Origin: Thermoanaerobaculia bacterium
GTDB taxonomy: Bacteria; Acidobacteriota; Thermoanaerobaculia; Multivoradales; Multivoraceae
Direction of reading: 5' to 3'
Length of the DNA: 64,000 nucleotides
Assembly: GCA_963666565.1 (NCBI GenBank)
Contig: OY762911.1
Coordinates: forward strand, 2,400,001-2,464,000
The notes under the pieces were generated by a model. It searched no databases and was not told the DNA's origin. It worked only from the letters and a program-made list of their open reading frames with translations. Shown here piece by piece: positions 1 to 64,000 of the stretch. Numbering within the stretch: the first letter of the stretch is position 1; every line of letters begins with the position of its first letter. The translations under genes and the position numbers were made by a program.

Positions 1-135
1 TCGGGAACCAGGGCGACCCGGCGCTCTCCCGGGTGCGTCTCGCGTACGACTCCGGCTCTCATGTTCGCGCGCGAAGGTTATGTCCGGGAGGCGTCGCGTG
101 CAAACGGGAGGGGAAGCTCGAACGCGCCGGAGGGC

Positions 136-1392
136 TCAGGGGGTTCCGAAGCCCGCGTCCTGGACGGCCGCCCTGAGGGCCGCGGCGGGCGCCGCGCCCC
201 AGACCGTCGCCGTGCCGCCGGATAGGTCGACGCGGGCGGCCTCCACCCCCGGCGAGGCGAGCAGCGCGGACTCGACGGTCTCCACGCAGTGGCCGCAGGT
301 CATGCCGGTCACCGCGATCTCCACCGCCCGGCCGCCCGGCTCGCCGGCGGCGACCTGCTCGGCGGCCCAGCGGTCCGCCCGCGCGTTCCGCCGCCAGCGG
401 CCGAACTCCTGGGCGGCGAACCAGGCGAAGAGCGCGACGAGCAGGACGGCGGAGAGCGTGGCCCACCAGGCGTCCCCGTGTTCGTGCGTGCCGCTTCCCC
501 CGAGCGTCGCGCCGCCGATCAGCCACTCGAAGAGCAGCGCGAAAAGGATGCTGCCGAGGATGACCGTCGAGAGATAGACCGCCGTCGTCTTGCGGCCGAA
601 CGCCCGGTAGACGGCGCCGACGGTGGCGACGTTCGTCGCCGGGCCGGCCATCAGGAAGACGAGGGCGGCGCCCAGGGGCAGCCCGTTCGCGACGAGCGCG
701 GCGGCGATGGGGACCGAGGCGGTCGCGCAGACGTAGAGCGGCAGGGACACGACGAGCGCGGCCGTGGCGGCGCCGAGCGTTCCCAGGGCGGCGAGATCGA
801 GCCATGCCTGCTGCGGCAGGAGCATCTCGATGGCCGCCGAGACGAGCACGCCGACCGCCAGCCACCGCCAGATGCTCTGCAGCAGCTCGGTGCCGTGGGC
901 GGTCATGTCCGAGATCTTCCGCAGGATCGGGTTGCCGGACCCGCCGTCGTCCTCGGCGTCGTCGTCGGCGGCGTCCGCTTCCTCCGCCGGGACCTCGTCC
1001 TTCATGCGCTCGACCCACCAGCCGCCGGCCACGCCGGTGACCGCCGCCGCGGCCACCTTGAACAGGGCGAACGGCCAGCCGAGGAAGGTCGCGCTGACCA
1101 GGATCGAGTCGACGCCCGTCTGCGGCGTGCTGATGAGGAAGCCCATCGCGGCGCCGTTGCTGGCGCCCGTGCGCTTCAGGCCGATTCCGGCCGGGATCAC
1201 GCCGCAGGAGCAGAGCGGCAGCGGCACGCCGAGAACGACCGCCTTCAGCGTCCCGCCGTAGCCGCTGAGCTGGCGGCGGATCAGGTTCTTCGGCAGGAGG
1301 ACGTGGAGGAGGGCGGCGAGCAGCGTGCCGAACAGGAGCCAGGGCGCAAGCTCGATGAGCACGTCCCACGTCGCGTGTCCGAAGTTCAGCAT
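136..1392 (-). CDS. Metal permease (DUF318/SO_0444-like) with C-terminal heavy-metal-associated (HMA) domain
   Basis: Multi-TM protein with PLCSCGVIP and PLYVCATASVP motifs; C-terminal GMTCGHC HMA motif. Confidence 0.85.
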   Translation of the reverse strand: MLNFGHATWDVLIELAPWLLFGTLLAALLHVLLPKNLIRRQLSGYGGTLKAVVLGVPLPLCSCGVIPAGIGLKRTGASNGAAMGFLISTPQTGVDSILVSATFLGWPFALFKVAAAAVTGVAGGWWVERMKDEVPAEEADAADDDAEDDGGSGNPILRKISDMTAHGTELLQSIWRWLAVGVLVSAAIEMLLPQQAWLDLAALGTLGAATAALVVSLPLYVCATASVPIAAALVANGLPLGAALVFLMAGPATNVATVGAVYRAFGRKTTAVYLSTVILGSILFALLFEWLIGGATLGGSGTHEHGDAWWATLSAVLLVALFAWFAAQEFGRWRRNARADRWAAEQVAAGEPGGRAVEIAVTGMTCGHCVETVESALLASPGVEAARVDLSGGTATVWGAAPAAALRAAVQDAGFGTP

Positions 1393-1430
1393 GGTTCCGA
1401 TACCTTATCGCCACTTGGTTGCGCCGATTC

Positions 1431-1444
1431 TTAGTGTAGACTAA
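1431..1444. promoter_or_regulatory. Putative DtxR/MntR/SirR-type operator
   Basis: Palindrome TTAG-TGTAGA-CTAA between the divergent permease and dtxR-like genes. Confidence 0.6.
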
Positions 1445-1500
1445 AACTCTGATTCGCGGCGGCGAATGCCCGATCCGCCGTCCGCGCCCGTCGAAGCGAC

Positions 1501-2547
1501 ATGAACCCCCTGCTCGCCCTCCTCGTCCTGGCCGCGGTCGTCGCGCTGGCCGTCCTCGTGGCGCGGCCCGACGACGGCTGGCTCTGGCGCTGGCGCCTCG
1601 GCTGGCGGACGCTCCAGCGCGCCCGCACCGAGGACGCCCTGAAGCACCTCTTCGACTGCGAGTACCAGGGGCGGCTGGCGACGCACCAGAGCCTCGTCGG
1701 CGTGCTGCGGCTGGGCGGCCGGCGCGGCGCCGAGCTGATCGCCCGCATGGAGGCGCTGGGGCTCCTGGTGTCGGCCGAGGGGGGCTTCCGTCTGACCGAC
1801 GAGGGCCGCGGCGAGGCGTTGCGGGTCATCCGCATCCACCGGCTGTGGGAACGCTACTTCGCCGACGAGACGGGGCTCGAACCGCGGCGCTGGCACCCGG
1901 AGGCCGAGCGCCGCGAGCACCTGACCTCGCCCGCCCAGGCGGACGATCTGTCCGTGCGCCTCGGCCATCCCCGCTTCGACCCGCACGGCGACCCGATTCC
2001 CACGCCGGAGGGCGAGCTGCCGCCGCCGGCCGGACGAGCCTTGACGGACTTCGCGGCGGGCGACGAAGTCGAGGTGGTCCACGTCGAGGACGAACCGGAC
2101 GCGGTCTACGCCCAACTCGTCGCCGAGGGGATTCACCCCGGCATGAGGCTGCGGGTCGTTTCGGTGGCGCCGGAGCGCATCCGCTTCGTGGCGGACTTCG
2201 ACGAGGTGGTGCTGGCCCCGGTCATTGCGGCCAACGTCTTCGGGGCGCCGGTCGCGGAGGCGGCGGACGACGAGGCGACGCGGGACGAAGTCGGCGCGGT
2301 TCCGCTCTCGAGCGTCGGCGTCGGCGAGCGGGCGCAGGTGCTCGGCTTCTCGCGCTTCTGCCGCGGTATGGAGCGCCGCCGGCTGCTCGATCTGGGCCTG
2401 CTTCCGGGCACGCTGGTGGAGGCGAAGATGACCAGCCCGTCGGGCGATCCGATCGCCTACCGGGTGCGCGGCGCAGTGATCGCCCTGCGCCGTTCGCAGG
2501 CCGAGCAGATCCGCGTCGAACAGGTTGCCCAGGAGGTTACGGCATGA
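1501..2547 (+). CDS. DtxR/MntR-family metal-dependent regulator with two FeoA domains
   Basis: [36 protein letters not shown] motifs; C-terminal FeoA signature [11 protein letters not shown]...SPSGDP...IALRR. Confidence 0.88.
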
Positions 2548-4994
2548 CCCAGCCCGCGCTTGCCCACGACTGCTCCAACTGCCCGGCGCACCATTCCGGC
2601 AACCTCGTCCGGCTCGGCGTCGACATGAGCGACTGGGACTACGTCGTCGCGCTGGCCGGCAATCCGAACACCGGCAAGAGCACGGTGTTCAACGCGCTGA
2701 CCGGCCTGCGCCAGCACACCGGCAACTGGCCCGGCAAGACGGTGACCCGCGCCGAGGGCGGCTTCGAGGTCGGCGGCGACCGCTTCAAGCTGGTCGACCT
2801 GCCGGGCACCTACTCGCTGCTCTCGTCCAGCCTCGACGAGGAGACGGCGCGCGACTTCATCCTCTTCGGACGGCCGGACGTGACTGTGATCGTCGTCGAC
2901 GCGACGCGGCTGGAGCGGAACCTGAACCTGGCGCTCCAGGTGCTGGAGATCACGGACCGGGCCGTCGTCTGCCTCAACCTGATGGACGAGGCGCGGCGCC
3001 AGGGCCTGGACGTCGACGCGCGGCGTCTGGCGCGGGATCTGGGCGTGCCGGTGGTGGCGACGGCGGCCCGCTCGGGCGAGGGGCTGGACGAGCTGAACCG
3101 GACGATCGCCGAAGTCGCTTCCGGCGCCTACCGCTGCCGGCCGCGGCGGGTCGGCGGCCGGTCGCCGGCGCTGCGCGAAGCGACCCGCAGCCTGTCGGGC
3201 GCGATCCAGGACGCGTTTCCGACGCTGCCGAACCCGCAGTGGGTGGCGCTTCGGCTGCTGGACGGGGACCCGACCTTGGCCGCGGCCGTGGAGAGCGGTT
3301 CGCTCGCCGAACTCGTCGATCCGGAAGTGCCGGAGGATGCGGGCGGCGAGGCGATCCCGGTTGGTGGCGACCCGCTCCTGGCTGCCGGCGAGGCGTTCCG
3401 GGCTGGCGGGAAGGGGCTCTCGGAAGGCGGCGAGGTGTTCCGGCCCGGTGGCGAGGCGTTCCCGGTTGATGGGGAGGCGCTAACGACCGGTGGCGAGGCC
3501 GCCGCTCGCTCGGTTACGGAACCGCGGGCGACCCGGGCGGCCGCCATCGAGATCGCCGAGTCGCAAGCCGCAGCGGATCCCGCGGCTCGCGCCGCGGTGC
3601 TCGAACTGGCCGGCCAGCTCCGCTGGCGGGTGGGCCGCAACTTCCACCAGGCGCTGACCGAGGCCGTCTTCGCCGAGGCAGCCCGCATCGCCGACCGCGC
3701 CGTGACGCGGGACGGCGAGCGCGGCCGCTTCGACTTCGACGCCCGGCTCGACCGGCTCGTGACGAGCCGCGTGTTCGGCTTCCCGCTCATGCTGCTCATG
3801 CTGACCGTCGTCTTCTGGCTCACGATCGCCGGTGCCAACGTGCCGTCGTCGATGCTCGCGACGCTCCTGATCGACACCGTGCATCCGCTGCTCAAGCAGG
3901 TGGCTTCCGCCTTCGGCCTGGTCTGGTGGCTCGACGGATTGCTGATCGACGGCGTGTACCTGGCCACTGCCTGGGTCGTGGCGGTGATGCTGCCGCCGAT
4001 GGCCATCTTCTTCCCGCTGTTCACGCTGCTGGAGGACTTCGGCTACCTGCCGCGGGTGGCGTTCAACCTCGACCGGATGTTCCACCGCGTCGGCGCCCAC
4101 GGCAAGCAGGCGCTGACGATGGCGATGGGCTGGGGCTGCAACGCGGCGGCGATCGTCTCGACCCGGATCATCGACAGCCCGCGCGAGCGCCTGATCGCGA
4201 TCGTCACGAACAACTTCTCGCTCTGCAACGGCCGCTGGCCGACGCAGATCCTGATCGCCTCCATCTTCATCGGCGGCCTCGTGCCGGCCCACCTCGCCGG
4301 CGCCGTCTCGGCCCTGTCGGTCGTGGGCGTCGCGGTGCTCGGCGTGTTCCTGACCTTCGCCGTGTCCTGGCTGCTGTCGCGCACCGTCCTGCGCGGCGAG
4401 GCGTCCGCGTTCTCGCTGGAACTGCCGCCCTACCGCCCGCCGCGGGTGCTGCAGACGATCTACACCTCGATCATCGACCGGACGCTGATCGTCCTCTGGC
4501 GCGCCGTCATCTTCGCGGCGCCGGCCGGGGCGGTCATCTGGCTGCTCAGCAACATCCAGGCGGGCGACGGATCCTTGGCTGCGTGGCTGATCGGCGCTCT
4601 CGACCCGTTCGGTTTCGCCCTCGGCCTGTCCGGGATCATCCTCGTCGCCTACATCATCGCCGTGCCGGCGAACGAGATCGTCATCCCGACGATCCTCATG
4701 CTGACCGTGCTGGTGGCCGGGGTGCCCGGCGTCGGCGCCGGGGCCGGCGTGATGTTCGAGCTGGACTCCGAGGTCGCCACCGCCCGCGTGCTGGAGGCCG
4801 GCGGCTTCACCCTGCTCACCGCCGTCTGCCTGATGCTCTTCTCCCTCGTCCACAACCCCTGCTCGACGACGCTGTACACGATCTGGAAGGAGACCCGCAG
4901 CGTCCGCTGGACCGCGGTCTCGGCCCTGCTGCCGGTGGCGATGGGCCTGCTGCTCTGCTTCGTCGTGGCGCAGGTCTGGAGAGCGCTGAGCTAG
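2544..4994 (+). CDS. feoB: Ferrous iron transporter B
   Basis: G1 [28 protein letters not shown]; TM domain LEDFGYLPR and GCN; ATG overlaps upstream TGA. Confidence 0.95.
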
Positions 4995-5125
4995 CGGCGG
5001 AACGCTGGAGCCGCCAACCTGTCGCAGGCCTCGTTCTGCCAGGGTGCCGACGTCCAGCCCTGACCCAAGACGGGCGGGTGCGTCCGACGCCGCTTCGACG
5101 CGGTCGGAGCCCTGCGGGACGAGCG

Positions 5126-5368
5126 CTACTTGCGGCCGTACCGGCGCTGGAACTTCTCGATCTGGCCGGCGCTGTCGACGAAGTGCTGGCGGCCCGTGTA
5201 GAACGGGTGCGACGCCGACGAGATCTCGAGCCGGATCTCGTAGTGCTCGACGCCGTCGATGTCCCGGGTCTTGTCGCTCGTCATCGTCGACTGGGAGATG
5301 AACTCCGCGTTGGCCGACGGATCGATGAACACGACCGGGTGGAGCTCGGGGTGCATGTCGCTCTTCAT
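5126..5368 (-). CDS. rpmE2: 50S ribosomal protein L31 type B
   Basis: MKSDMHP...[12 protein letters not shown]...[10 protein letters not shown]; no CxxC zinc motifs. Confidence 0.93.
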
Positions 5369-5455
5369 GGTGGTCTCGCTGGTGTTGGGCTCGGAGGGCG
5401 GATGCGGTTCTACGCCGCCGAGGGCGGGCGATGATAACCGACTTCTCGTCTGGCT

Positions 5456-5604
5456 GGGTGCGCGGGCCTTCCGACCCGCCGGGTGCGCGGGTCTTCCGAC
5501 CCGCCGGGTGCGCGGGTCTTCCGACCCGCCGGGTGCGCGGGTCTTCCGACCCGCCGGGTGCGCGGGTCTTCCGACCCGCCGGGTGCGCGGGTCTTCTGAC
5601 CCGC
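5456..5604 (+). repeat. Six tandem copies of the REP-like unit GGGTGCGCGGGTCTTCCGACCCGC(C)
   Basis: 25-bp period, no spacers; internal hairpin GCGGGTC-TTCC-GACCCGC. Confidence 0.95.
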
Positions 5605-5653
5605 TGCCGGCGCAGCCGGCCTGAAAACGCGCCGGCCGTCAGGCCGGCTCCGT

Positions 5654-8329
5654 TCACACCACGATGTTCACCAGCCTCCCCGGCACCACGATCACCTTGC
5701 GCGGTTCCTTGCCGTCCATGAAGCGCCGCGCGTTCCCGGACGCCAGGGCCAGCTCCTCCAGGGTCTCCCGGTCCGCGTCGGCCGCGACCTGAAGCACGTC
5801 CCGCTTCTTGCCCATCACCTGAACCACGACGTTGATCGTCTCGTCGACCACCAGGGCCGGGTCGTAGGCGGGCCACTCCTGGTGGCAGACGAGGCCCTCG
5901 CCGCCGAGACGGGACCACAGTTCCTCGGCGAGGTGCGGCGCGAACGGCGACAGGATGCGCAGGAACGCGTCGAGCGACCGGCGCGGCACGCTCTCGGCGG
6001 CGGTCGCCGCGTTGACCCAGATCATCATCTGCGAGATGGCGGTGTTCATGTCGAGCGAGTCGATGTCCTCGCCGACCTTGCGGATCGTCTTGTGGAGCAG
6101 GCGGTCCAGCTCGCTTGCGGGCGCCGGCTCGTCGCCGCCGGTCCGCTCCCGGCCGTCCTCGGCCTGCTGGCTGCCCGTCCGCTCGCCGCTGCCTTGGGTG
6201 CCGCCGCCCGTGCGCTCGTCCGCGACCTTTCCGGCGACGCCGCCGGTCCGCTCGTCGACCACAAGGCGCCAGGTCCGGCTCAGGAACCGGTGGACGCCGT
6301 CGACGTCCTTCGTCTGCCACGGCTTCTGCTGGTGGAGCGGCCCCATGAACAGCTCGTGCAGGCGCAGCGAGTCGGCGCCCCAGCGTTCGATGATGTCGTC
6401 CGGGTTGGCGACGTTCAGCTTCGACTTGGACATCTTCTCGACCCGCGCTTCGAGCGGCTCGTCGCTGCCGGCGAGGAACGCCCGGTCGCCGCGCCAGTCC
6501 ACGCTGTCGGGGTGGTGGTACTTGCCGCCCCGGTCGCGGTAGCTGTAGGCCAGGATCATCCCCTGGTTGAACAGGCGGGCGAACGGCTCGGAGGTCGAGA
6601 CCAGGCCCGCGTCGTACAGCACCTTCTGCCAGAAGCGCGCGTAGAGCAGGTGCAGCACCGCGTGCTCGACGCCGCCGATGTAGAGGTCCACCGGCATCCA
6701 GTAGCGCTCCAGCTCCGGCGACCACGGCGCCTCCGCGTTCTTCGGGTCGATGTAGCGCAGGAAGTACCAGCAGGAGCCGGCCCACTGGGGCATCGTGTTC
6801 GTCTCGCGCCGCGCCTTGCGGCCGTCCGGCAGGCTGACGACGAGCCAGTCGTCGCCGGCGCGGGCGAGCGGCGGCCGGCCGTCGGCGGTGGGCTTGAACT
6901 CGTCGACCTCGGGCAGCGCGACCGGCAGGTCCTCGCGCGGCACCGGCAGGATCTCGCCGGTCGGCTCGCCGTCGTCGTCGAGCACGTGGAGCACCGGGAA
7001 GGGCTCGCCCCAGTAGCGCTGGCGTGAGAACAGCCAGTCCCGCAGCCGGTACTCGACCCGGCGGTCGCCGTGGCCGGTCTCGACCAGCCACTCGATCATC
7101 CGCTCCTTCGCGTCGGCGACGCCGAGGCCGTTGAGGAAGCCGCTGTTGATCGCGGGGCCGTCCTCCAGGTACGCGTCGCCCTCCCAGCCGTCCGGCGGCG
7201 CCACCGTGCGGACGATCGGCAGCCCGAACTCCACGGCGAAGTCCCAGTCGCGCTGGTCCTGGCCGGGGACGCCCATGATCGCGCCCGAGCCGTAGCTCAT
7301 CAGCACGTAGTCGGCGACCCAGATCGGGATCGGCTCGCCGGTGGCCGGGTTCGTGGCGTGGGCGCCGGTGAACACGCCGGTCTTGCTCTTGGCCAGGTCG
7401 GTCCGCTGCAGTTCGCTCTTGTTGACCGCTTCCTGGACGTAGGCGTCTACCGCGTCGCGCTGCGCGGCGGTGGTGATCGCCGCAACGAGCGGATGCTCCG
7501 GCGCCAGCACGCAGTAGGTCGCCCCGAACAGCGTGTCGGGCCGCGTCGTGAACACGGGGAAGCTCTCGTCCGCGCCGGCAATGGGCATCCGGATCTCGGC
7601 GCCGTGGGACTTGCCGATCCAGTTGCGCTGCATCTCCTTGACGTACTCCGGCCAGTCGACTTGGTCGAGGTCGTCGAGCAGGCGCTCGGCGTAGGCGGTG
7701 ATCCGGAGCATCCACTGCCGCATCGTCCGCCGCTCGACCGCGTCGCCGGTGTCGACGTAGGCGCCGTCCTTGACCTCCTCGTTGGCCAGCACCGTGCCCA
7801 GCGCCGGGCACCACCACACCGGAACGTCCTCCAGGTAGGCGAGGCCGCGCCGGTGGAGCTCGAGGAAGATCCACTGCGTCCAGCGGTAGTAGTCCGCCGA
7901 CGACGTGTCGACCTCGCGCTCCCAGTCGTACGAGAAGCCGAGGCGCTCGATCTGGCGGCGGAAGTTGGCGATGTTGCGCCGCGTGATGAGCCGCGGATGC
8001 TGGTTCTCGCGCACCGCCGCGCGCTCGGCCGGCAGGCCGAAGGCGTCCCAGCCCATCGGGTGGAGCACGTTGTAGCCCTCCATCCGCCGCTTGCGCGCCA
8101 CCACGTCGGTCGCCGTGTACCCCTCCGGGTGGCCGATGTGCAGCCCCGCGCCCGACGGGTACGGGAACATGTCGAGGACGTAGTACTTCGGCCGGCTCTT
8201 CAGGAGTTCCGGGTCGTCCGGCGTGCGGAAAGCGGTCCTCTCGCGCCAGATCCGCTGCCATTTCGGCTCGATCTCGGCGGCGTCGTAGAGGTGCCTGCGG
8301 GGCCTGGATGGCTGGTCGTTCGTCGTCAT
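5654..8329 (-). CDS. leuS: Leucine--tRNA ligase
   Basis: MFPYPSGAGLHIGH, DWLFSRQRYWG, KMSKS; start chosen at MTTNDQ. Confidence 0.97.
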   Translation of the reverse strand: MTTNDQPSRPRRHLYDAAEIEPKWQRIWRERTAFRTPDDPELLKSRPKYYVLDMFPYPSGAGLHIGHPEGYTATDVVARKRRMEGYNVLHPMGWDAFGLPAERAAVRENQHPRLITRRNIANFRRQIERLGFSYDWEREVDTSSADYYRWTQWIFLELHRRGLAYLEDVPVWWCPALGTVLANEEVKDGAYVDTGDAVERRTMRQWMLRITAYAERLLDDLDQVDWPEYVKEMQRNWIGKSHGAEIRMPIAGADESFPVFTTRPDTLFGATYCVLAPEHPLVAAITTAAQRDAVDAYVQEAVNKSELQRTDLAKSKTGVFTGAHATNPATGEPIPIWVADYVLMSYGSGAIMGVPGQDQRDWDFAVEFGLPIVRTVAPPDGWEGDAYLEDGPAINSGFLNGLGVADAKERMIEWLVETGHGDRRVEYRLRDWLFSRQRYWGEPFPVLHVLDDDGEPTGEILPVPREDLPVALPEVDEFKPTADGRPPLARAGDDWLVVSLPDGRKARRETNTMPQWAGSCWYFLRYIDPKNAEAPWSPELERYWMPVDLYIGGVEHAVLHLLYARFWQKVLYDAGLVSTSEPFARLFNQGMILAYSYRDRGGKYHHPDSVDWRGDRAFLAGSDEPLEARVEKMSKSKLNVANPDDIIERWGADSLRLHELFMGPLHQQKPWQTKDVDGVHRFLSRTWRLVVDERTGGVAGKVADERTGGGTQGSGERTGSQQAEDGRERTGGDEPAPASELDRLLHKTIRKVGEDIDSLDMNTAISQMMIWVNAATAAESVPRRSLDAFLRILSPFAPHLAEELWSRLGGEGLVCHQEWPAYDPALVVDETINVVVQVMGKKRDVLQVAADADRETLEELALASGNARRFMDGKEPRKVIVVPGRLVNIVV

Positions 8330-8389
8330 CGTCGTTACCGCCGCACGGCAGCAAAGTGTACCGGCTGCTTCCGCTACCATCCCTGGGCG

Positions 8390-9526
8390 ATGGATTCGCT
8401 GCACGAACAGATGACCTCCTGGCGCCGGGACCTCCACCGCCACCCGGAACTCGCCTTCGAGGAGAAGGAGACGAGCCGCAAGGTGGCCGCGCTGCTCGAG
8501 TCCTTCGGCGGCATCGAGGTTCACCGCGGCCTCGCCGGCACCGGGGTCGTCGGCGTGCTGAAGTCCGGCTCGTCGGACCGCAGCATCGCGCTCCGCGCGG
8601 ACATGGACGCGCTGCCGATCGAGGAGGAGAACGAGTTCGAGCACCGCTCGCAAAACCCCGGCAAGATGCACGCCTGCGGCCACGACGGCCACACGGCGAT
8701 GCTGCTGGGCGCCGCGAAGCACCTCACCGAGAACCGCTCCTTCGACGGCACGGTCTACTTCTTCTTCCAGCCGGCGGAGGAGAAAGACGGCGGCGCCCGC
8801 GTGATGATCGAGGAAGGGCTGTTCGAGCAGTTCCCCGCCGGGGAGGTCTACGGCGTCCACAACTATCCGGGGATGGAAGTGGGCAACTTCGGCCTCTGCG
8901 CCGGCCCGATGATGGCCGCCATCGACGTCTTCGAGTTCGCCGTCACCAGTGCCGGCGGCCACGCCGCGTTCCCTCACGGCACGGTGGATCCCATCCCGAT
9001 CGGCGCCGAGATCGTCCTCGCCCTGCAGACGATCGTGGCCCGCAACGTGGACCCGCTCCACAGCGCGGTGATCACGGTGGCCCGCGTCCACGGCGGCCAC
9101 GCGGACAACGTGATCCCGAGCCGCGTCGTCCACGGCGGTTGCGTCCGGGCGTTCCTGCCCGAGGTGCAGAAGCTCGTCGAACGACGGATGCGCCAGATCG
9201 GCCGCGGCATCTGCACCGCCCACGGCGCCGGCTTCGAGTTCCAGTATCGCCACTACTACCCGGCTACCGTCAACCACGCCGAGCAGACCGAGAAGGCCGC
9301 CAACGCCGCCCGCGAAGTCGGCCGGGAAGTCACCACCAGCCTCGCCCCCGTGATGGGCTCCGAAGACTTCGCCTACATGCTCCAGGAACGCCCCGGCGCC
9401 TTCATGTTCCTCGGCAACGGCGACAGCGCCGGCCTCCACACCCCCCGCTACGACTTCAACGACGACATCCTGCCCGTCGGCATGCGCTACTGGACCACGC
9501 TGGTCGAGACGCAGTTGTGGGCGTAG
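8390..9526 (+). CDS. M20 amidohydrolase (hippurate hydrolase-like)
   Basis: RRDLHRHPEL, LRADMDALP, MHACGHDGH, FQPAEE, SEDF. Confidence 0.92.
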   Translation: MDSLHEQMTSWRRDLHRHPELAFEEKETSRKVAALLESFGGIEVHRGLAGTGVVGVLKSGSSDRSIALRADMDALPIEEENEFEHRSQNPGKMHACGHDGHTAMLLGAAKHLTENRSFDGTVYFFFQPAEEKDGGARVMIEEGLFEQFPAGEVYGVHNYPGMEVGNFGLCAGPMMAAIDVFEFAVTSAGGHAAFPHGTVDPIPIGAEIVLALQTIVARNVDPLHSAVITVARVHGGHADNVIPSRVVHGGCVRAFLPEVQKLVERRMRQIGRGICTAHGAGFEFQYRHYYPATVNHAEQTEKAANAAREVGREVTTSLAPVMGSEDFAYMLQERPGAFMFLGNGDSAGLHTPRYDFNDDILPVGMRYWTTLVETQLWA

Positions 9527-10016
9527 CGACGTCGGTATCACCCGCCCGGCTTGGGGCCGCAGGGGAGGGGTTCCCAGCGGCCGCTCGCGTTCTCTCGGAG
9601 GAGGGGAAGCTGACGCTCGCTTCACTCCGCTCGCTTCGGATGGTCGGTGCGTGCGGTCAGGTCGTCGGGAGTCGCTCGCTTCGAGCCCGCGGGGAACCCC
9701 TCCCCTGCGGCCCCGCAACGGGCTAGACCTCGTCGGACCTCGCGGAACCTGAACACTGGTCGATCCCGCGCGGTACGTTCTCCCGACGACGACCAGACTG
9801 TGGTGGAGTCCGGGGAGAGGGTCCCTGGGGGCTGGAGGCAAGTGACTCCCGACAACGTTGCCGGAACCGATGCCGACGTGAAACGCAGCCGACCGAAGCG
9901 AGCGCTCACTTCTCATTCATCGGGAAAGCGCGAGCGGCCCCAGGGACCCTCTCCCCGGACTCCGCCGCAGGCGGGTGTACCCGCAGCGCTCCGCTGCGCC
10001 GCCGACGTCGCTACGC
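9521..10016. repeat. Nested inverted-repeat element (MITE/REPIN-like) between convergent genes
   Basis: Inverted repeats 9521-9535/10002-10016 (15 bp), 9539-9546/9970-9977, 9553-9575/9692-9714 (23 bp), 9805-9830/9938-9963 (26 bp). Confidence 0.8.
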
Positions 10017-10916
10017 GCAGTTGCAGAGTTCGATGAAGAAGGCGCGGACGGTGTCGGTGAACTCCGGATTCGTCAGGGTGTTCATGTGGTTCGCGCCTTC
10101 GATGACGTGGAGGCGGTGCTCCTTCATGACGCCGACCAAGGCGTCGGCGTTGGGCTTGAGGGGATCGTCGCTGCCTATGATGTTGAGGGTCGGCACCTTG
10201 TTGACGCGGAGGAGTTCGGCGCTCACGTCGAGGCCGGCCATGCCGCGGACGACGGCGGCCAGGGCCTTCTGGTCGTTCGAGGCGACCATCGCCTGGCCGA
10301 TCGGCTGAACCTGTTCGGGCGTCGGCGGGTCGTCGCCGGGCCAGAGGAACTCGACGAGGGGGCCGCCGCCCTTGCCCGCTTCGAGGGAGGCGGCGAGCGC
10401 GTCGAACATCGCTTCGTCGCGCAGTTCGGGGCTCGGCCAGCCGGCGCCGCCGATCACGGCGGACATCAGCCGGTCGGGCGCCAGGGCGATGAGCTTCATC
10501 GCGATGAAGCCGCCCATCGAGTAGCCGACCACGTTCGCCTGCTGCAGCCGCAGATGATCCAGCAGGTCGACGACGTCGAGGGCCATGCGCTCGCCGTAGC
10601 TCTCGGCGTCGTGCGGCTTGCCGCTCTTGCCGTGGCCGCGCTGGTCGACGGCGATGACCTGGAACTCCTCGGCCAGGCGGCCGACGATGCCCGCCGCGCC
10701 CCAGTTCGAGGCGGCGGTGCCGGTGATGCCGTGGAGCAGCACGACCGGGTCGCCGCGGCCTTCGACCTGGTAGTGGATCTCGACGCCGTCGGTGGCCGTG
10801 AAGGACCGGGTTGCGGCTTCGCCCTGGGCCCAGGCGCCGGCGAAGGCGGCGAGCGCGAGCAGAGCCGTCAGGACGGCCCGGAACATCGGTCGTCGACACG
10901 TCGTACTTGTTCTCAT
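10011..10916 (-). CDS. Secreted alpha/beta hydrolase
   Basis: Signal peptide, LLHG, DQRGHG, GYSMG nucleophile elbow, catalytic His in GANH; AAGGAA RBS. Confidence 0.9.
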   Translation of the reverse strand: MRTSTTCRRPMFRAVLTALLALAAFAGAWAQGEAATRSFTATDGVEIHYQVEGRGDPVVLLHGITGTAASNWGAAGIVGRLAEEFQVIAVDQRGHGKSGKPHDAESYGERMALDVVDLLDHLRLQQANVVGYSMGGFIAMKLIALAPDRLMSAVIGGAGWPSPELRDEAMFDALAASLEAGKGGGPLVEFLWPGDDPPTPEQVQPIGQAMVASNDQKALAAVVRGMAGLDVSAELLRVNKVPTLNIIGSDDPLKPNADALVGVMKEHRLHVIEGANHMNTLTNPEFTDTVRAFFIELCNCA

Positions 10917-11091
10917 GGGGTTCCTTCGCAGGGAGCGAGGCTGGCGCCTCGGAGGTTGTCGTCCACAGGCCGGAAGACTCGCGGCTGCGGGTCGGCGAAG
11001 GCTACCAACCCGACTTGCGCCGGCCGGCGCGACCCGGCCGCTTTGCTACGCTGCCCCGCGTCGCCGATCGGATCACTGCCCGGACAAGACC

Positions 11092-11871
11092 ATGGACATC
11101 GAGAGCGCAGCACGCCGCGTCCGCGAGGACGGCTACACCGTCGAACCCGACTTCCTGGGCGAAGAGACTCTGGAGCGCCTGCGCCGCGACCTCGCCCCGG
11201 TCTTCGACGCCATCGGCAGCCGGATGACCGACGACTACGGCCAGCAGACGATCCACACGCACAACCTGCTGGCCAAGACGCGGGCCGTCGACGAACTCCT
11301 CATGGACGACCGCCTCCTGGGCCTGGTGGAGGCGGTGCTCGGCCCGGACTTCCAGGTCTCCGGCGTCGCCGCGATGCGGCCGGGACCGGGCGACCGTCAC
11401 CAGCGGATGCACCAGGACGACGGCCACTATCCGCTTCCGCGCCCGCACGTTCCGCTGATCGCCAATACGCTGGTCGCGCTGGATCCGTTCACGGCGGAGA
11501 ACGGGGCGACCGAGATCGTTCCCGGCAGCCACCGCTCGGCCGATCCGGTCGATCCCGATGTCCCCACCAGGACGGTGGAGATGCCGGCCGGGGCGCTCTT
11601 CCTGTGGGACGGCGCCGTCTGGCACCGCGGCGGCGGCAACTCGACGGAGAGCGGCTACCGCCGCTCCCTCAACTTCAACTTCAACCTGGCATGGCTCAAG
11701 CAGCGGGAGAACCAGTTCGTCGGTGTGCCGTGGGAAGTCGTGGTGGGAATGCCCGAGAAGCTGCAGGCGTTGATCGGTTACAAGCTGACGAACCGCGGCC
11801 TCGGCACGGTGGACTACCGCAATCCCATCGAGACCGTGAAGCGGCGGGTCGCCGGGGCCGGGGGTTCCTGA
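11092..11871 (+). CDS. Phytanoyl-CoA dioxygenase (PhyH) family 2OG-Fe(II) oxygenase
   Basis: HQD, NGATEIVPGSH, WHRGGGN motifs. Confidence 0.88.
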   Translation: MDIESAARRVREDGYTVEPDFLGEETLERLRRDLAPVFDAIGSRMTDDYGQQTIHTHNLLAKTRAVDELLMDDRLLGLVEAVLGPDFQVSGVAAMRPGPGDRHQRMHQDDGHYPLPRPHVPLIANTLVALDPFTAENGATEIVPGSHRSADPVDPDVPTRTVEMPAGALFLWDGAVWHRGGGNSTESGYRRSLNFNFNLAWLKQRENQFVGVPWEVVVGMPEKLQALIGYKLTNRGLGTVDYRNPIETVKRRVAGAGGS

Positions 11872-11923
11872 CGCGACCGCGGACCGCGCCGCGCGAAGAC
11901 GCAAAGACAAGGGGAGAATCCAG

Positions 11924-12391
11924 ATGACGGCAGCATCCGCGGCGGAAACCGGGAACAGCGACGCAAGAGCGCGGTCGGCGGTGGAATCCGCCGTCGACAA
12001 GGCCCACAAGGTGGCGCTTGCCGGAGTCGGCGCGGCGAGCGAGGCGGCCGATGCTGGGGCCAAGGTCTTCGACCGGCTGGTCGCGCGCGGCGAGAAGGTG
12101 GAGAGCCAGGGCCGGGAGTCCCTGAGCGGCTGGCGGGACAAGGCCGAGGAGAAGGTCCAGCAGGTGCGAGCCGCGGCCGGGAAGGGCTTCGTGCAGACCC
12201 GGGCCAAGGCGCAGGCCGGGATCGACGGCGAGCTGGAACGGCGGCTGGAGCGGCTGGGAGTGCTTGGCAAGGCGGACCTGGAGGCCGTGATCGAACGGTT
12301 GAGCGCGATCGAGGCGCGGCTCGAGGCGCTGGAGAAGCCGAAGCCGCCGCGCCGGCGCACGGCCAGGAAGGCGTCACCGAAGGCCGGCTAG
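11924..12391 (+). CDS. Phasin / PHA granule-associated protein (PhaI/PhaF-like)
   Basis: KVALAGVGA, GAKVFDRLVARGEKVE, LERLGV...KADLEA; basic C-terminal tail. Confidence 0.75.
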   Translation: MTAASAAETGNSDARARSAVESAVDKAHKVALAGVGAASEAADAGAKVFDRLVARGEKVESQGRESLSGWRDKAEEKVQQVRAAAGKGFVQTRAKAQAGIDGELERRLERLGVLGKADLEAVIERLSAIEARLEALEKPKPPRRRTARKASPKAG

Positions 12392-12466
12392 CGCGGCAGA
12401 AGGCCCGGAAGCCGGCGCTTCGCGCCGGATGCCGGCGCACCCGGTTGCTGCCGCGCAGGCTCCTGG

Positions 12467-15379
12467 TTAGGCCGAGCGTCGGCGTCTCGCTCGTCGTTCC
12501 GTCCTGACGGCGCGCAGGCACTCGCGCACCGTAGCTGGCCGGGCGCCCTCTCGAATGCGCTCGTCCGCCAGTTCGAAGGCCATCCGCCACTGTCGCCGCA
12601 GGATCGTGTGGGCGGCGAAGAAGCCGTAGCGGGGGTCGTACATGTGGGTCGCCTCCGATGTCACGCCGTTCACTTCCAGCACTCGGAGACCTTCGCCGCA
12701 CTGGAGCGCCTCGGCGCTCGGGACACGCACGTCGAAGCGGCCGAAGTCGAAGCCGTCGTACGTGGCGCAGATCGCGTTCATAGCCCGTTCCAGTTCGGGC
12801 GTGTGCAGCTCGTTCGCGTCGAGGAAGATCGTCCCGCGGGAGTGCGCGCCGACTTCGGTCAGCTCGACTTCTTCGCCGCCGGCGGGGACGCGCGTCGCCG
12901 CCTCGGGGTGTTCCCGCCGGTAGGTGTGCGCGATGGCGACCGCGCGCGGGTCGTCCAGGATCAACCGTTCGAGGGTGCTGGTTCCGTCGCCGGTCACGAT
13001 CGGCCGGACCTTGTGCGCGATCGAGAAGACGTGCCCGTCGCGTCGGCCCGGATGGCGGGCCCAGAACACGCCGTACTCCTCGCCGTCGACGTACTCCTGC
13101 GCGAGCGCGGCCCCGGGGGTCGCCTCGAAGAACGCCGCCGCGTCCGCCTCGGAGCGCGCGACGGCGACGCCGCGGCCGCGCTCGCCGGTGTTCGGCTTGA
13201 GCACGACCGGCCAGTCCAGTTTCTCCTCTTCCAGGAGTCGCCGCAGCACCGCCACGCGTTCCTCGGGGCCGCCCGGCGGCAGCCGCCGCCACGCCGGCAG
13301 CGCCTCGCCGATGCCGGCCAGCCCTTCCAGGATGTCGCTCTTGGACTCGCCCACCAGGCCGCCGAGCGGCATGGCGGGGTTGATCGCGGTGAACGCCGTC
13401 AGGCTGCCGCGCCGCAGGCCCTGCCAGAGGATGTAGAGCGCGAGCGGCGGGTAGAACGCCCACATCGGCCAGAACTCCCAGCGGCGGACCCGCAGCACCC
13501 GGCCGCGCCAAGCCCGGCGGCCCCGCCAGGTGAACAGCGGTACGACGACGGTGCGGACGGCGACGATCGCGAGCGCCAGCGCCAGCACGGCGCCGGGAAG
13601 GCCGCCCGGCAGGCGGCCGCCGAAGCGCTCGACCGCCTCGCGCCCGACGAGCGCGTTGACGCCGACGAACAGGGGAGTCCAGATCGCCGCGGCGACGGCG
13701 AAACAGAAGGTGAACTTGAGCAGGCTGGTGCGGAGGATGCCGGCGGCGAGGCACGTCGCCAGGCGCGTTCCGGGCAGGAAGCGGCTGACCAGGACGACGA
13801 CCAGCGCCCGCCGCCGCAGCCACGCGGACGCCTCCTCGACCGCGGCCTCCTTGACCCACCACCTGAAGGGCGGAATGCGCAGTGCCGGCCGTCCCAGGAC
13901 GCGGGCGAGCCAGGCGATGAACACATCGCCGCTCAGCAGGCCGACGTAGCAGGCGGCGACGGCGACGGTGAAGTCGAGGCGGCCCTGGGCCACGAGCAGG
14001 CCGGCCGTGACGCAGGTCAGATCCTCGGTGACGTACGCCGCGAACACGAGGAGCAGGAAGACGATCAGCAACGCGGGCCCGACAAACGGCGGCAGGTCCA
14101 TGTCGTCGAACGGCAGCGCGGCGCGCGGCCGGCGTTCCGGCTCGGCGTCGCCGCGGCGGACGGCGGTTCCGTTCTCGACCCGGCTCAGGAAGTCGTCGAT
14201 GCGAGCGGCGAGGTCGGGCCTCGGAGGTTCGTTCCCCGCGTCCCGCGTCGAGTATGCGGTTTCGCCGCCGCCGAAGATGAAGAAGTGGCTGTCCGGCCGC
14301 ATCCACAACTCGCTGTGGGGCACGATCCGGTGGTGCTCGAGCGCCGCCGCCGCCGGCACCAGCGGATCCCGCTCCCCGTGGATGATGAACACGGGCGCTT
14401 CGAGCGCCTCCAGGATGCCGCGCAAGGGCCGCTGGTCCGTGTCGTAGAAGTTGCGGGCGTAGGAGCGGGCGGAAGAGCTGTCGAACAGGCCGAAGTGGGG
14501 AACCAGGTTCCGCATCGTCCAGAGCAGGCCGAGCTGCAGTCCATGCAGGGCGTGGTTCACCGTGTAGTCCCCGAGCAGTTCGAGCTCCTGCACGCCGACC
14601 GACGACACCAGGACGACGGATGCGACTCGGTCGGGCGCGTGGTCCACGAGATGCAGGGCGACCGCGCCGCCCATGCTGAAACCGAGGACGTGGAACCGGT
14701 CGACGGCCAGCCGGTCGAGCAGCTTCAGCGTCGAGTCCGCGTGGCCGCGGGCCGAGTAGTCGGCGACCCCGCGCTCCGAGGCGCCGAAACCCGGCAGGTC
14801 GGGCGCGATGGTCCGCCGTTCGCGGTCAGGGACTCTGAGGTAGAGGCGAACGTCGCTTCGTCGTTCGTCGGCGTCGTCCGGCTGGAGTCGCTGTGCCGCC
14901 AGGGACTCGAGCCGGCGGCTCATGGGCGATCCCTCGAAGACGATCGCGTCGCCGGGGGATCGGCCGTCGACCCGCGCGTCGGGCGCCGCGGGACGTGGGT
15001 CTCGTCCGGCGCCGCTGTCCGCCTGACCGCTCTGGAGCTCGTTGCCAGCCTGCTCGACGAATGCTCGAAGCGTCCAGGCGGCCTGTAGCCGGTTGAAGTT
15101 GTCGGCGGTGCCGGGAGAACCGTGGAGCAACACGAGCGGCAACCTGGCCTCCTCGGTTCCCTGCGTCTCCTTCCACGCGATGCGGAGCGTGCCGTCTCCG
15201 CTCGGCGTCGGGATCTCCATCGTTTGCCGGTTGGGCGGAAGCGGGGCCTCGGGCGCGGCGATCCGCGCCGCCGTCGAGACGACGAGCGCGGAGGCGTAGA
15301 CGGCGAGCAGGACGCGCAGCCAGCGGCGGCCGTGGGACGCGGCCGGTTGGAGCGGTTCCGAAGCGGCCCGTTCAGCCAC
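12467..15379 (-). CDS. Fusion of alpha/beta hydrolase, DedA/VTT and ATP-grasp domains
   Basis: LLHGSPG and GFSMGG; SRFLPGTR (DedA); WEFWP, VLKPNTGERGRGV, GRFDVR, LEVNG (ATP-grasp). Confidence 0.8.
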   Translation of the reverse strand: MAERAASEPLQPAASHGRRWLRVLLAVYASALVVSTAARIAAPEAPLPPNRQTMEIPTPSGDGTLRIAWKETQGTEEARLPLVLLHGSPGTADNFNRLQAAWTLRAFVEQAGNELQSGQADSGAGRDPRPAAPDARVDGRSPGDAIVFEGSPMSRRLESLAAQRLQPDDADERRSDVRLYLRVPDRERRTIAPDLPGFGASERGVADYSARGHADSTLKLLDRLAVDRFHVLGFSMGGAVALHLVDHAPDRVASVVLVSSVGVQELELLGDYTVNHALHGLQLGLLWTMRNLVPHFGLFDSSSARSYARNFYDTDQRPLRGILEALEAPVFIIHGERDPLVPAAAALEHHRIVPHSELWMRPDSHFFIFGGGETAYSTRDAGNEPPRPDLAARIDDFLSRVENGTAVRRGDAEPERRPRAALPFDDMDLPPFVGPALLIVFLLLVFAAYVTEDLTCVTAGLLVAQGRLDFTVAVAACYVGLLSGDVFIAWLARVLGRPALRIPPFRWWVKEAAVEEASAWLRRRALVVVLVSRFLPGTRLATCLAAGILRTSLLKFTFCFAVAAAIWTPLFVGVNALVGREAVERFGGRLPGGLPGAVLALALAIVAVRTVVVPLFTWRGRRAWRGRVLRVRRWEFWPMWAFYPPLALYILWQGLRRGSLTAFTAINPAMPLGGLVGESKSDILEGLAGIGEALPAWRRLPPGGPEERVAVLRRLLEEEKLDWPVVLKPNTGERGRGVAVARSEADAAAFFEATPGAALAQEYVDGEEYGVFWARHPGRRDGHVFSIAHKVRPIVTGDGTSTLERLILDDPRAVAIAHTYRREHPEAATRVPAGGEEVELTEVGAHSRGTIFLDANELHTPELERAMNAICATYDGFDFGRFDVRVPSAEALQCGEGLRVLEVNGVTSEATHMYDPRYGFFAAHTILRRQWRMAFELADERIREGARPATVRECLRAVRTERRARRRRSA

Positions 15380-15478
15380 CGACGCCCTCGACGGTTCGGG
15401 CGGGCGGGCCGGTTGCCGGCCGTGCGACGTCGCCCGCCGCGGGTCCGCTGCGCGATGGCTGCCGCATCGTTCCGGGGA

Positions 15479-16324
15479 TCAGTCGCGCGGGATCTCGGCG
15501 CGGCCGTACGCGTCGCCGACGGCCGCAAGTTCTTCGCTCGTCACCATAGGCCGGAAGGCGTCCGTCATCCGCTCGTGCAGGCGCCGGGCGAGGTCCTTAC
15601 GGTCGGCGCCGCGGAGCGGTTCGCTCCCGAAGGCGATCTCGGCGTCGATGCGGCGAAGTTGGAGCAGTTCGGGGGCGTGGGGCGTCAGCGCCATGTTGCC
15701 CCACCAGGCGATGCTGAGGAAGGCGGGCCGTTCGTCCTCCGGCGTCTCGTACCGGAGCACGGCCCAGTCGACCGGGACGCCGGCTGCGGCGGCCGGCGCC
15801 AGCAGCGACGGCTTGAGCGTCGCCACGGCGTCGCCGGGCGTCGACGTGCCCTCGGGGAACAGGATCACGGAGTCGCCGCCCGCGAGCGCCTCGGCGATCT
15901 GGCTTCCTACCCGGGTCACATCGCGGCGTCGGCCCCGGTCGACGAAGATGATGTCCACGGTACGGCACATCGCGCCGGCCAGCGGCCAGTCCCGGATCTC
16001 CGCCTTCGAGACGAAGCGCCCCGGAGCGAACGCGGAGAGCAGGAGAATGTCGACGTAGGAGAGGTGGTTCGAGACCAGCAGGAACGGCCCGCTCGGCGGT
16101 GCGCCGCGCACCGTCGCCCGGCAGCCGAGGATGGCGAGACTGGCGCGGCCCCAGCGCCGCAGTACCGCGCGCCGGAACCTCCGCCAGGCCCCGGGCGATC
16201 GGCGGAGCAGGAAGGGACGGAGGATCAGCAGGGGGAACCAGGCGGCCAGCGCCGCCAGCAGCAGCGCCGTTGCCCGCCAGATCATCCGGCCGAGCCGGAC
16301 GGTCCTGCTGCCTCGAGGCGTCAT
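15479..16324 (-). CDS. Lysophospholipid acyltransferase (PlsC/OlsA-like)
   Basis: NHLSYVD and FPEGT motifs. Confidence 0.9.
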   Translation of the reverse strand: MTPRGSRTVRLGRMIWRATALLLAALAAWFPLLILRPFLLRRSPGAWRRFRRAVLRRWGRASLAILGCRATVRGAPPSGPFLLVSNHLSYVDILLLSAFAPGRFVSKAEIRDWPLAGAMCRTVDIIFVDRGRRRDVTRVGSQIAEALAGGDSVILFPEGTSTPGDAVATLKPSLLAPAAAAGVPVDWAVLRYETPEDERPAFLSIAWWGNMALTPHAPELLQLRRIDAEIAFGSEPLRGADRKDLARRLHERMTDAFRPMVTSEELAAVGDAYGRAEIPRD

Positions 16325-17352
16325 CCTCGGCGCGGCGCCGCGGCCTCGCTCACGGCTGCCGCCGTCCGGTTCGCGTCCGCGGGCTTCGTGGCCTTGCCTG
16401 CCGGCACCGCCGCTTCGTCAGCCGGCCCGGCCGTTCGCGCCGGCGGTTCGTGCGCCGTCGCTCCGTCGTCCAGGCCGAAGATCAACCGGGTCCTGCGGCT
16501 GAGAGTGGCCGTGTCCATCAGCACCAGGTAGTCGATCGTCTTGAAGTCGCGGTCGATCGCCGGCTGGCTGCAGACGAGGGCGCCGTAGCGGAGGTAGGTC
16601 GCGAACAGCGGCGGAATTTCTACCTTGGGACCGCCGTAGGCCAGATCCGACCCGCACTGGGTGCGCGGGTCTTCCGACCCGCTGCCGCCGAAGGCGGCCT
16701 CCGGCTCTGGCGGCACCTCGCAGCGGGCGTGCTCAAGGACCGGCACGTCGAGATCCGGGCGGACCTTGCCAGCCTCGACGAGTTGCCGGTAGAGGCGGAC
16801 GCCCGCCGCTTGGTCCTGGCTGGTCAGCGAGCAGCAGCCGAACAGATAGCGGAGCCGGTTGTGGACCACGTAGCGGGCCAGGCCCTGCCAGAGCAGGAAG
16901 AGGACCGTCCGCTTCCGGTGCCGGCGATGGATGCAGGCGCGGCCGATCTCGACCGACCGGTCGAGTACGCCGCGCGGCAGGGCGTCCAGGTCGTACTCGA
17001 TGGCCGAGTAGAAGCCGGCGCCGCGCACCGCCATCGCGGCCGTCTGCATCCGGTAGGTGCCGATCGTCGTGCCGTCCGTCCGCTCGACCAGCATGTGGTG
17101 GCAGCTTGCGTCGAACTCGTCCGTGTCGCGGCCGGCTTCCCAGGACTCGTCAAGTCCCTCGCCCAGCTCGCGATTGAAGACCTCGAAGCGGAGCTGGAGC
17201 AGCCGGTCGATGTCGGCGGCGGTGCGGGCGAAGCGGAGCCGGTAGCTGCCGGCCTGGATCCGGCCTTCGGGCAGGCACTCGGGGCTGGGGATGGCGTGGC
17301 CGCTCAGACCGGCTGCCGCCGCGTTGTCGCGCACTGGCTCAGTCATTGCCAC
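16321..17352 (-). CDS. GNAT N-acyltransferase (OlsB-like)
   Basis: LRFEVFNREL, DEFD, GTYRM, EIGRACI, LFGCCS, IPPLFATYLRYGA, DRDF. Confidence 0.85.
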   Translation of the reverse strand: MAMTEPVRDNAAAAGLSGHAIPSPECLPEGRIQAGSYRLRFARTAADIDRLLQLRFEVFNRELGEGLDESWEAGRDTDEFDASCHHMLVERTDGTTIGTYRMQTAAMAVRGAGFYSAIEYDLDALPRGVLDRSVEIGRACIHRRHRKRTVLFLLWQGLARYVVHNRLRYLFGCCSLTSQDQAAGVRLYRQLVEAGKVRPDLDVPVLEHARCEVPPEPEAAFGGSGSEDPRTQCGSDLAYGGPKVEIPPLFATYLRYGALVCSQPAIDRDFKTIDYLVLMDTATLSRRTRLIFGLDDGATAHEPPARTAGPADEAAVPAGKATKPADANRTAAAVSEAAAPRRG

Positions 17353-18301
17353 TCGCAGCCGTGGACGGATTCGCTGGATTGGAGACGATGAAGGATGGGG
17401 ACGTGGCGCGTGTCGGCTTGATGAGGAACGTCCGCAGGAAGAGGCGATTGTCGCGTCGCCTCAGGTTTCCCCACACTTCGATCGGTTCGCCCACCCACTC
17501 GAGAACCTCGTGTCCCAAGGGTTGCCCCTGCAGATTCAGTAGATGAACCAGGCTTCGCTCACCGCTTTCCGTCCCCACCAGGAGCGCGGCCGGAATGCCG
17601 CCGCGGATGCAGAGCGAGGCGCAGTCCCGGTGGGGCTTGCCGCGGCCCGGCTTCATGGCGCCGAGATAGCACTTCGTGTCGACGATTTCACCCACAAGCC
17701 TGTGTCCGCTCATGCGAATGACGTTGGTTGCCGCGCCGGGCAGGGGATTCGCTTCGGACCCGGCACCGACGTTCTCGTCGTCGAGGGGCGGCGCCCAGGT
17801 CGCCGGGCCGGCCGGAGCATCCGGCTCGACGGCGGGTCCAGGTTCGGCGGCTCCTTCGGGAAGCTCAAGGGAATGCACTTCGAGCATGGCCGCTTCCGGG
17901 TTCCGGATCGACGTGCCTGAGAGCGCGGTCTCTCTGGACGGCGACGGCGTCCAGGGCGGGCTGGACTCGCTCCGGACGTCGAGTCCGTGCTTGCCGGTGC
18001 CGACCAGCAGATAGCCCTCGGCCGGTCCGTCCGCCGTGATCAGCCGGGGATGGGGATCGACGAGCAGTTCGCCTTCGTAGTCCCGTACGGTTCCGTACTC
18101 GAACACGCCCTCGTCGAACCGCTCCAGTAGCAGGGCCAAGCCGAGGCCGACCGCCGCCGCCAGGACCACTAGGCCGACGGCCGGCCGGCGTACGAACCGG
18201 CGGATGCCAGGGGCCGTCTCGTCGACGTAGCCGACGTAGAAGTCGTGTGGCGCGTTTCGCGCCACACGCGACCCGGTCCGTGTGCGAGTCAGCGAGCGCA
18301 C
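17339..18301 (-). CDS. Hypothetical membrane-anchored protein with a Cys/His cluster
   Basis: One TM segment; DTKCYLGAMKPG...HRDCASLCIRGGIP; start uncertain. Confidence 0.65.
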   Translation of the reverse strand: MRSLTRTRTGSRVARNAPHDFYVGYVDETAPGIRRFVRRPAVGLVVLAAAVGLGLALLLERFDEGVFEYGTVRDYEGELLVDPHPRLITADGPAEGYLLVGTGKHGLDVRSESSPPWTPSPSRETALSGTSIRNPEAAMLEVHSLELPEGAAEPGPAVEPDAPAGPATWAPPLDDENVGAGSEANPLPGAATNVIRMSGHRLVGEIVDTKCYLGAMKPGRGKPHRDCASLCIRGGIPAALLVGTESGERSLVHLLNLQGQPLGHEVLEWVGEPIEVWGNLRRRDNRLFLRTFLIKPTRATSPSFIVSNPANPSTAASGND

Positions 18302-18329
18302 GGATCACACTCGTCCTGGCGGCCGCCAG

Positions 18330-19394
18330 TCACGAAGGCTCCTCGGCGGCGGCGGCGGCGGCGGCGGCGGCGTCGACGCGGGCCGGCTCGGCGGGGGTTC
18401 CCGGCGGATTGGGCCGCGGATCGACCAGCACCCGGCCGTCCGCGACGCGTACGTTGAAGGTTGGAATCGTCTCGGTGAAGGGCGGCGGCGAGCAGCCGTC
18501 CTCGGGACGGTACTGGTAGCCGTGCCACGGGCAGGTGATGCAGCCGTCGATGACCCGGCCTTCCCCCAGCGGGCCGTTCTGGTGCTGGCAGACGTTGGAG
18601 ACGGCCGCGATCCTCTCGCTGTCCTCGGTCCGGTAGCGGAAGACGGCCACGCGTTCGCCGCCCAGCACGAAGATGCGGGCGCGGTCGAGCGGGATGTCCG
18701 CGGCCGCGCAGACGAAGACGGCGGCGGCCTCCGGGGCGCGTTCGCGCCAGCCGGCCAGGAGGTGCAACGAGGAGATGCCGGCGAAGCCGATGCCCAGCAG
18801 AACGGCGAGCGCCGGCGGTCGCTCCGGGGCCTGCAGGCTGCCCAGCGCAACGTGCACGAGGATCAGTCCGTACGCGACGTAGACCAGCATGTGGAGCGAC
18901 TTCCAGACCGGCGCAGTGAGGTTCGCCAACCAGAAGTCGTGCGAGGTCGCCGCCATCAGGAACAGGATGACCAGCGCCGCGAGGCCGAGCGCCTGGAAGG
19001 GAAACTGCGACAGGCTGTCGTAGTTCCCGTTGCTCGCCAGCACGCTGACCAGGGGGTTCAGGACCCCGAGGCCGTGGAACTGGACGATCGCGAAGCCGCC
19101 GTGCGCGAGCGCCAGCAGGAACGTGCAGACGCCGAGGTGGCGGCGGTTGTAGAGCAAGGGAAGGAAGCGCCGGTCCAGCCGGCAGAGCGGTCCGATGGCG
19201 AGTACGACGTGGAGCAGCAACAGGGCGGCCGCGCCAAAGCCGCGGATCAGCAGCGTCTCGATCGTCGCCTGGGGCCGGGTCGCCATCCCGACGGCGACGA
19301 AGAGGCCGAGGAACGCCAGGACGCCGGCCGCGACCGTCAGGTCGTACAGCTTCTTGTTGCGGTTCCAGAGGACCGCCTGGTAGCCGGCGCTCAT
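18330..19394 (-). CDS. Ferric reductase-like (MsrQ-type) transmembrane domain fused to a Rieske [2Fe-2S] domain
   Basis: NRRHLGV, AATSHD, WKSLH..VY; Rieske motifs CQHQ and CPWHG. Confidence 0.88.
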   Translation of the reverse strand: MSAGYQAVLWNRNKKLYDLTVAAGVLAFLGLFVAVGMATRPQATIETLLIRGFGAAALLLLHVVLAIGPLCRLDRRFLPLLYNRRHLGVCTFLLALAHGGFAIVQFHGLGVLNPLVSVLASNGNYDSLSQFPFQALGLAALVILFLMAATSHDFWLANLTAPVWKSLHMLVYVAYGLILVHVALGSLQAPERPPALAVLLGIGFAGISSLHLLAGWRERAPEAAAVFVCAAADIPLDRARIFVLGGERVAVFRYRTEDSERIAAVSNVCQHQNGPLGEGRVIDGCITCPWHGYQYRPEDGCSPPPFTETIPTFNVRVADGRVLVDPRPNPPGTPAEPARVDAAAAAAAAAEEPS

Positions 19395-19654
19395 GGATCG
19401 GCGCGTTCCTGGCCGGTTTCGGCGTCTCTGGCGGCGTCTGAAGGGGGCGGTGCTCCGGACCCTCGCGCTTCGTTCCGCGGCGGCTGATCGTCGGGATCGT
19501 TGGCCGGCGTCTCCGCGGCTCTGCGTGGCTCGGGCAACTCGTCCATGAGCGGCGGCTCGGGCCTGGACAGCAGGGCGAGCGCCAGCAGGATCGCCACGAT
19601 CGGAGACAGCACCGCCCACGCGAGGCGGTGGCGGCGCCGCAGACGGCGGATCAC
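19391..19654 (-). CDS. Small membrane protein
   Basis: GTG start, LRRRHRLAW plus one TM; overlaps both neighbours by 4 bp. Confidence 0.6.
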   Translation of the reverse strand: MIRRLRRRHRLAWAVLSPIVAILLALALLSRPEPPLMDELPEPRRAAETPANDPDDQPPRNEARGSGAPPPSDAARDAETGQERADP

Positions 19655-19929
19655 CCGGAACTCCGTTCGGCGCCGCCGCCGGCCGCGTCGCGATGCGCGT
19701 TGCGCTCCACCGGCGGCGGGCGGCCGGCGATCCACCGCCGCAGCAGCACGGGCCACAACGCCGCGACGCCGGGAAGAACGATCAGCCGGAAGCCCCATCC
19801 GGCCGATCGCGCGGCGGGATCGACCCGGCCGGCGCCGCGCCAGACGAAGAAGAGCGAGAAGGCCAGCCCGCAGGCGATGTACACGGTGCAGAGCAGCACG
19901 ACGACCTCGGCGGCGCGCACGATGGACAT
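19651..19929 (-). CDS. Small membrane protein
   Basis: Two TM segments; VDPAARSAGWGFRLIVLPG...WPVLLRRW; first gene of the operon. Confidence 0.7.
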   Translation of the reverse strand: MSIVRAAEVVVLLCTVYIACGLAFSLFFVWRGAGRVDPAARSAGWGFRLIVLPGVAALWPVLLRRWIAGRPPPVERNAHRDAAGGGAERSSG

Positions 19930-20065
19930 CGCCGCGAGTATACGCGGGCATCGCGCCGGGTCGTCGTCGCGGACTGGGTGCGCGGGTCTTCCGACCCGCT
20001 CTGCCGTAGACTCCGCATCCGTGCGCATCTCCGACGATGTACGACTGGACCCCGAGGACGACGAC

Positions 20066-21232
20066 ATGCCCAGACCGATTCACGCTACGGCGACGACGCG
20101 CGAAGGAGCGCCGGGTTTGCCGCTGCTTCGCTGCGACTGGATCGCCGCACTCGCCACCCTGACGTTGGCCTTCGCGCTGCCGGCGGCCGGCCAGGACGCG
20201 GAGAACATGACCGTCGAGGCCTACGAGCCGCGCTCGACGCTCAAGGTGCCGGGCGGCCCGGTGACGCGCGCGAAGTTCCCCTTCGTCGACGCTCACGGCC
20301 ACATGCGCGGCAGCGACCCGGCCCGGGTCGACCGGATGGTCCAGGTCATGGACGAGCTGAACATGGCCGTGTTCGTCAACCTGAGCGGCGGCTCGGGCGA
20401 GCGTCTCAAGGCGAACATCGCGGCGACGAACGGCCGGTATCCGGGACGGTTCGTCGTCTACGCGAACGTCGACTTTTCGGGCATCGGCCAACCCGGCTGG
20501 GGTAAGAAGGCGGCGGCGCAGCTCGAAGCCGACGTTGCGGCCGGCGCGCAGGGCCTCAAGATCTACAAGAACCTCAGCATGTTCCAGACCGACAGCGCGG
20601 GGAAGAGGGTGGCGGCGGACGACCCACGGATCGCGCCGGTGTGGGAGAAGGCGGGCGAACTGGGAATTCCGGTGCTCATTCACGTCGGCGAACCGTCGGC
20701 GTTCTGGGACCCGTGGGACGAGCGCAACGAGCGCTGGCTCGAACTCAAGATGTTCCCGAACCGCCGCCGCGACGACCCCAAGCGCTTCGCATCGTTCGAG
20801 CAGACGATGGGCGAGCAGCACAACCTGTTCCGCAACCACCCGAACACGACGTTCATCAACGCCCACCTCGGCTGGTTCGGCAACGACCTGGCGCGGCTGG
20901 GCAAACTGCTCGACGAGCTGCCGAACGTCTACACCGAACTCGGCGCCGTCCTCGCCGAACTGGGCCGGCAGCCGATCACGGGCGCCGCCTTCCTGGAGAA
21001 GTACCAGGACCGCGTCCTGATGGGGAAGGACTCATGGGATCCGATCGAGGGCTACCACGTCTACTTCCGGGTGCTCGAGACGCGGGACGAGTACTTCGAC
21101 TACTACCGCAAGCGCCACGCCCACTGGAAGATGTACGGGCTCGGCGTGTCCGACGAGGCGCTCGAGAAGATCTACTTCCGCAACGCGCTGAAGATCATCC
21201 CCGGCCTCGACCGGAGCCTCTTCCCGGAGTAG
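20066..21232 (+). CDS. Secreted amidohydrolase (amidohydro_2 family)
   Basis: DAHGH, GLK, PVLIH, NAH, DRVLMGKD. Confidence 0.88.
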   Translation: MPRPIHATATTREGAPGLPLLRCDWIAALATLTLAFALPAAGQDAENMTVEAYEPRSTLKVPGGPVTRAKFPFVDAHGHMRGSDPARVDRMVQVMDELNMAVFVNLSGGSGERLKANIAATNGRYPGRFVVYANVDFSGIGQPGWGKKAAAQLEADVAAGAQGLKIYKNLSMFQTDSAGKRVAADDPRIAPVWEKAGELGIPVLIHVGEPSAFWDPWDERNERWLELKMFPNRRRDDPKRFASFEQTMGEQHNLFRNHPNTTFINAHLGWFGNDLARLGKLLDELPNVYTELGAVLAELGRQPITGAAFLEKYQDRVLMGKDSWDPIEGYHVYFRVLETRDEYFDYYRKRHAHWKMYGLGVSDEALEKIYFRNALKIIPGLDRSLFPE

Positions 21233-21237
21233 CAACT

Positions 21238-21375
21238 GGGTGCGCGGGTCTTCCGACCCGCTCACGGGCGTAGCCGCGAAGCGGTGAAGCCCGGACAAGA
21301 GGGCCGCCGGCCGAAGGCCGGCGACAATGCTGGAGGCCGCCTTTGGCGGCAGCGGGTCGGAAGACCCGCGCACCC
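21238..21375. repeat. Inverted pair of REP-like units between convergent genes
   Basis: Copies at 21238-21261 (+) and 21352-21375 (-). Confidence 0.85.
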
Positions 21376-21391
21376 GGCGGTCGGCCGGTCG

Positions 21392-22588
21392 TCAGGGCCC
21401 GGTCGCTTCGCCGGCCTCCGCGGCTTCCGGCTCCGGCGAACCGGTGCATTCGCCGCAGTGGACGTCTGCGACCGCTTCGCCGGCGGCGAGCTGTGCCACC
21501 CAGTCGCGGATCTTCACCCCGTCCGACTCGTACGTGTAGAACTGGGGCCGCAGCATGATCGTGTGCAGCTCGCCCGCCGCGATGTAGCTCCGGTAGTTGT
21601 CCTGGCCTTCGAGCGCGGCGTCGATGTCCGCCTCGTTCGCGTCGAGCAGCGGCTGCAGGCCGCCGCTGACGTCGGTGCCGGCGATCTCCAGGAACTGAAT
21701 CTGGACGTCGTCCTCCGCGGTGTCGTAGCGCGTGAACGTCGCCTCGGGGTGGGCCTTGGCGGCCTGGACGTACAGCGCCTCGAACGAGAAGTTGTCGCCG
21801 TCCACTTCGTTCATGTTCTCGAAGTGCGAGAGAGCGGCCAGCGTTCCCCAGGAGTCGTGCGGCCGGCTGTCGGTGAGGTTGCGGTAACCGCCGGCGCCGT
21901 CGCCGAGGGCGGTGACGCGCGCGGCCGGGTAGTTCTCGGCGAAGTGCCGGGCGTAGACCGGCGATGGGATCGAGCCGGCGCTCGAACCGGTGACGAACAC
22001 CGCCTTCGGGCCGAGGAAGTGCTCGTAGGTCCAGTCGAGAGCCGCCCGGCCGTTCGTGTAGCCGCGGTGGTGGATGGTGAACTCGCGCGCCGGCGCATCC
22101 TCGGTGGCCGCCGCCTCGTAGACCGCGTCGCGGTCGCCGATGTGGACGTCGCCCGTGCAGTAGGGCACGAAGACGAAGCTGTGATCGGCGAACGGGTTCT
22201 CGGGATGGTTGAAGGCGGCGATGCCGTGGGCCGCACCTTCTTCGGGTTCCGTGCCGCTCGGAGAGCGCATCTCCTCGATCGCGGTCGTCGTGTAGGTCGG
22301 CCGTCCCCGCGGGTCGCAGGTCTCGGCGGTCCAGCAGCCGCCTCCGCCCTGGAGGTAGAAGACGAGTTGCGTCGGATCGGCCTTGCGGACGAAGAACCGG
22401 AACGGCGAGCCGTCCGAGCAGGTCGTGCTGCCGCCCGGCTCGATCGTGTTCCAGCCTTCCGCGAGGTCGGCGAGGGGCGCCTCGAGGTCGACCGGTTCCG
22501 GGGCTTCCTCGGCGGGAGTGCAGGCGAACGCCGCCAGAGCGGCAAGGGCCGCGACGGCGGCGAGACGGTGGGGATGTCGGTTCTTCAT
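21392..22588 (-). CDS. Pectin acetylesterase/Notum-family esterase lipoprotein
   Basis: Lipobox AFAC; CSDGSP, QGGGGCW, PYCTGD, GSSAG. Confidence 0.85.
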   Translation of the reverse strand: MKNRHPHRLAAVAALAALAAFACTPAEEAPEPVDLEAPLADLAEGWNTIEPGGSTTCSDGSPFRFFVRKADPTQLVFYLQGGGGCWTAETCDPRGRPTYTTTAIEEMRSPSGTEPEEGAAHGIAAFNHPENPFADHSFVFVPYCTGDVHIGDRDAVYEAAATEDAPAREFTIHHRGYTNGRAALDWTYEHFLGPKAVFVTGSSAGSIPSPVYARHFAENYPAARVTALGDGAGGYRNLTDSRPHDSWGTLAALSHFENMNEVDGDNFSFEALYVQAAKAHPEATFTRYDTAEDDVQIQFLEIAGTDVSGGLQPLLDANEADIDAALEGQDNYRSYIAAGELHTIMLRPQFYTYESDGVKIRDWVAQLAAGEAVADVHCGECTGSPEPEAAEAGEATGP

Positions 22589-22616
22589 GTCGTTCTCCTT
22601 CGTGCGATTGCCGGCG

Positions 22617-23510
22617 TCAGCGCCCCGGGGCGAGGGTCGCGAGCGCGTCGACGTCGGCGCCCGGCTTGCCGTCGGGCCGGAACGCCTGGATGCAGACGTG
22701 GTCGGCGCCGGCGTCCCAGTGGGCCTGGATCCGCTCGCGGACCTGGTCCTCCGTGCCCCAGGCGACCAGGGCGTCGACCAGCCGGTCGCTGGCCTGGAAC
22801 TCCTCCCAGTCGTCCTCGTCGTAGCCCAGTTCCAGGAGGCTGTTCTGGTAGTTCGGGGCGCGCAGGTAGACGTAGAGGTTGGCGCGGCCGATCTTGCGGG
22901 CCGCCTCGGCGTCCGTGGTCAGGACGACCTTCTGTTCAGGGCAGAGCAGCGGACCTTCGCCCATGATCTCGCGCGCCCGCCGCGTGTGCTCGGGCGTCAC
23001 CAGGTAGGGATGAGCGCCGTCGGCGCCGGTCGCGGCGAGTTTCAGCATGAGCGGCCGCAGCGCGGCGATCACGATCGGCGCTTCCCGCTCGGGCTCGGGG
23101 CCGCGGTAGAACGCCTTGCCGACCGCCTCCAGGTACTCGCGCATCTTCGGCACGGGCGGCTTGTACTCGTGCCCGCGCAGGTGGGTGACGAGATGCGGAT
23201 GGGAGACCCCGAGGCCGAGGACGAACCGGCCCGGCAGCATCTCGGACAGCGTCTTGTGGACCGCCTTCGTCGTCATCGCGTCGCGGGCGTAGATGTTCGC
23301 GATGCCGGTCGCGTGAACGATGCGCTCGGTGCGCGCGCCGAGATAGGCGACGAGCGCGAACGGGTCCCGGCCGATCGCCTCCGGCGTCCACAGCGCGCCG
23401 TAGCCCTGGGCCTCGATCACGCGGGCGAACTCGGCCGCCTGCGGCGCCGAGAGGCCGTCGAGGCCGGCCCAGACGCCCAGCCGGCCGAGGTTGTGTGCCG
23501 AGTCCGTCAT
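22617..23510 (-). CDS. LLM-class, probably F420-dependent, oxidoreductase
   Basis: ATGIANIYAR, LGLGVSH, GAHPYLVTPEHT, AGADHVCIQ. Confidence 0.88.
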   Translation of the reverse strand: MTDSAHNLGRLGVWAGLDGLSAPQAAEFARVIEAQGYGALWTPEAIGRDPFALVAYLGARTERIVHATGIANIYARDAMTTKAVHKTLSEMLPGRFVLGLGVSHPHLVTHLRGHEYKPPVPKMREYLEAVGKAFYRGPEPEREAPIVIAALRPLMLKLAATGADGAHPYLVTPEHTRRAREIMGEGPLLCPEQKVVLTTDAEAARKIGRANLYVYLRAPNYQNSLLELGYDEDDWEEFQASDRLVDALVAWGTEDQVRERIQAHWDAGADHVCIQAFRPDGKPGADVDALATLAPGR

Positions 23511-23686
23511 CTTCGCCAAGGCTCCTCCGTCGCTGAAACGAGCGCCGACCGTATCAATTGCGCGGATCAATTGCGCGGAGCGCCGCCGCCTCAGCGCGTC
23601 GCCATGAAGGCGGCGACAGCCTGAGGGCCGGCGCGGTTCCAGGCCGGCTGCGCCGGCAAGCGGGTCGGAAGACCGCGCACCCAGCC

Positions 23687-23956
23687 TCAGTTCGGGATGA
23701 AGGTCCTGATCAGAGCGGCCAGGATCGAGATGCCGGCGCCGGCGATGACGCCTATCAGCCAGCGCGCCGTCCTGGCTTCCCGTTCAGCGATCGCCGTCAT
23801 GACCTTCTGGATGTCCTCCTTGGTCGCGAGACTCTCGAATCGCGCCTCAAGGGCCGCCAAACGCCCCTCGACCCCGCGCAGCCGCGAGTCGATATCGCCG
23901 GGACCGCCATCGCTCGGACCCTGAACGGCTTTCGGGAAGCGTCTCCCGTTACTCAT
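23687..23956 (-). CDS. Small coiled-coil protein with C-terminal TM
   Basis: LATKEDI motif followed by a hydrophobic tail. Confidence 0.6.
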   Translation of the reverse strand: MSNGRRFPKAVQGPSDGGPGDIDSRLRGVEGRLAALEARFESLATKEDIQKVMTAIAEREARTARWLIGVIAGAGISILAALIRTFIPN

Positions 23957-24230
23957 CCTTGGCCCTGGCCCAATCGTCCAGCTTCTCCCACAGCTCCCCG
24001 TCTTCGTAACCGCTGTAGGCCCCGACCCGGACCACGACCCCGGCGCGCTCCGCGCCTCCCCGCGGCCCTATTCCGACCGCCTCGCAGACCTCGTTGCAGG
24101 TCTTGTGGTCGCCGGCTACGAACCAGACGCGCTCCGGGACGACCTCGATGTGCCGATCCGGAAACGCCATCGGCACGGCCGTCGGTGGCAGATCGCTGTC
24201 CGGCGTCCTGACAATGACGAAACGTCTCAC
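23949..24230 (-). CDS. Hypothetical protein
   Basis: 93-aa globular-looking ORF overlapping the next gene. Confidence 0.5.
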   Translation of the reverse strand: MRRFVIVRTPDSDLPPTAVPMAFPDRHIEVVPERVWFVAGDHKTCNEVCEAVGIGPRGGAERAGVVVRVGAYSGYEDGELWEKLDDWARAKDE

Positions 24231-24399
24231 GGGCGAAGTCTCCGGTCCAGAGCGGGCGAGTGCGTCATGCTCTCGATACTAGCCACCGAAGCCCGCCGTT
24301 GGGAAGGAGACGAGGCACGTCGACTAGCCGGCATGTCTCGCCGCGGTCCGTGACGAGGCCGGCGCCGCCTTGAACCAGCGGTGCTAACGTCCCCGGCCA

Positions 24400-25146
24400 A
24401 TGAGAACCGCCGACCGATCCCCCACGACTCGGGCAGCCGCGCTTTCTCCAGCGCCACCGGGAACCTGGGCCTGGGAACACTGGTTCGGCCTCGCCGGCCT
24501 CGTCCTGCTCGTGGCGGGCGTCTACGTCGGCCTGTTCGTGGCGCCCACCGAGCGCTTCATGGGCGAGGTCTACCGCATCCTCTACGTCCACGTGCCGCTG
24601 CAGTGGAACGCACTGCTCTGCTTCTTCGGCGCCGGCTTTGTGGGCGCCGCGTCGCTGTGGAAGCGCAAGGACTGGATCGACGGCATGCTCGTCGGCGTGA
24701 TCGAGGTCGGCGTCGTGCTGGAGACGGCGGGGCTGCTCTCCGGCATCGTCTGGGCCAAGCCGACCTGGGGCGTCTACTGGGCTTGGGACCCGCGCCTGAC
24801 CTTCACCTTCGTCATGTGGCTTACGTTCCTCGGCGTGCTGGCGCTGCGGCGGCTCGCCGAAGAGCACCGGCGGGCGCCCTGGACGGCGGCGGCGAGCATC
24901 GTCGCCTCGGTCAACGCGCCGCTCGTCTACTACTCCGTGAACTGGTGGCGGAGCATCCACCAGATGCAGTCGTCGCCCGAGACGGTCCATACGACGATGA
25001 TCCTGCCGCTCCGCATGAACGCGATCGCCCTGCTGCTCGTCTGCGTCTGGTTCGTGGCGCGCCGCGCCCGGATCTCGCTGGCGCGGCGGGAGGCCGAGGC
25101 GATCCCGGCGCCGGCGCGCATCGCGCCGGTTCTGGAGGGCGCTTGA
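24400..25146 (+). CDS. ccmC: Cytochrome c biogenesis heme transfer protein
   Basis: ILYVHVP, WAKPTWGVYWAWDPRLT (WWD domain), SVNWWRSIHQ. Confidence 0.9.
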   Translation: MRTADRSPTTRAAALSPAPPGTWAWEHWFGLAGLVLLVAGVYVGLFVAPTERFMGEVYRILYVHVPLQWNALLCFFGAGFVGAASLWKRKDWIDGMLVGVIEVGVVLETAGLLSGIVWAKPTWGVYWAWDPRLTFTFVMWLTFLGVLALRRLAEEHRRAPWTAAASIVASVNAPLVYYSVNWWRSIHQMQSSPETVHTTMILPLRMNAIALLLVCVWFVARRARISLARREAEAIPAPARIAPVLEGA

Positions 25147-25260
25147 GCGTTCCCGGAGCGCCGCATTCCACTACAAGCCCGACCGCACGAACCTGACTTC
25201 ACGAACCGGCTTCACGAGCCAGACTGCACGAACCTGACTGCCAGATCGAGGAGACCGTCC

Positions 25261-26037
25261 ATGACCGCCCCGAACTACGAGCAGATCCTGGTCGAGGACC
25301 GGGACGGTACCCGCATCCTCACTCTGAACCGGCCGGACAAGCTGAACGCCTGGACCCGGCAGATGAACTTCGAGCTGGTGGACGCGATCGAAGCCGCCAA
25401 CGCGGACCCCGGGCTGTCGGCCATCGTCGTCACCGGGGCGGGACGCGGGTTCTGCGCCGGCGCCGACATCGGGGCCCAGTTCAAGGCCCGGCTCGACGGC
25501 GGCGAGGCCGGAGCGGAGGCCGACCGCACGCCCCCGCGCCCGTGGGTGGAACTGGTGCGGGAGTCGAAGCCGATGATCGCCGCGATCAACGGCGTCGCCG
25601 TGGGCGTCGGGATCACGCTGGCCCTGCCTTTCGACGTCATCGTGCTCTCGGAACGCGCCCGCGTCGGCATGTTCTTCGTGCGGATGGGGCTGGTGCCTGA
25701 ACTCTGCTCCTCCCACTTCCTCGTGCAGCGCGTCGGCTGGGCGAAGGCGAGCGAGATGTGCCTGACCGGAGCCCTCTACGACGCCGCCGAACTCGAGGCG
25801 ATGGGCTTCGCGAACGCCGTCGTGCCGCACGACGAGACGCTGGGTCGCGCGCTCGAACTCGCGGCCCGGATCGGCAAGAACGCCGACAGTTCCCTGCGCG
25901 CCGTCAAGCGGCTGCTGACGAAGAACGGCTCATCGCACGATCTCGGCGAGGTCCACCGCCGCGAATCGGAGGAACTCCGGGCGGCCTACCAGAGCGACGC
26001 TCACCGCGAAGCCGTCGCCGCCTTCATGAAGCGCTGA
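25261..26037 (+). CDS. Enoyl-CoA hydratase/isomerase family protein
   Basis: LNRPDKLNA, FCAGAD, AAINGVAVG, GLVPE. Confidence 0.92.
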   Translation: MTAPNYEQILVEDRDGTRILTLNRPDKLNAWTRQMNFELVDAIEAANADPGLSAIVVTGAGRGFCAGADIGAQFKARLDGGEAGAEADRTPPRPWVELVRESKPMIAAINGVAVGVGITLALPFDVIVLSERARVGMFFVRMGLVPELCSSHFLVQRVGWAKASEMCLTGALYDAAELEAMGFANAVVPHDETLGRALELAARIGKNADSSLRAVKRLLTKNGSSHDLGEVHRRESEELRAAYQSDAHREAVAAFMKR

Positions 26038-26051
26038 CCCGCTGGCTGGCT

Positions 26052-26104
26052 GGGTGCGCGGGTCTCCCGACCCGCCTGCTGGGTGCGCGGGTCTTCTGAC
26101 CCGC
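26052..26104 (+). repeat. Two REP-like units
   Basis: Variants of GGGTGCGCGGGTCTTCCGACCCGC. Confidence 0.85.
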
Positions 26105-26152
26105 TTGCCGGCGTAGCTGGCCAGAAACCGCGCCGGCCGTCAGGCCGGCTCC

Positions 26153-26953
26153 CTACCCGTCATGCACCGTCAGCCTGCAAAGCAGCGTGTTCTGCGTCTC
26201 CAGGTCCGCCGACCAGATCAGGCGCGCTCCGCCCCGCCAGTCGATCGCGTCGTAGCCGCCCTTCGGCCTGACCGCCGCCGAGCTGTGCTCGACCGCCGCC
26301 GGCCACTCGCTGTCGTCGAATCCGGGCGCCCGCCAGCCTTCGGGCTCCGCCGTTGCCGTGAACCCGCACGGGCCGACGCCGGCCTCCGGATCGGCCTCGT
26401 CCTCGCAGGCGCGGTCGAGCGGCGCCTCGTGGATCACGAGGCAACGCCAGTCGTCGTTCGTCACGGCGACCGTCTCGCCAGTGGCGGCGTCGGTGAACTG
26501 CGCGATGAGTCCGCCGTCGCCCATCTGCTGGTTGCCGCGGCCGATGTACTCGAGGCCCGTGTCGTTCTCCTTGAAGTCCTTGGCGACGAAGTTCAGTTGC
26601 AGCGGGTAGTCCGCGTTGAAGACGAAGGCCTCGGCGTTGAACGACCGTTCCGTCCCGATCGACACGGAGTCTTCGATGATCGGGCGGTCGCCCAAGTAGA
26701 AGGCGAACCAGTTGTCGGCCCAGACCTCGCCCCTGATGGACGAGGCGCCCGGTCCCTCGACGACGATGGTCTCGGGCGGCGCGCCGCCGCCGCCTCCGCC
26801 GCAACCGAGAAGGAGCGCGGCCAGGATCGCCACGCCGAACGTCGCGATTCGCGTAGCGACGTACTCTGGGGTTGGGAGTTCGGGCTCGCGGCTTCGCGGC
26901 TTCGCGCCCGGTGCCGGCCTGAAGGCCGGCGCACCGACATTGGGGCTCTTCAT
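26153..26953 (-). CDS. Hypothetical lipoprotein, possibly beta-sandwich/lectin-like
   Basis: Lipobox LLGC; WADNWF, GDGGLIAQF, FDDSEW; start uncertain. Confidence 0.6.
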   Translation of the reverse strand: MKSPNVGAPAFRPAPGAKPRSREPELPTPEYVATRIATFGVAILAALLLGCGGGGGGAPPETIVVEGPGASSIRGEVWADNWFAFYLGDRPIIEDSVSIGTERSFNAEAFVFNADYPLQLNFVAKDFKENDTGLEYIGRGNQQMGDGGLIAQFTDAATGETVAVTNDDWRCLVIHEAPLDRACEDEADPEAGVGPCGFTATAEPEGWRAPGFDDSEWPAAVEHSSAAVRPKGGYDAIDWRGGARLIWSADLETQNTLLCRLTVHDG

Positions 26954-27028
26954 GGCGTGCCTTTCGTACAGTCTGGTGGCCGTTGGGTTCGGTTTCCGCG
27001 AGTCAGAACGCCGACGCCGGCCGGAAGG

Positions 27029-29095
27029 TTACGGCAGCGCGAAAGCGAGCAGTTCCGGCACGCCGTCCGTCTCGCGCCTACCGGCGACGGTCAGGGCGAT
27101 GTACTGCCGGCCCTCCCAGAGGTAGGTCATCGGCGTGCCGAGGCCGCGCGCCGGCAGCGGCACCTCGGCGATCACGTCGCCGGTCCGCTTGTTCCGCGCC
27201 ACCAGCCGGTTGCCGCCGTCGTCGTCCGGGGCGTGCTGGCCGTGGATCAGCAGCGTCTTCGTCAGCAGCGGCCCGGTGTAGGTGTCGCCGCCAAGCGGCG
27301 GCAGGTCGAGGTGCGCGAGGCGCGGGTGGTTGCGGAGCGTGTCGTTGTTGCCCAGCGGCTTCATCCACACGTGCTCGCCGGTGACGAGATCGATCGCGGT
27401 CATCCGCGTGTACGGCGGCTTGAACAGCGGCAGGCCCTCCGGCATCTCGGGCCGCCGGCCGCGGCCGCCGTGGGTGTAGCGGAGCGTGCCGCCTTCCAGC
27501 GGATCCGGCGTGTAGAACGTGACCATGCTGAACGCGTTGCGCGACGGCACGTAGAGCCAGCCGGTCTCCGGATCGACCGCGGCGCCGTACCAGTTCGCGC
27601 CGCCCCCGGCCGACGGCCGGAAGATCGTCCCCCGCTTGCCGCCGGGTTCGGGCAGGGACGGCGGCGTGTAGAGCGGGCCGATCCGGTAGTCCTTGACGAC
27701 GTCGAGCGCCATCTGCCTGATCTCGGGCGTGAAGTCGGCCAGGTCGTCTTCGGCGACGCCCTGGTACTCGAAGGGCGCCGGCTTCGTCGGGAACGGCTGG
27801 GTCGGCGCCGCGGTGTCGCCGGGCATCGTCGCCGGCGGCACCGGCCGGTCCTCGATCGGCCAGACCGGCTGGCCCGTCACGCGGTCGAAGACGTAGAGGA
27901 ACCCCTGCTTGCTGACCTGGGCGACGATTTGCCGGGGTTCGCCGCCGTCGCCGCCCGGCAGATCGATCAGCGTCGGCGCGGCGGGGAAGTCGTAGTCCCA
28001 GAGGCCGTGGCGGACGGCCTGGAAGTGCCAGAGCTTCTCGCCGGTCTCGACGTCCACCGCCACGAGGCTCTCGGAGTACAGGTTGTCGCCCGGCCGGTGT
28101 CCGCCGTAGAAGTCGTTGGTCGCCGTACCGATCGGCAGGTAGACGATGCCGTGCTCGTTGTCGCCCGACAGCATCGTCCAGACGTTCGCGTTGCCCGAGT
28201 AGCGCCACGACTCGTCCTCCCAGGTCTCGACCCCTTCGTCCCCTTCCCGGGGCACCGTGCGAAAGACCCAGCGGAGCTCGCCCGTGCGCGCGTCCCAGCC
28301 GCGTACCCAGCCCGGGATGGACTCCTTCGTGATCCGCCGGTCGGCGATCGAGGCGCCGGTGACGACCACGTCCCGGACCACGACCGGCGGCGACTGCATC
28401 GAGTAGAGCAGCGCGTTCAGGTAGTCCCGCTCGCCGCGGTTGGCGCGCGGCAGGCCCTCCATCAGGTCGACCCGGCCGCCGTCGCCGAAGTCCTCGTTCG
28501 GGCGGCCCGTGCGGGCGTCCACCGAGAGCAGGTAGCCGTCGCCGGTGCCCCAGTAGACGCGGCTGTCGGCGTCGCCGCCCTCCTCGCCGTTCGTCCAGTA
28601 CGCGACCCCGCGCTGGTTCCAGACGACTGTCATCGTCGTCGTGCCGCTTTCGTAGCTCTTCGGGTTGTACGCCCAGACCGTCCGGCCGGTGCCGGGGTCG
28701 ATCGCGGCTCCGATCGAGATCGGCGTGTTCAGGAACAGCAGGCCCTCCTGCATCAGCGGCGTCGCCTTCAGGTTGCGGATGAAGGGAGCGCGGCCGGCGC
28801 GCCAGAGCAGCGGATCGTCGTCCTTCAGCCGGCGGAAGACGACGTCGCGGTCGGCGTACCACTCGCCGCCCGCCTCCGACTTGCTTAGGAAGCCGTCCAC
28901 CGACCGCCAGCGCCAGGCGACCTCGAGGTCGCCGAAGTTGCCGGCGTCGATCCGGTCGAGCGGCGAGTACTTGGTCGAACCGACGTCGCCGCCGTAGCTC
29001 GGCCACTCGCCGGCCGGGGCGCCGCGCTGGGCGATCGCGGGCGCAGCGAGCAGCAGGGCGACCAGGCCGCCGGCGGCAATCGTCGTTCTGGGCAT
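27029..29095 (-). CDS. PQQ-dependent dehydrogenase (quinoprotein glucose dehydrogenase-like)
   Basis: YSPLDRID..N...L..AW, HGLWDYD, PIEDRPVP, PTQPFP, GGANW, TPMTY. Confidence 0.9.
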   Translation of the reverse strand: MPRTTIAAGGLVALLLAAPAIAQRGAPAGEWPSYGGDVGSTKYSPLDRIDAGNFGDLEVAWRWRSVDGFLSKSEAGGEWYADRDVVFRRLKDDDPLLWRAGRAPFIRNLKATPLMQEGLLFLNTPISIGAAIDPGTGRTVWAYNPKSYESGTTTMTVVWNQRGVAYWTNGEEGGDADSRVYWGTGDGYLLSVDARTGRPNEDFGDGGRVDLMEGLPRANRGERDYLNALLYSMQSPPVVVRDVVVTGASIADRRITKESIPGWVRGWDARTGELRWVFRTVPREGDEGVETWEDESWRYSGNANVWTMLSGDNEHGIVYLPIGTATNDFYGGHRPGDNLYSESLVAVDVETGEKLWHFQAVRHGLWDYDFPAAPTLIDLPGGDGGEPRQIVAQVSKQGFLYVFDRVTGQPVWPIEDRPVPPATMPGDTAAPTQPFPTKPAPFEYQGVAEDDLADFTPEIRQMALDVVKDYRIGPLYTPPSLPEPGGKRGTIFRPSAGGGANWYGAAVDPETGWLYVPSRNAFSMVTFYTPDPLEGGTLRYTHGGRGRRPEMPEGLPLFKPPYTRMTAIDLVTGEHVWMKPLGNNDTLRNHPRLAHLDLPPLGGDTYTGPLLTKTLLIHGQHAPDDDGGNRLVARNKRTGDVIAEVPLPARGLGTPMTYLWEGRQYIALTVAGRRETDGVPELLAFALP

Positions 29096-29205
29096 GTCGG
29101 CCGCCAATCGTACCCGTCGATCCAGTCGGTGCGCCGGCCTCCTGGCCGGCATCCGCCGCAGGCGGAATCGGGAGCGCGACCAGGCGGCTATGCTCCCGCG
29201 AATCG

Positions 29206-30399
29206 ATGGGGACGTCGAAGCAGTTGCGCGTAGGCATCGTCGGCGCGGGATTCCTCGCGGAAACCAGGGCGCGCTGCTGGAGACAGGTCGTCTCGGCCCA
29301 GGTCGCCGGCGTCGCGTCGCGCCGGCGCGAGCGGGCGGAGGAGTACGCACGGAGCTTCGGCGTGCCGGCCGTGTTCGACGACCTCGACGCCATGCTGGCG
29401 AGCCCCGACATCGACGTCGTCGACCTCTGTGTCCCGAACAGCCTCCATCGGGAGATGACCGAAGCCGCGGCCGCGGCCGGCAAGCACGTCATCTGCACGA
29501 AGCCCCTGACCGCGTACACCGGCCAGGATCTGCCGGCGGACGCGAGCGACGGGGAGGTCGCGGCTCGCGACCGTCGCGAGATGCTGCGGGTCGCCGAGGC
29601 CGACGCACGGGCCATGGTCGTCGCCGCCGCACGCGCCGGCGTACAACTTCTCTACGGCGAGAACTGGATTTACGCCCCGGCCTTTCGCCGCGCCCTCGGC
29701 CTGCTCGAGAAGGCCGACGCCGTGCTGCTCGAGATGCGCGGCGGCGAGTGCCACAGCGGCTCGCACTCGCCGTACTCGCGGGTCTGGCGGCATACCGGCG
29801 GCGGCGCCCTGATCCGGCTCGCGGCGCACCCGGTCGGCGCCATGCTGCACCTGAAGCGCGCCGAGGGCCTCCGCCGCACCGGCGCGCCGGTCCGCCCGGC
29901 CTGGGTCAGCGCCGACACCGCCGACCTGAGCGCCGTCGCCGGCGTGCCGGCGGACGAACTCCGCATCGCCGGGGAATGGGGCGAGGTCGAGAACTGGGGC
30001 TGCCTCACGATCGGCTTCGACGACGGTTCCCGCGCCGTCGCCTGGGGCGGCGACCACGTCCTCGGCGGCATGGAGAGCAGCCTCGACCTGTTCGCCAGCA
30101 ACTGCCGCTTGCGCCTCTCCCTGAGCCCGAACGACATGCTCCGCGCCTACGCCCCCGACGGCGGCGTCTTCGGCGACGCCTACATCATGGAGAAGATCGA
30201 CTCCGGCGCCGGCTGGACGACTCCGATGCCGGACGAGGACTGGACCTCGGGCCAACTCGGCATGTGCCAGGCGTTCGCGGCGAACCTGCTTGGCGGCGAG
30301 ACGGCCGAGTCGGACGGAGAACTCGGCCTGGAGGTCGTGCGGGCGCTGTACGGCGCCTACGTCGCGGCGGCGGAGGGCGGGAGGTTCCCGCTGGCTTGA
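29206..30399 (+). CDS. Gfo/Idh/MocA oxidoreductase
   Basis: VGIVGAG, GKHVICTKPL, GGGAL. Confidence 0.9.
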   Translation: MGTSKQLRVGIVGAGFLAETRARCWRQVVSAQVAGVASRRRERAEEYARSFGVPAVFDDLDAMLASPDIDVVDLCVPNSLHREMTEAAAAAGKHVICTKPLTAYTGQDLPADASDGEVAARDRREMLRVAEADARAMVVAAARAGVQLLYGENWIYAPAFRRALGLLEKADAVLLEMRGGECHSGSHSPYSRVWRHTGGGALIRLAAHPVGAMLHLKRAEGLRRTGAPVRPAWVSADTADLSAVAGVPADELRIAGEWGEVENWGCLTIGFDDGSRAVAWGGDHVLGGMESSLDLFASNCRLRLSLSPNDMLRAYAPDGGVFGDAYIMEKIDSGAGWTTPMPDEDWTSGQLGMCQAFAANLLGGETAESDGELGLEVVRALYGAYVAAAEGGRFPLA

Positions 30400-30409
30400 C
30401 CCGTGGGGG

Positions 30410-30739
30410 CTACGCCAGCAGCAGCCGGTCCAGCGCCGTCGCGGCAGCCAACAAGGCGCCCACCACCAGCAGCATGCGCCAGGTCAGGTCCGCGCGGAGC
30501 TTCTCCATGTCGGCGCGAATCTCGCCGCGGAGTTCGCCCATCTCGGCGCGCAGGTCGCCGCGCAGCTCGCCCATCTCGGCGCGCAGGTCGCCGCGCAGTT
30601 CGCTCATCTCGGCGCGCAGTTCGGCGTGGTCCCGCGCGCGCTCGGCGCGCATCTCGCGCCGGATCGCTTCGAGCCGCACTGCTGCGTCCGATTCGGTCAA
30701 GAAAGAGGTGCTCCCGGTCTTCGATTCCGTTGCCGTCAT
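30410..30739 (-). CDS. Coiled-coil protein with 11-aa repeats and C-terminal TM (DUF1640-like)
   Basis: LRAEMGELRGD repeats (33-bp period) then a hydrophobic tail. Confidence 0.65.
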   Translation of the reverse strand: MTATESKTGSTSFLTESDAAVRLEAIRREMRAERARDHAELRAEMSELRGDLRAEMGELRGDLRAEMGELRGEIRADMEKLRADLTWRMLLVVGALLAAATALDRLLLA

Positions 30740-31104
30740 TCCGTTTCTCCCGTCGGTGATCGCCCCGCGCAGCGAAACCGCGGCAACGGGGCGATGGTAC
30801 ATGAGACACCGGCCGCGCGGCGTCGCGCGGACCGTCGCGAGCCGACCATTCGGCTCTATGGATCAAGACGGATTCCGGCCGAGTTCCCCGGCGACACGAG
30901 GGCGACGCCGTTGTCGCGTTGCGCCGGAGTCCGCTCGGCGGTCGTCGAAAGACGGTTCCGTCTGGCTTGACCCCGTCGGGAACCTAGCCATAGTCTTGGC
31001 TAGATCGACACGGTGCGGTTCGGCGCATGCCGCTCTCCGCAACGCCTGCCGCGCTGCGCTCGACCGAGTTCGCCGTCGAGTCGAACTCGCTGGAGGGTGC
31101 TCGA

Positions 31105-31335
31105 ATGACAGTCGTCAACGTTCATGAAGCCAAGACCCAACTCTCGCGGCTGCTGGCTCAGGTCGAGGCCGGGGAGGACGTCGTGATTGCGCGCCGCGGC
31201 GAACCTGTCGTGCGTCTCGTCCGTTGCCGGCCCAAGGTGCGGCGTCAGCCCGACACTCTCAAGGGCCGGGTCGTCGTTCCGGACAGCTTCTTCGATCCTC
31301 TGCCGGACGAAGAGCTTTCCGCCTGGGAACGGTAG
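31105..31335 (+). CDS. Phd/YefM-family antitoxin
   Basis: VNVHEAKTQLSRLL...GEDVVIARRGEPV. Confidence 0.9.
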   Translation: MTVVNVHEAKTQLSRLLAQVEAGEDVVIARRGEPVVRLVRCRPKVRRQPDTLKGRVVVPDSFFDPLPDEELSAWER

Positions 31336-31341
31336 GTCGGC

Positions 31342-31728
31342 GTGAGGGCGCTGCTGGACACCCACGCGCTTCTCTGGTGGGTGGCGGACAGCGCGCGTCT
31401 CTCGGAGACCGCTCGCGGCCTGATTGCCGACGACTCGAACGAGATCCTGGTCAGTGCGGCCTCGGCCTGGGAGATCGCGACGAAGTACCGGCTGGGCAAG
31501 TTGCCGGGAGGCGAAACCGTGGCGGCCGATGTCGTAGGCAGCATCCGGGCACAGGGGTTCACGGAACTCCAGATAAGCGTCGCCGATGCCGAACGCGCCG
31601 GACGCTTGCCCGGGCCGCACCGGGACCCGTTCGACCGGATGCTCATCGCGCAAGCCCTGGCGCGGGACCTGCCGGTCGTGTCGGTGGACGCGATGTTCGA
31701 CCGCTACGCCGTCAACCGGGTTTGGTGA
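31342..31728 (+). CDS. vapC: PIN-domain toxin
   Basis: LLDTHALLW, SAWEI, HRDPFDRMLIAQA. Confidence 0.93.
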   Translation: MRALLDTHALLWWVADSARLSETARGLIADDSNEILVSAASAWEIATKYRLGKLPGGETVAADVVGSIRAQGFTELQISVADAERAGRLPGPHRDPFDRMLIAQALARDLPVVSVDAMFDRYAVNRVW

Positions 31729-31736
31729 GTGTCGGC

Positions 31737-31827
31737 CGGTTCATCCCCGCGTGTGCGGGGAAATGCGGGAGGGCAGAGAGGCAGCTTGTTCCGCGAGCGG
31801 ATCATGACCGTGCCGTTGCGGGGGCGG
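31737..31827 (-). CRISPR. Orphan type I-E-like repeat plus a highly degenerate second copy 61 bp away
   Basis: CGGTTCATCCCCGCGTGTGCGGGGAA at 31737; CGGATCAT...GCGGGG at 31798. Confidence 0.6.
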
Positions 31828-32149
31828 TTCGATGCGTTTGGAGTTGGGCCGTCGTTGCGCCTCGTGCGGTTGCTCGCGAGCGCCGCGCCTGCGCCAAGTC
31901 GTAGCTGGCCTGCATCCGCATCCAATGAACGGCGGTTCCCCAACCGATGTCCTCCAGCGCCAGCGCCATCTTCGCGGAGACGCCGGCCCTGCCGTTCAAC
32001 AGCCGCGACAGAGTTCCGCGTTCGCAGCCGAGGCGCGCCGCCGTCTCGGTCACGCTCCATCCGACGTCGTCCACGTTCTCGCGGACGAGTTCGCCCAGAT
32101 GCGGTGGATCCAACATCGTGCCGACGCGGTCGCTCTCGCGATTGCTCAT
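31802..32149 (-). CDS. higA: HigA-family antitoxin (Xre HTH)
   Basis: PPHLGELVRE, AARLG...TLSRLLNG, MALAL, WMRMQASYDL; GGAGGAGG RBS. Confidence 0.9.
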   Translation of the reverse strand: MSNRESDRVGTMLDPPHLGELVRENVDDVGWSVTETAARLGCERGTLSRLLNGRAGVSAKMALALEDIGWGTAVHWMRMQASYDLAQARRSRATARGATTAQLQTHRTAPATARS

Positions 32150-32165
32150 GGTCCTCCTCCTGCTC

Positions 32166-34032
32166 TAGACTCCTTGAACAAGGGGCGTCTTAACAGTTGA
32201 GTCAAGTTTGGTTCGGGGTGTCCGTGTCGATTCGGCGTGACGGAGGTCGGCCTCAGGCTGCGAGTCGCTGTCCTCGCCAGGCTCGTTGGACGTCGCGGTC
32301 GTAGTTGGCGACGGTTCTTCGTAGCCGGGCGTTGGCTTCCGGGTCGAGGGTGGCGGACATGACGGGGCCGAGCACTCGGGCGTGGGTCCGGTGGTAGGCG
32401 AACGCTACGCGCAGTCCCCAGTCGGTGATCCGGTAGCGGTGGGTGCGGGGGATCCGCTCGATGATTCCCCGCAGTCGCAGCCGGCGCAGGTCGTAGGTCA
32501 TGCGGGAAGGGCCGTAGCGTTCCGGCGGGAGTCCGCACAAAGCGGCGACCGCGGGCCGCAGATCGCGGTTGCGGAAGCCGTTGGGCAGGAGGCTGAAGCG
32601 CAGCAGGGCGGCGAAGAGACTCTGCACCCTGCGGTCTCCGAAGCGAAGCGCCGAAGCGCGCTGACCCGAGATGCACCGCGGACGGTGCAGATCGTCGAGC
32701 GTTTCGGCTCCGAGCAGACAGTCGTGGCTGAGAGTTTGGACGCCGAGCAGGCGTCGGTTGGCGGCGAAGCCGACCTTCTTGAGGTCATCGAGGTTTCTCA
32801 GCAAACGACCGACATCGAAGTCGTAGGTGTCGTTGATCACCGTCTCGGTGCGCAGGGCGCGCCCTTCCTTGTGGTACTGCTTGATGCGCGAGTGCTTGTA
32901 GTCGACGTGCAGCGACGGGGAGACCCCGTCGGTAATGACGCGGGTGCGATACCGCGAGGGGGTGCGTCGCGTGACGCGGCGCTTGAAGATCAACTGCACG
33001 TGCTCGGGCCGTCCCATGTCGAGGTGCTCGCGCAGCACCTCCTCGAAGAAGACCCGACCCTGCACCGGGCGGTCGAAGACCTGGGTCAGGGCGAATTCGG
33101 CCTGGAGGATCGAGACGGCGTAGCGGATGCCCCGCCGCCGGTCGCCGGCGGAGAACGGATGCGGCAGGCGAGCCAGCCACTTGCGCAGCAGCGCGTCGAT
33201 CTTGTCCGCGCCGAACCCGTCGGCGAGCCGCTGCATCGCCTCCGGGTCCGAGCAGCGCAGGATGCCGTTGTCCAGCGACTCGTACTCGATCCCCCGCTTG
33301 CTCAACTGGCGCTTGAGGTACTCGTGTCCGTTGATGCACAGCTTGGCGTTGTAGGGGAAGTACGAGCAGAACTTCAGGAAGAACGGACCGAAGTCGTCGT
33401 CGAACACGTAGAAGTAGTACTGGTTGACCATCGCCGTCGAGTGCACCAGCCACGGATAGCCCGCGTCGGTCGCCGAGTCGTAACGACGCTCGGTACGCAG
33501 CACCCGAGCCTTCTCCTGCGCCTTGCCGACGTACAGCACCCCCTCGCCTCCATGCCACCGGCGAAGGTACTCGCGGGTGCGGTCGTCCTTGCGCTCGCCG
33601 CGCCGAAACGGGACGATGTCGGTCCGATGCTGCCGCGCGTAGCCCTTGATCGCGGCCACGAACCGCCTCGTCATCGGCGCCATCAGCACCGACGACGGCA
33701 CCTGCGCGCCCCGCACCTCCCGGAAGAACCAGGCCGCGCCCGCGCCACGCTGAAGCACCGGTACGTAGACGTTGAGGTACATCCGATCGACGCACTCCAG
33801 CGTCAACGACACATGCTCCTCAAGAACCTCGGCTGCCGTGCGTGCTACCTTCATCAGCGGACTCCGGTCGATGGGCTTCTCACCGGCCAGCTTAAGGCCA
33901 CCTTCGCCGCAGAGCGACAATACGGCGGATTCACTCCGCAGCTGAAGCAGCGACCGGAGTCCGATCGACGCCAAGGCCGACGCCGACCACCGCCGCGAAC
34001 ATGCTCGTCGGTCTGAGGCGAAGCCTCGTTAG
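32166..34032 (-). mobile_element. TIR-less insertion element of about 1.86 kb inserted in the higB stop codon
   Basis: CTA at both junctions (32166-32168, 34030-34032); removal restores DYH-TAG, RBS and higA; hairpins near both ends. Confidence 0.8.
32253..33854 (-). CDS. Putative transposase of an uncharacterised family with C-terminal winged HTH
   Basis: Only large ORF in the element; IKQYHKEGRALRTETVIN; YDLRRLRLRGIIERIPRTHRY wHTH. Confidence 0.7.
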   Translation of the reverse strand: MKVARTAAEVLEEHVSLTLECVDRMYLNVYVPVLQRGAGAAWFFREVRGAQVPSSVLMAPMTRRFVAAIKGYARQHRTDIVPFRRGERKDDRTREYLRRWHGGEGVLYVGKAQEKARVLRTERRYDSATDAGYPWLVHSTAMVNQYYFYVFDDDFGPFFLKFCSYFPYNAKLCINGHEYLKRQLSKRGIEYESLDNGILRCSDPEAMQRLADGFGADKIDALLRKWLARLPHPFSAGDRRRGIRYAVSILQAEFALTQVFDRPVQGRVFFEEVLREHLDMGRPEHVQLIFKRRVTRRTPSRYRTRVITDGVSPSLHVDYKHSRIKQYHKEGRALRTETVINDTYDFDVGRLLRNLDDLKKVGFAANRRLLGVQTLSHDCLLGAETLDDLHRPRCISGQRASALRFGDRRVQSLFAALLRFSLLPNGFRNRDLRPAVAALCGLPPERYGPSRMTYDLRRLRLRGIIERIPRTHRYRITDWGLRVAFAYHRTHARVLGPVMSATLDPEANARLRRTVANYDRDVQRAWRGQRLAA

Positions 34033-34076
34033 TGGTAGTCGATCAGGTCCACGTCCACGGCATCCTCGAATCGGAA
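34029..34076 (-). pseudogene. higB: C-terminal remnant of a HigB/RelE toxin
   Basis: FRFEDAVDVDLIDYH-stop is typical of HigB C-termini; in-frame stop upstream and no start. Confidence 0.75.
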
Positions 34077-34100
34077 CGCGTGCCGAGCAGGTGTCCGGAG

Positions 34101-34289
34101 TCAGCGGAGGAACGAGAGAACCAAGCCCAGGCCGCCCCAGATGAAGTACCCGGCGATCAGGACGACGGCGGCGCCGAAGGCGATGTCGGGGAAGCTGGTC
34201 ACGAAGGAGTGCAGCGCGTACAGGACCGCGCCCAGAGCGACGGCGAGCGCCGCGATGGTCGCAACGACGATGTAGGTCGCCTGCCTCAT
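34101..34289 (-). CDS. Small two-TM membrane protein
   Basis: 62-aa hydrophobic ORF at the array trailer. Confidence 0.5.
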   Translation of the reverse strand: MRQATYIVVATIAALAVALGAVLYALHSFVTSFPDIAFGAAVVLIAGYFIWGGLGLVLSFLR

Positions 34290-34415
34290 GAGGGGACCCT
34301 AGCAGGGCCACCGGTGCGCTGGACCGCACCAATGTGGATGCTGCGGGACGGGGCCGAGGTTCGCTCACTTTCTGAGCGACGTTTGGTTCAGTTTCTGAGC
34401 GATGCCAGCACCGGG

Positions 34416-37005
34416 GGTCTATCCCCGCGGGTGCGGGGGAACCCGCCCGATGGACACCGGCAAGCTGGCGGAGTCGGGTCTATCCCCGCGGGTGCGGGGG
34501 AACCAGGCCGGCCAGCCGATCGGCCACGTTCGCCGGGGGTCTATCCCCGCGGGTGCGGGGGAACCGAGTTCTTCCGGCGCGTGCTGGACGAGGGACTGGG
34601 TCTATCCCCGCGGGTGCGGGGGAACCGTGTACGCGCCGATCACGGGCTCGGAGCCGTCGGGTCTATCCCCGCGGGTGCGGGGGAACCAACCCCGGCGGCG
34701 CCGTCGCCGACGGCAAGGAGGGTCTATCCCCGCGGGTGCGGGGGAACCCCCGCGGCCGTCAGCGCCGTGCCGACCCGCTTGGGTCTATCCCCGCGGGTGC
34801 GGGGGAACCGGCCCGGCCGACGGCCTCTGGTGGGCCGACGTGGGTCTATCCCCGCGGGTGCGGGGGAACCGCAGGATGCGATCAACGCCTGCCGCAAGGC
34901 GGAGGTCTATCCCCGCGGGTGCGGGGGAACCGGCGATCGTTCTGTGCGCCGGAGATCGTCAGCAGGTCTATCCCCGCGGGTGCGGGGGAACCCGCGGATG
35001 GGACGGGCGGTCCGATGCCGTGCTGGGTCTATCCCCGCGGGTGCGGGGGAACCGGACGCCCCGATCGACTACGTCCGGGAGGATCGGGTCTATCCCCGCG
35101 GGTGCGGGGGAACCCTCCCGCAAGTTCCAGAAGGCAGGGGTACGGGGGGTCTATCCCCGCGGGTGCGGGGGAACCGAGGAGCGGCCCGACCTCCCGCGAC
35201 AGCCACTCGGTCTATCCCCGCGGGTGCGGGGGAACCACCGTCGACCTCGAGGGCATCCTGACCATCGAGGGTCTATCCCCGCGGGTGCGGGGGAACCGAG
35301 CGCCCTCACTTCCTCGCCTCCACGGCGTGAGGTCTATCCCCGCGGGTGCGGGGGAACCTACGAGCAGGAGCATGAGAACCGCACGATCGAGGGTCTATCC
35401 CCGCGGGTGCGGGGGAACCGTGGCCTTGGCCAGGTCGCGGGCGAGGTCGTGGGGTCTATCCCCGCGGGTGCGGGGGAACCGCCCCCCTGGCGGAGCCTCA
35501 GGCCCCAGATCAGGGTCTATCCCCGCGGGTGCGGGGGAACCGCCCCGGAACCGATCGGCCGCGTCCTCGCCCTGGGTCTATCCCCGCGGGTGCGGGGGAA
35601 CCGTCTACCAGGGCGCGAACGACGTGACGGACGAGGGTCTATCCCCGCGGGTGCGGGGGAACCCAGGTCGGCGAGGCCATCGACACGGGCGAACGGGGTC
35701 TATCCCCGCGGGTGCGGGGGAACCTGGCGACGACCGACTCCAGCGCGAACATCCCGAGGTCTATCCCCGCGGGTGCGGGGGAACCGAGCGCGCCCAGGGC
35801 GACGCGCCGACGGTCACGGGTCTATCCCCGCGGGTGCGGGGGAACCCTCCTCGCCCCGGAACACGCCGCCGGAGAAGGCGGTCTATCCCCGCGGGTGCGG
35901 GGGAACCACCTTGCACCGGCAGCCCCAGCCGTTCGGAGGGGGTCTATCCCCGCGGGTGCGGGGGAACCTCGCCGGCCTTGATGGCGGCGGCAAGCGCCTT
36001 GGGTCTATCCCCGCGGGTGCGGGGGAACCACGCGGCACCGATGAAGCGAGGAGGAACGATGAGGTCTATCCCCGCGGGTGCGGGGGAACCCGCCGGGCCG
36101 CCATCCTCCGCGACGTACTCGAGGGTCTATCCCCGCGGGTGCGGGGGAACCGGCAGCGACTGGGCGGCGACGGACCGGCTGTTGGGTCTATCCCCGCGGG
36201 TGCGGGGGAACCCGCCTGTTCCTCCACCTCCACGTCGTAGGTCGAGGTCTATCCCCGCGGGTGCGGGGGAACCCAGTCCGTCTGGCCGGCCTGATCCGGC
36301 GGCAGGGGTCTATCCCCGCGGGTGCGGGGGAACCACCAGGGAGCTCGCGTAGCTGGAGAACAGATCGGGTCTATCCCCGCGGGTGCGGGGGAACCCTCGG
36401 CGGGAGCGGCCGGCGTCTCGGACATGGCGGTCTATCCCCGCGGGTGCGGGGGAACCGTGACCTGCCGTTTCCGGCGTCGCAGGGCAACGGGTCTATCCCC
36501 GCGGGTGCGGGGGAACCTAGGCGGGACATACATACATACAACCGCACGGCGGTCTATCCCCGCGGGTGCGGGGGAACCCATCAAAAGGTAAGAGTCAAAG
36601 GATCCAGCAAGGGTCTATCCCCGCGGGTGCGGGGGAACCTGGAGCGATCAGCACGTCGCGTGGTTGCTCGGGGGTCTATCCCCGCGGGTGCGGGGGAACC
36701 GGTGTCGCATGTGGGTCTGGACATCGATCGCGGGGTCTATCCCCGCGGGTGCGGGGGAACCCTGAACGACGCGACTCGCGCGCCGGAGGAGCGGGGTCTA
36801 TCCCCGCGGGTGCGGGGGAACCATGTTCCGGCAGGGAGAGGATCAGGCGCGGAACGGTCTATCCCCGCGGGTGCGGGGGAACCAGCCGCGCCGATTGGTG
36901 GATCGAGCAGGAAGAGGGTCTATCCCCGCGGGTGCGGGGGAACCCTGGTCTTGATCGTCGCAGCGTCGCAAGCGTTGGGTCTATCCCCGCGGGTGCGGGG
37001 GAACC
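34416..37005 (-). CRISPR. Type I-E CRISPR array, 43 repeats and 42 spacers
   Basis: Repeat GGTCTATCCCCGCGGGTGCGGGGGAACC (+ strand), exact 61-bp period; orientation inferred from cas2 and leader. Confidence 0.99.
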
Positions 37006-37121
37006 TCTGGCCATTTTGGCCGATTCGCCGCGAAGAGTCGAGGCTCTGGCCAGTGCATGGAAGACGAAACCGTAGTTCCGTGTCTCGCTTCAGTTGTCAA
37101 AGAGCGGGAACTCCGGCGCGA
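37006..37121 (-). promoter_or_regulatory. CRISPR leader
   Basis: Non-coding region between cas2 and first repeat; contains CTCTTTGACAA on the minus strand. Confidence 0.75.
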
Positions 37122-37415
37122 TCACGACTTCTTGACGAGCAGGACGCCGTCGGCGTCCCAGATGTCCTTCGGGGGGTCGCCAAGGTGGCGAAGCGCCAGA
37201 CCTCCGGCGGCCGTGCCGTCGCGCCAGATCATGGCGATGGCACCGTTGCCGAGAGTGGTGAACCAGTCCTCGACCACTGTCCAGATCCGCTCCCGTACGC
37301 CGGCCGAGAGATCGGGGGACACGTACACGCCTGGCGCCACTTCGAGCATCGCGGACGCGAGAAAGCCCCGATACCTGGCTTCGACGTCCCGCGTCACGAT
37401 CACCGTCATGGGCAC
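37122..37415 (-). CDS. cas2: Type I-E Cas2
   Basis: RYRGFL...LEVAPGVYVS...VRERIW. Confidence 0.95.
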   Translation of the reverse strand: MPMTVIVTRDVEARYRGFLASAMLEVAPGVYVSPDLSAGVRERIWTVVEDWFTTLGNGAIAMIWRDGTAAGGLALRHLGDPPKDIWDADGVLLVKKS

Positions 37416-37418
37416 GGT

Positions 37419-38321
37419 CTACGAACTCCGTAGCGGGGGACTCTCCGCGTCGTCAAAGAGCGCCTTGATGCGGTCGATCATCTTCGGGATGGTCCGTTCT
37501 CGTTGGAGGGTTCGCCCGCACTCCCGGCGGGTAACCCGTTCGATGTTCTGACGGCCCCCGCTCTCCGAGACCTTTCGGGCTGAGCGGAACGCCACCGGTA
37601 TCGTGACCGAGTCGCGGAACAGATCGGCGATGTCGAGCACGAAGGACTGTCCGGAATCTTCGTGGATGAAGCCGAGTTGCGGGAGCGTTGCCGTCGCGGA
37701 CACGGCGATAGCGGCTGCCGCTTCCACGGCGCTCACGGCATGGTTCAGAGCCTGATTGGGGAGGTCGGCGGCGCCCGGTCGCGCCCTGTCGTAGCGGCGC
37801 CCTCGCCAGTCGATTCCGGCCTGGATGGCTGCCAGGCGATAGCTTTCCTTCATCCGGGCGCCCTCCATGCCGCGAAGGACGGCGATCTTCTCGTTGGGCA
37901 GGACTTCCCCCAACCGCCATGCGTACATGCGACGAGCGAGGTGAAGACGGATGCTCGGGTCTGCCCACGCTCGAGCCTGCCGTCGGGCAAGGCCCGAACG
38001 GTTGGCGATGAGTGGCGGCGCCGTGTAGCACCGCACGCCGTCTTCGCCGACCGCCGCCAGCGCCGTACCGTGCCTCGCCAACAGTCGCAGCGCATCGTGA
38101 CTCACGGTGGAGCCGGGACCGAGCAGGATCATCGACACACCCTGAAGCGGTATGCCGTAGCGGCCAGGGTCGAGCGGGTCGTTCTCCCTCGTTTTCGGCC
38201 CGCGCTCGAAGGACAGCGTGCCGTCGCGAGCTGTCAACGCGCCCCGGGAGAGCCATAGGAGGCCCGCACGGTCGGCATGAGGAATCCGGGCCGTTTCGAG
38301 GCCGAGGCGACCCTTGAACAT
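37419..38321 (-). CDS. cas1: Type I-E Cas1
   Basis: LGPGSTVSHDA, LRGMEGARM, LGFIH, FVLDIADL. Confidence 0.97.
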   Translation of the reverse strand: MFKGRLGLETARIPHADRAGLLWLSRGALTARDGTLSFERGPKTRENDPLDPGRYGIPLQGVSMILLGPGSTVSHDALRLLARHGTALAAVGEDGVRCYTAPPLIANRSGLARRQARAWADPSIRLHLARRMYAWRLGEVLPNEKIAVLRGMEGARMKESYRLAAIQAGIDWRGRRYDRARPGAADLPNQALNHAVSAVEAAAAIAVSATATLPQLGFIHEDSGQSFVLDIADLFRDSVTIPVAFRSARKVSESGGRQNIERVTRRECGRTLQRERTIPKMIDRIKALFDDAESPPLRSS

Positions 38322-39107
38322 CTAGCGTTCCGGCGCAGGTTGGCCCGGCGGTCGAAGCAGCAGCATGCCGTAGCCGTAGGCGCGATGGCGCCCGACGCCC
38401 TTGCGGAGCATGTGGGCGAACCTGTCCGCGTCGTTGACCGTCATGGTGCCGTGGAGGATCGCATCGGGTCCCTCGGGGCCCCCGTTCTCGCCGCGGACTA
38501 TCCGGGTTCGTTGGAACCCGGCCAACTTGCACTGATCCACCGCAACCACATCGTCGAATCGTTCGGCAAGCCAATCCCGGTAGACGGATTCGCGCGTGAT
38601 GCTGGCTCGTTCGGTCGAAGCGTCCCGCCCGCGCGGCGTCCCAGGGCAAGTTCGGAGCAACGCCAATCGGTACGCATCCACTTCGCTGCCCTTGGACAGC
38701 GAGGAGCCGAGTTGCGGGTCGGGCAAGTCGTTCCTCAGACGACGAACGGGCCGGAGTCGAAGGTCGAAACCGAGACGCTCGCCCTGCTCGAAGGCTGAAG
38801 GCATCGGTTTCGACCTCAGCCGTTGGGGCGCGATGACCTCTTCGCAGTCGGGCGGAGCGACGCCGGCCGCCCTCAGCCGCAAGCTGGCTTCATCTCCGTC
38901 GGAGTAGCCATAGAGTGCCGCGCTGCGCCGGCGTTCCGAGGCGAACAAACGAAAGGGCTGGAGTGCCCCCTTGCCGAACATGGCGGACAGGAGAACGTGA
39001 AGGGCGTAGCCCGCATCGAAGGCGCCGCGCCGAATCAGACCGCGGCGGCCTGCCCACCGGTTGAACCTCCTCATGTCGAGAGGAGCATGTACGAGGTGCA
39101 GCTTCAT
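38322..39107 (-). CDS. cas6e: Cas6e (Cse3)
   Basis: C-terminal GVGRHRAYGYGML glycine-rich loop. Confidence 0.92.
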   Translation of the reverse strand: MKLHLVHAPLDMRRFNRWAGRRGLIRRGAFDAGYALHVLLSAMFGKGALQPFRLFASERRRSAALYGYSDGDEASLRLRAAGVAPPDCEEVIAPQRLRSKPMPSAFEQGERLGFDLRLRPVRRLRNDLPDPQLGSSLSKGSEVDAYRLALLRTCPGTPRGRDASTERASITRESVYRDWLAERFDDVVAVDQCKLAGFQRTRIVRGENGGPEGPDAILHGTMTVNDADRFAHMLRKGVGRHRAYGYGMLLLRPPGQPAPER

Positions 39108-39817
39108 TCCGCGCTCCGTGAGGACGCGATGTAGCCCGTGCAGACCTGCCTTGCTCCGCCGTGAAGTCCGCTGACCCAGTTTCGCTCGTCGGTCACGCTC
39201 GCAACACGGTCGGCGCCAGCCGTCCCTTCCGCCGCCGGCCAAGTCGCAAGCAGGCCGTTCGAGTTCGGGAGCGCGACTGCTTCCAACGCCTCTCGTGCCG
39301 CGGGCGCGTCCACCCACCCCTCGAAGATAGGCGACGAAGGCAGACAGCTCTTGCGCCCTATGAACAACGGCCGTGCCGGCTGCTCAAGGGCAGCCTGCAG
39401 CGCATCAAGCGTGGGATGAGCCTCTGCGGGTTCCAGCTTCAGCACAACGCTCATTCGCAAGTCGGCGTGATACTCGCGCCAACGTTGGTGTCTGCCCTCG
39501 TAGGTCTTCGCCCCGCCGTGTCTGCCTGCGGGGGTGCCGCGAGTGGTCCACGCACGGTCGTTCTTGCCCAGTTGCGCTGTCTGGTAGTCCGTCATGCGAT
39601 TCAAGCCGATGTCCCTCTCCCATACGGCACCGAAGACGACTCGCTCCTGCAGCGCCTGGTGCTCGGCCCGCATCGACCGCGACCATCCCAGAGCGTTCGC
39701 GAGCAGGCCGGTCAACATGGACTGGGCCGGGACATCTCGAATCACGCCATGCGCGTCGACGGTCTCCCCGCCGAACGCGCCTATGGGGGCACGAAGACGC
39801 AGGTGCATCCAGCGCAT
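39104..39817 (-). CDS. cas5e: Cas5e
   Basis: LTGLLANALG, DYQTA, REYHAD, LFIGRKSC. Confidence 0.93.
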   Translation of the reverse strand: MRWMHLRLRAPIGAFGGETVDAHGVIRDVPAQSMLTGLLANALGWSRSMRAEHQALQERVVFGAVWERDIGLNRMTDYQTAQLGKNDRAWTTRGTPAGRHGGAKTYEGRHQRWREYHADLRMSVVLKLEPAEAHPTLDALQAALEQPARPLFIGRKSCLPSSPIFEGWVDAPAAREALEAVALPNSNGLLATWPAAEGTAGADRVASVTDERNWVSGLHGGARQVCTGYIASSRSAE

Positions 39818-40947
39818 CAGGCCCTGCCGTCCCTCACGACGGTGCTGGCCCACGAAGCGAGCTCCCGCAACGTCGACGACCGCTCCGCTCCCGGTACTTG
39901 GGTCTCTTCGAGACCGATGAACCGGCGTTCTTCGCCGGTCTCGTAAAGGGCGTCGACGTTGTTCAGGAACTGGGCAGCCTTCTCTTGGGCGACCAGCCTG
40001 TTGGGTCTGCAGGGCTCCCGGTACGCCTCGGCGAGGCTCCGCGGCTGCCGGTCGCCAGCCTCTACCAGCATCCAGCTCGCGTAGCCGTAGGGTGCTGTCG
40101 GTCCCAACTTGGCGCCGGGCGTCACCGTGGCGATGAGATGAATCAGCCTGCGCGCCACCTCGCCGGCCATCTCGGCGTCACCGCCCAGGTTGCGGACAAG
40201 ACCGTTTCGATCCAGGACCACGTAGCCGTAGAACAGCCCCGAAGTCAGCTCGGTCTCTCCGATGTGATCGGCGCCTGAGTCGTCCTCCGCTCCTCGGAGA
40301 TCGTCGACGACGGTGAAGTAGTCACTCTCGCTTTCTTCCCGGTGAACGGTGAAGGCGTGTGCGACATGGACAGCGGCGTCGATGTTCGCCTCCACGTCCG
40401 ATGTGACCATGCGTCCGAACAGGGCGGCGGCGATGCCGCCGGGGAGGGAGCAATTCTCTCGGAGCGCCTTCATGTTGGCCTTTGAGTTCTTCTGCCAGCT
40501 TTCCGCCGCCTCTGCCGCTGCCTTGACGTCGGTTCCGTGTTCCTGCGCGATCTTGAGTGCTTCGGCTGCCAGGTACTCGATCTCGGGTTCGCCGAGCAAC
40601 AGGGGCTGGCGACTCTCGTCGCCTTTTTCGCCGTACACGGCCTTCTGGAATGCGGTCGAGATGGCCTTGACGACCTCTGCGTCATGGTCGGCATCGCGGA
40701 GGGGTTGAATCACTTGGCGGCTCACCGTCTCGCGGGACCGAACGCTCGCAGCAGCGCCGTCGATCCGTTGGAGCGCGTGTGGACTCTCGGTCACCCGCCA
40801 ATGGCGCTTGAGGCACTGAGACGAAACGCGCGTGCGCATGGCGTCGCCATAGAGAATCCTCTTGGCAAGGCCGGAGTCGTCGCGGTTCAACAGCACGGCC
40901 GAGTAGCCGTGCAGGCTGTGAATCTGGAGAAAGCGGGCGTCAGGCAT
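39817..40947 (-). CDS. cas7e: Cas7 (Cse4)
   Basis: LNRDDSG, RVSSQCLKRHWR, ALFGRM, DYFTVVDDL. Confidence 0.96.
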   Translation of the reverse strand: MPDARFLQIHSLHGYSAVLLNRDDSGLAKRILYGDAMRTRVSSQCLKRHWRVTESPHALQRIDGAAASVRSRETVSRQVIQPLRDADHDAEVVKAISTAFQKAVYGEKGDESRQPLLLGEPEIEYLAAEALKIAQEHGTDVKAAAEAAESWQKNSKANMKALRENCSLPGGIAAALFGRMVTSDVEANIDAAVHVAHAFTVHREESESDYFTVVDDLRGAEDDSGADHIGETELTSGLFYGYVVLDRNGLVRNLGGDAEMAGEVARRLIHLIATVTPGAKLGPTAPYGYASWMLVEAGDRQPRSLAEAYREPCRPNRLVAQEKAAQFLNNVDALYETGEERRFIGLEETQVPGAERSSTLRELASWASTVVRDGRA

Positions 40948-41515
40948 CGGTATGCGTCTCCTTGGCTCCTGGGTTTAGCGTGGCTTCAAGATCGGCGCGG
41001 TAGTACTCGCGGGCGATCCGTCGACATGCCCGCCGGGCTGCGGGGGTGTTGTCGCCGGCCAGCACGAACTGGCCTAGCCCGAGCAGATTGAAGCGCTTGA
41101 AGTCGGTGCGAGCCAGTCGCCGGCAAATGCGGACCACGAGGTCGGACCGCTGGTCCGACGGTGCTGCGAGTAGCCGCGCAAGGCGTAGTTCCGACACGCC
41201 GGCCTGGAAGAGGGCCTTGCCCATGGACAACTCCTGTTGGTGCGCGGAGGCATTGTCCTTTCTCCGCCCCTTCGGTGTCAGGATCGCGACGGCCTGAATC
41301 ATCGCCGCCCATCTCTGTTCGTCGCCATCGGCACTGTAGCGGGTCAGTAGCCTCCAGAAGGCCGCCGCGCCGGCACCGCTCAGGGGGTCGTGGCGAAGAG
41401 CGGCGGCCGACCCCGGGTCGAGACGCGCGATCTCCGCCGCCAAACTCGGGATCACGTTCCCGAGATTCCCCGAACCTTGCGCCGTCCTCGCTGTTTCGGT
41501 GTCGCTACTCGACAT
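40940..41515 (-). CDS. cse2: Cas11 (Cse2)
   Basis: Small helical protein between cas8e and cas7; SELRLARLL, IAREYY. Confidence 0.88.
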   Translation of the reverse strand: MSSSDTETARTAQGSGNLGNVIPSLAAEIARLDPGSAAALRHDPLSGAGAAAFWRLLTRYSADGDEQRWAAMIQAVAILTPKGRRKDNASAHQQELSMGKALFQAGVSELRLARLLAAPSDQRSDLVVRICRRLARTDFKRFNLLGLGQFVLAGDNTPAARRACRRIAREYYRADLEATLNPGAKETHTDA

Positions 41516-43088
41516 TGGCAGGCTCCCGTGCGGTGAAGATCTCCGGCTGATCGGCGAACACGCTCCTGTTGCCGCGGAGACTTCCATAGAAGGCGCTAAA
41601 GGCACGCGCTCGCGCCCGGTGTCGCCGGATCGCTGGGCAGGGCACAGATTCGACAGCGTCTACGAGGAGCGCGTCCGCGGCGGCCACCATGCCCCGGGCG
41701 AAGTTCGCGCGCTCCCCGTGGGTGCCGGCTTGCCGGCTGGCGGCGAACCGCTTCTCGACCGCATCGAAGAACCGCGAGTCGACCCACGCGTCCAGCCGGC
41801 GGGCGTACGGCCTGGCGAACGTTCGGTCGTTCTTGCTCAGGTCGCCCAGCATCTTGCCGCCACTTGCGGCGACAGCTACTCCGAGCCGCAATGCGCGCGA
41901 GACCTCTGCGATCTCCTCAAGAAGATCGCCGCTAATGGCCGCCAGTTCGTCGCGTTCTTCTTTCCGGCCGAAGGCTGCGGCGACTCCCGGGGCGAAGACG
42001 ATGTCCTTCCGCTCGTGGTAGCCATCGGTCTTGCCTTGGCCGCCTGCCATGCCTCGGGCCACTACTCGCCACCGTTCCTTGCTAGCTGCGGAGACGATCA
42101 TCGCTGGCGGAAGATCGTAGGCGGCCTTATCGAAGAGGAGCCTGTTCAGGCGGTCGTACCGGAATCCGGCGCTAGACAGCGACAGCGCTTTGGCATCGCC
42201 CGTGCTGACGGGCGTCCAGAAGTCGCCGACGTTGCCGCGGGCGGCCTTGGCGGCGACCCGGCTCGTCTTTGACCCAGCCGTCTTCGCCACGATTCGCCGA
42301 TTCTCGACACGCAGGCGCACGCGCCGACAGATCTCGATGAAGTAGGGGTCCAGGTCGCCCAGGTCGAGCGACGTTTCGCCGTCCCACGGGACGGTCCAGA
42401 GAAGAGCCGTTCCGTTCTCCGGGCGGTAGTAGTCCGGGAGGCGGTTCAGTAGTTGCGGGCGATCCTCCAGCATCTGCTGGATGTCGTGAAGGAGGTGTGC
42501 GCCGAAACCACCGCCAGCAGGCGCGAGCCCAAGGCAGGGTCGAGCCGAGAACCCGCCGTTCATGCGGGCGATCCCGTAGTTGCCGGCGCCGAGAAATCCA
42601 GCCATCGTCTGCAGGTCGATCAAGGCAAACACCCAGTCGTCCGGTGCATTCGCCCGGGCGACGTCCTGCTTGACGTCGTGGTTCTTGGACGTCACGAGGA
42701 GATCGAGGTCATCGGGCGTGGCAACTCGCCGGCGATACTGGCTGAGCGTGTCGCCCGCCGGGCACTGCATGAAGGCTGGCTTTGCAGGGTCGTTGACGAC
42801 CAACTGCCACGGTTCGTCGCCGTCGAACTCCGGCGTCAGCCTGCGTATTACCGAGCGCCACTCGGCTGCGGCGCTGGGAAGAGCCGTCGCCTCAGCCCGT
42901 TGGACGGCGAGTGTGCCGAGCTGGGCGACAAAGGCGTGCCAGGCGTGTCTTTGGTGGGGCCGCAAGGCCGGGAACGCGGCGACTGTATCGGCCGATGCCT
43001 TCTCGAAGACGTCCGGCAGCGACATCGCCTCGGAGTGGTCGTGGGCGAGACGAACTCGAATTAGTGGATCAGTGAGGAGGTTGTACAT
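41505..43088 (-). CDS. cse1: Cas8e (Cse1)
   Basis: YNLLTDPLI, AFMQ, GAGNYGIARMNGG, EICRRVRL. Confidence 0.92.
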   Translation of the reverse strand: MYNLLTDPLIRVRLAHDHSEAMSLPDVFEKASADTVAAFPALRPHQRHAWHAFVAQLGTLAVQRAEATALPSAAAEWRSVIRRLTPEFDGDEPWQLVVNDPAKPAFMQCPAGDTLSQYRRRVATPDDLDLLVTSKNHDVKQDVARANAPDDWVFALIDLQTMAGFLGAGNYGIARMNGGFSARPCLGLAPAGGGFGAHLLHDIQQMLEDRPQLLNRLPDYYRPENGTALLWTVPWDGETSLDLGDLDPYFIEICRRVRLRVENRRIVAKTAGSKTSRVAAKAARGNVGDFWTPVSTGDAKALSLSSAGFRYDRLNRLLFDKAAYDLPPAMIVSAASKERWRVVARGMAGGQGKTDGYHERKDIVFAPGVAAAFGRKEERDELAAISGDLLEEIAEVSRALRLGVAVAASGGKMLGDLSKNDRTFARPYARRLDAWVDSRFFDAVEKRFAASRQAGTHGERANFARGMVAAADALLVDAVESVPCPAIRRHRARARAFSAFYGSLRGNRSVFADQPEIFTAREPANVE

Positions 43089-43100
43089 GGTTGTGGCCTC

Positions 43101-43190
43101 GCGCTCTCCCCGCTATGGCGGGGTCGCGATTTCATCAAGCGCTTCCGTTGCTCCGCGTACGGGTCAATCTCCGATGAGGTCGGAGGGGTT
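43101..43190 (-). ncRNA. Degenerate mini-CRISPR (crRNA-like regulatory RNA, CreA/CreR-like)
   Basis: Two pseudo-repeats starting at 43101 and 43162 (61-bp period) keep a 6-bp stem; spacer matches 43537-43558. Confidence 0.85.
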
Positions 43191-43257
43191 GGCGCGATTC
43201 TTGGCTGCTACGATTCGGAGCATCGTCGATGAGCAACCAAGTCGGTGATGGTCGTAG

Positions 43258-43330
43258 CGGTCCCGGCCGGAGTCGAAACCGGCATCTCGCCTTTGTTCTT
43301 CGGCGCGTCTTGACCTTAGACGACAGGACC
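43258..43330 (-). ncRNA. tRNA-like cloverleaf with aberrant anticodon and T loops
   Basis: Acceptor GGTCCTG/CGGGACC, D stem GTCT/AGAC with GG in loop, stem CGCC/GGCG, T arm GCCGG-TTTCGACT-CCGGC; ends G-CTA, not CCA. Confidence 0.7.
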
Positions 43331-43513
43331 GCTACGGGTTGGCCCGCCGGGGTGTCTCCCCGGCGGGCGCTGTTGTTCAGGGGACGACGCGCGAAGACCA
43401 ACGGGTCGGTACTTCGGCAGCGAGGGCTCGGTGTAGCGAGTGGCAGTTCAAGGGGATTCCGCATGTCGTCCTTCCTCAGAGCGGTCATTGCGCCCGGTCA
43501 GGGCGCGTCGCCA

Positions 43514-43561
43514 ACCATAGCACAAGACAGACTGTCGCGCCTCCGTTGCTCCTCGTACGCT
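43514..43561 (-). promoter_or_regulatory. Predicted promoter with mini-CRISPR target site
   Basis: Extended -10 TGcTATGGT (43522-43514); protospacer 43558-43537 preceded by AGC. Confidence 0.65.
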
Positions 43562-43690
43562 ACAGATGAGGACTCGATGCAGCGTTCAGCCGTCGGCGGC
43601 AAGTTGACGACTGCCCGGGCGAGCTTACGGCTCGCCCGTTTTGAGCGAGCGGTACTCCGCCACGCCCTCGCCCCACCGCGTCGGTCTGTC

Positions 43691-46306
43691 TCACCAAGCA
43701 GTGACTGAAGAAGCCGAGGATTCCTCAGGTCGGACTCCGGTCCGATCGTAGGTCAGTCGAGCGTCGCCGACCGTCAGAACGAGGGTGCTGGCCGCGGTAG
43801 GTTCGGCTCGTGCGGCCTCGATGTCCTCCTTCCTGGGCAGGCCGCGCCGGAACATGTGAGCCGGGAGGTTGAAGGTACGGACCTCACTGCCGAACGGTCC
43901 GGCTAGCGGGGACGGGAGTTCGATTCGCGGGCCGTCTTCGCCCAGTCGGGTTCGGACTTTGGAGTCCAGGTCCGCGAAGACGAGGTCCCCGTCGAAGGGC
44001 TCTTCCCGCGTCAGCGCGTGGTTCCTCGCCGCGACGGCCTCGGCGGAGTTTCTTCCGACCACCTTGCTCAGGTGAGAGAGCCAGTCTTCGCCGAGCGTCT
44101 CAGCCGACTCGCGCAGCACCTGTGGGTGAGTCCCGCGCTCGACCAGCGTCCTGTTCATCTCCGGGACGGTCCAGGCCGGGTGGTCCTCGATGAGCCTCCG
44201 CGTTGCCTCGATTCCGACGAGGTTCGTGTAGATCCCGCCGCGGTCCGAAACGCCGAGCCCGTGTTGCAGGAGCGAGCCGTCGAGCCCTGCCGCCAGCCCC
44301 GAATCCGGCACGAGAACGAGGCAGCGGGCATCCTTGAACGCTGCCGGGCGTTCGTTCGGTGCGTGGCGATGCAGTCGCCCGAGCCGCTGCAGCAGGACGT
44401 CTACGGGGCAGATGTCCGTGATCAGGTAGTCGGCGTCGATGTCGAGCGACTGCTCCAGCGTCTGCGTGCCGATGACGATTGTGCCGCCCGGTGGACGACT
44501 CTCCTTCCCCAATTCCCGTTCGACGGCGGCGTCCAGCAGTCTTCGGTCCTCGGCGGCGAACCGGCTGTGGTGTAGCGCCGGTCCGCCTGCGACCGCAAGC
44601 GCCAGATCGCTGCCGCCCTGGTCCACCAGCGCGGCGAAGACGGCCCGTGCGCTGTCCACGGTGTTGCGAACGACGAGCACCTTGGCATCGTTCTGCGCCG
44701 CACGGAGCGCTTTGCGGGCGATTGCTCCTGGTTCGCCCAGGAACGCCGCCGTGGACATTGCGACCGGCTTGGACGTGCCCGTCGTCCGGATAGGGGTCAC
44801 CCGGAACTCGCCGCGGCCGTCCGCGAGCGTCATGGCGGGGTAGGGGACGGCCTCGGCATCGCTTGGCGATGGCGTGGCGTAGCGGTTGGTCTTCGAGACG
44901 AACTTGGAACTCGCCGCCGAACCCAGGGTGGCCGACATGAGCAGGGCGTGGCCTCCCAGCGTGAGGTGTCCCCGCAGGACGCCGCGCAGTACCTGCGTCA
45001 TGTAGCCGTCGCTGGCGTGGACTTCGTCCACAACGAGCAGGCTGCCGGCAAGGCCAGCCGCCCGGAAGTGCGCCCACTTCACTTGCAGACCTGCGAGGAG
45101 CGCCTGGTCGACCGTCCCGACCGCCGCTGGGGCCGTCAAGTACTTGCGGGCACTCTCGGCCGACCAACGGGCAAGCCGCTTCGCTTCGTCGGGCTCGTCC
45201 TCCCAGTAGACCTCGAACTTCTCTGCTCGGCGTCCTTCGGAATCTCCGGCCCGGAGGTAGCCCGGCACCGCCAAAACCGTCTCTGCGTTGGCAGTCGACG
45301 GGAAGAGCCGGTCCAGCGCCCGATGGACGCGCGCGTGCAGTTGTTTCGCTGCGGACCGAGTCGGAACGGCGAAGTAGAGACCGTCTACGACTCCTGCGCG
45401 CCACAGGGACGCGAATCGCAAGATGGCCGCTTCCGTCTTGCCGGACCCGGTCTCGCTCTCCAGAATCAGGAGAGGGCTGTCGAGCGGCGCCGAAGCCACG
45501 GCGGTCTGCAGAGGCCGCGGCTCGGCGTAGTTGAACAACCTCCTCACATCGGCGACCGGTGCGCCCTTCGGCCAAGCAGACCGGGCGAACCCCTTGCTCG
45601 CGACTGTCCCTGCGGCGATGCGGCGAGCGCGCTCGATGTAGGACGGGTCCGGGTCCGGCTCGTGCTTGAAGGCATCTTCGTCCGAGCCCAATTGATCGGC
45701 AATGGCGACGACGCCGGCGAAGAGGTGGGCCAACGCCGGCACGTCGGGGACCGGAGGTCCAGACTTGAAGGAGTCGGGGAACCACGCCCGTCCCCGCTCG
45801 TAGAGCAGCTTCGCGGTGGCTCGTGGTTCGTAGCCTCCGAAGGGCTGCCACAGCTCGGCCGGGCCTCTTCCCGTGCGCGATGGCCGCCGAGCCGGTCGGC
45901 CGTGATGGGCGAGCGCCGCGTAGAGAAGAGGCTCGACGCCGCCGCCCCACTCGTCGGCGATGCGATGGAGTCCCAGGAGTTCGCAGAGTCCGGGCTGCGC
46001 GAAGCTCAGCAGCGCCTCTCCGATGTGTCCGGCTGGCCGCGGGCCTCGCCGAACCGCTCCGCCGGATCGCGGCACCTTGAACTGAAAGCCGGCGTTGAGC
46101 TTGCCGAAATCGTGCAGGTAGGCGAGGTACGTCAGTCGGGCGGCGAGCGTGTCGTCGAGAACCGGCGCGCCCGCGGCTCGGGCGAAGCGGGCGCGTAGCA
46201 CGGGTTCGCCGATCAGTGCTTCAAAGCAGGCCGCTACGTCGGCACAGTGATGCTCCAGCCGATGGAAGCGTCCCGTTGCTTCGTCGAACTTCCCCCATGC
46301 GTCCAC
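43691..46306 (-). CDS. cas3: Cas3 HD nuclease-helicase
   Basis: HDFGK, ETGSGKTE, DEVH, SAT, HSRF, QRLGRLHRH. Confidence 0.97.
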   Translation of the reverse strand: MDAWGKFDEATGRFHRLEHHCADVAACFEALIGEPVLRARFARAAGAPVLDDTLAARLTYLAYLHDFGKLNAGFQFKVPRSGGAVRRGPRPAGHIGEALLSFAQPGLCELLGLHRIADEWGGGVEPLLYAALAHHGRPARRPSRTGRGPAELWQPFGGYEPRATAKLLYERGRAWFPDSFKSGPPVPDVPALAHLFAGVVAIADQLGSDEDAFKHEPDPDPSYIERARRIAAGTVASKGFARSAWPKGAPVADVRRLFNYAEPRPLQTAVASAPLDSPLLILESETGSGKTEAAILRFASLWRAGVVDGLYFAVPTRSAAKQLHARVHRALDRLFPSTANAETVLAVPGYLRAGDSEGRRAEKFEVYWEDEPDEAKRLARWSAESARKYLTAPAAVGTVDQALLAGLQVKWAHFRAAGLAGSLLVVDEVHASDGYMTQVLRGVLRGHLTLGGHALLMSATLGSAASSKFVSKTNRYATPSPSDAEAVPYPAMTLADGRGEFRVTPIRTTGTSKPVAMSTAAFLGEPGAIARKALRAAQNDAKVLVVRNTVDSARAVFAALVDQGGSDLALAVAGGPALHHSRFAAEDRRLLDAAVERELGKESRPPGGTIVIGTQTLEQSLDIDADYLITDICPVDVLLQRLGRLHRHAPNERPAAFKDARCLVLVPDSGLAAGLDGSLLQHGLGVSDRGGIYTNLVGIEATRRLIEDHPAWTVPEMNRTLVERGTHPQVLRESAETLGEDWLSHLSKVVGRNSAEAVAARNHALTREEPFDGDLVFADLDSKVRTRLGEDGPRIELPSPLAGPFGSEVRTFNLPAHMFRRGLPRKEDIEAARAEPTAASTLVLTVGDARLTYDRTGVRPEESSASSVTAW

Positions 46307-46383
46307 GCCAAGGTCCTCGCTTCCACGCTGGAGCGCACCCGTCGCGCGCCACTAGCATCGGCCCTGGCATGGTACGCGACCCG

Positions 46384-46887
46384 ATGGACCCCTTCGTGGC
46401 GATCGACTTCGAGATAGCCAACGCACGCCACGACAGCGCCTGCGCGGTCGGGCTTGCCGCTTGCAGCGGCGGCCACGTGGTGCAGTCGCGCAGCTATCTC
46501 ATCCGGCCTCCCGGCAGGCGGTTCACTTTCACTGGAGTCCACGGCCTGAGTTGGGACGATGTGCGCGAGGCGCCGACGTTCGCCGACCTCTGGCCGACGC
46601 TGCGGGAGTGGCTCGCTCCGGCGCGGTTCGTTGCCGCTCACAACGCGAAGTTCGACCGCAGGGTGCTGCAGGCCGGCTGCGCTCGCAACGGTTTGCGGGC
46701 GCCACGGAAGCGCTTCGTCTGCACCGTGGAACTGGCCTGGGCCCAATGGGATGTCTCGTCGGCCAGATTGCCCGACGTCTGCCGTCGACTGGACATCCCT
46801 CTCCGGCACCACGACGCGGGCTCGGACGCTCTGGCTTGCGCTCGGATTGTCCTTGCCGCGCAGGCGGCTGGCTGGAGGCTCCGGTAG
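46384..46887 (+). CDS. DEDDh 3'-5' exonuclease (DnaQ-like)
   Basis: IDFE, AHNAKFD, HHDAGSDA. Confidence 0.9.
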   Translation: MDPFVAIDFEIANARHDSACAVGLAACSGGHVVQSRSYLIRPPGRRFTFTGVHGLSWDDVREAPTFADLWPTLREWLAPARFVAAHNAKFDRRVLQAGCARNGLRAPRKRFVCTVELAWAQWDVSSARLPDVCRRLDIPLRHHDAGSDALACARIVLAAQAAGWRLR

Positions 46888-46925
46888 ACCGAGGAGGCGA
46901 TCGATCATGGTACCGTTGTACGGCC

Positions 46926-47132
46926 ATGACTCAAGTGACCCTCTCGCCCAAGTACCAGGTCGTCATCCCGCTCGAGATCCGCACCGCTCTGCGACTCGAG
47001 CCAGGCCAGAAGATCCAGGCGATTCGCGTCGGCCGCTGCATCGAACTGGTCCCGGTCAAGCCGATGAGGGAGTACCGGGGATTCGCGAAGGGCATCGACA
47101 CCGCGGTCGCTCGCGAAGCCGATCGACTGTGA
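46926..47132 (+). CDS. AbrB/MazE-family antitoxin
   Basis: LSPKYQVVIPLEIR...L.PGQ. Confidence 0.9.
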   Translation: MTQVTLSPKYQVVIPLEIRTALRLEPGQKIQAIRVGRCIELVPVKPMREYRGFAKGIDTAVAREADRL

Positions 47133-47500
47133 ACGTCGTCGACTCGTCGGCGTGGATCGAGTACTTCGCCGATTCCGAGCGCGCGGATCTGTACGAGGCG
47201 CCCATCCTGGACACGGGGGAGCTTCTCGTGCCGGCGATCTGCCTCTACGAGGTGTTCAGGGTCATGTCCAGGCAGCGCTCCGAAGTCGAAGCCCTCGAGG
47301 CCGTTGCGGCCATGCGGCAAGGCAGGGTCGTCGAGTTCACGGCCGATCTGGCGGTTCTCGCCGCAAGGCTCTCCCTCGAGCACTCGCTGCCGATGGCCGA
47401 CGCCTCGATCCTCGCAACCGCCTACTCCGAGGAGGCGGAGCTGTGGACCCAGGACGCGGACTTCGAGGGGCTGCCGGGCGTACGCTACTTCCCCAGGTAG
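47129..47500 (+). CDS. vapC: PIN-domain toxin
   Basis: VVDSSAWIEY, LYEV, MADASILATA, WTQDADF; GTGA overlap with the antitoxin. Confidence 0.92.
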   Translation: MNVVDSSAWIEYFADSERADLYEAPILDTGELLVPAICLYEVFRVMSRQRSEVEALEAVAAMRQGRVVEFTADLAVLAARLSLEHSLPMADASILATAYSEEAELWTQDADFEGLPGVRYFPR

Positions 47501-47541
47501 GCGCCGGTGGTACTGTCCGCCGCCACGGAGGAGTCCCGCGT

Positions 47542-48444
47542 ATGCGATTCAGCTACTGGCCCGCCCCCACGATGCCCTGGCCCGACCTTCTGGAGATGTC
47601 GCGGCACGTCGAGGGCACCGGCTGGGACGGCATCTGGTACGCCGATCACTTCATGCCGAACGCCGAGGACACCTCGGCGCCGTGGGCCGAGTGCTGGACG
47701 ACGATCGCGGCCCTCGCGGCGGCGGTTCCGCGCGTTCGCCTGGGTCCGCTCGTCACCGGCAACACGTACCGGCACCCGGCGGTGCTGGCGAAGATCGCGG
47801 CGACGATCGACCACATCTCCGGCGGCCGGGTCGTGCTGGGGCTGGGCGCCGGCTGGCAGGAGAACGAGCACCTCGCCTACGGCATTCCGTTCTACACGAC
47901 GGGCGAGCGGCTCCGCCGGCTGGACGAGGCGTGCCGCGTGATCAAGGCCCTCTACGGCCAGCGGAGCGCGAACTTCAAGGGCGACGCCTACGAGCTGATC
48001 GGGGCGCCGCTCGAGCCGAAGCCGGTCCAGGAACCGCTGCCGCTGATGATCGGTGGCGGCGGCGAGAAGGTGACGCTGCGCATCGCCGCCCAGCACGCCG
48101 ACGAGTGGAACGTCTGGGGCACCGTGGACATCCTGAAGCACAAGATGTCCGTGCTCGACGCCCACTGCGGGAACGTGGGGCGCGACCCGGCGGAGATCGA
48201 GCGGTCGGCGGTGGCGCTCCTGTTCCTGAGCGACGACGAGGCGTTCCTGGCCAAGGTGCGGGCGCGCGGCACGGGAATGCCGTCGAACATCGGCGGCGTC
48301 TCCGAAATCGCCGACGCGGTCGGCGCCTACCGCGACGCCGGAGTGCATGAGTTCATCGTGCCGGCGTTCAACCTGGGCGGCAAGGATCGCCAGAAGGACG
48401 TGCTCGACCGGTTCATCGAGGAGGTCGCGCCCGCGGTTCGGTAA
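47542..48444 (+). CDS. LLM-class, probably F420-dependent, oxidoreductase
   Basis: DHFMP, GNTYRHPAVLAK, DHISGGR, IGGGGEK. Confidence 0.9.
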   Translation: MRFSYWPAPTMPWPDLLEMSRHVEGTGWDGIWYADHFMPNAEDTSAPWAECWTTIAALAAAVPRVRLGPLVTGNTYRHPAVLAKIAATIDHISGGRVVLGLGAGWQENEHLAYGIPFYTTGERLRRLDEACRVIKALYGQRSANFKGDAYELIGAPLEPKPVQEPLPLMIGGGGEKVTLRIAAQHADEWNVWGTVDILKHKMSVLDAHCGNVGRDPAEIERSAVALLFLSDDEAFLAKVRARGTGMPSNIGGVSEIADAVGAYRDAGVHEFIVPAFNLGGKDRQKDVLDRFIEEVAPAVR

Positions 48445-48484
48445 TGCAGAGGAATCGTGTCGTTTGGGGACAAGGTCCATAACC

Positions 48485-49972
48485 ATGGTGCAATCCGAAG
48501 AATCGGGGAAGGGCGGAGAAGATCTGCCGGCTGTCCAGGAGGGCGCGCGCCCCGGCCACTCCGACCTCGGGATGTCGCACGAAGACATGTTGGCCTTGGC
48601 CGGGAAGGCCGCGGAGCTCGCGGTGGCGCGAATCGAGAATCTGCCCCGCGAGAACGCCTGGGACGGAGAGTTCAAGGAGGGTCTCGAGCGAATGCTGCTT
48701 GAGGATCCGCCGGAGGACGGCCGCCCCGCCGAGGAGGTTCTGCGGCGGGCCGTAGGGGACATCCTGCCGATGACGACCCGGCTGGACCACCCCCGTTGCT
48801 TCGGGTTCGTTCCGTCGGAACCGACGTGGCCCGGCGTCGTCGCCGACTTCCTGGCCTCCGCATGGAACGTGAACGCCTGCACCTGGCTGGTCGCCAGCGG
48901 TCCGAGCCAGGTCGAACTCGTCGTCCTGGACTGGTTTCGCCGCTGGATCGGCTATCCGGACGGCGCCGGCGGGTTGCTGACGAGCGGCGGTTCCGCCGCC
49001 AGCGTCGATGCATTCGTGGCGGCCAGGGAGGCGGCCGGCAATCCCGAGCGCCCGACGGTGTACATGAGCGACCAGAGCCACAGCGCGCAGGCGCGAGCCG
49101 CGCTGATCGTCGGCGTCGGGCGGGACGCCGTGCGCGAGGTCCCGACGGACGGCGCCTTCCGCCTGGACATGGAGGCTCTCGCGCACGCCGTCGCGGAGGA
49201 CCGCGCCAGGGGTCTCAGGCCCATGGCGGTCTGCGCCAACGCCGGGGCGTCGAGCACGGGGGCGATCGATCCGCTCCGGGCGATGGCGGACTTCTGCCGG
49301 GAGGAGGACATCTGGTTCCACGTGGACGCCGCCTACGGCGGCTTCGCGGCGATCACGGAGAAGGGCCGCGAGCTCCTCGGCGGAGTCGAGCGAGCCGACT
49401 CGGTCGGGCTGGACCCGCACAAGTGGCTGTTTCAGCCGTACGACGTGGGCTGCCTGCTGGTGAAGGACGCTCGCACGCTCGAGAGCGCCTTCTCCATGCG
49501 CGCGCCGGTGCTCCAGGACACGGTTTGGGGAGCGAACCATCCGAACCTCGACGACCGCGGCCTTCAACTGAGCCGGTCGTTCCGCGCCCTGAAGATCTGG
49601 ATGTCGATTCAGACCTTCGGCATGTCCGCGTTCCGGCGGGCCGTCTCGAAGGGGATGGAACTCGCGAAGCGGGCCGAGGAGTACGTTCGCGAGAGCCGGA
49701 CCCTGGAACTGACGGCGGCGGCGTCGCTCGGCATCGTCTGCATGAGGGTCAACCCCGAAGGCGCCGGTCCGGACGACGGCAGGCTGGACGACGCCAATCG
49801 GGAGGTTCTCGCCCGCCTGTTCTGGGAGGACCGCGCGTTCGTTTCCTCGACCTCGCTCCATGGGGTCTTCTCGCTGCGGCTCTGCATTATCAACCACTCG
49901 ACTAGCTGGGACGACGTCCGGGAGACCCTGGAGGCGATGGAGCGGTTCGGCGCCGAGGCGCTCGCCGGCTGA
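48485..49972 (+). CDS. PLP-dependent group II decarboxylase
   Basis: HVDAAYGG, DPHKWL, LSRSFRALK; start may instead be 48572. Confidence 0.9.
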   Translation: MVQSEESGKGGEDLPAVQEGARPGHSDLGMSHEDMLALAGKAAELAVARIENLPRENAWDGEFKEGLERMLLEDPPEDGRPAEEVLRRAVGDILPMTTRLDHPRCFGFVPSEPTWPGVVADFLASAWNVNACTWLVASGPSQVELVVLDWFRRWIGYPDGAGGLLTSGGSAASVDAFVAAREAAGNPERPTVYMSDQSHSAQARAALIVGVGRDAVREVPTDGAFRLDMEALAHAVAEDRARGLRPMAVCANAGASSTGAIDPLRAMADFCREEDIWFHVDAAYGGFAAITEKGRELLGGVERADSVGLDPHKWLFQPYDVGCLLVKDARTLESAFSMRAPVLQDTVWGANHPNLDDRGLQLSRSFRALKIWMSIQTFGMSAFRRAVSKGMELAKRAEEYVRESRTLELTAAASLGIVCMRVNPEGAGPDDGRLDDANREVLARLFWEDRAFVSSTSLHGVFSLRLCIINHSTSWDDVRETLEAMERFGAEALAG

Positions 49973-49982
49973 CGGCCCCGGC

Positions 49983-52523
49983 TTACGGGTAGTACCCCGA
50001 CATCGTCCGCACCTCGGCGTCGCGGGCGTCGACTTCCACCCGCACCACCCGGAACTCGCTCTCGGGCTTGCCGCTGGTCGACTGGTAGGTCAGCAGGTAG
50101 CGGTTCCGCAGTTCCCGTTCGATCAGGGCGTAGATCGAGTCGAGTTCGCCGACCGTGTCGATGAAGAAGGCCTGGCCGCCCGTCTCCTCCGCGATGCGCT
50201 CGAGCACGCGCCGCGTGGTCCTGTCCGCGGCGGCCTGCCGGAGGCCGATGGCGTAGATCGTCACGCCCGAACGCTGCGCGTTCTCCAGCGCGCTCTCGAA
50301 GGTGAACGAGCTGTTCTCGTCCTTGCCGTCGGACAGGAGGAGCAGGGCCTTCTGGCCGCTGATGCCGTCGAAGTAGCTGAGCGCGTAGACGAGGCTGTCG
50401 TAGAGCGACGTCGTGCCGGTCGCGCGGAGGCTCGAGAGCGCCCGCGCGAGCTGGCCCCGGTCCTTGGTGAACCGGCTCTCGACCTCGACGCGGTTGGCGA
50501 AGGAGAGAACGGCCATTCGGTCCCTGGGCTGGAGCGTGTCGTCCACGAAGCGCTGGGCCGCGGCCCGGACCTGGCCGATCGAGTCCTGCATGGAAGCCGA
50601 GGTGTCGATCAGGAGGCCGGCGTGGAAGGGCGTGTCGTCGACCCACTCGAAGCGGCGCACCGCCTGGGGAACGCCGTCCTCGGTCACCGCGAAGCGGTCC
50701 TGCTCCAGCCCGGGGACCGGCCGCCCGCGCGCGTCGACGACGCTGGCGAAGAGCTCGACGTACTGCACCTCGATCCGCTCGATCGGGTTCGGGCTGTTGA
50801 TGAAGACGACGTCCTCCGTGCTGCTGCCGTCGGCGAGGAAGGCGGCGGCGCGCAGGTAGGTCAGGTCCGGGCCGTCGAGCACGACCGGCTGCACCCAGGG
50901 CGGCTGGTAGAGCGTCGCGATCCGTTCCTCGCCGAGGAACAGTTCGAGGCGCTCGATCTCCTCGCCGTCCGGCGCCGCGATCTCGACGACCGCCCGCGCG
51001 CTCTGCAGGTACTGCTCGCCGGACCGCGGTTCGATGAACCGGGCGCGGAAGCGCTGGCCGCCGCGGTTGACCGACATCTCGTCCGAGGCGACGACCTTGC
51101 CGTCCTTGATGCCCTCCACGCGGATCCGGTGCTCGGTCGGGTGCGAACCCAGGTTCAGCTCCACGCCGAACGGCGGCCGGCGCTTGCGCAGGATCTCGCG
51201 GCCGTCGAGGGAGAAGGCGACGGCGTCGAAGTCGCCGATCGCGTGGGTGGAGAAGCGGACCATGCCGACCCGCAGGCGCTCGTCCCGCGGCGGCACCAGG
51301 CGCAGCAGCCGTTCGCCGCGGGCCGCCGCCCGGTTGGCCTCGGCCAGCGCGGGGAAGGTCTCCAGGATGGTCTTCCGCAGCGATTGCGCCTCCTCGAGGT
51401 TCGGCACGTCGAGCGTCTCGCTGGCGACCGCGAACTGCTGGCCGAAGACGTCCTCGATCTTGAGCCGGATCTGGACCTCGCCGGGCCGCAGGTAGCGGGT
51501 GAAGACGAGCGGGACGGCGTTCTCCGGGTTGCCGCTCGCGGGCAGCTCGAAGCGGTAGCGGAAGGTCTCGAACAGGCGGTCGCCGCGGATGACCTCGCCG
51601 ATCATCTGGAAGCTGTGGTACTCGCGTTCCTGGAAGGTCCGGCGGCCCGCGCCCGGCCCGGGCACCATGACCAGCCCGTGCGTGACGGTGCGCATCTGGT
51701 TGCGGCCGGGGAAGTCCCACTGGAGGTCCACGTCGAAGCGGGGCGCGCCCTCCGGGACGTCGGTGTTGAAGGCGGCGAAGGTCGCGAGCCATTCGGCGGG
51801 CGGCTCGGGCGGAGCGGACACCGTCTCGATGACGCCGCTGCCGGCGAGTTCCCGCTGGATCGCCTGGGCGGCCCATCCGAACCACTCGTCGGCGCAGAGC
51901 ACGGCGATGTTCGTGGTGGGCAGGCCGCGGCGCGAGATCGGACGGCGGACGGCGCTCTCGTGCCAGAACGCGTAAGGCTTGCCGCGGACCGTGGCCAGGA
52001 AGATGACGACGAAGTGGCGCGGCGTGCGGTCGCTGCCGCCGTAGAACCAGATCTCCAGTTCGCTCGTCCGCGACAGGCAGTAGGCGGCGGTCCGTCCGTC
52101 CGGGAGGACGAAGCGGCCCGGCGGGCCGTTCAGCAGGTAGAACAGGGCGCGCGCGTCGTCGAGCGTGCCCCACTGGGTGAGTGCCGCGTCGACTCGATCC
52201 TCCCACAGGACCTGGAGTTCGTTGAGCGGCGTCCTGGGATCGGGGTCGCGGGCCTTCCAGAAGGCCTGGATGAAGGCGTCGCGGCGGTAGTCCTCGGGCA
52301 GGTTGACGAAGAACTCGCGCTCCTCGTCGCTGATCAGCGGGCCGACCCGTTCCAGCCAGCGGACGAAGCGGGCGTCCAGGGGCCGCGGCGGCGCGGCTTC
52401 GCCCGCGGCCGCCGGCCGGCCCTGCTCGTCGGGCCGCTTCTCTTCGGCATCCGAAGGCCCGCCGGCTGCAGACAGCAGCAGGGGCGCGGCAAGCGCGGCG
52501 GCGATCCTGAGACGAGGGCGCAT
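49983..52523 (-). CDS. GWxTD-domain / VWA-domain protein
   Basis: FIQAFWKARDPDP...NE, EIWFY; MIDAS DTSASM, TSLYD, LSDG. Confidence 0.85.
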   Translation of the reverse strand: MRPRLRIAAALAAPLLLSAAGGPSDAEEKRPDEQGRPAAAGEAAPPRPLDARFVRWLERVGPLISDEEREFFVNLPEDYRRDAFIQAFWKARDPDPRTPLNELQVLWEDRVDAALTQWGTLDDARALFYLLNGPPGRFVLPDGRTAAYCLSRTSELEIWFYGGSDRTPRHFVVIFLATVRGKPYAFWHESAVRRPISRRGLPTTNIAVLCADEWFGWAAQAIQRELAGSGVIETVSAPPEPPAEWLATFAAFNTDVPEGAPRFDVDLQWDFPGRNQMRTVTHGLVMVPGPGAGRRTFQEREYHSFQMIGEVIRGDRLFETFRYRFELPASGNPENAVPLVFTRYLRPGEVQIRLKIEDVFGQQFAVASETLDVPNLEEAQSLRKTILETFPALAEANRAAARGERLLRLVPPRDERLRVGMVRFSTHAIGDFDAVAFSLDGREILRKRRPPFGVELNLGSHPTEHRIRVEGIKDGKVVASDEMSVNRGGQRFRARFIEPRSGEQYLQSARAVVEIAAPDGEEIERLELFLGEERIATLYQPPWVQPVVLDGPDLTYLRAAAFLADGSSTEDVVFINSPNPIERIEVQYVELFASVVDARGRPVPGLEQDRFAVTEDGVPQAVRRFEWVDDTPFHAGLLIDTSASMQDSIGQVRAAAQRFVDDTLQPRDRMAVLSFANRVEVESRFTKDRGQLARALSSLRATGTTSLYDSLVYALSYFDGISGQKALLLLSDGKDENSSFTFESALENAQRSGVTIYAIGLRQAAADRTTRRVLERIAEETGGQAFFIDTVGELDSIYALIERELRNRYLLTYQSTSGKPESEFRVVRVEVDARDAEVRTMSGYYP

Positions 52524-52567
52524 CGGCGGTTCGTCTCCGATTCTGCACCGAATCGGCGCCGAACGCC

Positions 52568-52768
52568 GGGTGCGCGGGTCTGCCGACCCGCATGGGTGCG
52601 CGGGTCTTCCGACCCGCATGGGTGCGCGGGTCTTCCGACCCGCATGGGTGCGCGGGTCTTCCGACCCGCTGCCGCCGCAGGCGGCCAGGTATTCGCGCCG
52701 CGAAGCGGCTCCGCCGGGCGACCTCCAGCGCGGTTTCGCCGGAAGCGGGTCAGAAGACCCGCGCACCC
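52568..52768. repeat. REP-like cluster: four tandem copies and one inverted copy
   Basis: Copies start at 52568, 52594, 52620, 52646; inverted copy at 52745-52768. Confidence 0.92.
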
Positions 52769-52781
52769 AGGTCGGCGACGT

Positions 52782-53525
52782 CTAGTGCCCCGAACCTCCC
52801 CGCTTGCGCGCCTGTCGCGCGAGGGAAACCAGCGCCATCAGCCCGAGGACTCCCGCCACGAGGCCGAGATCCTGCGTCAGCCACGCTCTCGGGCCCAGTC
52901 CGCCGACGACGACCTGGTCGACCATCCGCAGGAACAGAAACGTCGAGGCGATGAGCAGCGGCGAGTTGTACTCCCGGAGAAAGACGGTCCGCCAACTGAA
53001 GCTGGTCTCCGGCGGCGCCCACGGGCCGGGCCGGGGCCAGAACGCCGGCGTCCGCTCCGCCCAGCGGCGATGGACGGCGCCGAAGCGCTCGCCGAGGAAC
53101 CGCTCCTCCGCCGCGATCACCCGCCGATAGAGCAGCCAATAGACGAGCGCCGCCGCCGGCACGAACCACCAGGACTTCAGCGCGAGCGCGAAGCCCATCA
53201 GCACGAAGAGGTTGCCGAGATAGACCGGGTGCCGGCAGAGCGAGTACATGCCGGTGACGTTCAGGCGGCTGGCGCTCGGCGCCCTGCGGCTCCGGGTGGA
53301 AGCGCCAGGAGGCGCCGAGCCCAGCGCCGCCCACCGCACCGCGAGTCCGAGCAGGGACACGGCGAGGCATAGCGCGAGCCAGCCGAGTCCCGGGTCCGCC
53401 GCCGGCGCCGCCGACCGGCGCTCGAGCACCGCCAGCGCCGCGGCGGGCAGCAGGAACACGACGAACAGGCTGCGGTGCCGGAAGAGGAAGAGGCCCTGGT
53501 CGGCGAGCCGCCGGCTGTCGTTCAT
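52782..53525 (-). CDS. ICMT-family methyltransferase (LmtA-like lipid A phosphate methyltransferase)
   Basis: LFRHRS, LNVTGMYSLCRHPVYLGN, EERFL, TPAFWP, FSWRTVFLREY. Confidence 0.75.
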   Translation of the reverse strand: MNDSRRLADQGLFLFRHRSLFVVFLLPAAALAVLERRSAAPAADPGLGWLALCLAVSLLGLAVRWAALGSAPPGASTRSRRAPSASRLNVTGMYSLCRHPVYLGNLFVLMGFALALKSWWFVPAAALVYWLLYRRVIAAEERFLGERFGAVHRRWAERTPAFWPRPGPWAPPETSFSWRTVFLREYNSPLLIASTFLFLRMVDQVVVGGLGPRAWLTQDLGLVAGVLGLMALVSLARQARKRGGSGH

Positions 53526-55336
53526 CGCTCGGTCCTGGAGGAGGCGGCGACGCGGGCGGCCGCTTCCGGAGTCGTCAGCAGGACGTGCCCCTGCTCGGGA
53601 TCGCGGTCGCGCGCGACCTCGACCAGGTCGAGCGGAGGCGAAAGACGCTCCAGGTTGTCCCGTTCGATGAGAAGCCAGACGGGCCGGTCCGCGCGGGCGG
53701 CGAATCGCCGCAGGGCCTTCTCGTCGCCCTGGTCGTGCTCCTGCGTGCCGCCGTGAAGGTCCACCGCGAACCGGCGGGTGTAGAAGAGGAAGGCCGCGTC
53801 GGGAACGGGATAGATCGCGTACGGCTCGCCGGGCTCGGCCCACCGCACCAGGTCGCTTGAGAGGGCGCGGGCCGACTTGAAGGCGTCGCCCAGCGGCAGC
53901 AGGCGCACGGCGGTCGCCGACATGGTGAGTCCGAGGCCGGTCGCCAGGCTGGCGACCAGCAGGTCGGGCCGCCGCCGGGCAGCCAGGTACAGGCCGATCA
54001 GGCCCGCGGCGAGGGGGATGGCGGCGACGGCCTGCAGCGAGGCGACGGCGCCTTCCGGCAGCGAACCGGCGGGAAGGTCCCGCGCCGCGACCGGCGCCGC
54101 GGCGACGATGGCGCCGAAGAGAAGCGGCACGGCGGCGGCCGAGACGAGGAACGCGGCCCGGTAGCGCGGCCACCCGTCGCGGATCGCCAGAACGCCGCGG
54201 GCCGTCAGCATCGCGAGCGGCGCGGCGAGCGCCAGCAGGTACACGGTCCGCTTGCCGCCGGACACGCTGAAGAAGACGAAGGTGCTGGCGATCCAGATCA
54301 GCAGGAAGCGGACCGCCCGCGCCTCTCGGCTCGCCGGCTCGCTGCGCGAACTTCGCCAGGCGGCGTAGACGGCGACCGGGGCGAGCAGGGTCCAGGGCGC
54401 GAAGGTGCCGGGCAGCGTCCGGAAGTAGTAGTGCCAGGGCCGGGGGTGGTACGTCGCCTCGGCGTAGCGCGACACGGTCTGGTCGAGGATCAGCGCGTCG
54501 AAGTAGGACCAGCCGGCGAGCCAGACCGCCGGTCCGAACCACGCCAGGACGATCGCCGTCCAGACCAGCAGGCCCCGCCCCAGCCGGAGGTCGGCGACGC
54601 CGGCCCGGTCCCGCTCGAACGCCAGGTACGCGACGACCGCGAGCAGCGGCACGATCAGCCCGACCGGCCCCTTCGCCAGGGTGGCCAGGCCCAGGCAGGC
54701 GAAGAGCGCGAGATTCCCGAGGTTGCCGGCGTTGCCGCCAGGCGCCCCGGCCGGGCCCGGGTCGTCCGCGGCCCAGCGCCGCCCCCAGGCCCAGAACAGG
54801 ATGGCGAGCAACTCCAGGAACGTCAGGGTCATGTCGATCTGGCCCACTCGCCCGTTCCACATGACCAGGGCCGAGGTCAGGAAGACCGGCGCCGCCAGCC
54901 GGGCGGTCCTCCGGTCGAACAGCCGGCCGGCGAGCGCGAACACGACGAGCACCGAGCCGAGGCCCGCGAGGAACGACGGCAGCCGGGCGGCCACCTCGTC
55001 GACGCCGCCGCGCAGGGTGCCGAACAGGGCGATGTTCCAGAAGTGGAGCGGCGGCTTGTGGTCGTACCGTTCGCCGTTCAGGCGCGGCACCAGGAAGTGC
55101 TCGATCGCCCGCGGCTCGAGCAGCATCTCCCGCGCGACCTCGGCGTAGCGCGGTTCGTCCGGGTTCCAGAGGTCGCGGCTGCCGATGCCGGGCAGCAGCA
55201 CGGCCGTGGCTGCAACGGCGAGGACGAGGCAGGGAAGCAGGCGACCTCGCACGGGCGCATCCTGCCACAGGGAATCGGCGCCGGCCGCGGGCGGCGGCGC
55301 GGGCGGCGATAGGGTAGCGGCTTCCCGTTCATGCAT
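53522..55336 (-). CDS. ArnT/GT39-like glycosyltransferase
   Basis: DEPRYAEVAREM, KPPL, RLPS, LAKGPVG, HPRPWHYY. Confidence 0.88.
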   Translation of the reverse strand: MHEREAATLSPPAPPPAAGADSLWQDAPVRGRLLPCLVLAVAATAVLLPGIGSRDLWNPDEPRYAEVAREMLLEPRAIEHFLVPRLNGERYDHKPPLHFWNIALFGTLRGGVDEVAARLPSFLAGLGSVLVVFALAGRLFDRRTARLAAPVFLTSALVMWNGRVGQIDMTLTFLELLAILFWAWGRRWAADDPGPAGAPGGNAGNLGNLALFACLGLATLAKGPVGLIVPLLAVVAYLAFERDRAGVADLRLGRGLLVWTAIVLAWFGPAVWLAGWSYFDALILDQTVSRYAEATYHPRPWHYYFRTLPGTFAPWTLLAPVAVYAAWRSSRSEPASREARAVRFLLIWIASTFVFFSVSGGKRTVYLLALAAPLAMLTARGVLAIRDGWPRYRAAFLVSAAAVPLLFGAIVAAAPVAARDLPAGSLPEGAVASLQAVAAIPLAAGLIGLYLAARRRPDLLVASLATGLGLTMSATAVRLLPLGDAFKSARALSSDLVRWAEPGEPYAIYPVPDAAFLFYTRRFAVDLHGGTQEHDQGDEKALRRFAARADRPVWLLIERDNLERLSPPLDLVEVARDRDPEQGHVLLTTPEAAARVAASSRTER

Positions 55337-55360
55337 CGCCGAGGCGAGGAGGGGGAGGCT

Positions 55361-55422
55361 GCCGGCCGGAAGGCCGGCGCACCGGCAAGGAGAGTGGATG
55401 CCGGCCCACGGGCCGGCGCACC
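55361..55422 (-). repeat. Second REP-like family (GGTGCGCCGGCC-N-GGCCGGC), two copies
   Basis: Also seen at 26913-26935 and 29128-29150. Confidence 0.7.
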
Positions 55423-55445
55423 GGCAAGGAAAGGGGATTCGAGCG

Positions 55446-56534
55446 ATGGGCCAGCTACCGAAGTCCGTGACGATCACGGACGACACGATGAGGGAGGGTC
55501 TTCAGATCGAGAGCGCGGACATCCCGGTCGAGGACAAGCTGCGGCTGCTCGACGCCCTGGGCGAGACCGGCGCCAGGGTGATCTCGATCGGCTCCTACGC
55601 CCACCCCAAGTGGACGCCGCAGATGGCCTGCATCGACGAGATCGCCGAGCGCTTCGTGCCGAAGCCGGGCGTGCGTTACACCGCCGCGATCTTCAACAAG
55701 ATCGGTTTCGACCGCGCCGACCGCTGGTACCCGAAGCTCGACGTCCGGCAGCGCAGGTTCGGCACCCACGTCGAGCTCTGCGACACCTTCGCCCGCCGCA
55801 ACTACAACGCGACCCAGGCGCAGCAGATCGAGCGCATCCCGGGGGTGATCGAACAGGCCCGCGCCCGCGGGGCCGAGACGGGCGCGGTGGCGATCGGCAA
55901 TCCGTTCGGGTCGAACTTCGAGGGGGCGTTCACGCTCGAGCAGCGGATGGACCTGCTGGCGCTGATGATCGACCGCTGGCATGAGGCCGGCTTCCGGGTC
56001 ACCCGCTGCGCGATCGTCGAGGCGATGGGCTGGAACATGCCGCACACCGTGCGCGAGACGCTCCTCGCCATCCGCGAGCGCTGGCCCGAGATCGTGGACT
56101 TCCACTGCCACCTGCACAACACCCGCGGGGCGGCCATGGTCAGCTACTACGAGGCGCTCAAGCTCGGCGTGCGCGAGTTCGACACGTCCATCGGCGGCAT
56201 GGGGGGTTGCCCGTACTGCGGCAACGGCCGCGCCGCGGGTCACGTGCCGACGGAGGACTTCGTCGACTTCTGCCACGAACTGGGGATCGAGACCGGCTAC
56301 AAGCTCGACAAGCTGATCGAGGCGGCGCACATCGCGGAGGAAGTCGTCGGCCATCCGCTCTGGGGCCACGTCTCCAAGGCCGGGCCGCGGCCGCGGGGCG
56401 ACGGCGAGCTCTACCCGCCCCGGATGCCGTTCGTCGAGACGCTCGACGAGGCTTCCCACTTCCGCAACGGACCTCCGGTCTACGACGGCCAGCGGTCGCC
56501 CTGGCGGTCCGACGCGGCGCTCTACCAGGCATGA
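55446..56534 (+). CDS. HMG-CoA lyase-like DRE-TIM metallolyase
   Basis: MREGLQ, HLHNTRG, GGMGGCPY, TED. Confidence 0.85.
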   Translation: MGQLPKSVTITDDTMREGLQIESADIPVEDKLRLLDALGETGARVISIGSYAHPKWTPQMACIDEIAERFVPKPGVRYTAAIFNKIGFDRADRWYPKLDVRQRRFGTHVELCDTFARRNYNATQAQQIERIPGVIEQARARGAETGAVAIGNPFGSNFEGAFTLEQRMDLLALMIDRWHEAGFRVTRCAIVEAMGWNMPHTVRETLLAIRERWPEIVDFHCHLHNTRGAAMVSYYEALKLGVREFDTSIGGMGGCPYCGNGRAAGHVPTEDFVDFCHELGIETGYKLDKLIEAAHIAEEVVGHPLWGHVSKAGPRPRGDGELYPPRMPFVETLDEASHFRNGPPVYDGQRSPWRSDAALYQA

Positions 56535-58306
56535 CGGCCGCGGCGAAGAGTCCGGGCACGGGCGTCCGCTACGAGCCGGACGGCCGGCCGCCGGCGCTGC
56601 TTGCCGCCACGATGGGCCTGCAGTACGCGACCCTGTGCGTCGCCGGCATCGTGCTGACGCCCGCGATCATCGTCCGCGCCGCCGGCGGCAGCGACGAGTA
56701 CCTCGCCTGGGCCGTGTTCGCGGCCATCTTCGTGAGCGGGATCACCACCATCCTGCAGGCGGTTCGGCTGTGGCGGATCGGCGCCGGCTTCATCCTGCTG
56801 ATGGGCACTTCCGGGGCGTTCATCGCCGTCAGCATCGCCGCCCTCAGCCAGGGCGGCCCCATGCTGCTGGCGAAGCTCGTCATCGTCTCGTCGCTCTTCC
56901 AGTTCCTGCTCTCGACGCGGCTGCTGCTGCTGCGGAGGCTGTTCACGACGACCGTCACCGGCACGGTCATCATGCTGATCTCGGTCACCGTGATGCCGAT
57001 CGTCTTCGATCAACTGACCCAGGTTCCCGAGAACGCGCCCGGCGTCGCGGGTCCGATCACGTTCGTCGTGGCCATCGCGGTCATGGCCGGCTTCGGCCTT
57101 CGGGCCAGGGGGATCGGGCGCCTGTGGGCGCCGGTCGCGGGCGTCGTGGCCGGTTCGATCGTCGCCGCGTTCTTCGGGCTCTACGACTTCGAGCAGGTGG
57201 CCGCGGCCGCCTGGCTCGGCGCTCCCGCCGGCGGTTGGCCGGGCTTCGACCTGACCTTCGGTCCGGCCTTCTGGGCGCTGCTGCCGGGCTTCGTCATCGT
57301 GACCCTGATCGGCGCGGTCGAGACGATCGGCGACGCCGTCGGCATCCAGCGCGTCTCCTGGCGCGCGCCGCGGGCGCCCGACTACCGGGCGGTGCAGGGC
57401 GCCGTCGCCGCCGACGGACTCGGCAACCTGCTCTCGGGCATCGCCGGCACCGTGCCGAACACGACGTACTCGAGCAGCATCTCCGTCACCGAACTCACGG
57501 GCGTGGCCTCGCGCCGGGTCGGGGTGTGGATCGGGATCATCTTCATCGGCCTGGCCTTCCTGCCCAAGGCCCTCGCCCTGATCCTGGCGATTCCCGGCCC
57601 GGTCGCCGGCGCCTACCTTCTGGTGCTGATCGCCATCCTGTTCGTGCTCGGCGCCCGCATCGCCGGCCACGGCGGGATCGACTACCGGAAGGCGCTCGTG
57701 ATCGGCGTCTCCTTCTGGATCGGCGTGGGCTTCGAGAACGACCTGATCTTCAGCGACCGGATGGGCGATTGGGCGGCCTCCGTCCTTGGCAACGGAATGA
57801 CCGCGGGCGGCCTGACCGCGATCGTGCTGACCGCGTTCCTCGAATCGACCGGGGCGCGCCGCCGCCGGCTGCAAGTCGAGGTCAGCGCGGCATCGGCCGC
57901 CCGGATCGGCGGGTTCCTGCGGAGTCTGGCCGAGAAGGCGCGCTGGGCGCCCGAGGCCTGCGACCGGATCTGGTCGGCGGGCGAGGAGGCGGTGCTCAGC
58001 CTGGTCGGCCTGGACGAGGAGGAGGGCGGCAGGAAGCGCGGCCTGCTGGTGACCGCGAGGGTCGATCGCCAGACGGCGGAACTCGAGTTCGTCGCGGCGC
58101 CGGGCGGGCGCAACATCGAGGACCGGCTGGTCGTCATGGCGCCCGACGCTCCCGGCCCGGTCGAGCACGAGCTGTCGCTGCGGCTGCTGCGGCACGTGTC
58201 GAGTTCGGTGCAGCACCAGCAGTACCACGACACGGACGTGCTCACGGTCACCGTCAACAGCGACGGCCAGGAATCGGCCGGTCACGTGGACTCGGCGGGA
58301 ATCTGA
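56531..58306 (+). CDS. NCS2 (xanthine/uracil) permease with C-terminal soluble domain
   Basis: ETIGD, ADGLG, PNTTYS, LTGVASR; extra C-terminal domain of about 150 aa. Confidence 0.82.
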   Translation: MTAAAKSPGTGVRYEPDGRPPALLAATMGLQYATLCVAGIVLTPAIIVRAAGGSDEYLAWAVFAAIFVSGITTILQAVRLWRIGAGFILLMGTSGAFIAVSIAALSQGGPMLLAKLVIVSSLFQFLLSTRLLLLRRLFTTTVTGTVIMLISVTVMPIVFDQLTQVPENAPGVAGPITFVVAIAVMAGFGLRARGIGRLWAPVAGVVAGSIVAAFFGLYDFEQVAAAAWLGAPAGGWPGFDLTFGPAFWALLPGFVIVTLIGAVETIGDAVGIQRVSWRAPRAPDYRAVQGAVAADGLGNLLSGIAGTVPNTTYSSSISVTELTGVASRRVGVWIGIIFIGLAFLPKALALILAIPGPVAGAYLLVLIAILFVLGARIAGHGGIDYRKALVIGVSFWIGVGFENDLIFSDRMGDWAASVLGNGMTAGGLTAIVLTAFLESTGARRRRLQVEVSAASAARIGGFLRSLAEKARWAPEACDRIWSAGEEAVLSLVGLDEEEGGRKRGLLVTARVDRQTAELEFVAAPGGRNIEDRLVVMAPDAPGPVEHELSLRLLRHVSSSVQHQQYHDTDVLTVTVNSDGQESAGHVDSAGI

Positions 58307-58432
58307 GCGCCGGATGCCGGCGGGGCGCCGGCGCACCCGGTTTCCGCCGCGCCGGTTGCCTCGCTCGCTCTTCCTGTAGGATCCGCTCCCGATGCCGTTC
58401 CTCCCTGAACGACCTGCGAGTGCCGACCGCGC

Positions 58433-59110
58433 GTGAGCGAGAGTCCCCACCTGACCTTCGTGGAGGAGATTCTCCTTCTCCTCCTGGACGACGAGACCGG
58501 CACGATGAAGCGGGTCGCGCCGAACGTGATGGAGTTGCTGGTCGCCGGCGCGGTCCTGATGGACCTCGCGTTGCGCGGACGGCTGGACTGCGATCTCCAG
58601 CGCCTCGTGGTCGTCGATTCGACGCCGGTGGGCGAGGAGATACTGGACGGACCGCTGGCGGAGATCGTGGAGGCCGGCGACGAAGCCGACGCGCGCACCT
58701 GGGTGGTGCGGCTCTCGGCCCGCAGCAAGGAACTCCAGGAAGCCGCCCTGGCGCGGTTGGTCGAACGCGGGATTCTCCGGGTCCAGGACCGGAGCTTCCT
58801 CTGGGTGTTCGGCAGCCGCCGCTACCCCGCGGTCTCCGACCGGGAGGAACGCGAGGTCAAGCTGCGGATCCTCGACGTGCTGCTGAGCGACCGGATTCCG
58901 GCGCCCAGGGACGTGGCGCTGATCTGCCTGGCCGACGCGTCGAACGCCTTCCAGGTCATCCTGAGCGCCCAGGAGCTGCGGCACGCCGCGGCCCGGATCG
59001 AGCTGGTGCGCGGCTTCGACCTGATCGGCCAGGCGATGGGCCGGGCGATCCAGAAATCCGTTCAGGACATTGCCGCCGCGACCGCGACGGCCCATCATCC
59101 GTTCTACTGA
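58433..59110 (+). CDS. GPP34 / GOLPH3-like protein
   Basis: LTFVEEILLLLLDDETG, AGAVLMDLALRGR, LVERGIL, RRYP. Confidence 0.85.
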   Translation: MSESPHLTFVEEILLLLLDDETGTMKRVAPNVMELLVAGAVLMDLALRGRLDCDLQRLVVVDSTPVGEEILDGPLAEIVEAGDEADARTWVVRLSARSKELQEAALARLVERGILRVQDRSFLWVFGSRRYPAVSDREEREVKLRILDVLLSDRIPAPRDVALICLADASNAFQVILSAQELRHAAARIELVRGFDLIGQAMGRAIQKSVQDIAAATATAHHPFY

Positions 59111-59138
59111 GTCCAACCGGACGCGAAGAGGTGTATAC

Positions 59139-59510
59139 GTGATCGAGAGCATCAAGATCGGCAAGTCGACGATCGAGGGCGAGACGGTTGGCGGCGTGAC
59201 CGTCTGGGTGCCGGAGGGGCGGGTCGACGCCTCGAGCGCGCCCGACCTGGAGAAGGCGATGATGGACGAGATCGCGGAAGGCAGCGAGGCCGTCGTCCTC
59301 GACCTGGGCCTCACCCGCTACATGAGCAGCGCCGGGTTGCGCGTCGTGCTGGTCGTGGCGCGCGAACTCCAGGCGCGCGAGGGGCGGTTCGCCGTTTGCA
59401 GCCTGAACGACGAGGTGAAGGAGCTGTTCGAGGTCTCGGGCTTCAGCCTGATCGTGGGCATCGAGCCGGACCGGGACGCCGCGGTGGCGGCGGTGCGGCG
59501 CTCGGACTGA
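59139..59510 (+). CDS. STAS-domain anti-sigma factor antagonist
   Basis: GRVD, YMSSAGLRV phosphoacceptor motif, FEVSGF. Confidence 0.9.
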   Translation: MIESIKIGKSTIEGETVGGVTVWVPEGRVDASSAPDLEKAMMDEIAEGSEAVVLDLGLTRYMSSAGLRVVLVVARELQAREGRFAVCSLNDEVKELFEVSGFSLIVGIEPDRDAAVAAVRRSD

Positions 59511-59513
59511 GCG

Positions 59514-60848
59514 CTACAGCGTCCAGCCGTCCCGGTAGGTCGGCTGGATGTACTCCTTCGGCACCTCGACGCCGTTCGTCACCTTCAGCTTCTTCGGGTT
59601 CCAGACGATCTCCTGCTGGGTGCGGACCGCCAGGTTGCCGAGCAGCGCCGTCTCGGTCATCGGACCGGCGTGGTCGGCGAAGTTCGAGCCGTCGGGGTTC
59701 GTCGTGCCCGCCTTGATCGCGTCGAGCCACTGCTTGTAGTGGCCCTCGGTGCGCTCGTAGACCTGGGGCAGCGGGTTCTTCGCGATCTTCTCGTGCAGCT
59801 TCGACGGGTAGATCGTCGGCCTGCCGGAGTAGATGTCGGCGACGATCGCGCCCTTCGTGCCGACGAAGAGCTGGCCGCTGTTGCGCGGCGGCCACTTGCC
59901 TTCCCACACCTTGGGCATGGCCGGCGTCAGGTTGCCGTCGCGCCAGACGACCGTCATCTTCGGCCGGGTGCCGCGCGCCGGATACTCGAAGGTGATCCGC
60001 GTGGCCGCCGGGGCCGACTCCCTGAACAGCGGCGTCGATTCGGCGTACACGGACGACGGATCCCGCAGGTCGAAGATCCAGAACGCCGCGTCCATCGCGT
60101 GGCAGGCGATGTCGCCGATGGCGCCGGTCCCGAAGTCCCACCAGCCGCGCCAGGCGAACGGGTGGTAGTAGTCGGGGTGGTAGGGCCGCTCCGGCGCGGG
60201 GCCGAGCCAGAGGTCCCACTTGACGTGGTCCGGCACCTCGTGGACTTCCTCGGGCCGCTCGATCGCCTGGGGCCAGATCGGCCGGTTGGTCCAGTACTCG
60301 ATCCGGTTGACCTCGCCGATGACGCCGCCCTCGATCCACTCGCGGATCAGGCGGGCGCCTTCGGCGGCGTGGCCCTGGTTGCCCATCTGGGTCGCCGTCC
60401 CGGCCTTGCGGGCGGCCTTGCCGATCATCCGCGCCTCCCAGATCGTGCGCGTCAGCGGCTTCTGGGTGAAGACGTGGAGGCCGCGTTCGAGCGCCGCCGC
60501 GGTGATCACGGCGTGGGTGTGGTCGGCAGTCGAGACGAGGACCGCGTCCAGGTCGTCGTGGGCGTCCAGCAGTTCGCGGTAGTCGTGGTAGCGCTTCGCG
60601 TCCGGGTGGGCGGCGACGGTCTGCTCGGCGCGCTGCCAGTCGATGTCGCAGAGCGCCACGATGTTCTCGCTGGCGACGCCCTCGACGTCGCTGCGGCCCT
60701 TGCCGCCGGCGCCGATGGCCGCGATGTTCAGCTTGTCGCTGGGCGCTTCCTCGCCGCGACCGAGGACGTGGCGGGGAACGATCATCAGGCCGGCGCCGGC
60801 CGCTGCGGCGCCGAGCACGCTGCGGCGGCTCAGGTCTTGTTCGGGCAT
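59514..60848 (-). CDS. Tat-exported Gfo/Idh/MocA oxidoreductase
   Basis: SRRSVL Tat signal, QKPL, TQMGNQ, WRGWWDFGTGAIGD.ACH. Confidence 0.9.
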   Translation of the reverse strand: MPEQDLSRRSVLGAAAAGAGLMIVPRHVLGRGEEAPSDKLNIAAIGAGGKGRSDVEGVASENIVALCDIDWQRAEQTVAAHPDAKRYHDYRELLDAHDDLDAVLVSTADHTHAVITAAALERGLHVFTQKPLTRTIWEARMIGKAARKAGTATQMGNQGHAAEGARLIREWIEGGVIGEVNRIEYWTNRPIWPQAIERPEEVHEVPDHVKWDLWLGPAPERPYHPDYYHPFAWRGWWDFGTGAIGDIACHAMDAAFWIFDLRDPSSVYAESTPLFRESAPAATRITFEYPARGTRPKMTVVWRDGNLTPAMPKVWEGKWPPRNSGQLFVGTKGAIVADIYSGRPTIYPSKLHEKIAKNPLPQVYERTEGHYKQWLDAIKAGTTNPDGSNFADHAGPMTETALLGNLAVRTQQEIVWNPKKLKVTNGVEVPKEYIQPTYRDGWTL

Positions 60849-60915
60849 TGGGGAAGTGCCTTTCTTCGTCGAGGTCGGTGTGCGGTAGGTTAGCGCACTC
60901 GGAGGAACACGGAGG

Positions 60916-63117
60916 ATGTCGAGAACCGCCAGCAGTCTGCCGGGTCCGCGCCGTCTGCCGGGTGCGCGGGTCTTCCGACCCGCCCTGGGTGCGCGGGTCT
61001 TCCGACCCGCTGCCGCCGAAGGCGGCCATGGAACGCGCCGGCCGCTGGGTGCGCGGGTCTTCCGACCCGCTGCCGCCGAAGGCGGCCATCGAACGTGCCG
61101 GCCGGAGGCCGGCTCCGCTCTCCTCCCCGGCGCCTCCGCCGTGCTGGCCGTACTCTTCGGTCTAGCCGCAGCCGCCGCCGTGGCCGAAACCGGCGAGCAG
61201 GGCCGCTCCGCCCACGGCGAGTGGCGGCACCACGGCGGCGACCACGCCTCCAGCCGATACTCGCCGCTCGCCCAGATCGACGGTTCGAACTTCGGCCGGC
61301 TCGAAATCGCCTGGCGCTGGCGCACGGCGGATCACGACGTGCCGCTGGACGTGCTGCCCGGCTACGACACCGGCTTCTACCGCTCCGTGCCGCTGATGAT
61401 CGGCGGCCGCCTGTTCGCGCCGACCAGCCTGGGCCAGGTCGCCCTGCTCGAGCCGGCGACCGGCGAGCAGAAATGGGTCTACAACCCGAAGACCTGGGAA
61501 CGCGGCGGCACCACGATGCGGCCGGTCGGCGCTCGCGGCATCGAGTACTGGTCGGACGGCGAGAAGGAGCGCCTGTTCGTCGCCACGATCGGCCGCCAGC
61601 TCGTCTCCATCGACGCCGCCACCGGCTTGGCCGACCGAGCCTTCGGCGAGGACGGCACGGTGGACCTGGCCCGGGATCTCGGCCCCGGCGACTACGCGAT
61701 TCGCCACATCACCCACGGAGCGCCGCCGATCGTCGTCGGCACGAGCGTGATCGTCGGCTCGAAGATCTTCGACTACTCGATCCGGAGCGACGCGCCGCCC
61801 GGCCACGTCCGCGCCTACGACGTCCACACGGGCGAGTTCAAGTGGCGCTTCAACACGATCCCGCGCGACGACGAGTACGGGGTCGAGACCTGGGAGAACG
61901 AGTCCTGGCGCACGGCCGGCAACGCGAACGTGTGGACGTCGATGAGCGCGGACCACGAACTGGGCTACGTCTACCTGCCGACCAGCACGCCCTCGAACGA
62001 CTACTACGGCGCCGACCGGCCCGGCGACAACCTGTTCGCCGAGAGCCTCGTCTGCGTCGACGCGGAGACGGGCGAGCGCGTCTGGCACTTCCAGACCGTC
62101 CGCCACGGCATCTGGGACTACGACATCGCCTCGGCCCCGAACCTGCTCGACATCGTCGTCGACGGCAAGCTGGTCAAGGCGGTCGCCCAGGTCTCGAAGA
62201 CCGGTTTCACCTACGTCTTCGACCGGGCCACCGGCGAGCCGGTGTGGCCGATCGAGGACCGGCCGGTGAACCACGAATCGACCGTGCCGGGCGAGAAGCT
62301 GGCGGAGACACAGCCGTTTCCGACGAAGCCGCCGGCGTTCGAGAAGCAGGGAGTCAGCGAGGACGACCTGATCGACTGGACGCCGGAACTGCGGGAGGAG
62401 GCGCTCGAGATCGCCGGGAAGCTGATCCTGGCGCCGATGTTCCCGCCCCTGATCGTCCAGGGCGAAGGGGGCAAGGAGGGCGTCGTGGTCGTGCCCGGCG
62501 CGGCCGGCGGTGCGAACCACCCCGGAGCCTCCGTGGACCCGGCGACCGGCGTGCTCTTCGTCGAGTCGCAGAACCGGCCGGTCGGCATGTCCCTGATCGA
62601 GCCGGACGCGGCCCGCCGGCCGGACTGGCGCTACGTGATCGACTACGTCGACACCGGGGGCCCTCGCGGCCTGCCGCTGTTCAAGCCGCCGTACCGGACG
62701 ATCACCGCGATCGACCTGAACCGCGGCGAGCACCTCTGGCGGATCCCGGTCGGCCCCGGCCCCAGGGACCACCCGGCGATCGCGCATCTGAACCTCGGCG
62801 ACATGGGCACCCGCTACATCGGCATGCCGGCCGACGGCGGCCTGCTCGTCACCCGCACGCTCCTGATCGGCTTCCTGGCCCTGCCCGACGAGGAGAACCC
62901 CCGCACCAGCCGCGGCGGCCTCCTGCGCGCCTACGACAAGGCGACCGGCGAGGTGCTTGCGGAACTCGAGACCGACGTCTGGCTCCACGGCCCGCCGATG
63001 ACCTACATGCACGAAGGCCGACAGTACATCGTCATCGCCGGCGGCGGCGCCCGCAACCGCCGGATACCGGACGAGTTGATCGCCTTCGCCCTACCGGATT
63101 CCGAGATGGGAGGATAG
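60916..63117 (+). CDS. PQQ-dependent dehydrogenase
   Basis: YSPLAQID, HGIWDYD, PIEDRPV, PMTY; REP copies in the N-terminus so start uncertain. Confidence 0.88.
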   Translation: MSRTASSLPGPRRLPGARVFRPALGARVFRPAAAEGGHGTRRPLGARVFRPAAAEGGHRTCRPEAGSALLPGASAVLAVLFGLAAAAAVAETGEQGRSAHGEWRHHGGDHASSRYSPLAQIDGSNFGRLEIAWRWRTADHDVPLDVLPGYDTGFYRSVPLMIGGRLFAPTSLGQVALLEPATGEQKWVYNPKTWERGGTTMRPVGARGIEYWSDGEKERLFVATIGRQLVSIDAATGLADRAFGEDGTVDLARDLGPGDYAIRHITHGAPPIVVGTSVIVGSKIFDYSIRSDAPPGHVRAYDVHTGEFKWRFNTIPRDDEYGVETWENESWRTAGNANVWTSMSADHELGYVYLPTSTPSNDYYGADRPGDNLFAESLVCVDAETGERVWHFQTVRHGIWDYDIASAPNLLDIVVDGKLVKAVAQVSKTGFTYVFDRATGEPVWPIEDRPVNHESTVPGEKLAETQPFPTKPPAFEKQGVSEDDLIDWTPELREEALEIAGKLILAPMFPPLIVQGEGGKEGVVVVPGAAGGANHPGASVDPATGVLFVESQNRPVGMSLIEPDAARRPDWRYVIDYVDTGGPRGLPLFKPPYRTITAIDLNRGEHLWRIPVGPGPRDHPAIAHLNLGDMGTRYIGMPADGGLLVTRTLLIGFLALPDEENPRTSRGGLLRAYDKATGEVLAELETDVWLHGPPMTYMHEGRQYIVIAGGGARNRRIPDELIAFALPDSEMGG
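60960..61087 (+). repeat. Three REP-like units
   Basis: Copies at 60960, 60987, 61047; two carry a TGCCGCCGAAGGCGGC tail. Confidence 0.9.
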
Positions 63118-63121
63118 GACC

Positions 63122-63991
63122 ATGCTTCGACGATTCTGGGATCACTGGGTGCGCGGGTCTTCTGACCCGCATCTGTCGGTGTGCGGGTCTGTCATGCGGA
63201 CGCCCGCTGACGGGCATCCGCATGGTTCGCGGCTGGCGCTCGGAGCGCGCCAGCCGGGTGCCGACCCGCACCCGGCGCAAAGCGCCGGCCTCCGGACACT
63301 GTTCGCAGTCGCCGCGCTCACGCTGCTCGCCGCTCCGCCCGCATCCGCCGCCGACTGCACCCCCCTCGAGTCCGAAGGCGGCGTCACCGTCGAGTCCTGC
63401 CCCGTCGACAACGCCGACTACCCGACCGTGCGCGCCCGAACCGTCGTCAGGGGCGCAATGCCCGCCGTGATCGCGCTGCTCGACGACGCCGGCGCCTGTC
63501 CCGAGTGGCAAGCCATGTGCGAAGAAGAGACGGCGACGCCGCTGGACGCCCCGTTCCGGACTCTCCGGCAGCGCGTGTCGGGCAAGGGCATCAGCCGCCG
63601 CATCTCGATGAACACCTCGGCCTGGTGGCGGACCGCCGACGGCCGGGTCATCGGCGACATGGCCGGCACCGACGACCGGACGCCGGCCTTCAAGGGCAAG
63701 CGGGTCCTCTGCATGCACGCCCGCTGGTTCCTCTCTCCGGGCGAGCAGGAAGGCACGGTCGAGGTCGTCCAGGAGAGCGTCAGCGACCCGCAGCCGCCGT
63801 TCGGCATGGGGCAGAGGGTAGTGACGCCGCGCACCGCGAAGACGATGCTGGAGACCTTCACGAACCTCGGCGCCCGGATCGCCGGCGGCCGGCACGGCGC
63901 CGGCCCCGCCGTCGAGTCGCTGCCGCCGCTGGAAGGCGACCTCCCCGGCATCGGCGAAGAGTTCGCTCGCTGCCAGGCCGCCCGCAAGTAA
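63122..63991 (+). CDS. Secreted START/SRPBCC-like protein
   Basis: VRARTVV, LLDD...PEW, W.L.P...TVEV...SDP; start uncertain. Confidence 0.55.
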   Translation: MLRRFWDHWVRGSSDPHLSVCGSVMRTPADGHPHGSRLALGARQPGADPHPAQSAGLRTLFAVAALTLLAAPPASAADCTPLESEGGVTVESCPVDNADYPTVRARTVVRGAMPAVIALLDDAGACPEWQAMCEEETATPLDAPFRTLRQRVSGKGISRRISMNTSAWWRTADGRVIGDMAGTDDRTPAFKGKRVLCMHARWFLSPGEQEGTVEVVQESVSDPQPPFGMGQRVVTPRTAKTMLETFTNLGARIAGGRHGAGPAVESLPPLEGDLPGIGEEFARCQAARK

Positions 63992-64000
63992 CGCCCCCTG

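What the first reader, a model, noticed from the sequence alone, without database searches (positions are those of the whole stretch)
43253..43336. tRNA mimic with a non-canonical anticodon loop and an extended acceptor stem
Minus strand: GGTCCTG TC GTCT AAGGTCA AGAC G CGCC GAAGAACAAA GGCG AGAT GCCGG TTTCGACT CCGGC CGGGACC G CTA. All four stems pair and the D arm resembles tRNA-Glu/Gln types. The anticodon loop is 10 nt, purine-rich and lacks U33, the T loop is 8 nt, and CCA is absent. The flanks CGTAGC/GCTACG extend the acceptor helix by 6 bp. Intact stems with altered loops suggest selection for shape rather than decoding. Possible roles: synthetase or ribosome decoy, RNase P/Z processing signal that frees the guide, substrate or decoy for the VapC toxins nearby, or an integration-site relic.
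Basis: partly seen in the sequence, partly recalled or inferred. Interest (0 to 1): 0.85.

Follow-up and report, generated by a model that had tools for sequence, protein, structure and literature searches.

The report
CRISPR-controlled tRNA-shaped RNA beside guide
A conserved RNA shaped like a transfer RNA, descended from a glutamate tRNA but no longer able to decode, sits inside a CRISPR-Cas locus under a promoter that the CRISPR complex itself appears to shut off, which makes it a candidate for a new kind of CRISPR-guarded RNA.

Summary
Window 43253-43336 (minus strand) folds as a cloverleaf with a 13-bp acceptor helix, a 10-nt "anticodon" loop, an 8-nt T loop and no CCA. ARAGORN and Rfam do not call it.

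It lies in the 600-bp gap between cas3 and cas8e of a type I-E locus. It is conserved, with compensatory changes, in 7 of the 10 I-E loci of its genus. In five more distant acidobacterial I-E loci the same slot holds a tRNA that ARAGORN calls, three of four tested passing Rfam's tRNA threshold. That tRNA has a tRNA-Glu body, an Ala-type anticodon (UGC or AGC) and no CCA.

The order is always: promoter, target of a degenerate mini-CRISPR guide, leader, GC hairpin, tRNA(-like), mini-CRISPR (CreR/CreA type), cas8e. Guide-target mismatches fall mainly at positions 6, 12 and 18.

Best reading (about 0.4): a Cascade-repressed, tRNA-derived RNA cargo analogous to CreT, released when Cascade is lost or inhibited. 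Main rival (about 0.3): an RNase P-type punctuation or stability module in the cas8e leader. The att-relic and VapC-decoy readings are not supported. No expression data were available.

The parts
43691..46306 (-). cas3 (HD nuclease + helicase), the gene upstream of the gap
   Evidence: Pfam Cas3_HD 1.4e-27 and Cas3-like_C_2 1.3e-29
43537..43562 (-). Target of the mini-CRISPR guide (protospacer 43558-43537), overlapping a -10-like TAnnnT box (43562-43557): putative Cascade-repressed promoter P1
   Evidence: This is the best match to the pseudo-spacer in the whole genome. Within the first 22 nt the only mismatches are at positions 6 and 18. In relatives the homologous target sits at or just after a TTGACA / TAnnnT promoter (read by eye; the tool calls one in L073). 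No promoter is called by the tool in this window.
43462..43477 (-). Shine-Dalgarno-like stretch and ATG (43464-43462) in the leader
   Evidence: Read. An SD plus start codon is seen at the matching place in 5-6 of 7 genus loci. The downstream frame is not conserved (G033 and G062 differ) and most codon changes between G009 and G004 are non-synonymous. Pfam finds nothing in the 117-aa ORF.
43342..43368 (.). 11-bp all-GC hairpin, 11 nt upstream of the tRNA-like core. It reads as an intrinsic terminator on the + strand, opposite to the cas genes.
   Evidence: The same arrangement is found in 6 of 6 loci scanned. Compensatory changes in the stem are visible in alignment A1.
43253..43336 (-). The tRNA-like RNA. 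Core cloverleaf 43259-43330; 6-bp helix extension 43331-43336 with 43253-43258.
43201..43241 (-). Conserved imperfect hairpin between the tRNA-like RNA and the mini-CRISPR. It holds a TAnnnT box on the opposite strand.
   Evidence: Fold, conservation. The inner stem changes C-G to G-C in G013 and G036 (read by eye).
43162..43190 (-). Pseudo-repeat 1. It has a different hairpin but keeps the 7-nt 5'-handle part of the CRISPR repeat.
   Evidence: compared with the array repeat read
43129..43161 (-). Pseudo-spacer of 33 nt, the crRNA-like guide
   Evidence: It covaries with its target between genomes (read by eye).
43101..43128 (-). Pseudo-repeat 2. Its hairpin stem is identical to the true repeat and its 3' part is degenerate.
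41505..43088 (-). [quoted passage not shown] It starts 12 nt after pseudo-repeat 2.
   Evidence: Pfam CRISPR_Cse1. cse2 (40940-41605) and cas7 (39817-40947) follow.
34416..37010 (-). CRISPR array: 61-nt period, 28-nt repeat, 33-nt spacers

Best explanation
The element is a tRNA-Glu-derived pseudo-tRNA gene that has become a fixed part of a CRISPR self-regulation module in a clade of acidobacterial type I-E systems.

A promoter (P1) just downstream of cas3 is overlapped by a sequence that partly matches the spacer of a degenerate two-repeat mini-CRISPR (CreR/CreA type) lying directly in front of cas8e. Cascade loaded with that crRNA-like RNA should bind P1 and repress it. This step is inferred from the anatomy and from published CreR/CreA systems.

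The tRNA-like RNA lies between P1 and the mini-CRISPR. It should therefore be made at a low level while Cascade works, and in a burst when Cascade is lost, titrated or blocked by an anti-CRISPR.

I take the tRNA-like RNA itself to be the regulated cargo, a functional analogue of the CreT RNA toxins. It would be a stable, L-shaped RNA that cannot decode or be charged, and that in excess occupies tRNA-handling machinery (glutamyl-tRNA synthetase, ribosomal A site/RelA, RNase P or the CCA enzyme) and slows growth. A terminator on the opposite strand just 5' of the tRNA, with -10-like boxes 3' of it, suggests an antisense RNA as a second brake.

Shown: the fold, its conservation, its tRNA-Glu ancestry, its fixed position, and the guide-target relation. 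Inferred: transcription from P1, repression by Cascade, and any harmful effect.
For: 1. Context. The element sits in the cas3-cas8e gap of a I-E locus, next to a mini-CRISPR. Pseudo-repeat 1 keeps the 5' handle and pseudo-repeat 2 keeps the repeat hairpin. That is the published CreA/CreR signature (passages of PMC8501985; bioRxiv 10.1101/2023.03.10.532045).

2. Target. The best genome-wide match of the pseudo-spacer is 43558-43537, with mismatches only at positions 6 and 18. In seven loci compared by eye, 18 of 25 mismatches within the first 18 positions fall at 6, 12 or 18. These are the positions that type I complexes are reported to leave unpaired (said of I-F1 spacers in PMC10120712). Guide and target change together between genomes.

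3. Promoter. Where it is recognisable, the target starts inside or right after the -10 box (tool call in L073).

4. Fold. It is under selection on the cas-sense strand. The core helices are 86-100% paired, 9 pairs change on both sides (1 of 500 shuffles), and 14 G.U cells in the core would be mismatches on the other strand.

5. Ancestry. In L072, L073, L076, L075 and L228 the same slot holds an ARAGORN tRNA 71-74 nt long with anticodon tgc or agc. Rfam tRNA scores are 56-60 bits for three of the four tested (L228 not tested). The acceptor and D arm are of tRNA-Glu type and there is no CCA, while all eight genuine tRNAs aligned with them end in CCA.

6. More than shape is kept. The anticodon loop ...TTGCAA is retained in 4 of these 5 loci although their stems differ and L228 has lost D- and T-loop consensus. 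The 10-nt loop motif of the genus is shared with an unlinked paralog.

7. The slot is a variable cargo slot. G010 and six other loci with the same mini-CRISPR carry no tRNA; the six carry an unrelated SD-led small ORF there instead, as with CreT and CreP.

8. The paralog at G000:1240276-1240368 follows a conserved SD and an 8-codon mini-ORF whose third codon is AGA in G000 and ATA in G030. This recalls the CreT anatomy of a mini-ORF with minor codons plus a stable downstream structure.

9. A terminator-like hairpin lies on the opposite strand just 5' of the tRNA in 6 of 6 loci scanned.
Against: - No expression, processing or toxicity data exist. No RNA run is listed as holding the stretch, so transcription from P1 is an inference.
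- The promoter scan calls nothing in this window or in L072. In G000 and G033 the -35 part of P1 is not recognisable.
- I found no separate promoter for the mini-CRISPR. Guide, tRNA-like RNA and cas8e may therefore be one self-repressed transcript. That fits plain CreR autoregulation and is awkward for a tightly silenced toxin.
- The decoding end changed completely between lineages: a 7-nt Ala-type loop against a 10-nt purine-rich loop, and a 7-bp against a 13-bp acceptor. No single molecular target explains both forms.
- The element is rare and dispensable. It is absent from 3 of 10 I-E loci of the genus. Beyond the six loci that belong to the genus, only 4 of 80 genome loci have it, and 0 of 80 metagenome loci.
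- The antisense promoter rests on -10 boxes read by eye, without a -35.
Confidence: 0.4

Rival explanations
1. The element is a cis-acting punctuation or stability module. In this reading it is an RNase P (and 3'-end nuclease) substrate inside the long cas8e leader. Cleavage at its 5' end would leave an upstream leader RNA (SD, start codon, GC hairpin) with a hairpin-protected 3' end, and would separate that RNA from the mini-CRISPR-cas8e transcript without stopping transcription. This is how mascRNA defines the 3' end of MALAT1. If left uncut, the structure could simply stabilise the transcript. The functional product would then be the leader RNA or the operon mRNA, not the tRNA-like RNA.
For: - What all 12 loci share is the acceptor/T-arm/D-arm scaffold, not the decoding loop.
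- A strong hairpin lies next to the 5' end of the tRNA in the six loci scanned by the tool and, read by eye, in all 12; the gap is 5-11 nt in most and about 35 nt in G062.
- No U tract follows that hairpin on the cas strand, so transcription must read through.
- There is no encoded CCA.
- An SD-led start or mini-ORF lies in the leader and right before the paralog.
- Engineered precedent: crRNAs released by tRNA-like 't-elements' through RNase P and tRNase Z in Haloferax (PMC4326828, listing and abstract seen).
- RNase P processing of mascRNA (PMC11693755, abstract seen).
Against: - The guide has its own Cas6e-type hairpins and lies 65-110 nt from the tRNA, so the tRNA cannot define its ends.
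- Loci with the same mini-CRISPR work without any tRNA.
- In the genus form the acceptor helix runs on for 13 bp with no unpaired discriminator or 3' tail. From general knowledge of RNase P this should be a poor substrate.
- The host has no RNase Z equivalog above cut-off (67 bits against 293).
- Conservation of the ...TTGCAA anticodon loop and of the 10-nt loop motif is not needed for processing.
Confidence: 0.3
2. The element is a decaying hitch-hiker. In this reading a tRNA-Glu gene was captured in the cas3-cas8e gap of an ancestral locus and is drifting, so it has no function of its own today.
For: - It has been lost in several close relatives (G027, G010, L144).
- Loops and helix lengths differ strongly between lineages.
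- L075 and L228 show eroded arms, and L075 falls below Rfam E 0.1.
- G036 carries a tandem triplication of the 5' half.
Against: - Stems are kept by two-sided changes while the flanking leader cannot be aligned between the lineages.
- The position relative to hairpin, promoter/target and mini-CRISPR is fixed across loci whose Cas8e is only 63-80% identical.
- The derived genus form (13-bp helix, 10-nt loop motif) was duplicated to an unlinked locus and is conserved there between two genomes.
Confidence: 0.1
3. The element is a substrate or decoy for the neighbouring PIN (VapC-like) toxin. In this reading the tRNA-like RNA is cut by, or soaks up, the PIN-domain nuclease encoded beyond cas3.
For: A PIN domain lies at residues 193-304 of the ORF at 46559-47500. 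From general knowledge, VapC toxins often cut tRNA anticodon loops.
Against: - The link is not conserved. Among 5 other genomes with the element, the PIN part lies near the cas locus only in G013. In G009, G033 and G062 it is more than 500 kb away, and in G004 it was not found at the threshold used.
- The element always travels with cas8e and the mini-CRISPR instead.
Confidence: 0.03
4. The element is an integration-site (att) relic. In this reading it is a duplicated piece of a host tRNA left by an integrase.
For: From general knowledge, tRNA genes are common integration targets.
Against: - The whole cloverleaf is present, not a 3' fragment.
- The best host tRNA shares only 50-51 of 72 positions.
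- BLAST of the element against its own genome finds only itself below E = 0.06.
- It lies between two cas genes of one operon region, and no integrase was seen among the flanking genes examined.
Confidence: 0.02

Closest known systems
CreTA (type VIII RNA toxin-antitoxin in type I CRISPR-Cas loci; Haloarcula and Halobacterium I-B, Acinetobacter I-F)
   Same: - A degenerate two-repeat mini-CRISPR lies between cas genes.
- Its pseudo-spacer partly matches a promoter next to it.
- A small non-coding RNA cargo lies downstream of that promoter.
- The theme of interfering with tRNA supply is shared.
(Passages read.)
   Different: Known CreT RNAs are mini-ORFs with consecutive minor codons plus a stem-loop, and they sequester a tRNA. 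Here the cargo is itself tRNA-shaped. The system is I-E in Acidobacteriota. The guide lies downstream of the cargo, directly abutting cas8e, with no promoter of its own found. Toxicity is untested.
CreR (Cas-regulating crRNA-like RNA; shown for Salmonella I-E, I-B and V-A) and the mini-arrays surveyed by Shmakov et al.
   Same: A mini-array lies in the cas3-cas8 gap of I-E loci with its target at the cas8e promoter, which gives Cascade autorepression. The mini-CRISPR and target described here fit this description.
   Different: Those descriptions report no tRNA or tRNA-like gene between target and guide. The word tRNA occurs in these texts only with reference to CreT. Their supplementary locus lists could not be opened.
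tRNA-Glu (Rfam RF00005 tRNA)
   Same: The acceptor stem, D arm, 4-nt variable region and T arm are shared with tRNA-Glu of relatives. The more distant homologs score 56-60 bits on RF00005.
   Different: The window's copy has a 10-nt loop without U33, an 8-nt T loop, a 13-bp acceptor helix and no CCA. It is not called by ARAGORN or Rfam. Even the near-canonical homologs carry an Ala-type anticodon on a Glu-type body with C3:G70 and no CCA.
mascRNA/MALAT1-type tRNA-like punctuation, and engineered tRNA-flanked guides (Haloferax t-elements)
   Same: A tRNA-shaped, non-decoding module inside a longer transcript, next to a structure that could protect the upstream 3' end. In the engineered cases it sits beside a CRISPR guide.
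   Different: Those cases are eukaryotic or engineered. Here no cleavage has been shown, the guide has Cas6e hairpins of its own, and the helix extension argues against simple RNase P processing.
Irregular 'allo-tRNAs' of Acidobacteria (Mukai et al. 2017)
   Same: They are non-standard tRNAs from the same phylum, often near toxin-antitoxin genes. They were proposed to act as suppressors or regulatory RNAs, and some variants killed E. coli (passages of PMC5389517).
   Different: Allo-tRNAs have 8/4 or 9/3 acceptor/T arms and a long variable arm. This element has 7/5 (or 13/5) and a 4-nt variable region. That paper's text does not mention CRISPR (0 occurrences).

Membership tests
tRNA (RF00005 / ARAGORN) | Four-arm cloverleaf with conserved U8, A14, GG in the D loop and a TTC-type T loop | tested here: met
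   Fold, covariation, residues read
tRNA (RF00005 / ARAGORN) | 7-nt anticodon loop with U33 and a readable anticodon | tested here: not met
   The window copy has a 10-nt purine-rich loop. With a lowered ARAGORN threshold the genus copies are read as a 4-base 'gaac' or as Ser.
tRNA (RF00005 / ARAGORN) | Score above the detector thresholds | tested here: not met
   The window copy gives 0 ARAGORN genes, no Rfam match at gathering score, none at E <= 10 and none at E <= 0.1. The homologs L072, L076 and L073 do pass, at 56-60 bits against a threshold of 29.
tRNA (RF00005 / ARAGORN) | Single-stranded discriminator and 3' CCA, encoded as in all host tRNAs aligned | tested here: not met
   There is no CCA, and the acceptor helix continues for 6 more pairs.
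CreA/CreR mini-CRISPR (the neighbour, not the element itself) | Two degenerate repeats, the first keeping the 5' handle and the second keeping the hairpin/3' handle | tested here: met
   The same pattern is found by regex in 16 of 80 related loci.
CreA/CreR mini-CRISPR (the neighbour, not the element itself) | Pseudo-spacer partly matching a nearby promoter, with seed identity | tested here: met
   One search gives the unique best site, with mismatches at positions 6 and 18. The same pattern is seen in six other loci by eye.
CreA/CreR mini-CRISPR (the neighbour, not the element itself) | Canonical PAM beside the target | tested here: inconclusive
   The flanks read AGC, AGT, AAT, AAC or ATT. 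The PAM of this system was not determined. That AAG is the E. coli I-E PAM comes.
CreT RNA toxin | Lies downstream of the promoter that the CreA guide targets | tested here: met
   The order is target, leader, hairpin, tRNA-like in 12 of 12 loci. Transcription itself was not shown.
CreT RNA toxin | Mini-ORF with consecutive minor codons followed by a stable stem-loop | tested here: not met
   There is no such mini-ORF directly before the window's element. The leader ATG opens a long unconserved frame. Only the unlinked paralog has an 8-codon mini-ORF, with a single AGA or ATA.
CreT RNA toxin | Toxic when Cascade or CreA is removed | not testable with these tools
   This needs expression experiments.
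RNase P-processed tRNA-like punctuation (mascRNA type) | Cleavage by RNase P at the 5' border | not testable with these tools
   No RNA holder is listed. The helix extension and the missing RNase Z equivalog argue for caution.
Acidobacterial allo-tRNA | 8/4 or 9/3 acceptor/T arms and a long variable arm | tested here: not met
   The element has a 7/5 core (13/5 with the extension) and a 4-nt variable region. The definition comes from PMC5389517.

The most novel reading that the evidence does not exclude
A CRISPR-guarded 'rogue tRNA'. In this reading a clade of type I-E systems keeps a tRNA-Glu derivative that cannot be charged. It carries either an alanine-reading anticodon or a remodelled loop. 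The RNA is held under double lock: Cascade-guided repression of its promoter, and an antisense RNA. When Cascade is deleted or blocked by an anti-CRISPR, the RNA floods the cell and arrests growth. It would do so by jamming tRNA-handling machinery, for example by trapping glutamyl-tRNA synthetase, or by entering ribosomal A sites at Ala codons uncharged and setting off RelA. That would be an RNA toxin that imitates a tRNA rather than one that sequesters a tRNA.
Probability: 0.22. Interest if true: 0.9.

Novelty: new variant of a known kind. Interest (0 to 1): 0.72.

Why it matters
Mini-CRISPR guides that make Cascade repress its own promoter (CreR), or repress a toxin (CreTA, CrePA), are recent discoveries. 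For most I-E examples no coupled cargo is known. The authors of the CreR work say they use that name only until a coupled toxin is found.

Here a clade of I-E loci carries, in exactly the regulated slot, an RNA that descends from a tRNA and is kept for its fold. If it is a toxin or a signal, it adds a new mechanism, tRNA mimicry, to the ways CRISPR systems make themselves indispensable or sense anti-CRISPRs. It would also be a compact, transferable kill-switch part.

If it is a processing module, it is a natural counterpart of the engineered tRNA-guide arrays used in genome editing.

Either way it offers a defined evolutionary series, from a callable tRNA to a non-decoding mimic, in which to study how tRNA genes are recruited to new roles.

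Tried and rejected
- Expression data. The look-up of sequencing runs listed four holders from one study and no RNA holder. Read laying was therefore not used, because contigs cannot show RNA ends.
- Wider distribution.
  - A covariance model search of 151 genomes of the order gave strong hits only in the genus, plus one paralog family. 25 of the 26 other loci fetched were ordinary tRNAs (Glu, Thr, Cys, Phe).
  - 80 metagenome Cas8e loci gave 0 model hits and 0 of 60 ARAGORN genes.
  - A hairpin pattern found nothing in 401 genomes of the phylum.
  - A BLAST of hairpin plus tRNA against 121 genomes of the order of L072 found only the query's own genome.
- Phage origin. BLAST of the window element and of the L072 element against 50,697 phage records gave only three chance matches to the GC hairpin in one case and none in the other.
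- Coding reading. The 117-aa and 159-aa ORFs across the element have no Pfam match. Indels and frame differences between genomes argue against a protein.
- Small ORFs in tRNA-less loci. Four of five had no Pfam family, and one had a sub-threshold DUF4926 match at E = 0.026.
- Promoter scans. The tool's criteria are not met by P1 in the window, L072, L075 or L076. Only L073 is called. The antisense -10 boxes are read by eye only.
- ARAGORN at 85% threshold is too noisy to use, giving several false calls per 6.5 kb.
- Sole-copy idea. The idea that the cas-linked tRNA is the only tRNA-Ala of its genome is rejected. All 4 genomes hold ordinary tRNA-Ala homologs elsewhere.
- Literature. No paper in the held library combines CreTA with 'tRNA-like' (0 papers). 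Related searches are. Supplementary files of the CreR and mini-array papers were closed. They may list these or similar loci.
Full report
**What is at the coordinates.**
On its own it folds, as both minimum-energy and centroid structure, into a cloverleaf. The cloverleaf has a continuous 13-bp acceptor helix, a 4-bp D stem, a 4-bp stem closing a 10-nt loop, and a 5-bp T stem with an 8-nt loop. The energy is -46.3 kcal/mol and z = -3.87, with 1 of 200 shuffles as good. The same cloverleaf appears when the whole 475-nt stretch from the putative transcription start to the cas8e start codon is folded.

Standard detectors do not call it. ARAGORN finds 0 genes in the window. Rfam finds 0 matches at gathering score and no tRNA match at E <= 10 in the local kilobase.

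The genome (4.79 Mb, 70% G+C) has 58 ARAGORN tRNA/tmRNA genes. The closest to the element are the two tRNA-Glu genes, with 50 and 51 identical positions of 72. BLAST of the element against its own genome finds only itself below E = 0.06. Together these results rule out an att duplicate.

**Where it lies.**
The flanking genes are cas3 (43691-46306) and cas8e/cse1 (41505-43088), followed by cse2 and cas7. A 61-nt-period CRISPR array lies at 34416-37010. The element therefore sits in the 600-bp cas3-cas8e gap of a type I-E locus.

Reading the gap against the array repeat shows a degenerate mini-CRISPR that ends 12 nt before the cas8e ATG. It has three parts:
- Pseudo-repeat 1 (43190-43162) has a different hairpin but keeps the 7-nt handle.
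- The pseudo-spacer is 33 nt long (43161-43129).
- Pseudo-repeat 2 (43128-43101) has a stem identical to the true repeat and a degenerate tail.

This is the published anatomy of CreA/CreR genes (passages). Such mini-arrays are reported in about 19% of I-E loci, typically between cas3 and cas8.

**The guide has a target upstream of the element.**
A script search of the whole genome found the best match of the pseudo-spacer at window 43558-43537, about 130 nt after the cas3 stop codon. Within the first 22 nt the only mismatches are at positions 6 and 18. The next-best site has three effective mismatches.

I compared guide and target by eye in seven loci (G000, G062, L072, L076, L073, L075, L228). 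Of 25 mismatches within the first 18 positions, 18 fall at positions 6, 12 or 18. The guide and its target also differ between genomes in step with each other. [quoted passage not shown]

Where a promoter can be recognised, the target begins inside or right after the -10 box:
- TTGAC(A/G), 18-19 nt, TAGTGT in G009, G004, G013, G036 and G010.
- TTGACA, 17 nt, TAGCTT in L072.
- TTGACA, 17 nt, TAAGAT in L073, which is the only one the scanning tool itself calls.

In the window itself only a TAnnnT box is visible and the tool calls no promoter. That Cascade loaded with this guide represses the promoter is inferred by analogy with CreR and CreA. It was not shown here.

**Conservation and covariation.**
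The window's genome belongs to a genus of which 42 species genomes are held. Records of its relatives are titled Thermoanaerobaculia or Candidatus Multivorans, phylum Acidobacteriota. Ten of the 42 genomes encode a Cas8e homolog, and seven of those ten have the element plus the mini-CRISPR. Of the other three:
- G027 has a 20-nt gap.
- G010 has the promoter, target and mini-CRISPR but no tRNA-like element.
- G015 has a reversed two-repeat array.

On the seven genus sequences the drawn structure is 89% paired, with 5 pairs changed on both sides. Slid controls are 30-47% paired.

A covariance model built from them was run over 80 Cas8e loci from other genomes. It hit ten places upstream of cas8e. 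Six are the genus loci again. Four are new: L072 and L076 (Vicinamibacterales), L073 (Terriglobia) and L075 (Acidobacteria). A second I-E locus in the genome of L073 (L228) adds a fifth.

On 11 sequences the four core helices are 93, 86, 100 and 96% paired. Nine pairs show changes on both sides (1 of 500 shuffles reach this) and the covariation score is 0.205 against 0.135 (0 of 500). The 6-bp extension is specific to the genus. G.U pairs (14 cells in the core) favour the cas-sense strand. Only four C.A cells would favour the other strand, and all four lie at the 13-22 position.

**Ancestry.**
In the five distant loci ARAGORN calls a tRNA of 71-74 nt with anticodon tgc (four loci) or agc (L075). 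Rfam's tRNA model scores L072, L076 and L073 at 56-60 bits against a threshold of 29. It does not score L075, the window's copy or the paralog at E <= 0.1.

Aligned with genuine tRNAs, the cas-linked ones share the acceptor stem, D arm and 4-nt variable region of tRNA-Glu from related genomes. They carry C3:G70 rather than the G3:U70 that, from general knowledge, marks tRNA-Ala. They have no CCA, while all eight genuine tRNAs in the alignment end in CCA. Their anticodon loop differs from the tRNA-Glu loop by one base (U35 to G35), which makes it the loop of tRNA-Ala(UGC).

All four of these genomes have ordinary tRNA-Ala homologs elsewhere. The window's element is thus the most derived member of a series that runs from a callable tRNA to a non-decoding mimic.

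**Signs that more than shape matters.**
The loop ...TTGCAA is kept in 4 of the 5 distant loci, although the closing stems differ and L228 has lost the D-loop GG and the T-loop C.

In the genus, the 10-nt loop follows a motif with conserved A2, G4, A5, C7 and A9. That motif recurs in an unlinked paralog: G000:C1:1240276-1240368, 48 bits, with a homolog in G030 at 43 bits. The paralog has the same 13-bp helix.

The paralog is not near cas genes. Its neighbours are a PLP enzyme, a Sel1-repeat protein and a HicB-like protein. The block conserved between G000 and G030 is, in order: a Shine-Dalgarno sequence, a start codon, an 8-codon mini-ORF whose third codon is AGA in one genome and ATA in the other, 9 nt, the tRNA-like RNA, and a hairpin. 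AGA and AUA are the minor codons used by the two characterised CreT toxins, which also need a stable structure after the mini-ORF. With two sequences this resemblance is only a lead.

**Other fixed neighbours.**
A strong GC hairpin lies next to the 5' end of the tRNA(-like). The gap is 5-11 nt in the window and the five distant loci and is larger in G062. It has no U tract on the cas strand. On the opposite strand it is followed by a T-rich run, and the tool calls it terminator-like in 6 of 6 loci scanned.

Between the tRNA and pseudo-repeat 1, the opposite strand carries TATAAT (L075, L073, L228), TACAAT (L072, L076), or TACGAT/TAGGAT (genus). I read these by eye. No -35 box was found and no tool calls a promoter there. 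Together the boxes and the terminator suggest an antisense RNA across the tRNA, but this is unproven.

The leader also holds an SD plus start codon in 5-6 of 7 genus loci. The frame that follows is not conserved.

**The slot is variable.**
Of the 80 related loci, 16 show the full mini-CRISPR signature right before cas8e, and about 14 more show pseudo-repeat 2 only. Six of these loci without a tRNA were examined: L074, L080, L084, L086, L096 and L105. In each, the space between promoter and guide holds an SD-led small ORF of about 45-60 codons with no Pfam family. L092, printed in the same call, was not assessed. Between L080 and L086, 7 of 18 codon differences are synonymous (by eye). L144, at 73% Cas8e identity, has only a remnant guide directly after cas3. 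The tRNA is therefore not needed for the I-E system or for the guide. It behaves like exchangeable cargo.

**Weighing the mechanisms.**
Two readings fit most of the facts.

(a) The RNA itself is the regulated cargo. In this reading it is a CreT-like effector that is harmless at the low level set by Cascade autorepression, and that is disruptive when Cascade is lost or blocked. It would act as a non-chargeable tRNA look-alike. In favour are the promoter-target position, the cargo-like variability of the slot, the conserved loops, the autonomous paralog with a CreT-like mini-ORF, and the possible antisense brake.

(b) It is a cis-acting RNase P-type punctuation or stabiliser. In this reading it gives the upstream leader a hairpin-protected end and lets transcription run on into the guide and cas8e. 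In favour are the scaffold-only conservation across all 12 loci, the strict adjacency of the hairpin, the missing CCA, and the engineered and eukaryotic precedents.

Against (a):
- No toxicity or expression data exist.
- No separate promoter for the guide was found.
- The two forms have very different loops.

Against (b):
- The guide has its own processing hairpins.
- tRNA-less loci exist.
- The 13-bp helix leaves no free 3' tail.
- No RNase Z equivalog is above cut-off in the host, although two CCA-enzyme/poly(A)-polymerase family genes are present.

I put (a) at about 0.4, (b) at about 0.3, a drifting relic at 0.1, a PIN/VapC decoy at 0.03 (its linkage is seen in 1 of 5 other genomes) and an att relic at 0.02. 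The remainder is left for roles not thought of.

**Novelty.**
Searches of the held library found no paper that combines CreTA with 'tRNA-like' (0 papers). Searches found no description of a tRNA or tRNA-like gene in the cas3-cas8e gap. In the CreR preprint and the mini-array survey, tRNA is mentioned only with reference to CreT.

Irregular tRNAs near toxin-antitoxin genes are known from Acidobacteria, but they have a different architecture. Three recently described families of bacterial tRNA mimics (skipping-rope, DUF2693-FD, salivarius-1; abstract seen) are unrelated motifs. Two of those names are recalled as Rfam families. Whichever of the three are in Rfam, the local Rfam scan at E <= 10 did not match them.

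I therefore file the finding as a new variant of a known kind: a CreR/CreA-type circuit whose regulated slot holds a tRNA-derived RNA.

**Limits.**
The script machine was lost. After that, the guide-target comparisons, the antisense -10 boxes, the SD and mini-ORF readings and the codon comparisons were done by eye on printed sequence. The loci are few (12, from about 11 genomes) and related, so the shuffle statistics overstate independence. All genomes involved are metagenome-assembled.

Noticed in passing
G000:C1:1240276-1240368 (minus strand; L062:8277-8369), outside the window: A second tRNA-like RNA in the same genome. It has the same 13-bp acceptor helix and 10-nt loop motif and is not near cas genes. 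A conserved SD and an 8-codon mini-ORF precede it (third codon AGA here, ATA in G030), and a hairpin follows it.
   Followed up: partly
L080:2254-2412, L086, L084:2230-2415, L105:2272-2421, L096:2272-2412, L074:2284-2430: In related I-E loci that have the mini-CRISPR but no tRNA, an SD-led small ORF of about 45-60 codons fills the slot between promoter/target and pseudo-repeat 1 and runs into the repeat. Five of the six ORFs (all but L086) were scanned and none has a Pfam family. These could be CRISPR-repressed small proteins.
   Followed up: partly
L024 (G036) about 1195-1290, homologous to window 43300-43370: In one genus genome the 5' half of the tRNA-like element (acceptor 5' strand plus D arm, 28 nt) is repeated three times in tandem just after the GC hairpin.
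   Followed up: no
window 46559-47500 (+): The 313-aa ORF with a C-terminal PIN domain looks like two genes. The N-terminal part of about 110 residues has a homolog next to cas3 in all 5 other genomes checked. The PIN part is adjacent only in G013 and lies elsewhere or was not found in the others. The conserved N-terminal gene beside cas3 has no Pfam family.
   Followed up: partly
window 31724-31763 and 32441-32463: Solitary CRISPR-repeat-like sequences lie about 2-2.7 kb beyond the far end of the array. They may be a further orphan repeat or mini-array.
   Followed up: no
G000:C1:3005182 (minus strand), outside the window: This is the second-best genome match to the pseudo-spacer. Its first 14 nt are identical to the P1 target, with three effective mismatches over 24 nt. 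About 0.1-0.2 such sites are expected by chance, so it may or may not be a second target.
   Followed up: no
L031 (G015) 1320-1410: A genus I-E locus with a more distant Cas8e (40% identity) has two repeat-like units in the reverse orientation upstream of cas8e, followed by a TTGACT / TACGGT promoter-like pair. This is a differently arranged mini-array.
   Followed up: no
L228 (G557:C33) 1460-1880: The genome of L073 holds a second I-E locus with its own copy of the whole module: target, hairpin, tRNA with anticodon tgc, mini-CRISPR. The D and T loops of that tRNA are eroded but its anticodon loop is intact.
   Followed up: partly
window 30485-30649: A 33-nt tandem repeat in about four to five copies lies inside a long ORF. 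It was listed by the repeat finder and not examined.
   Followed up: no
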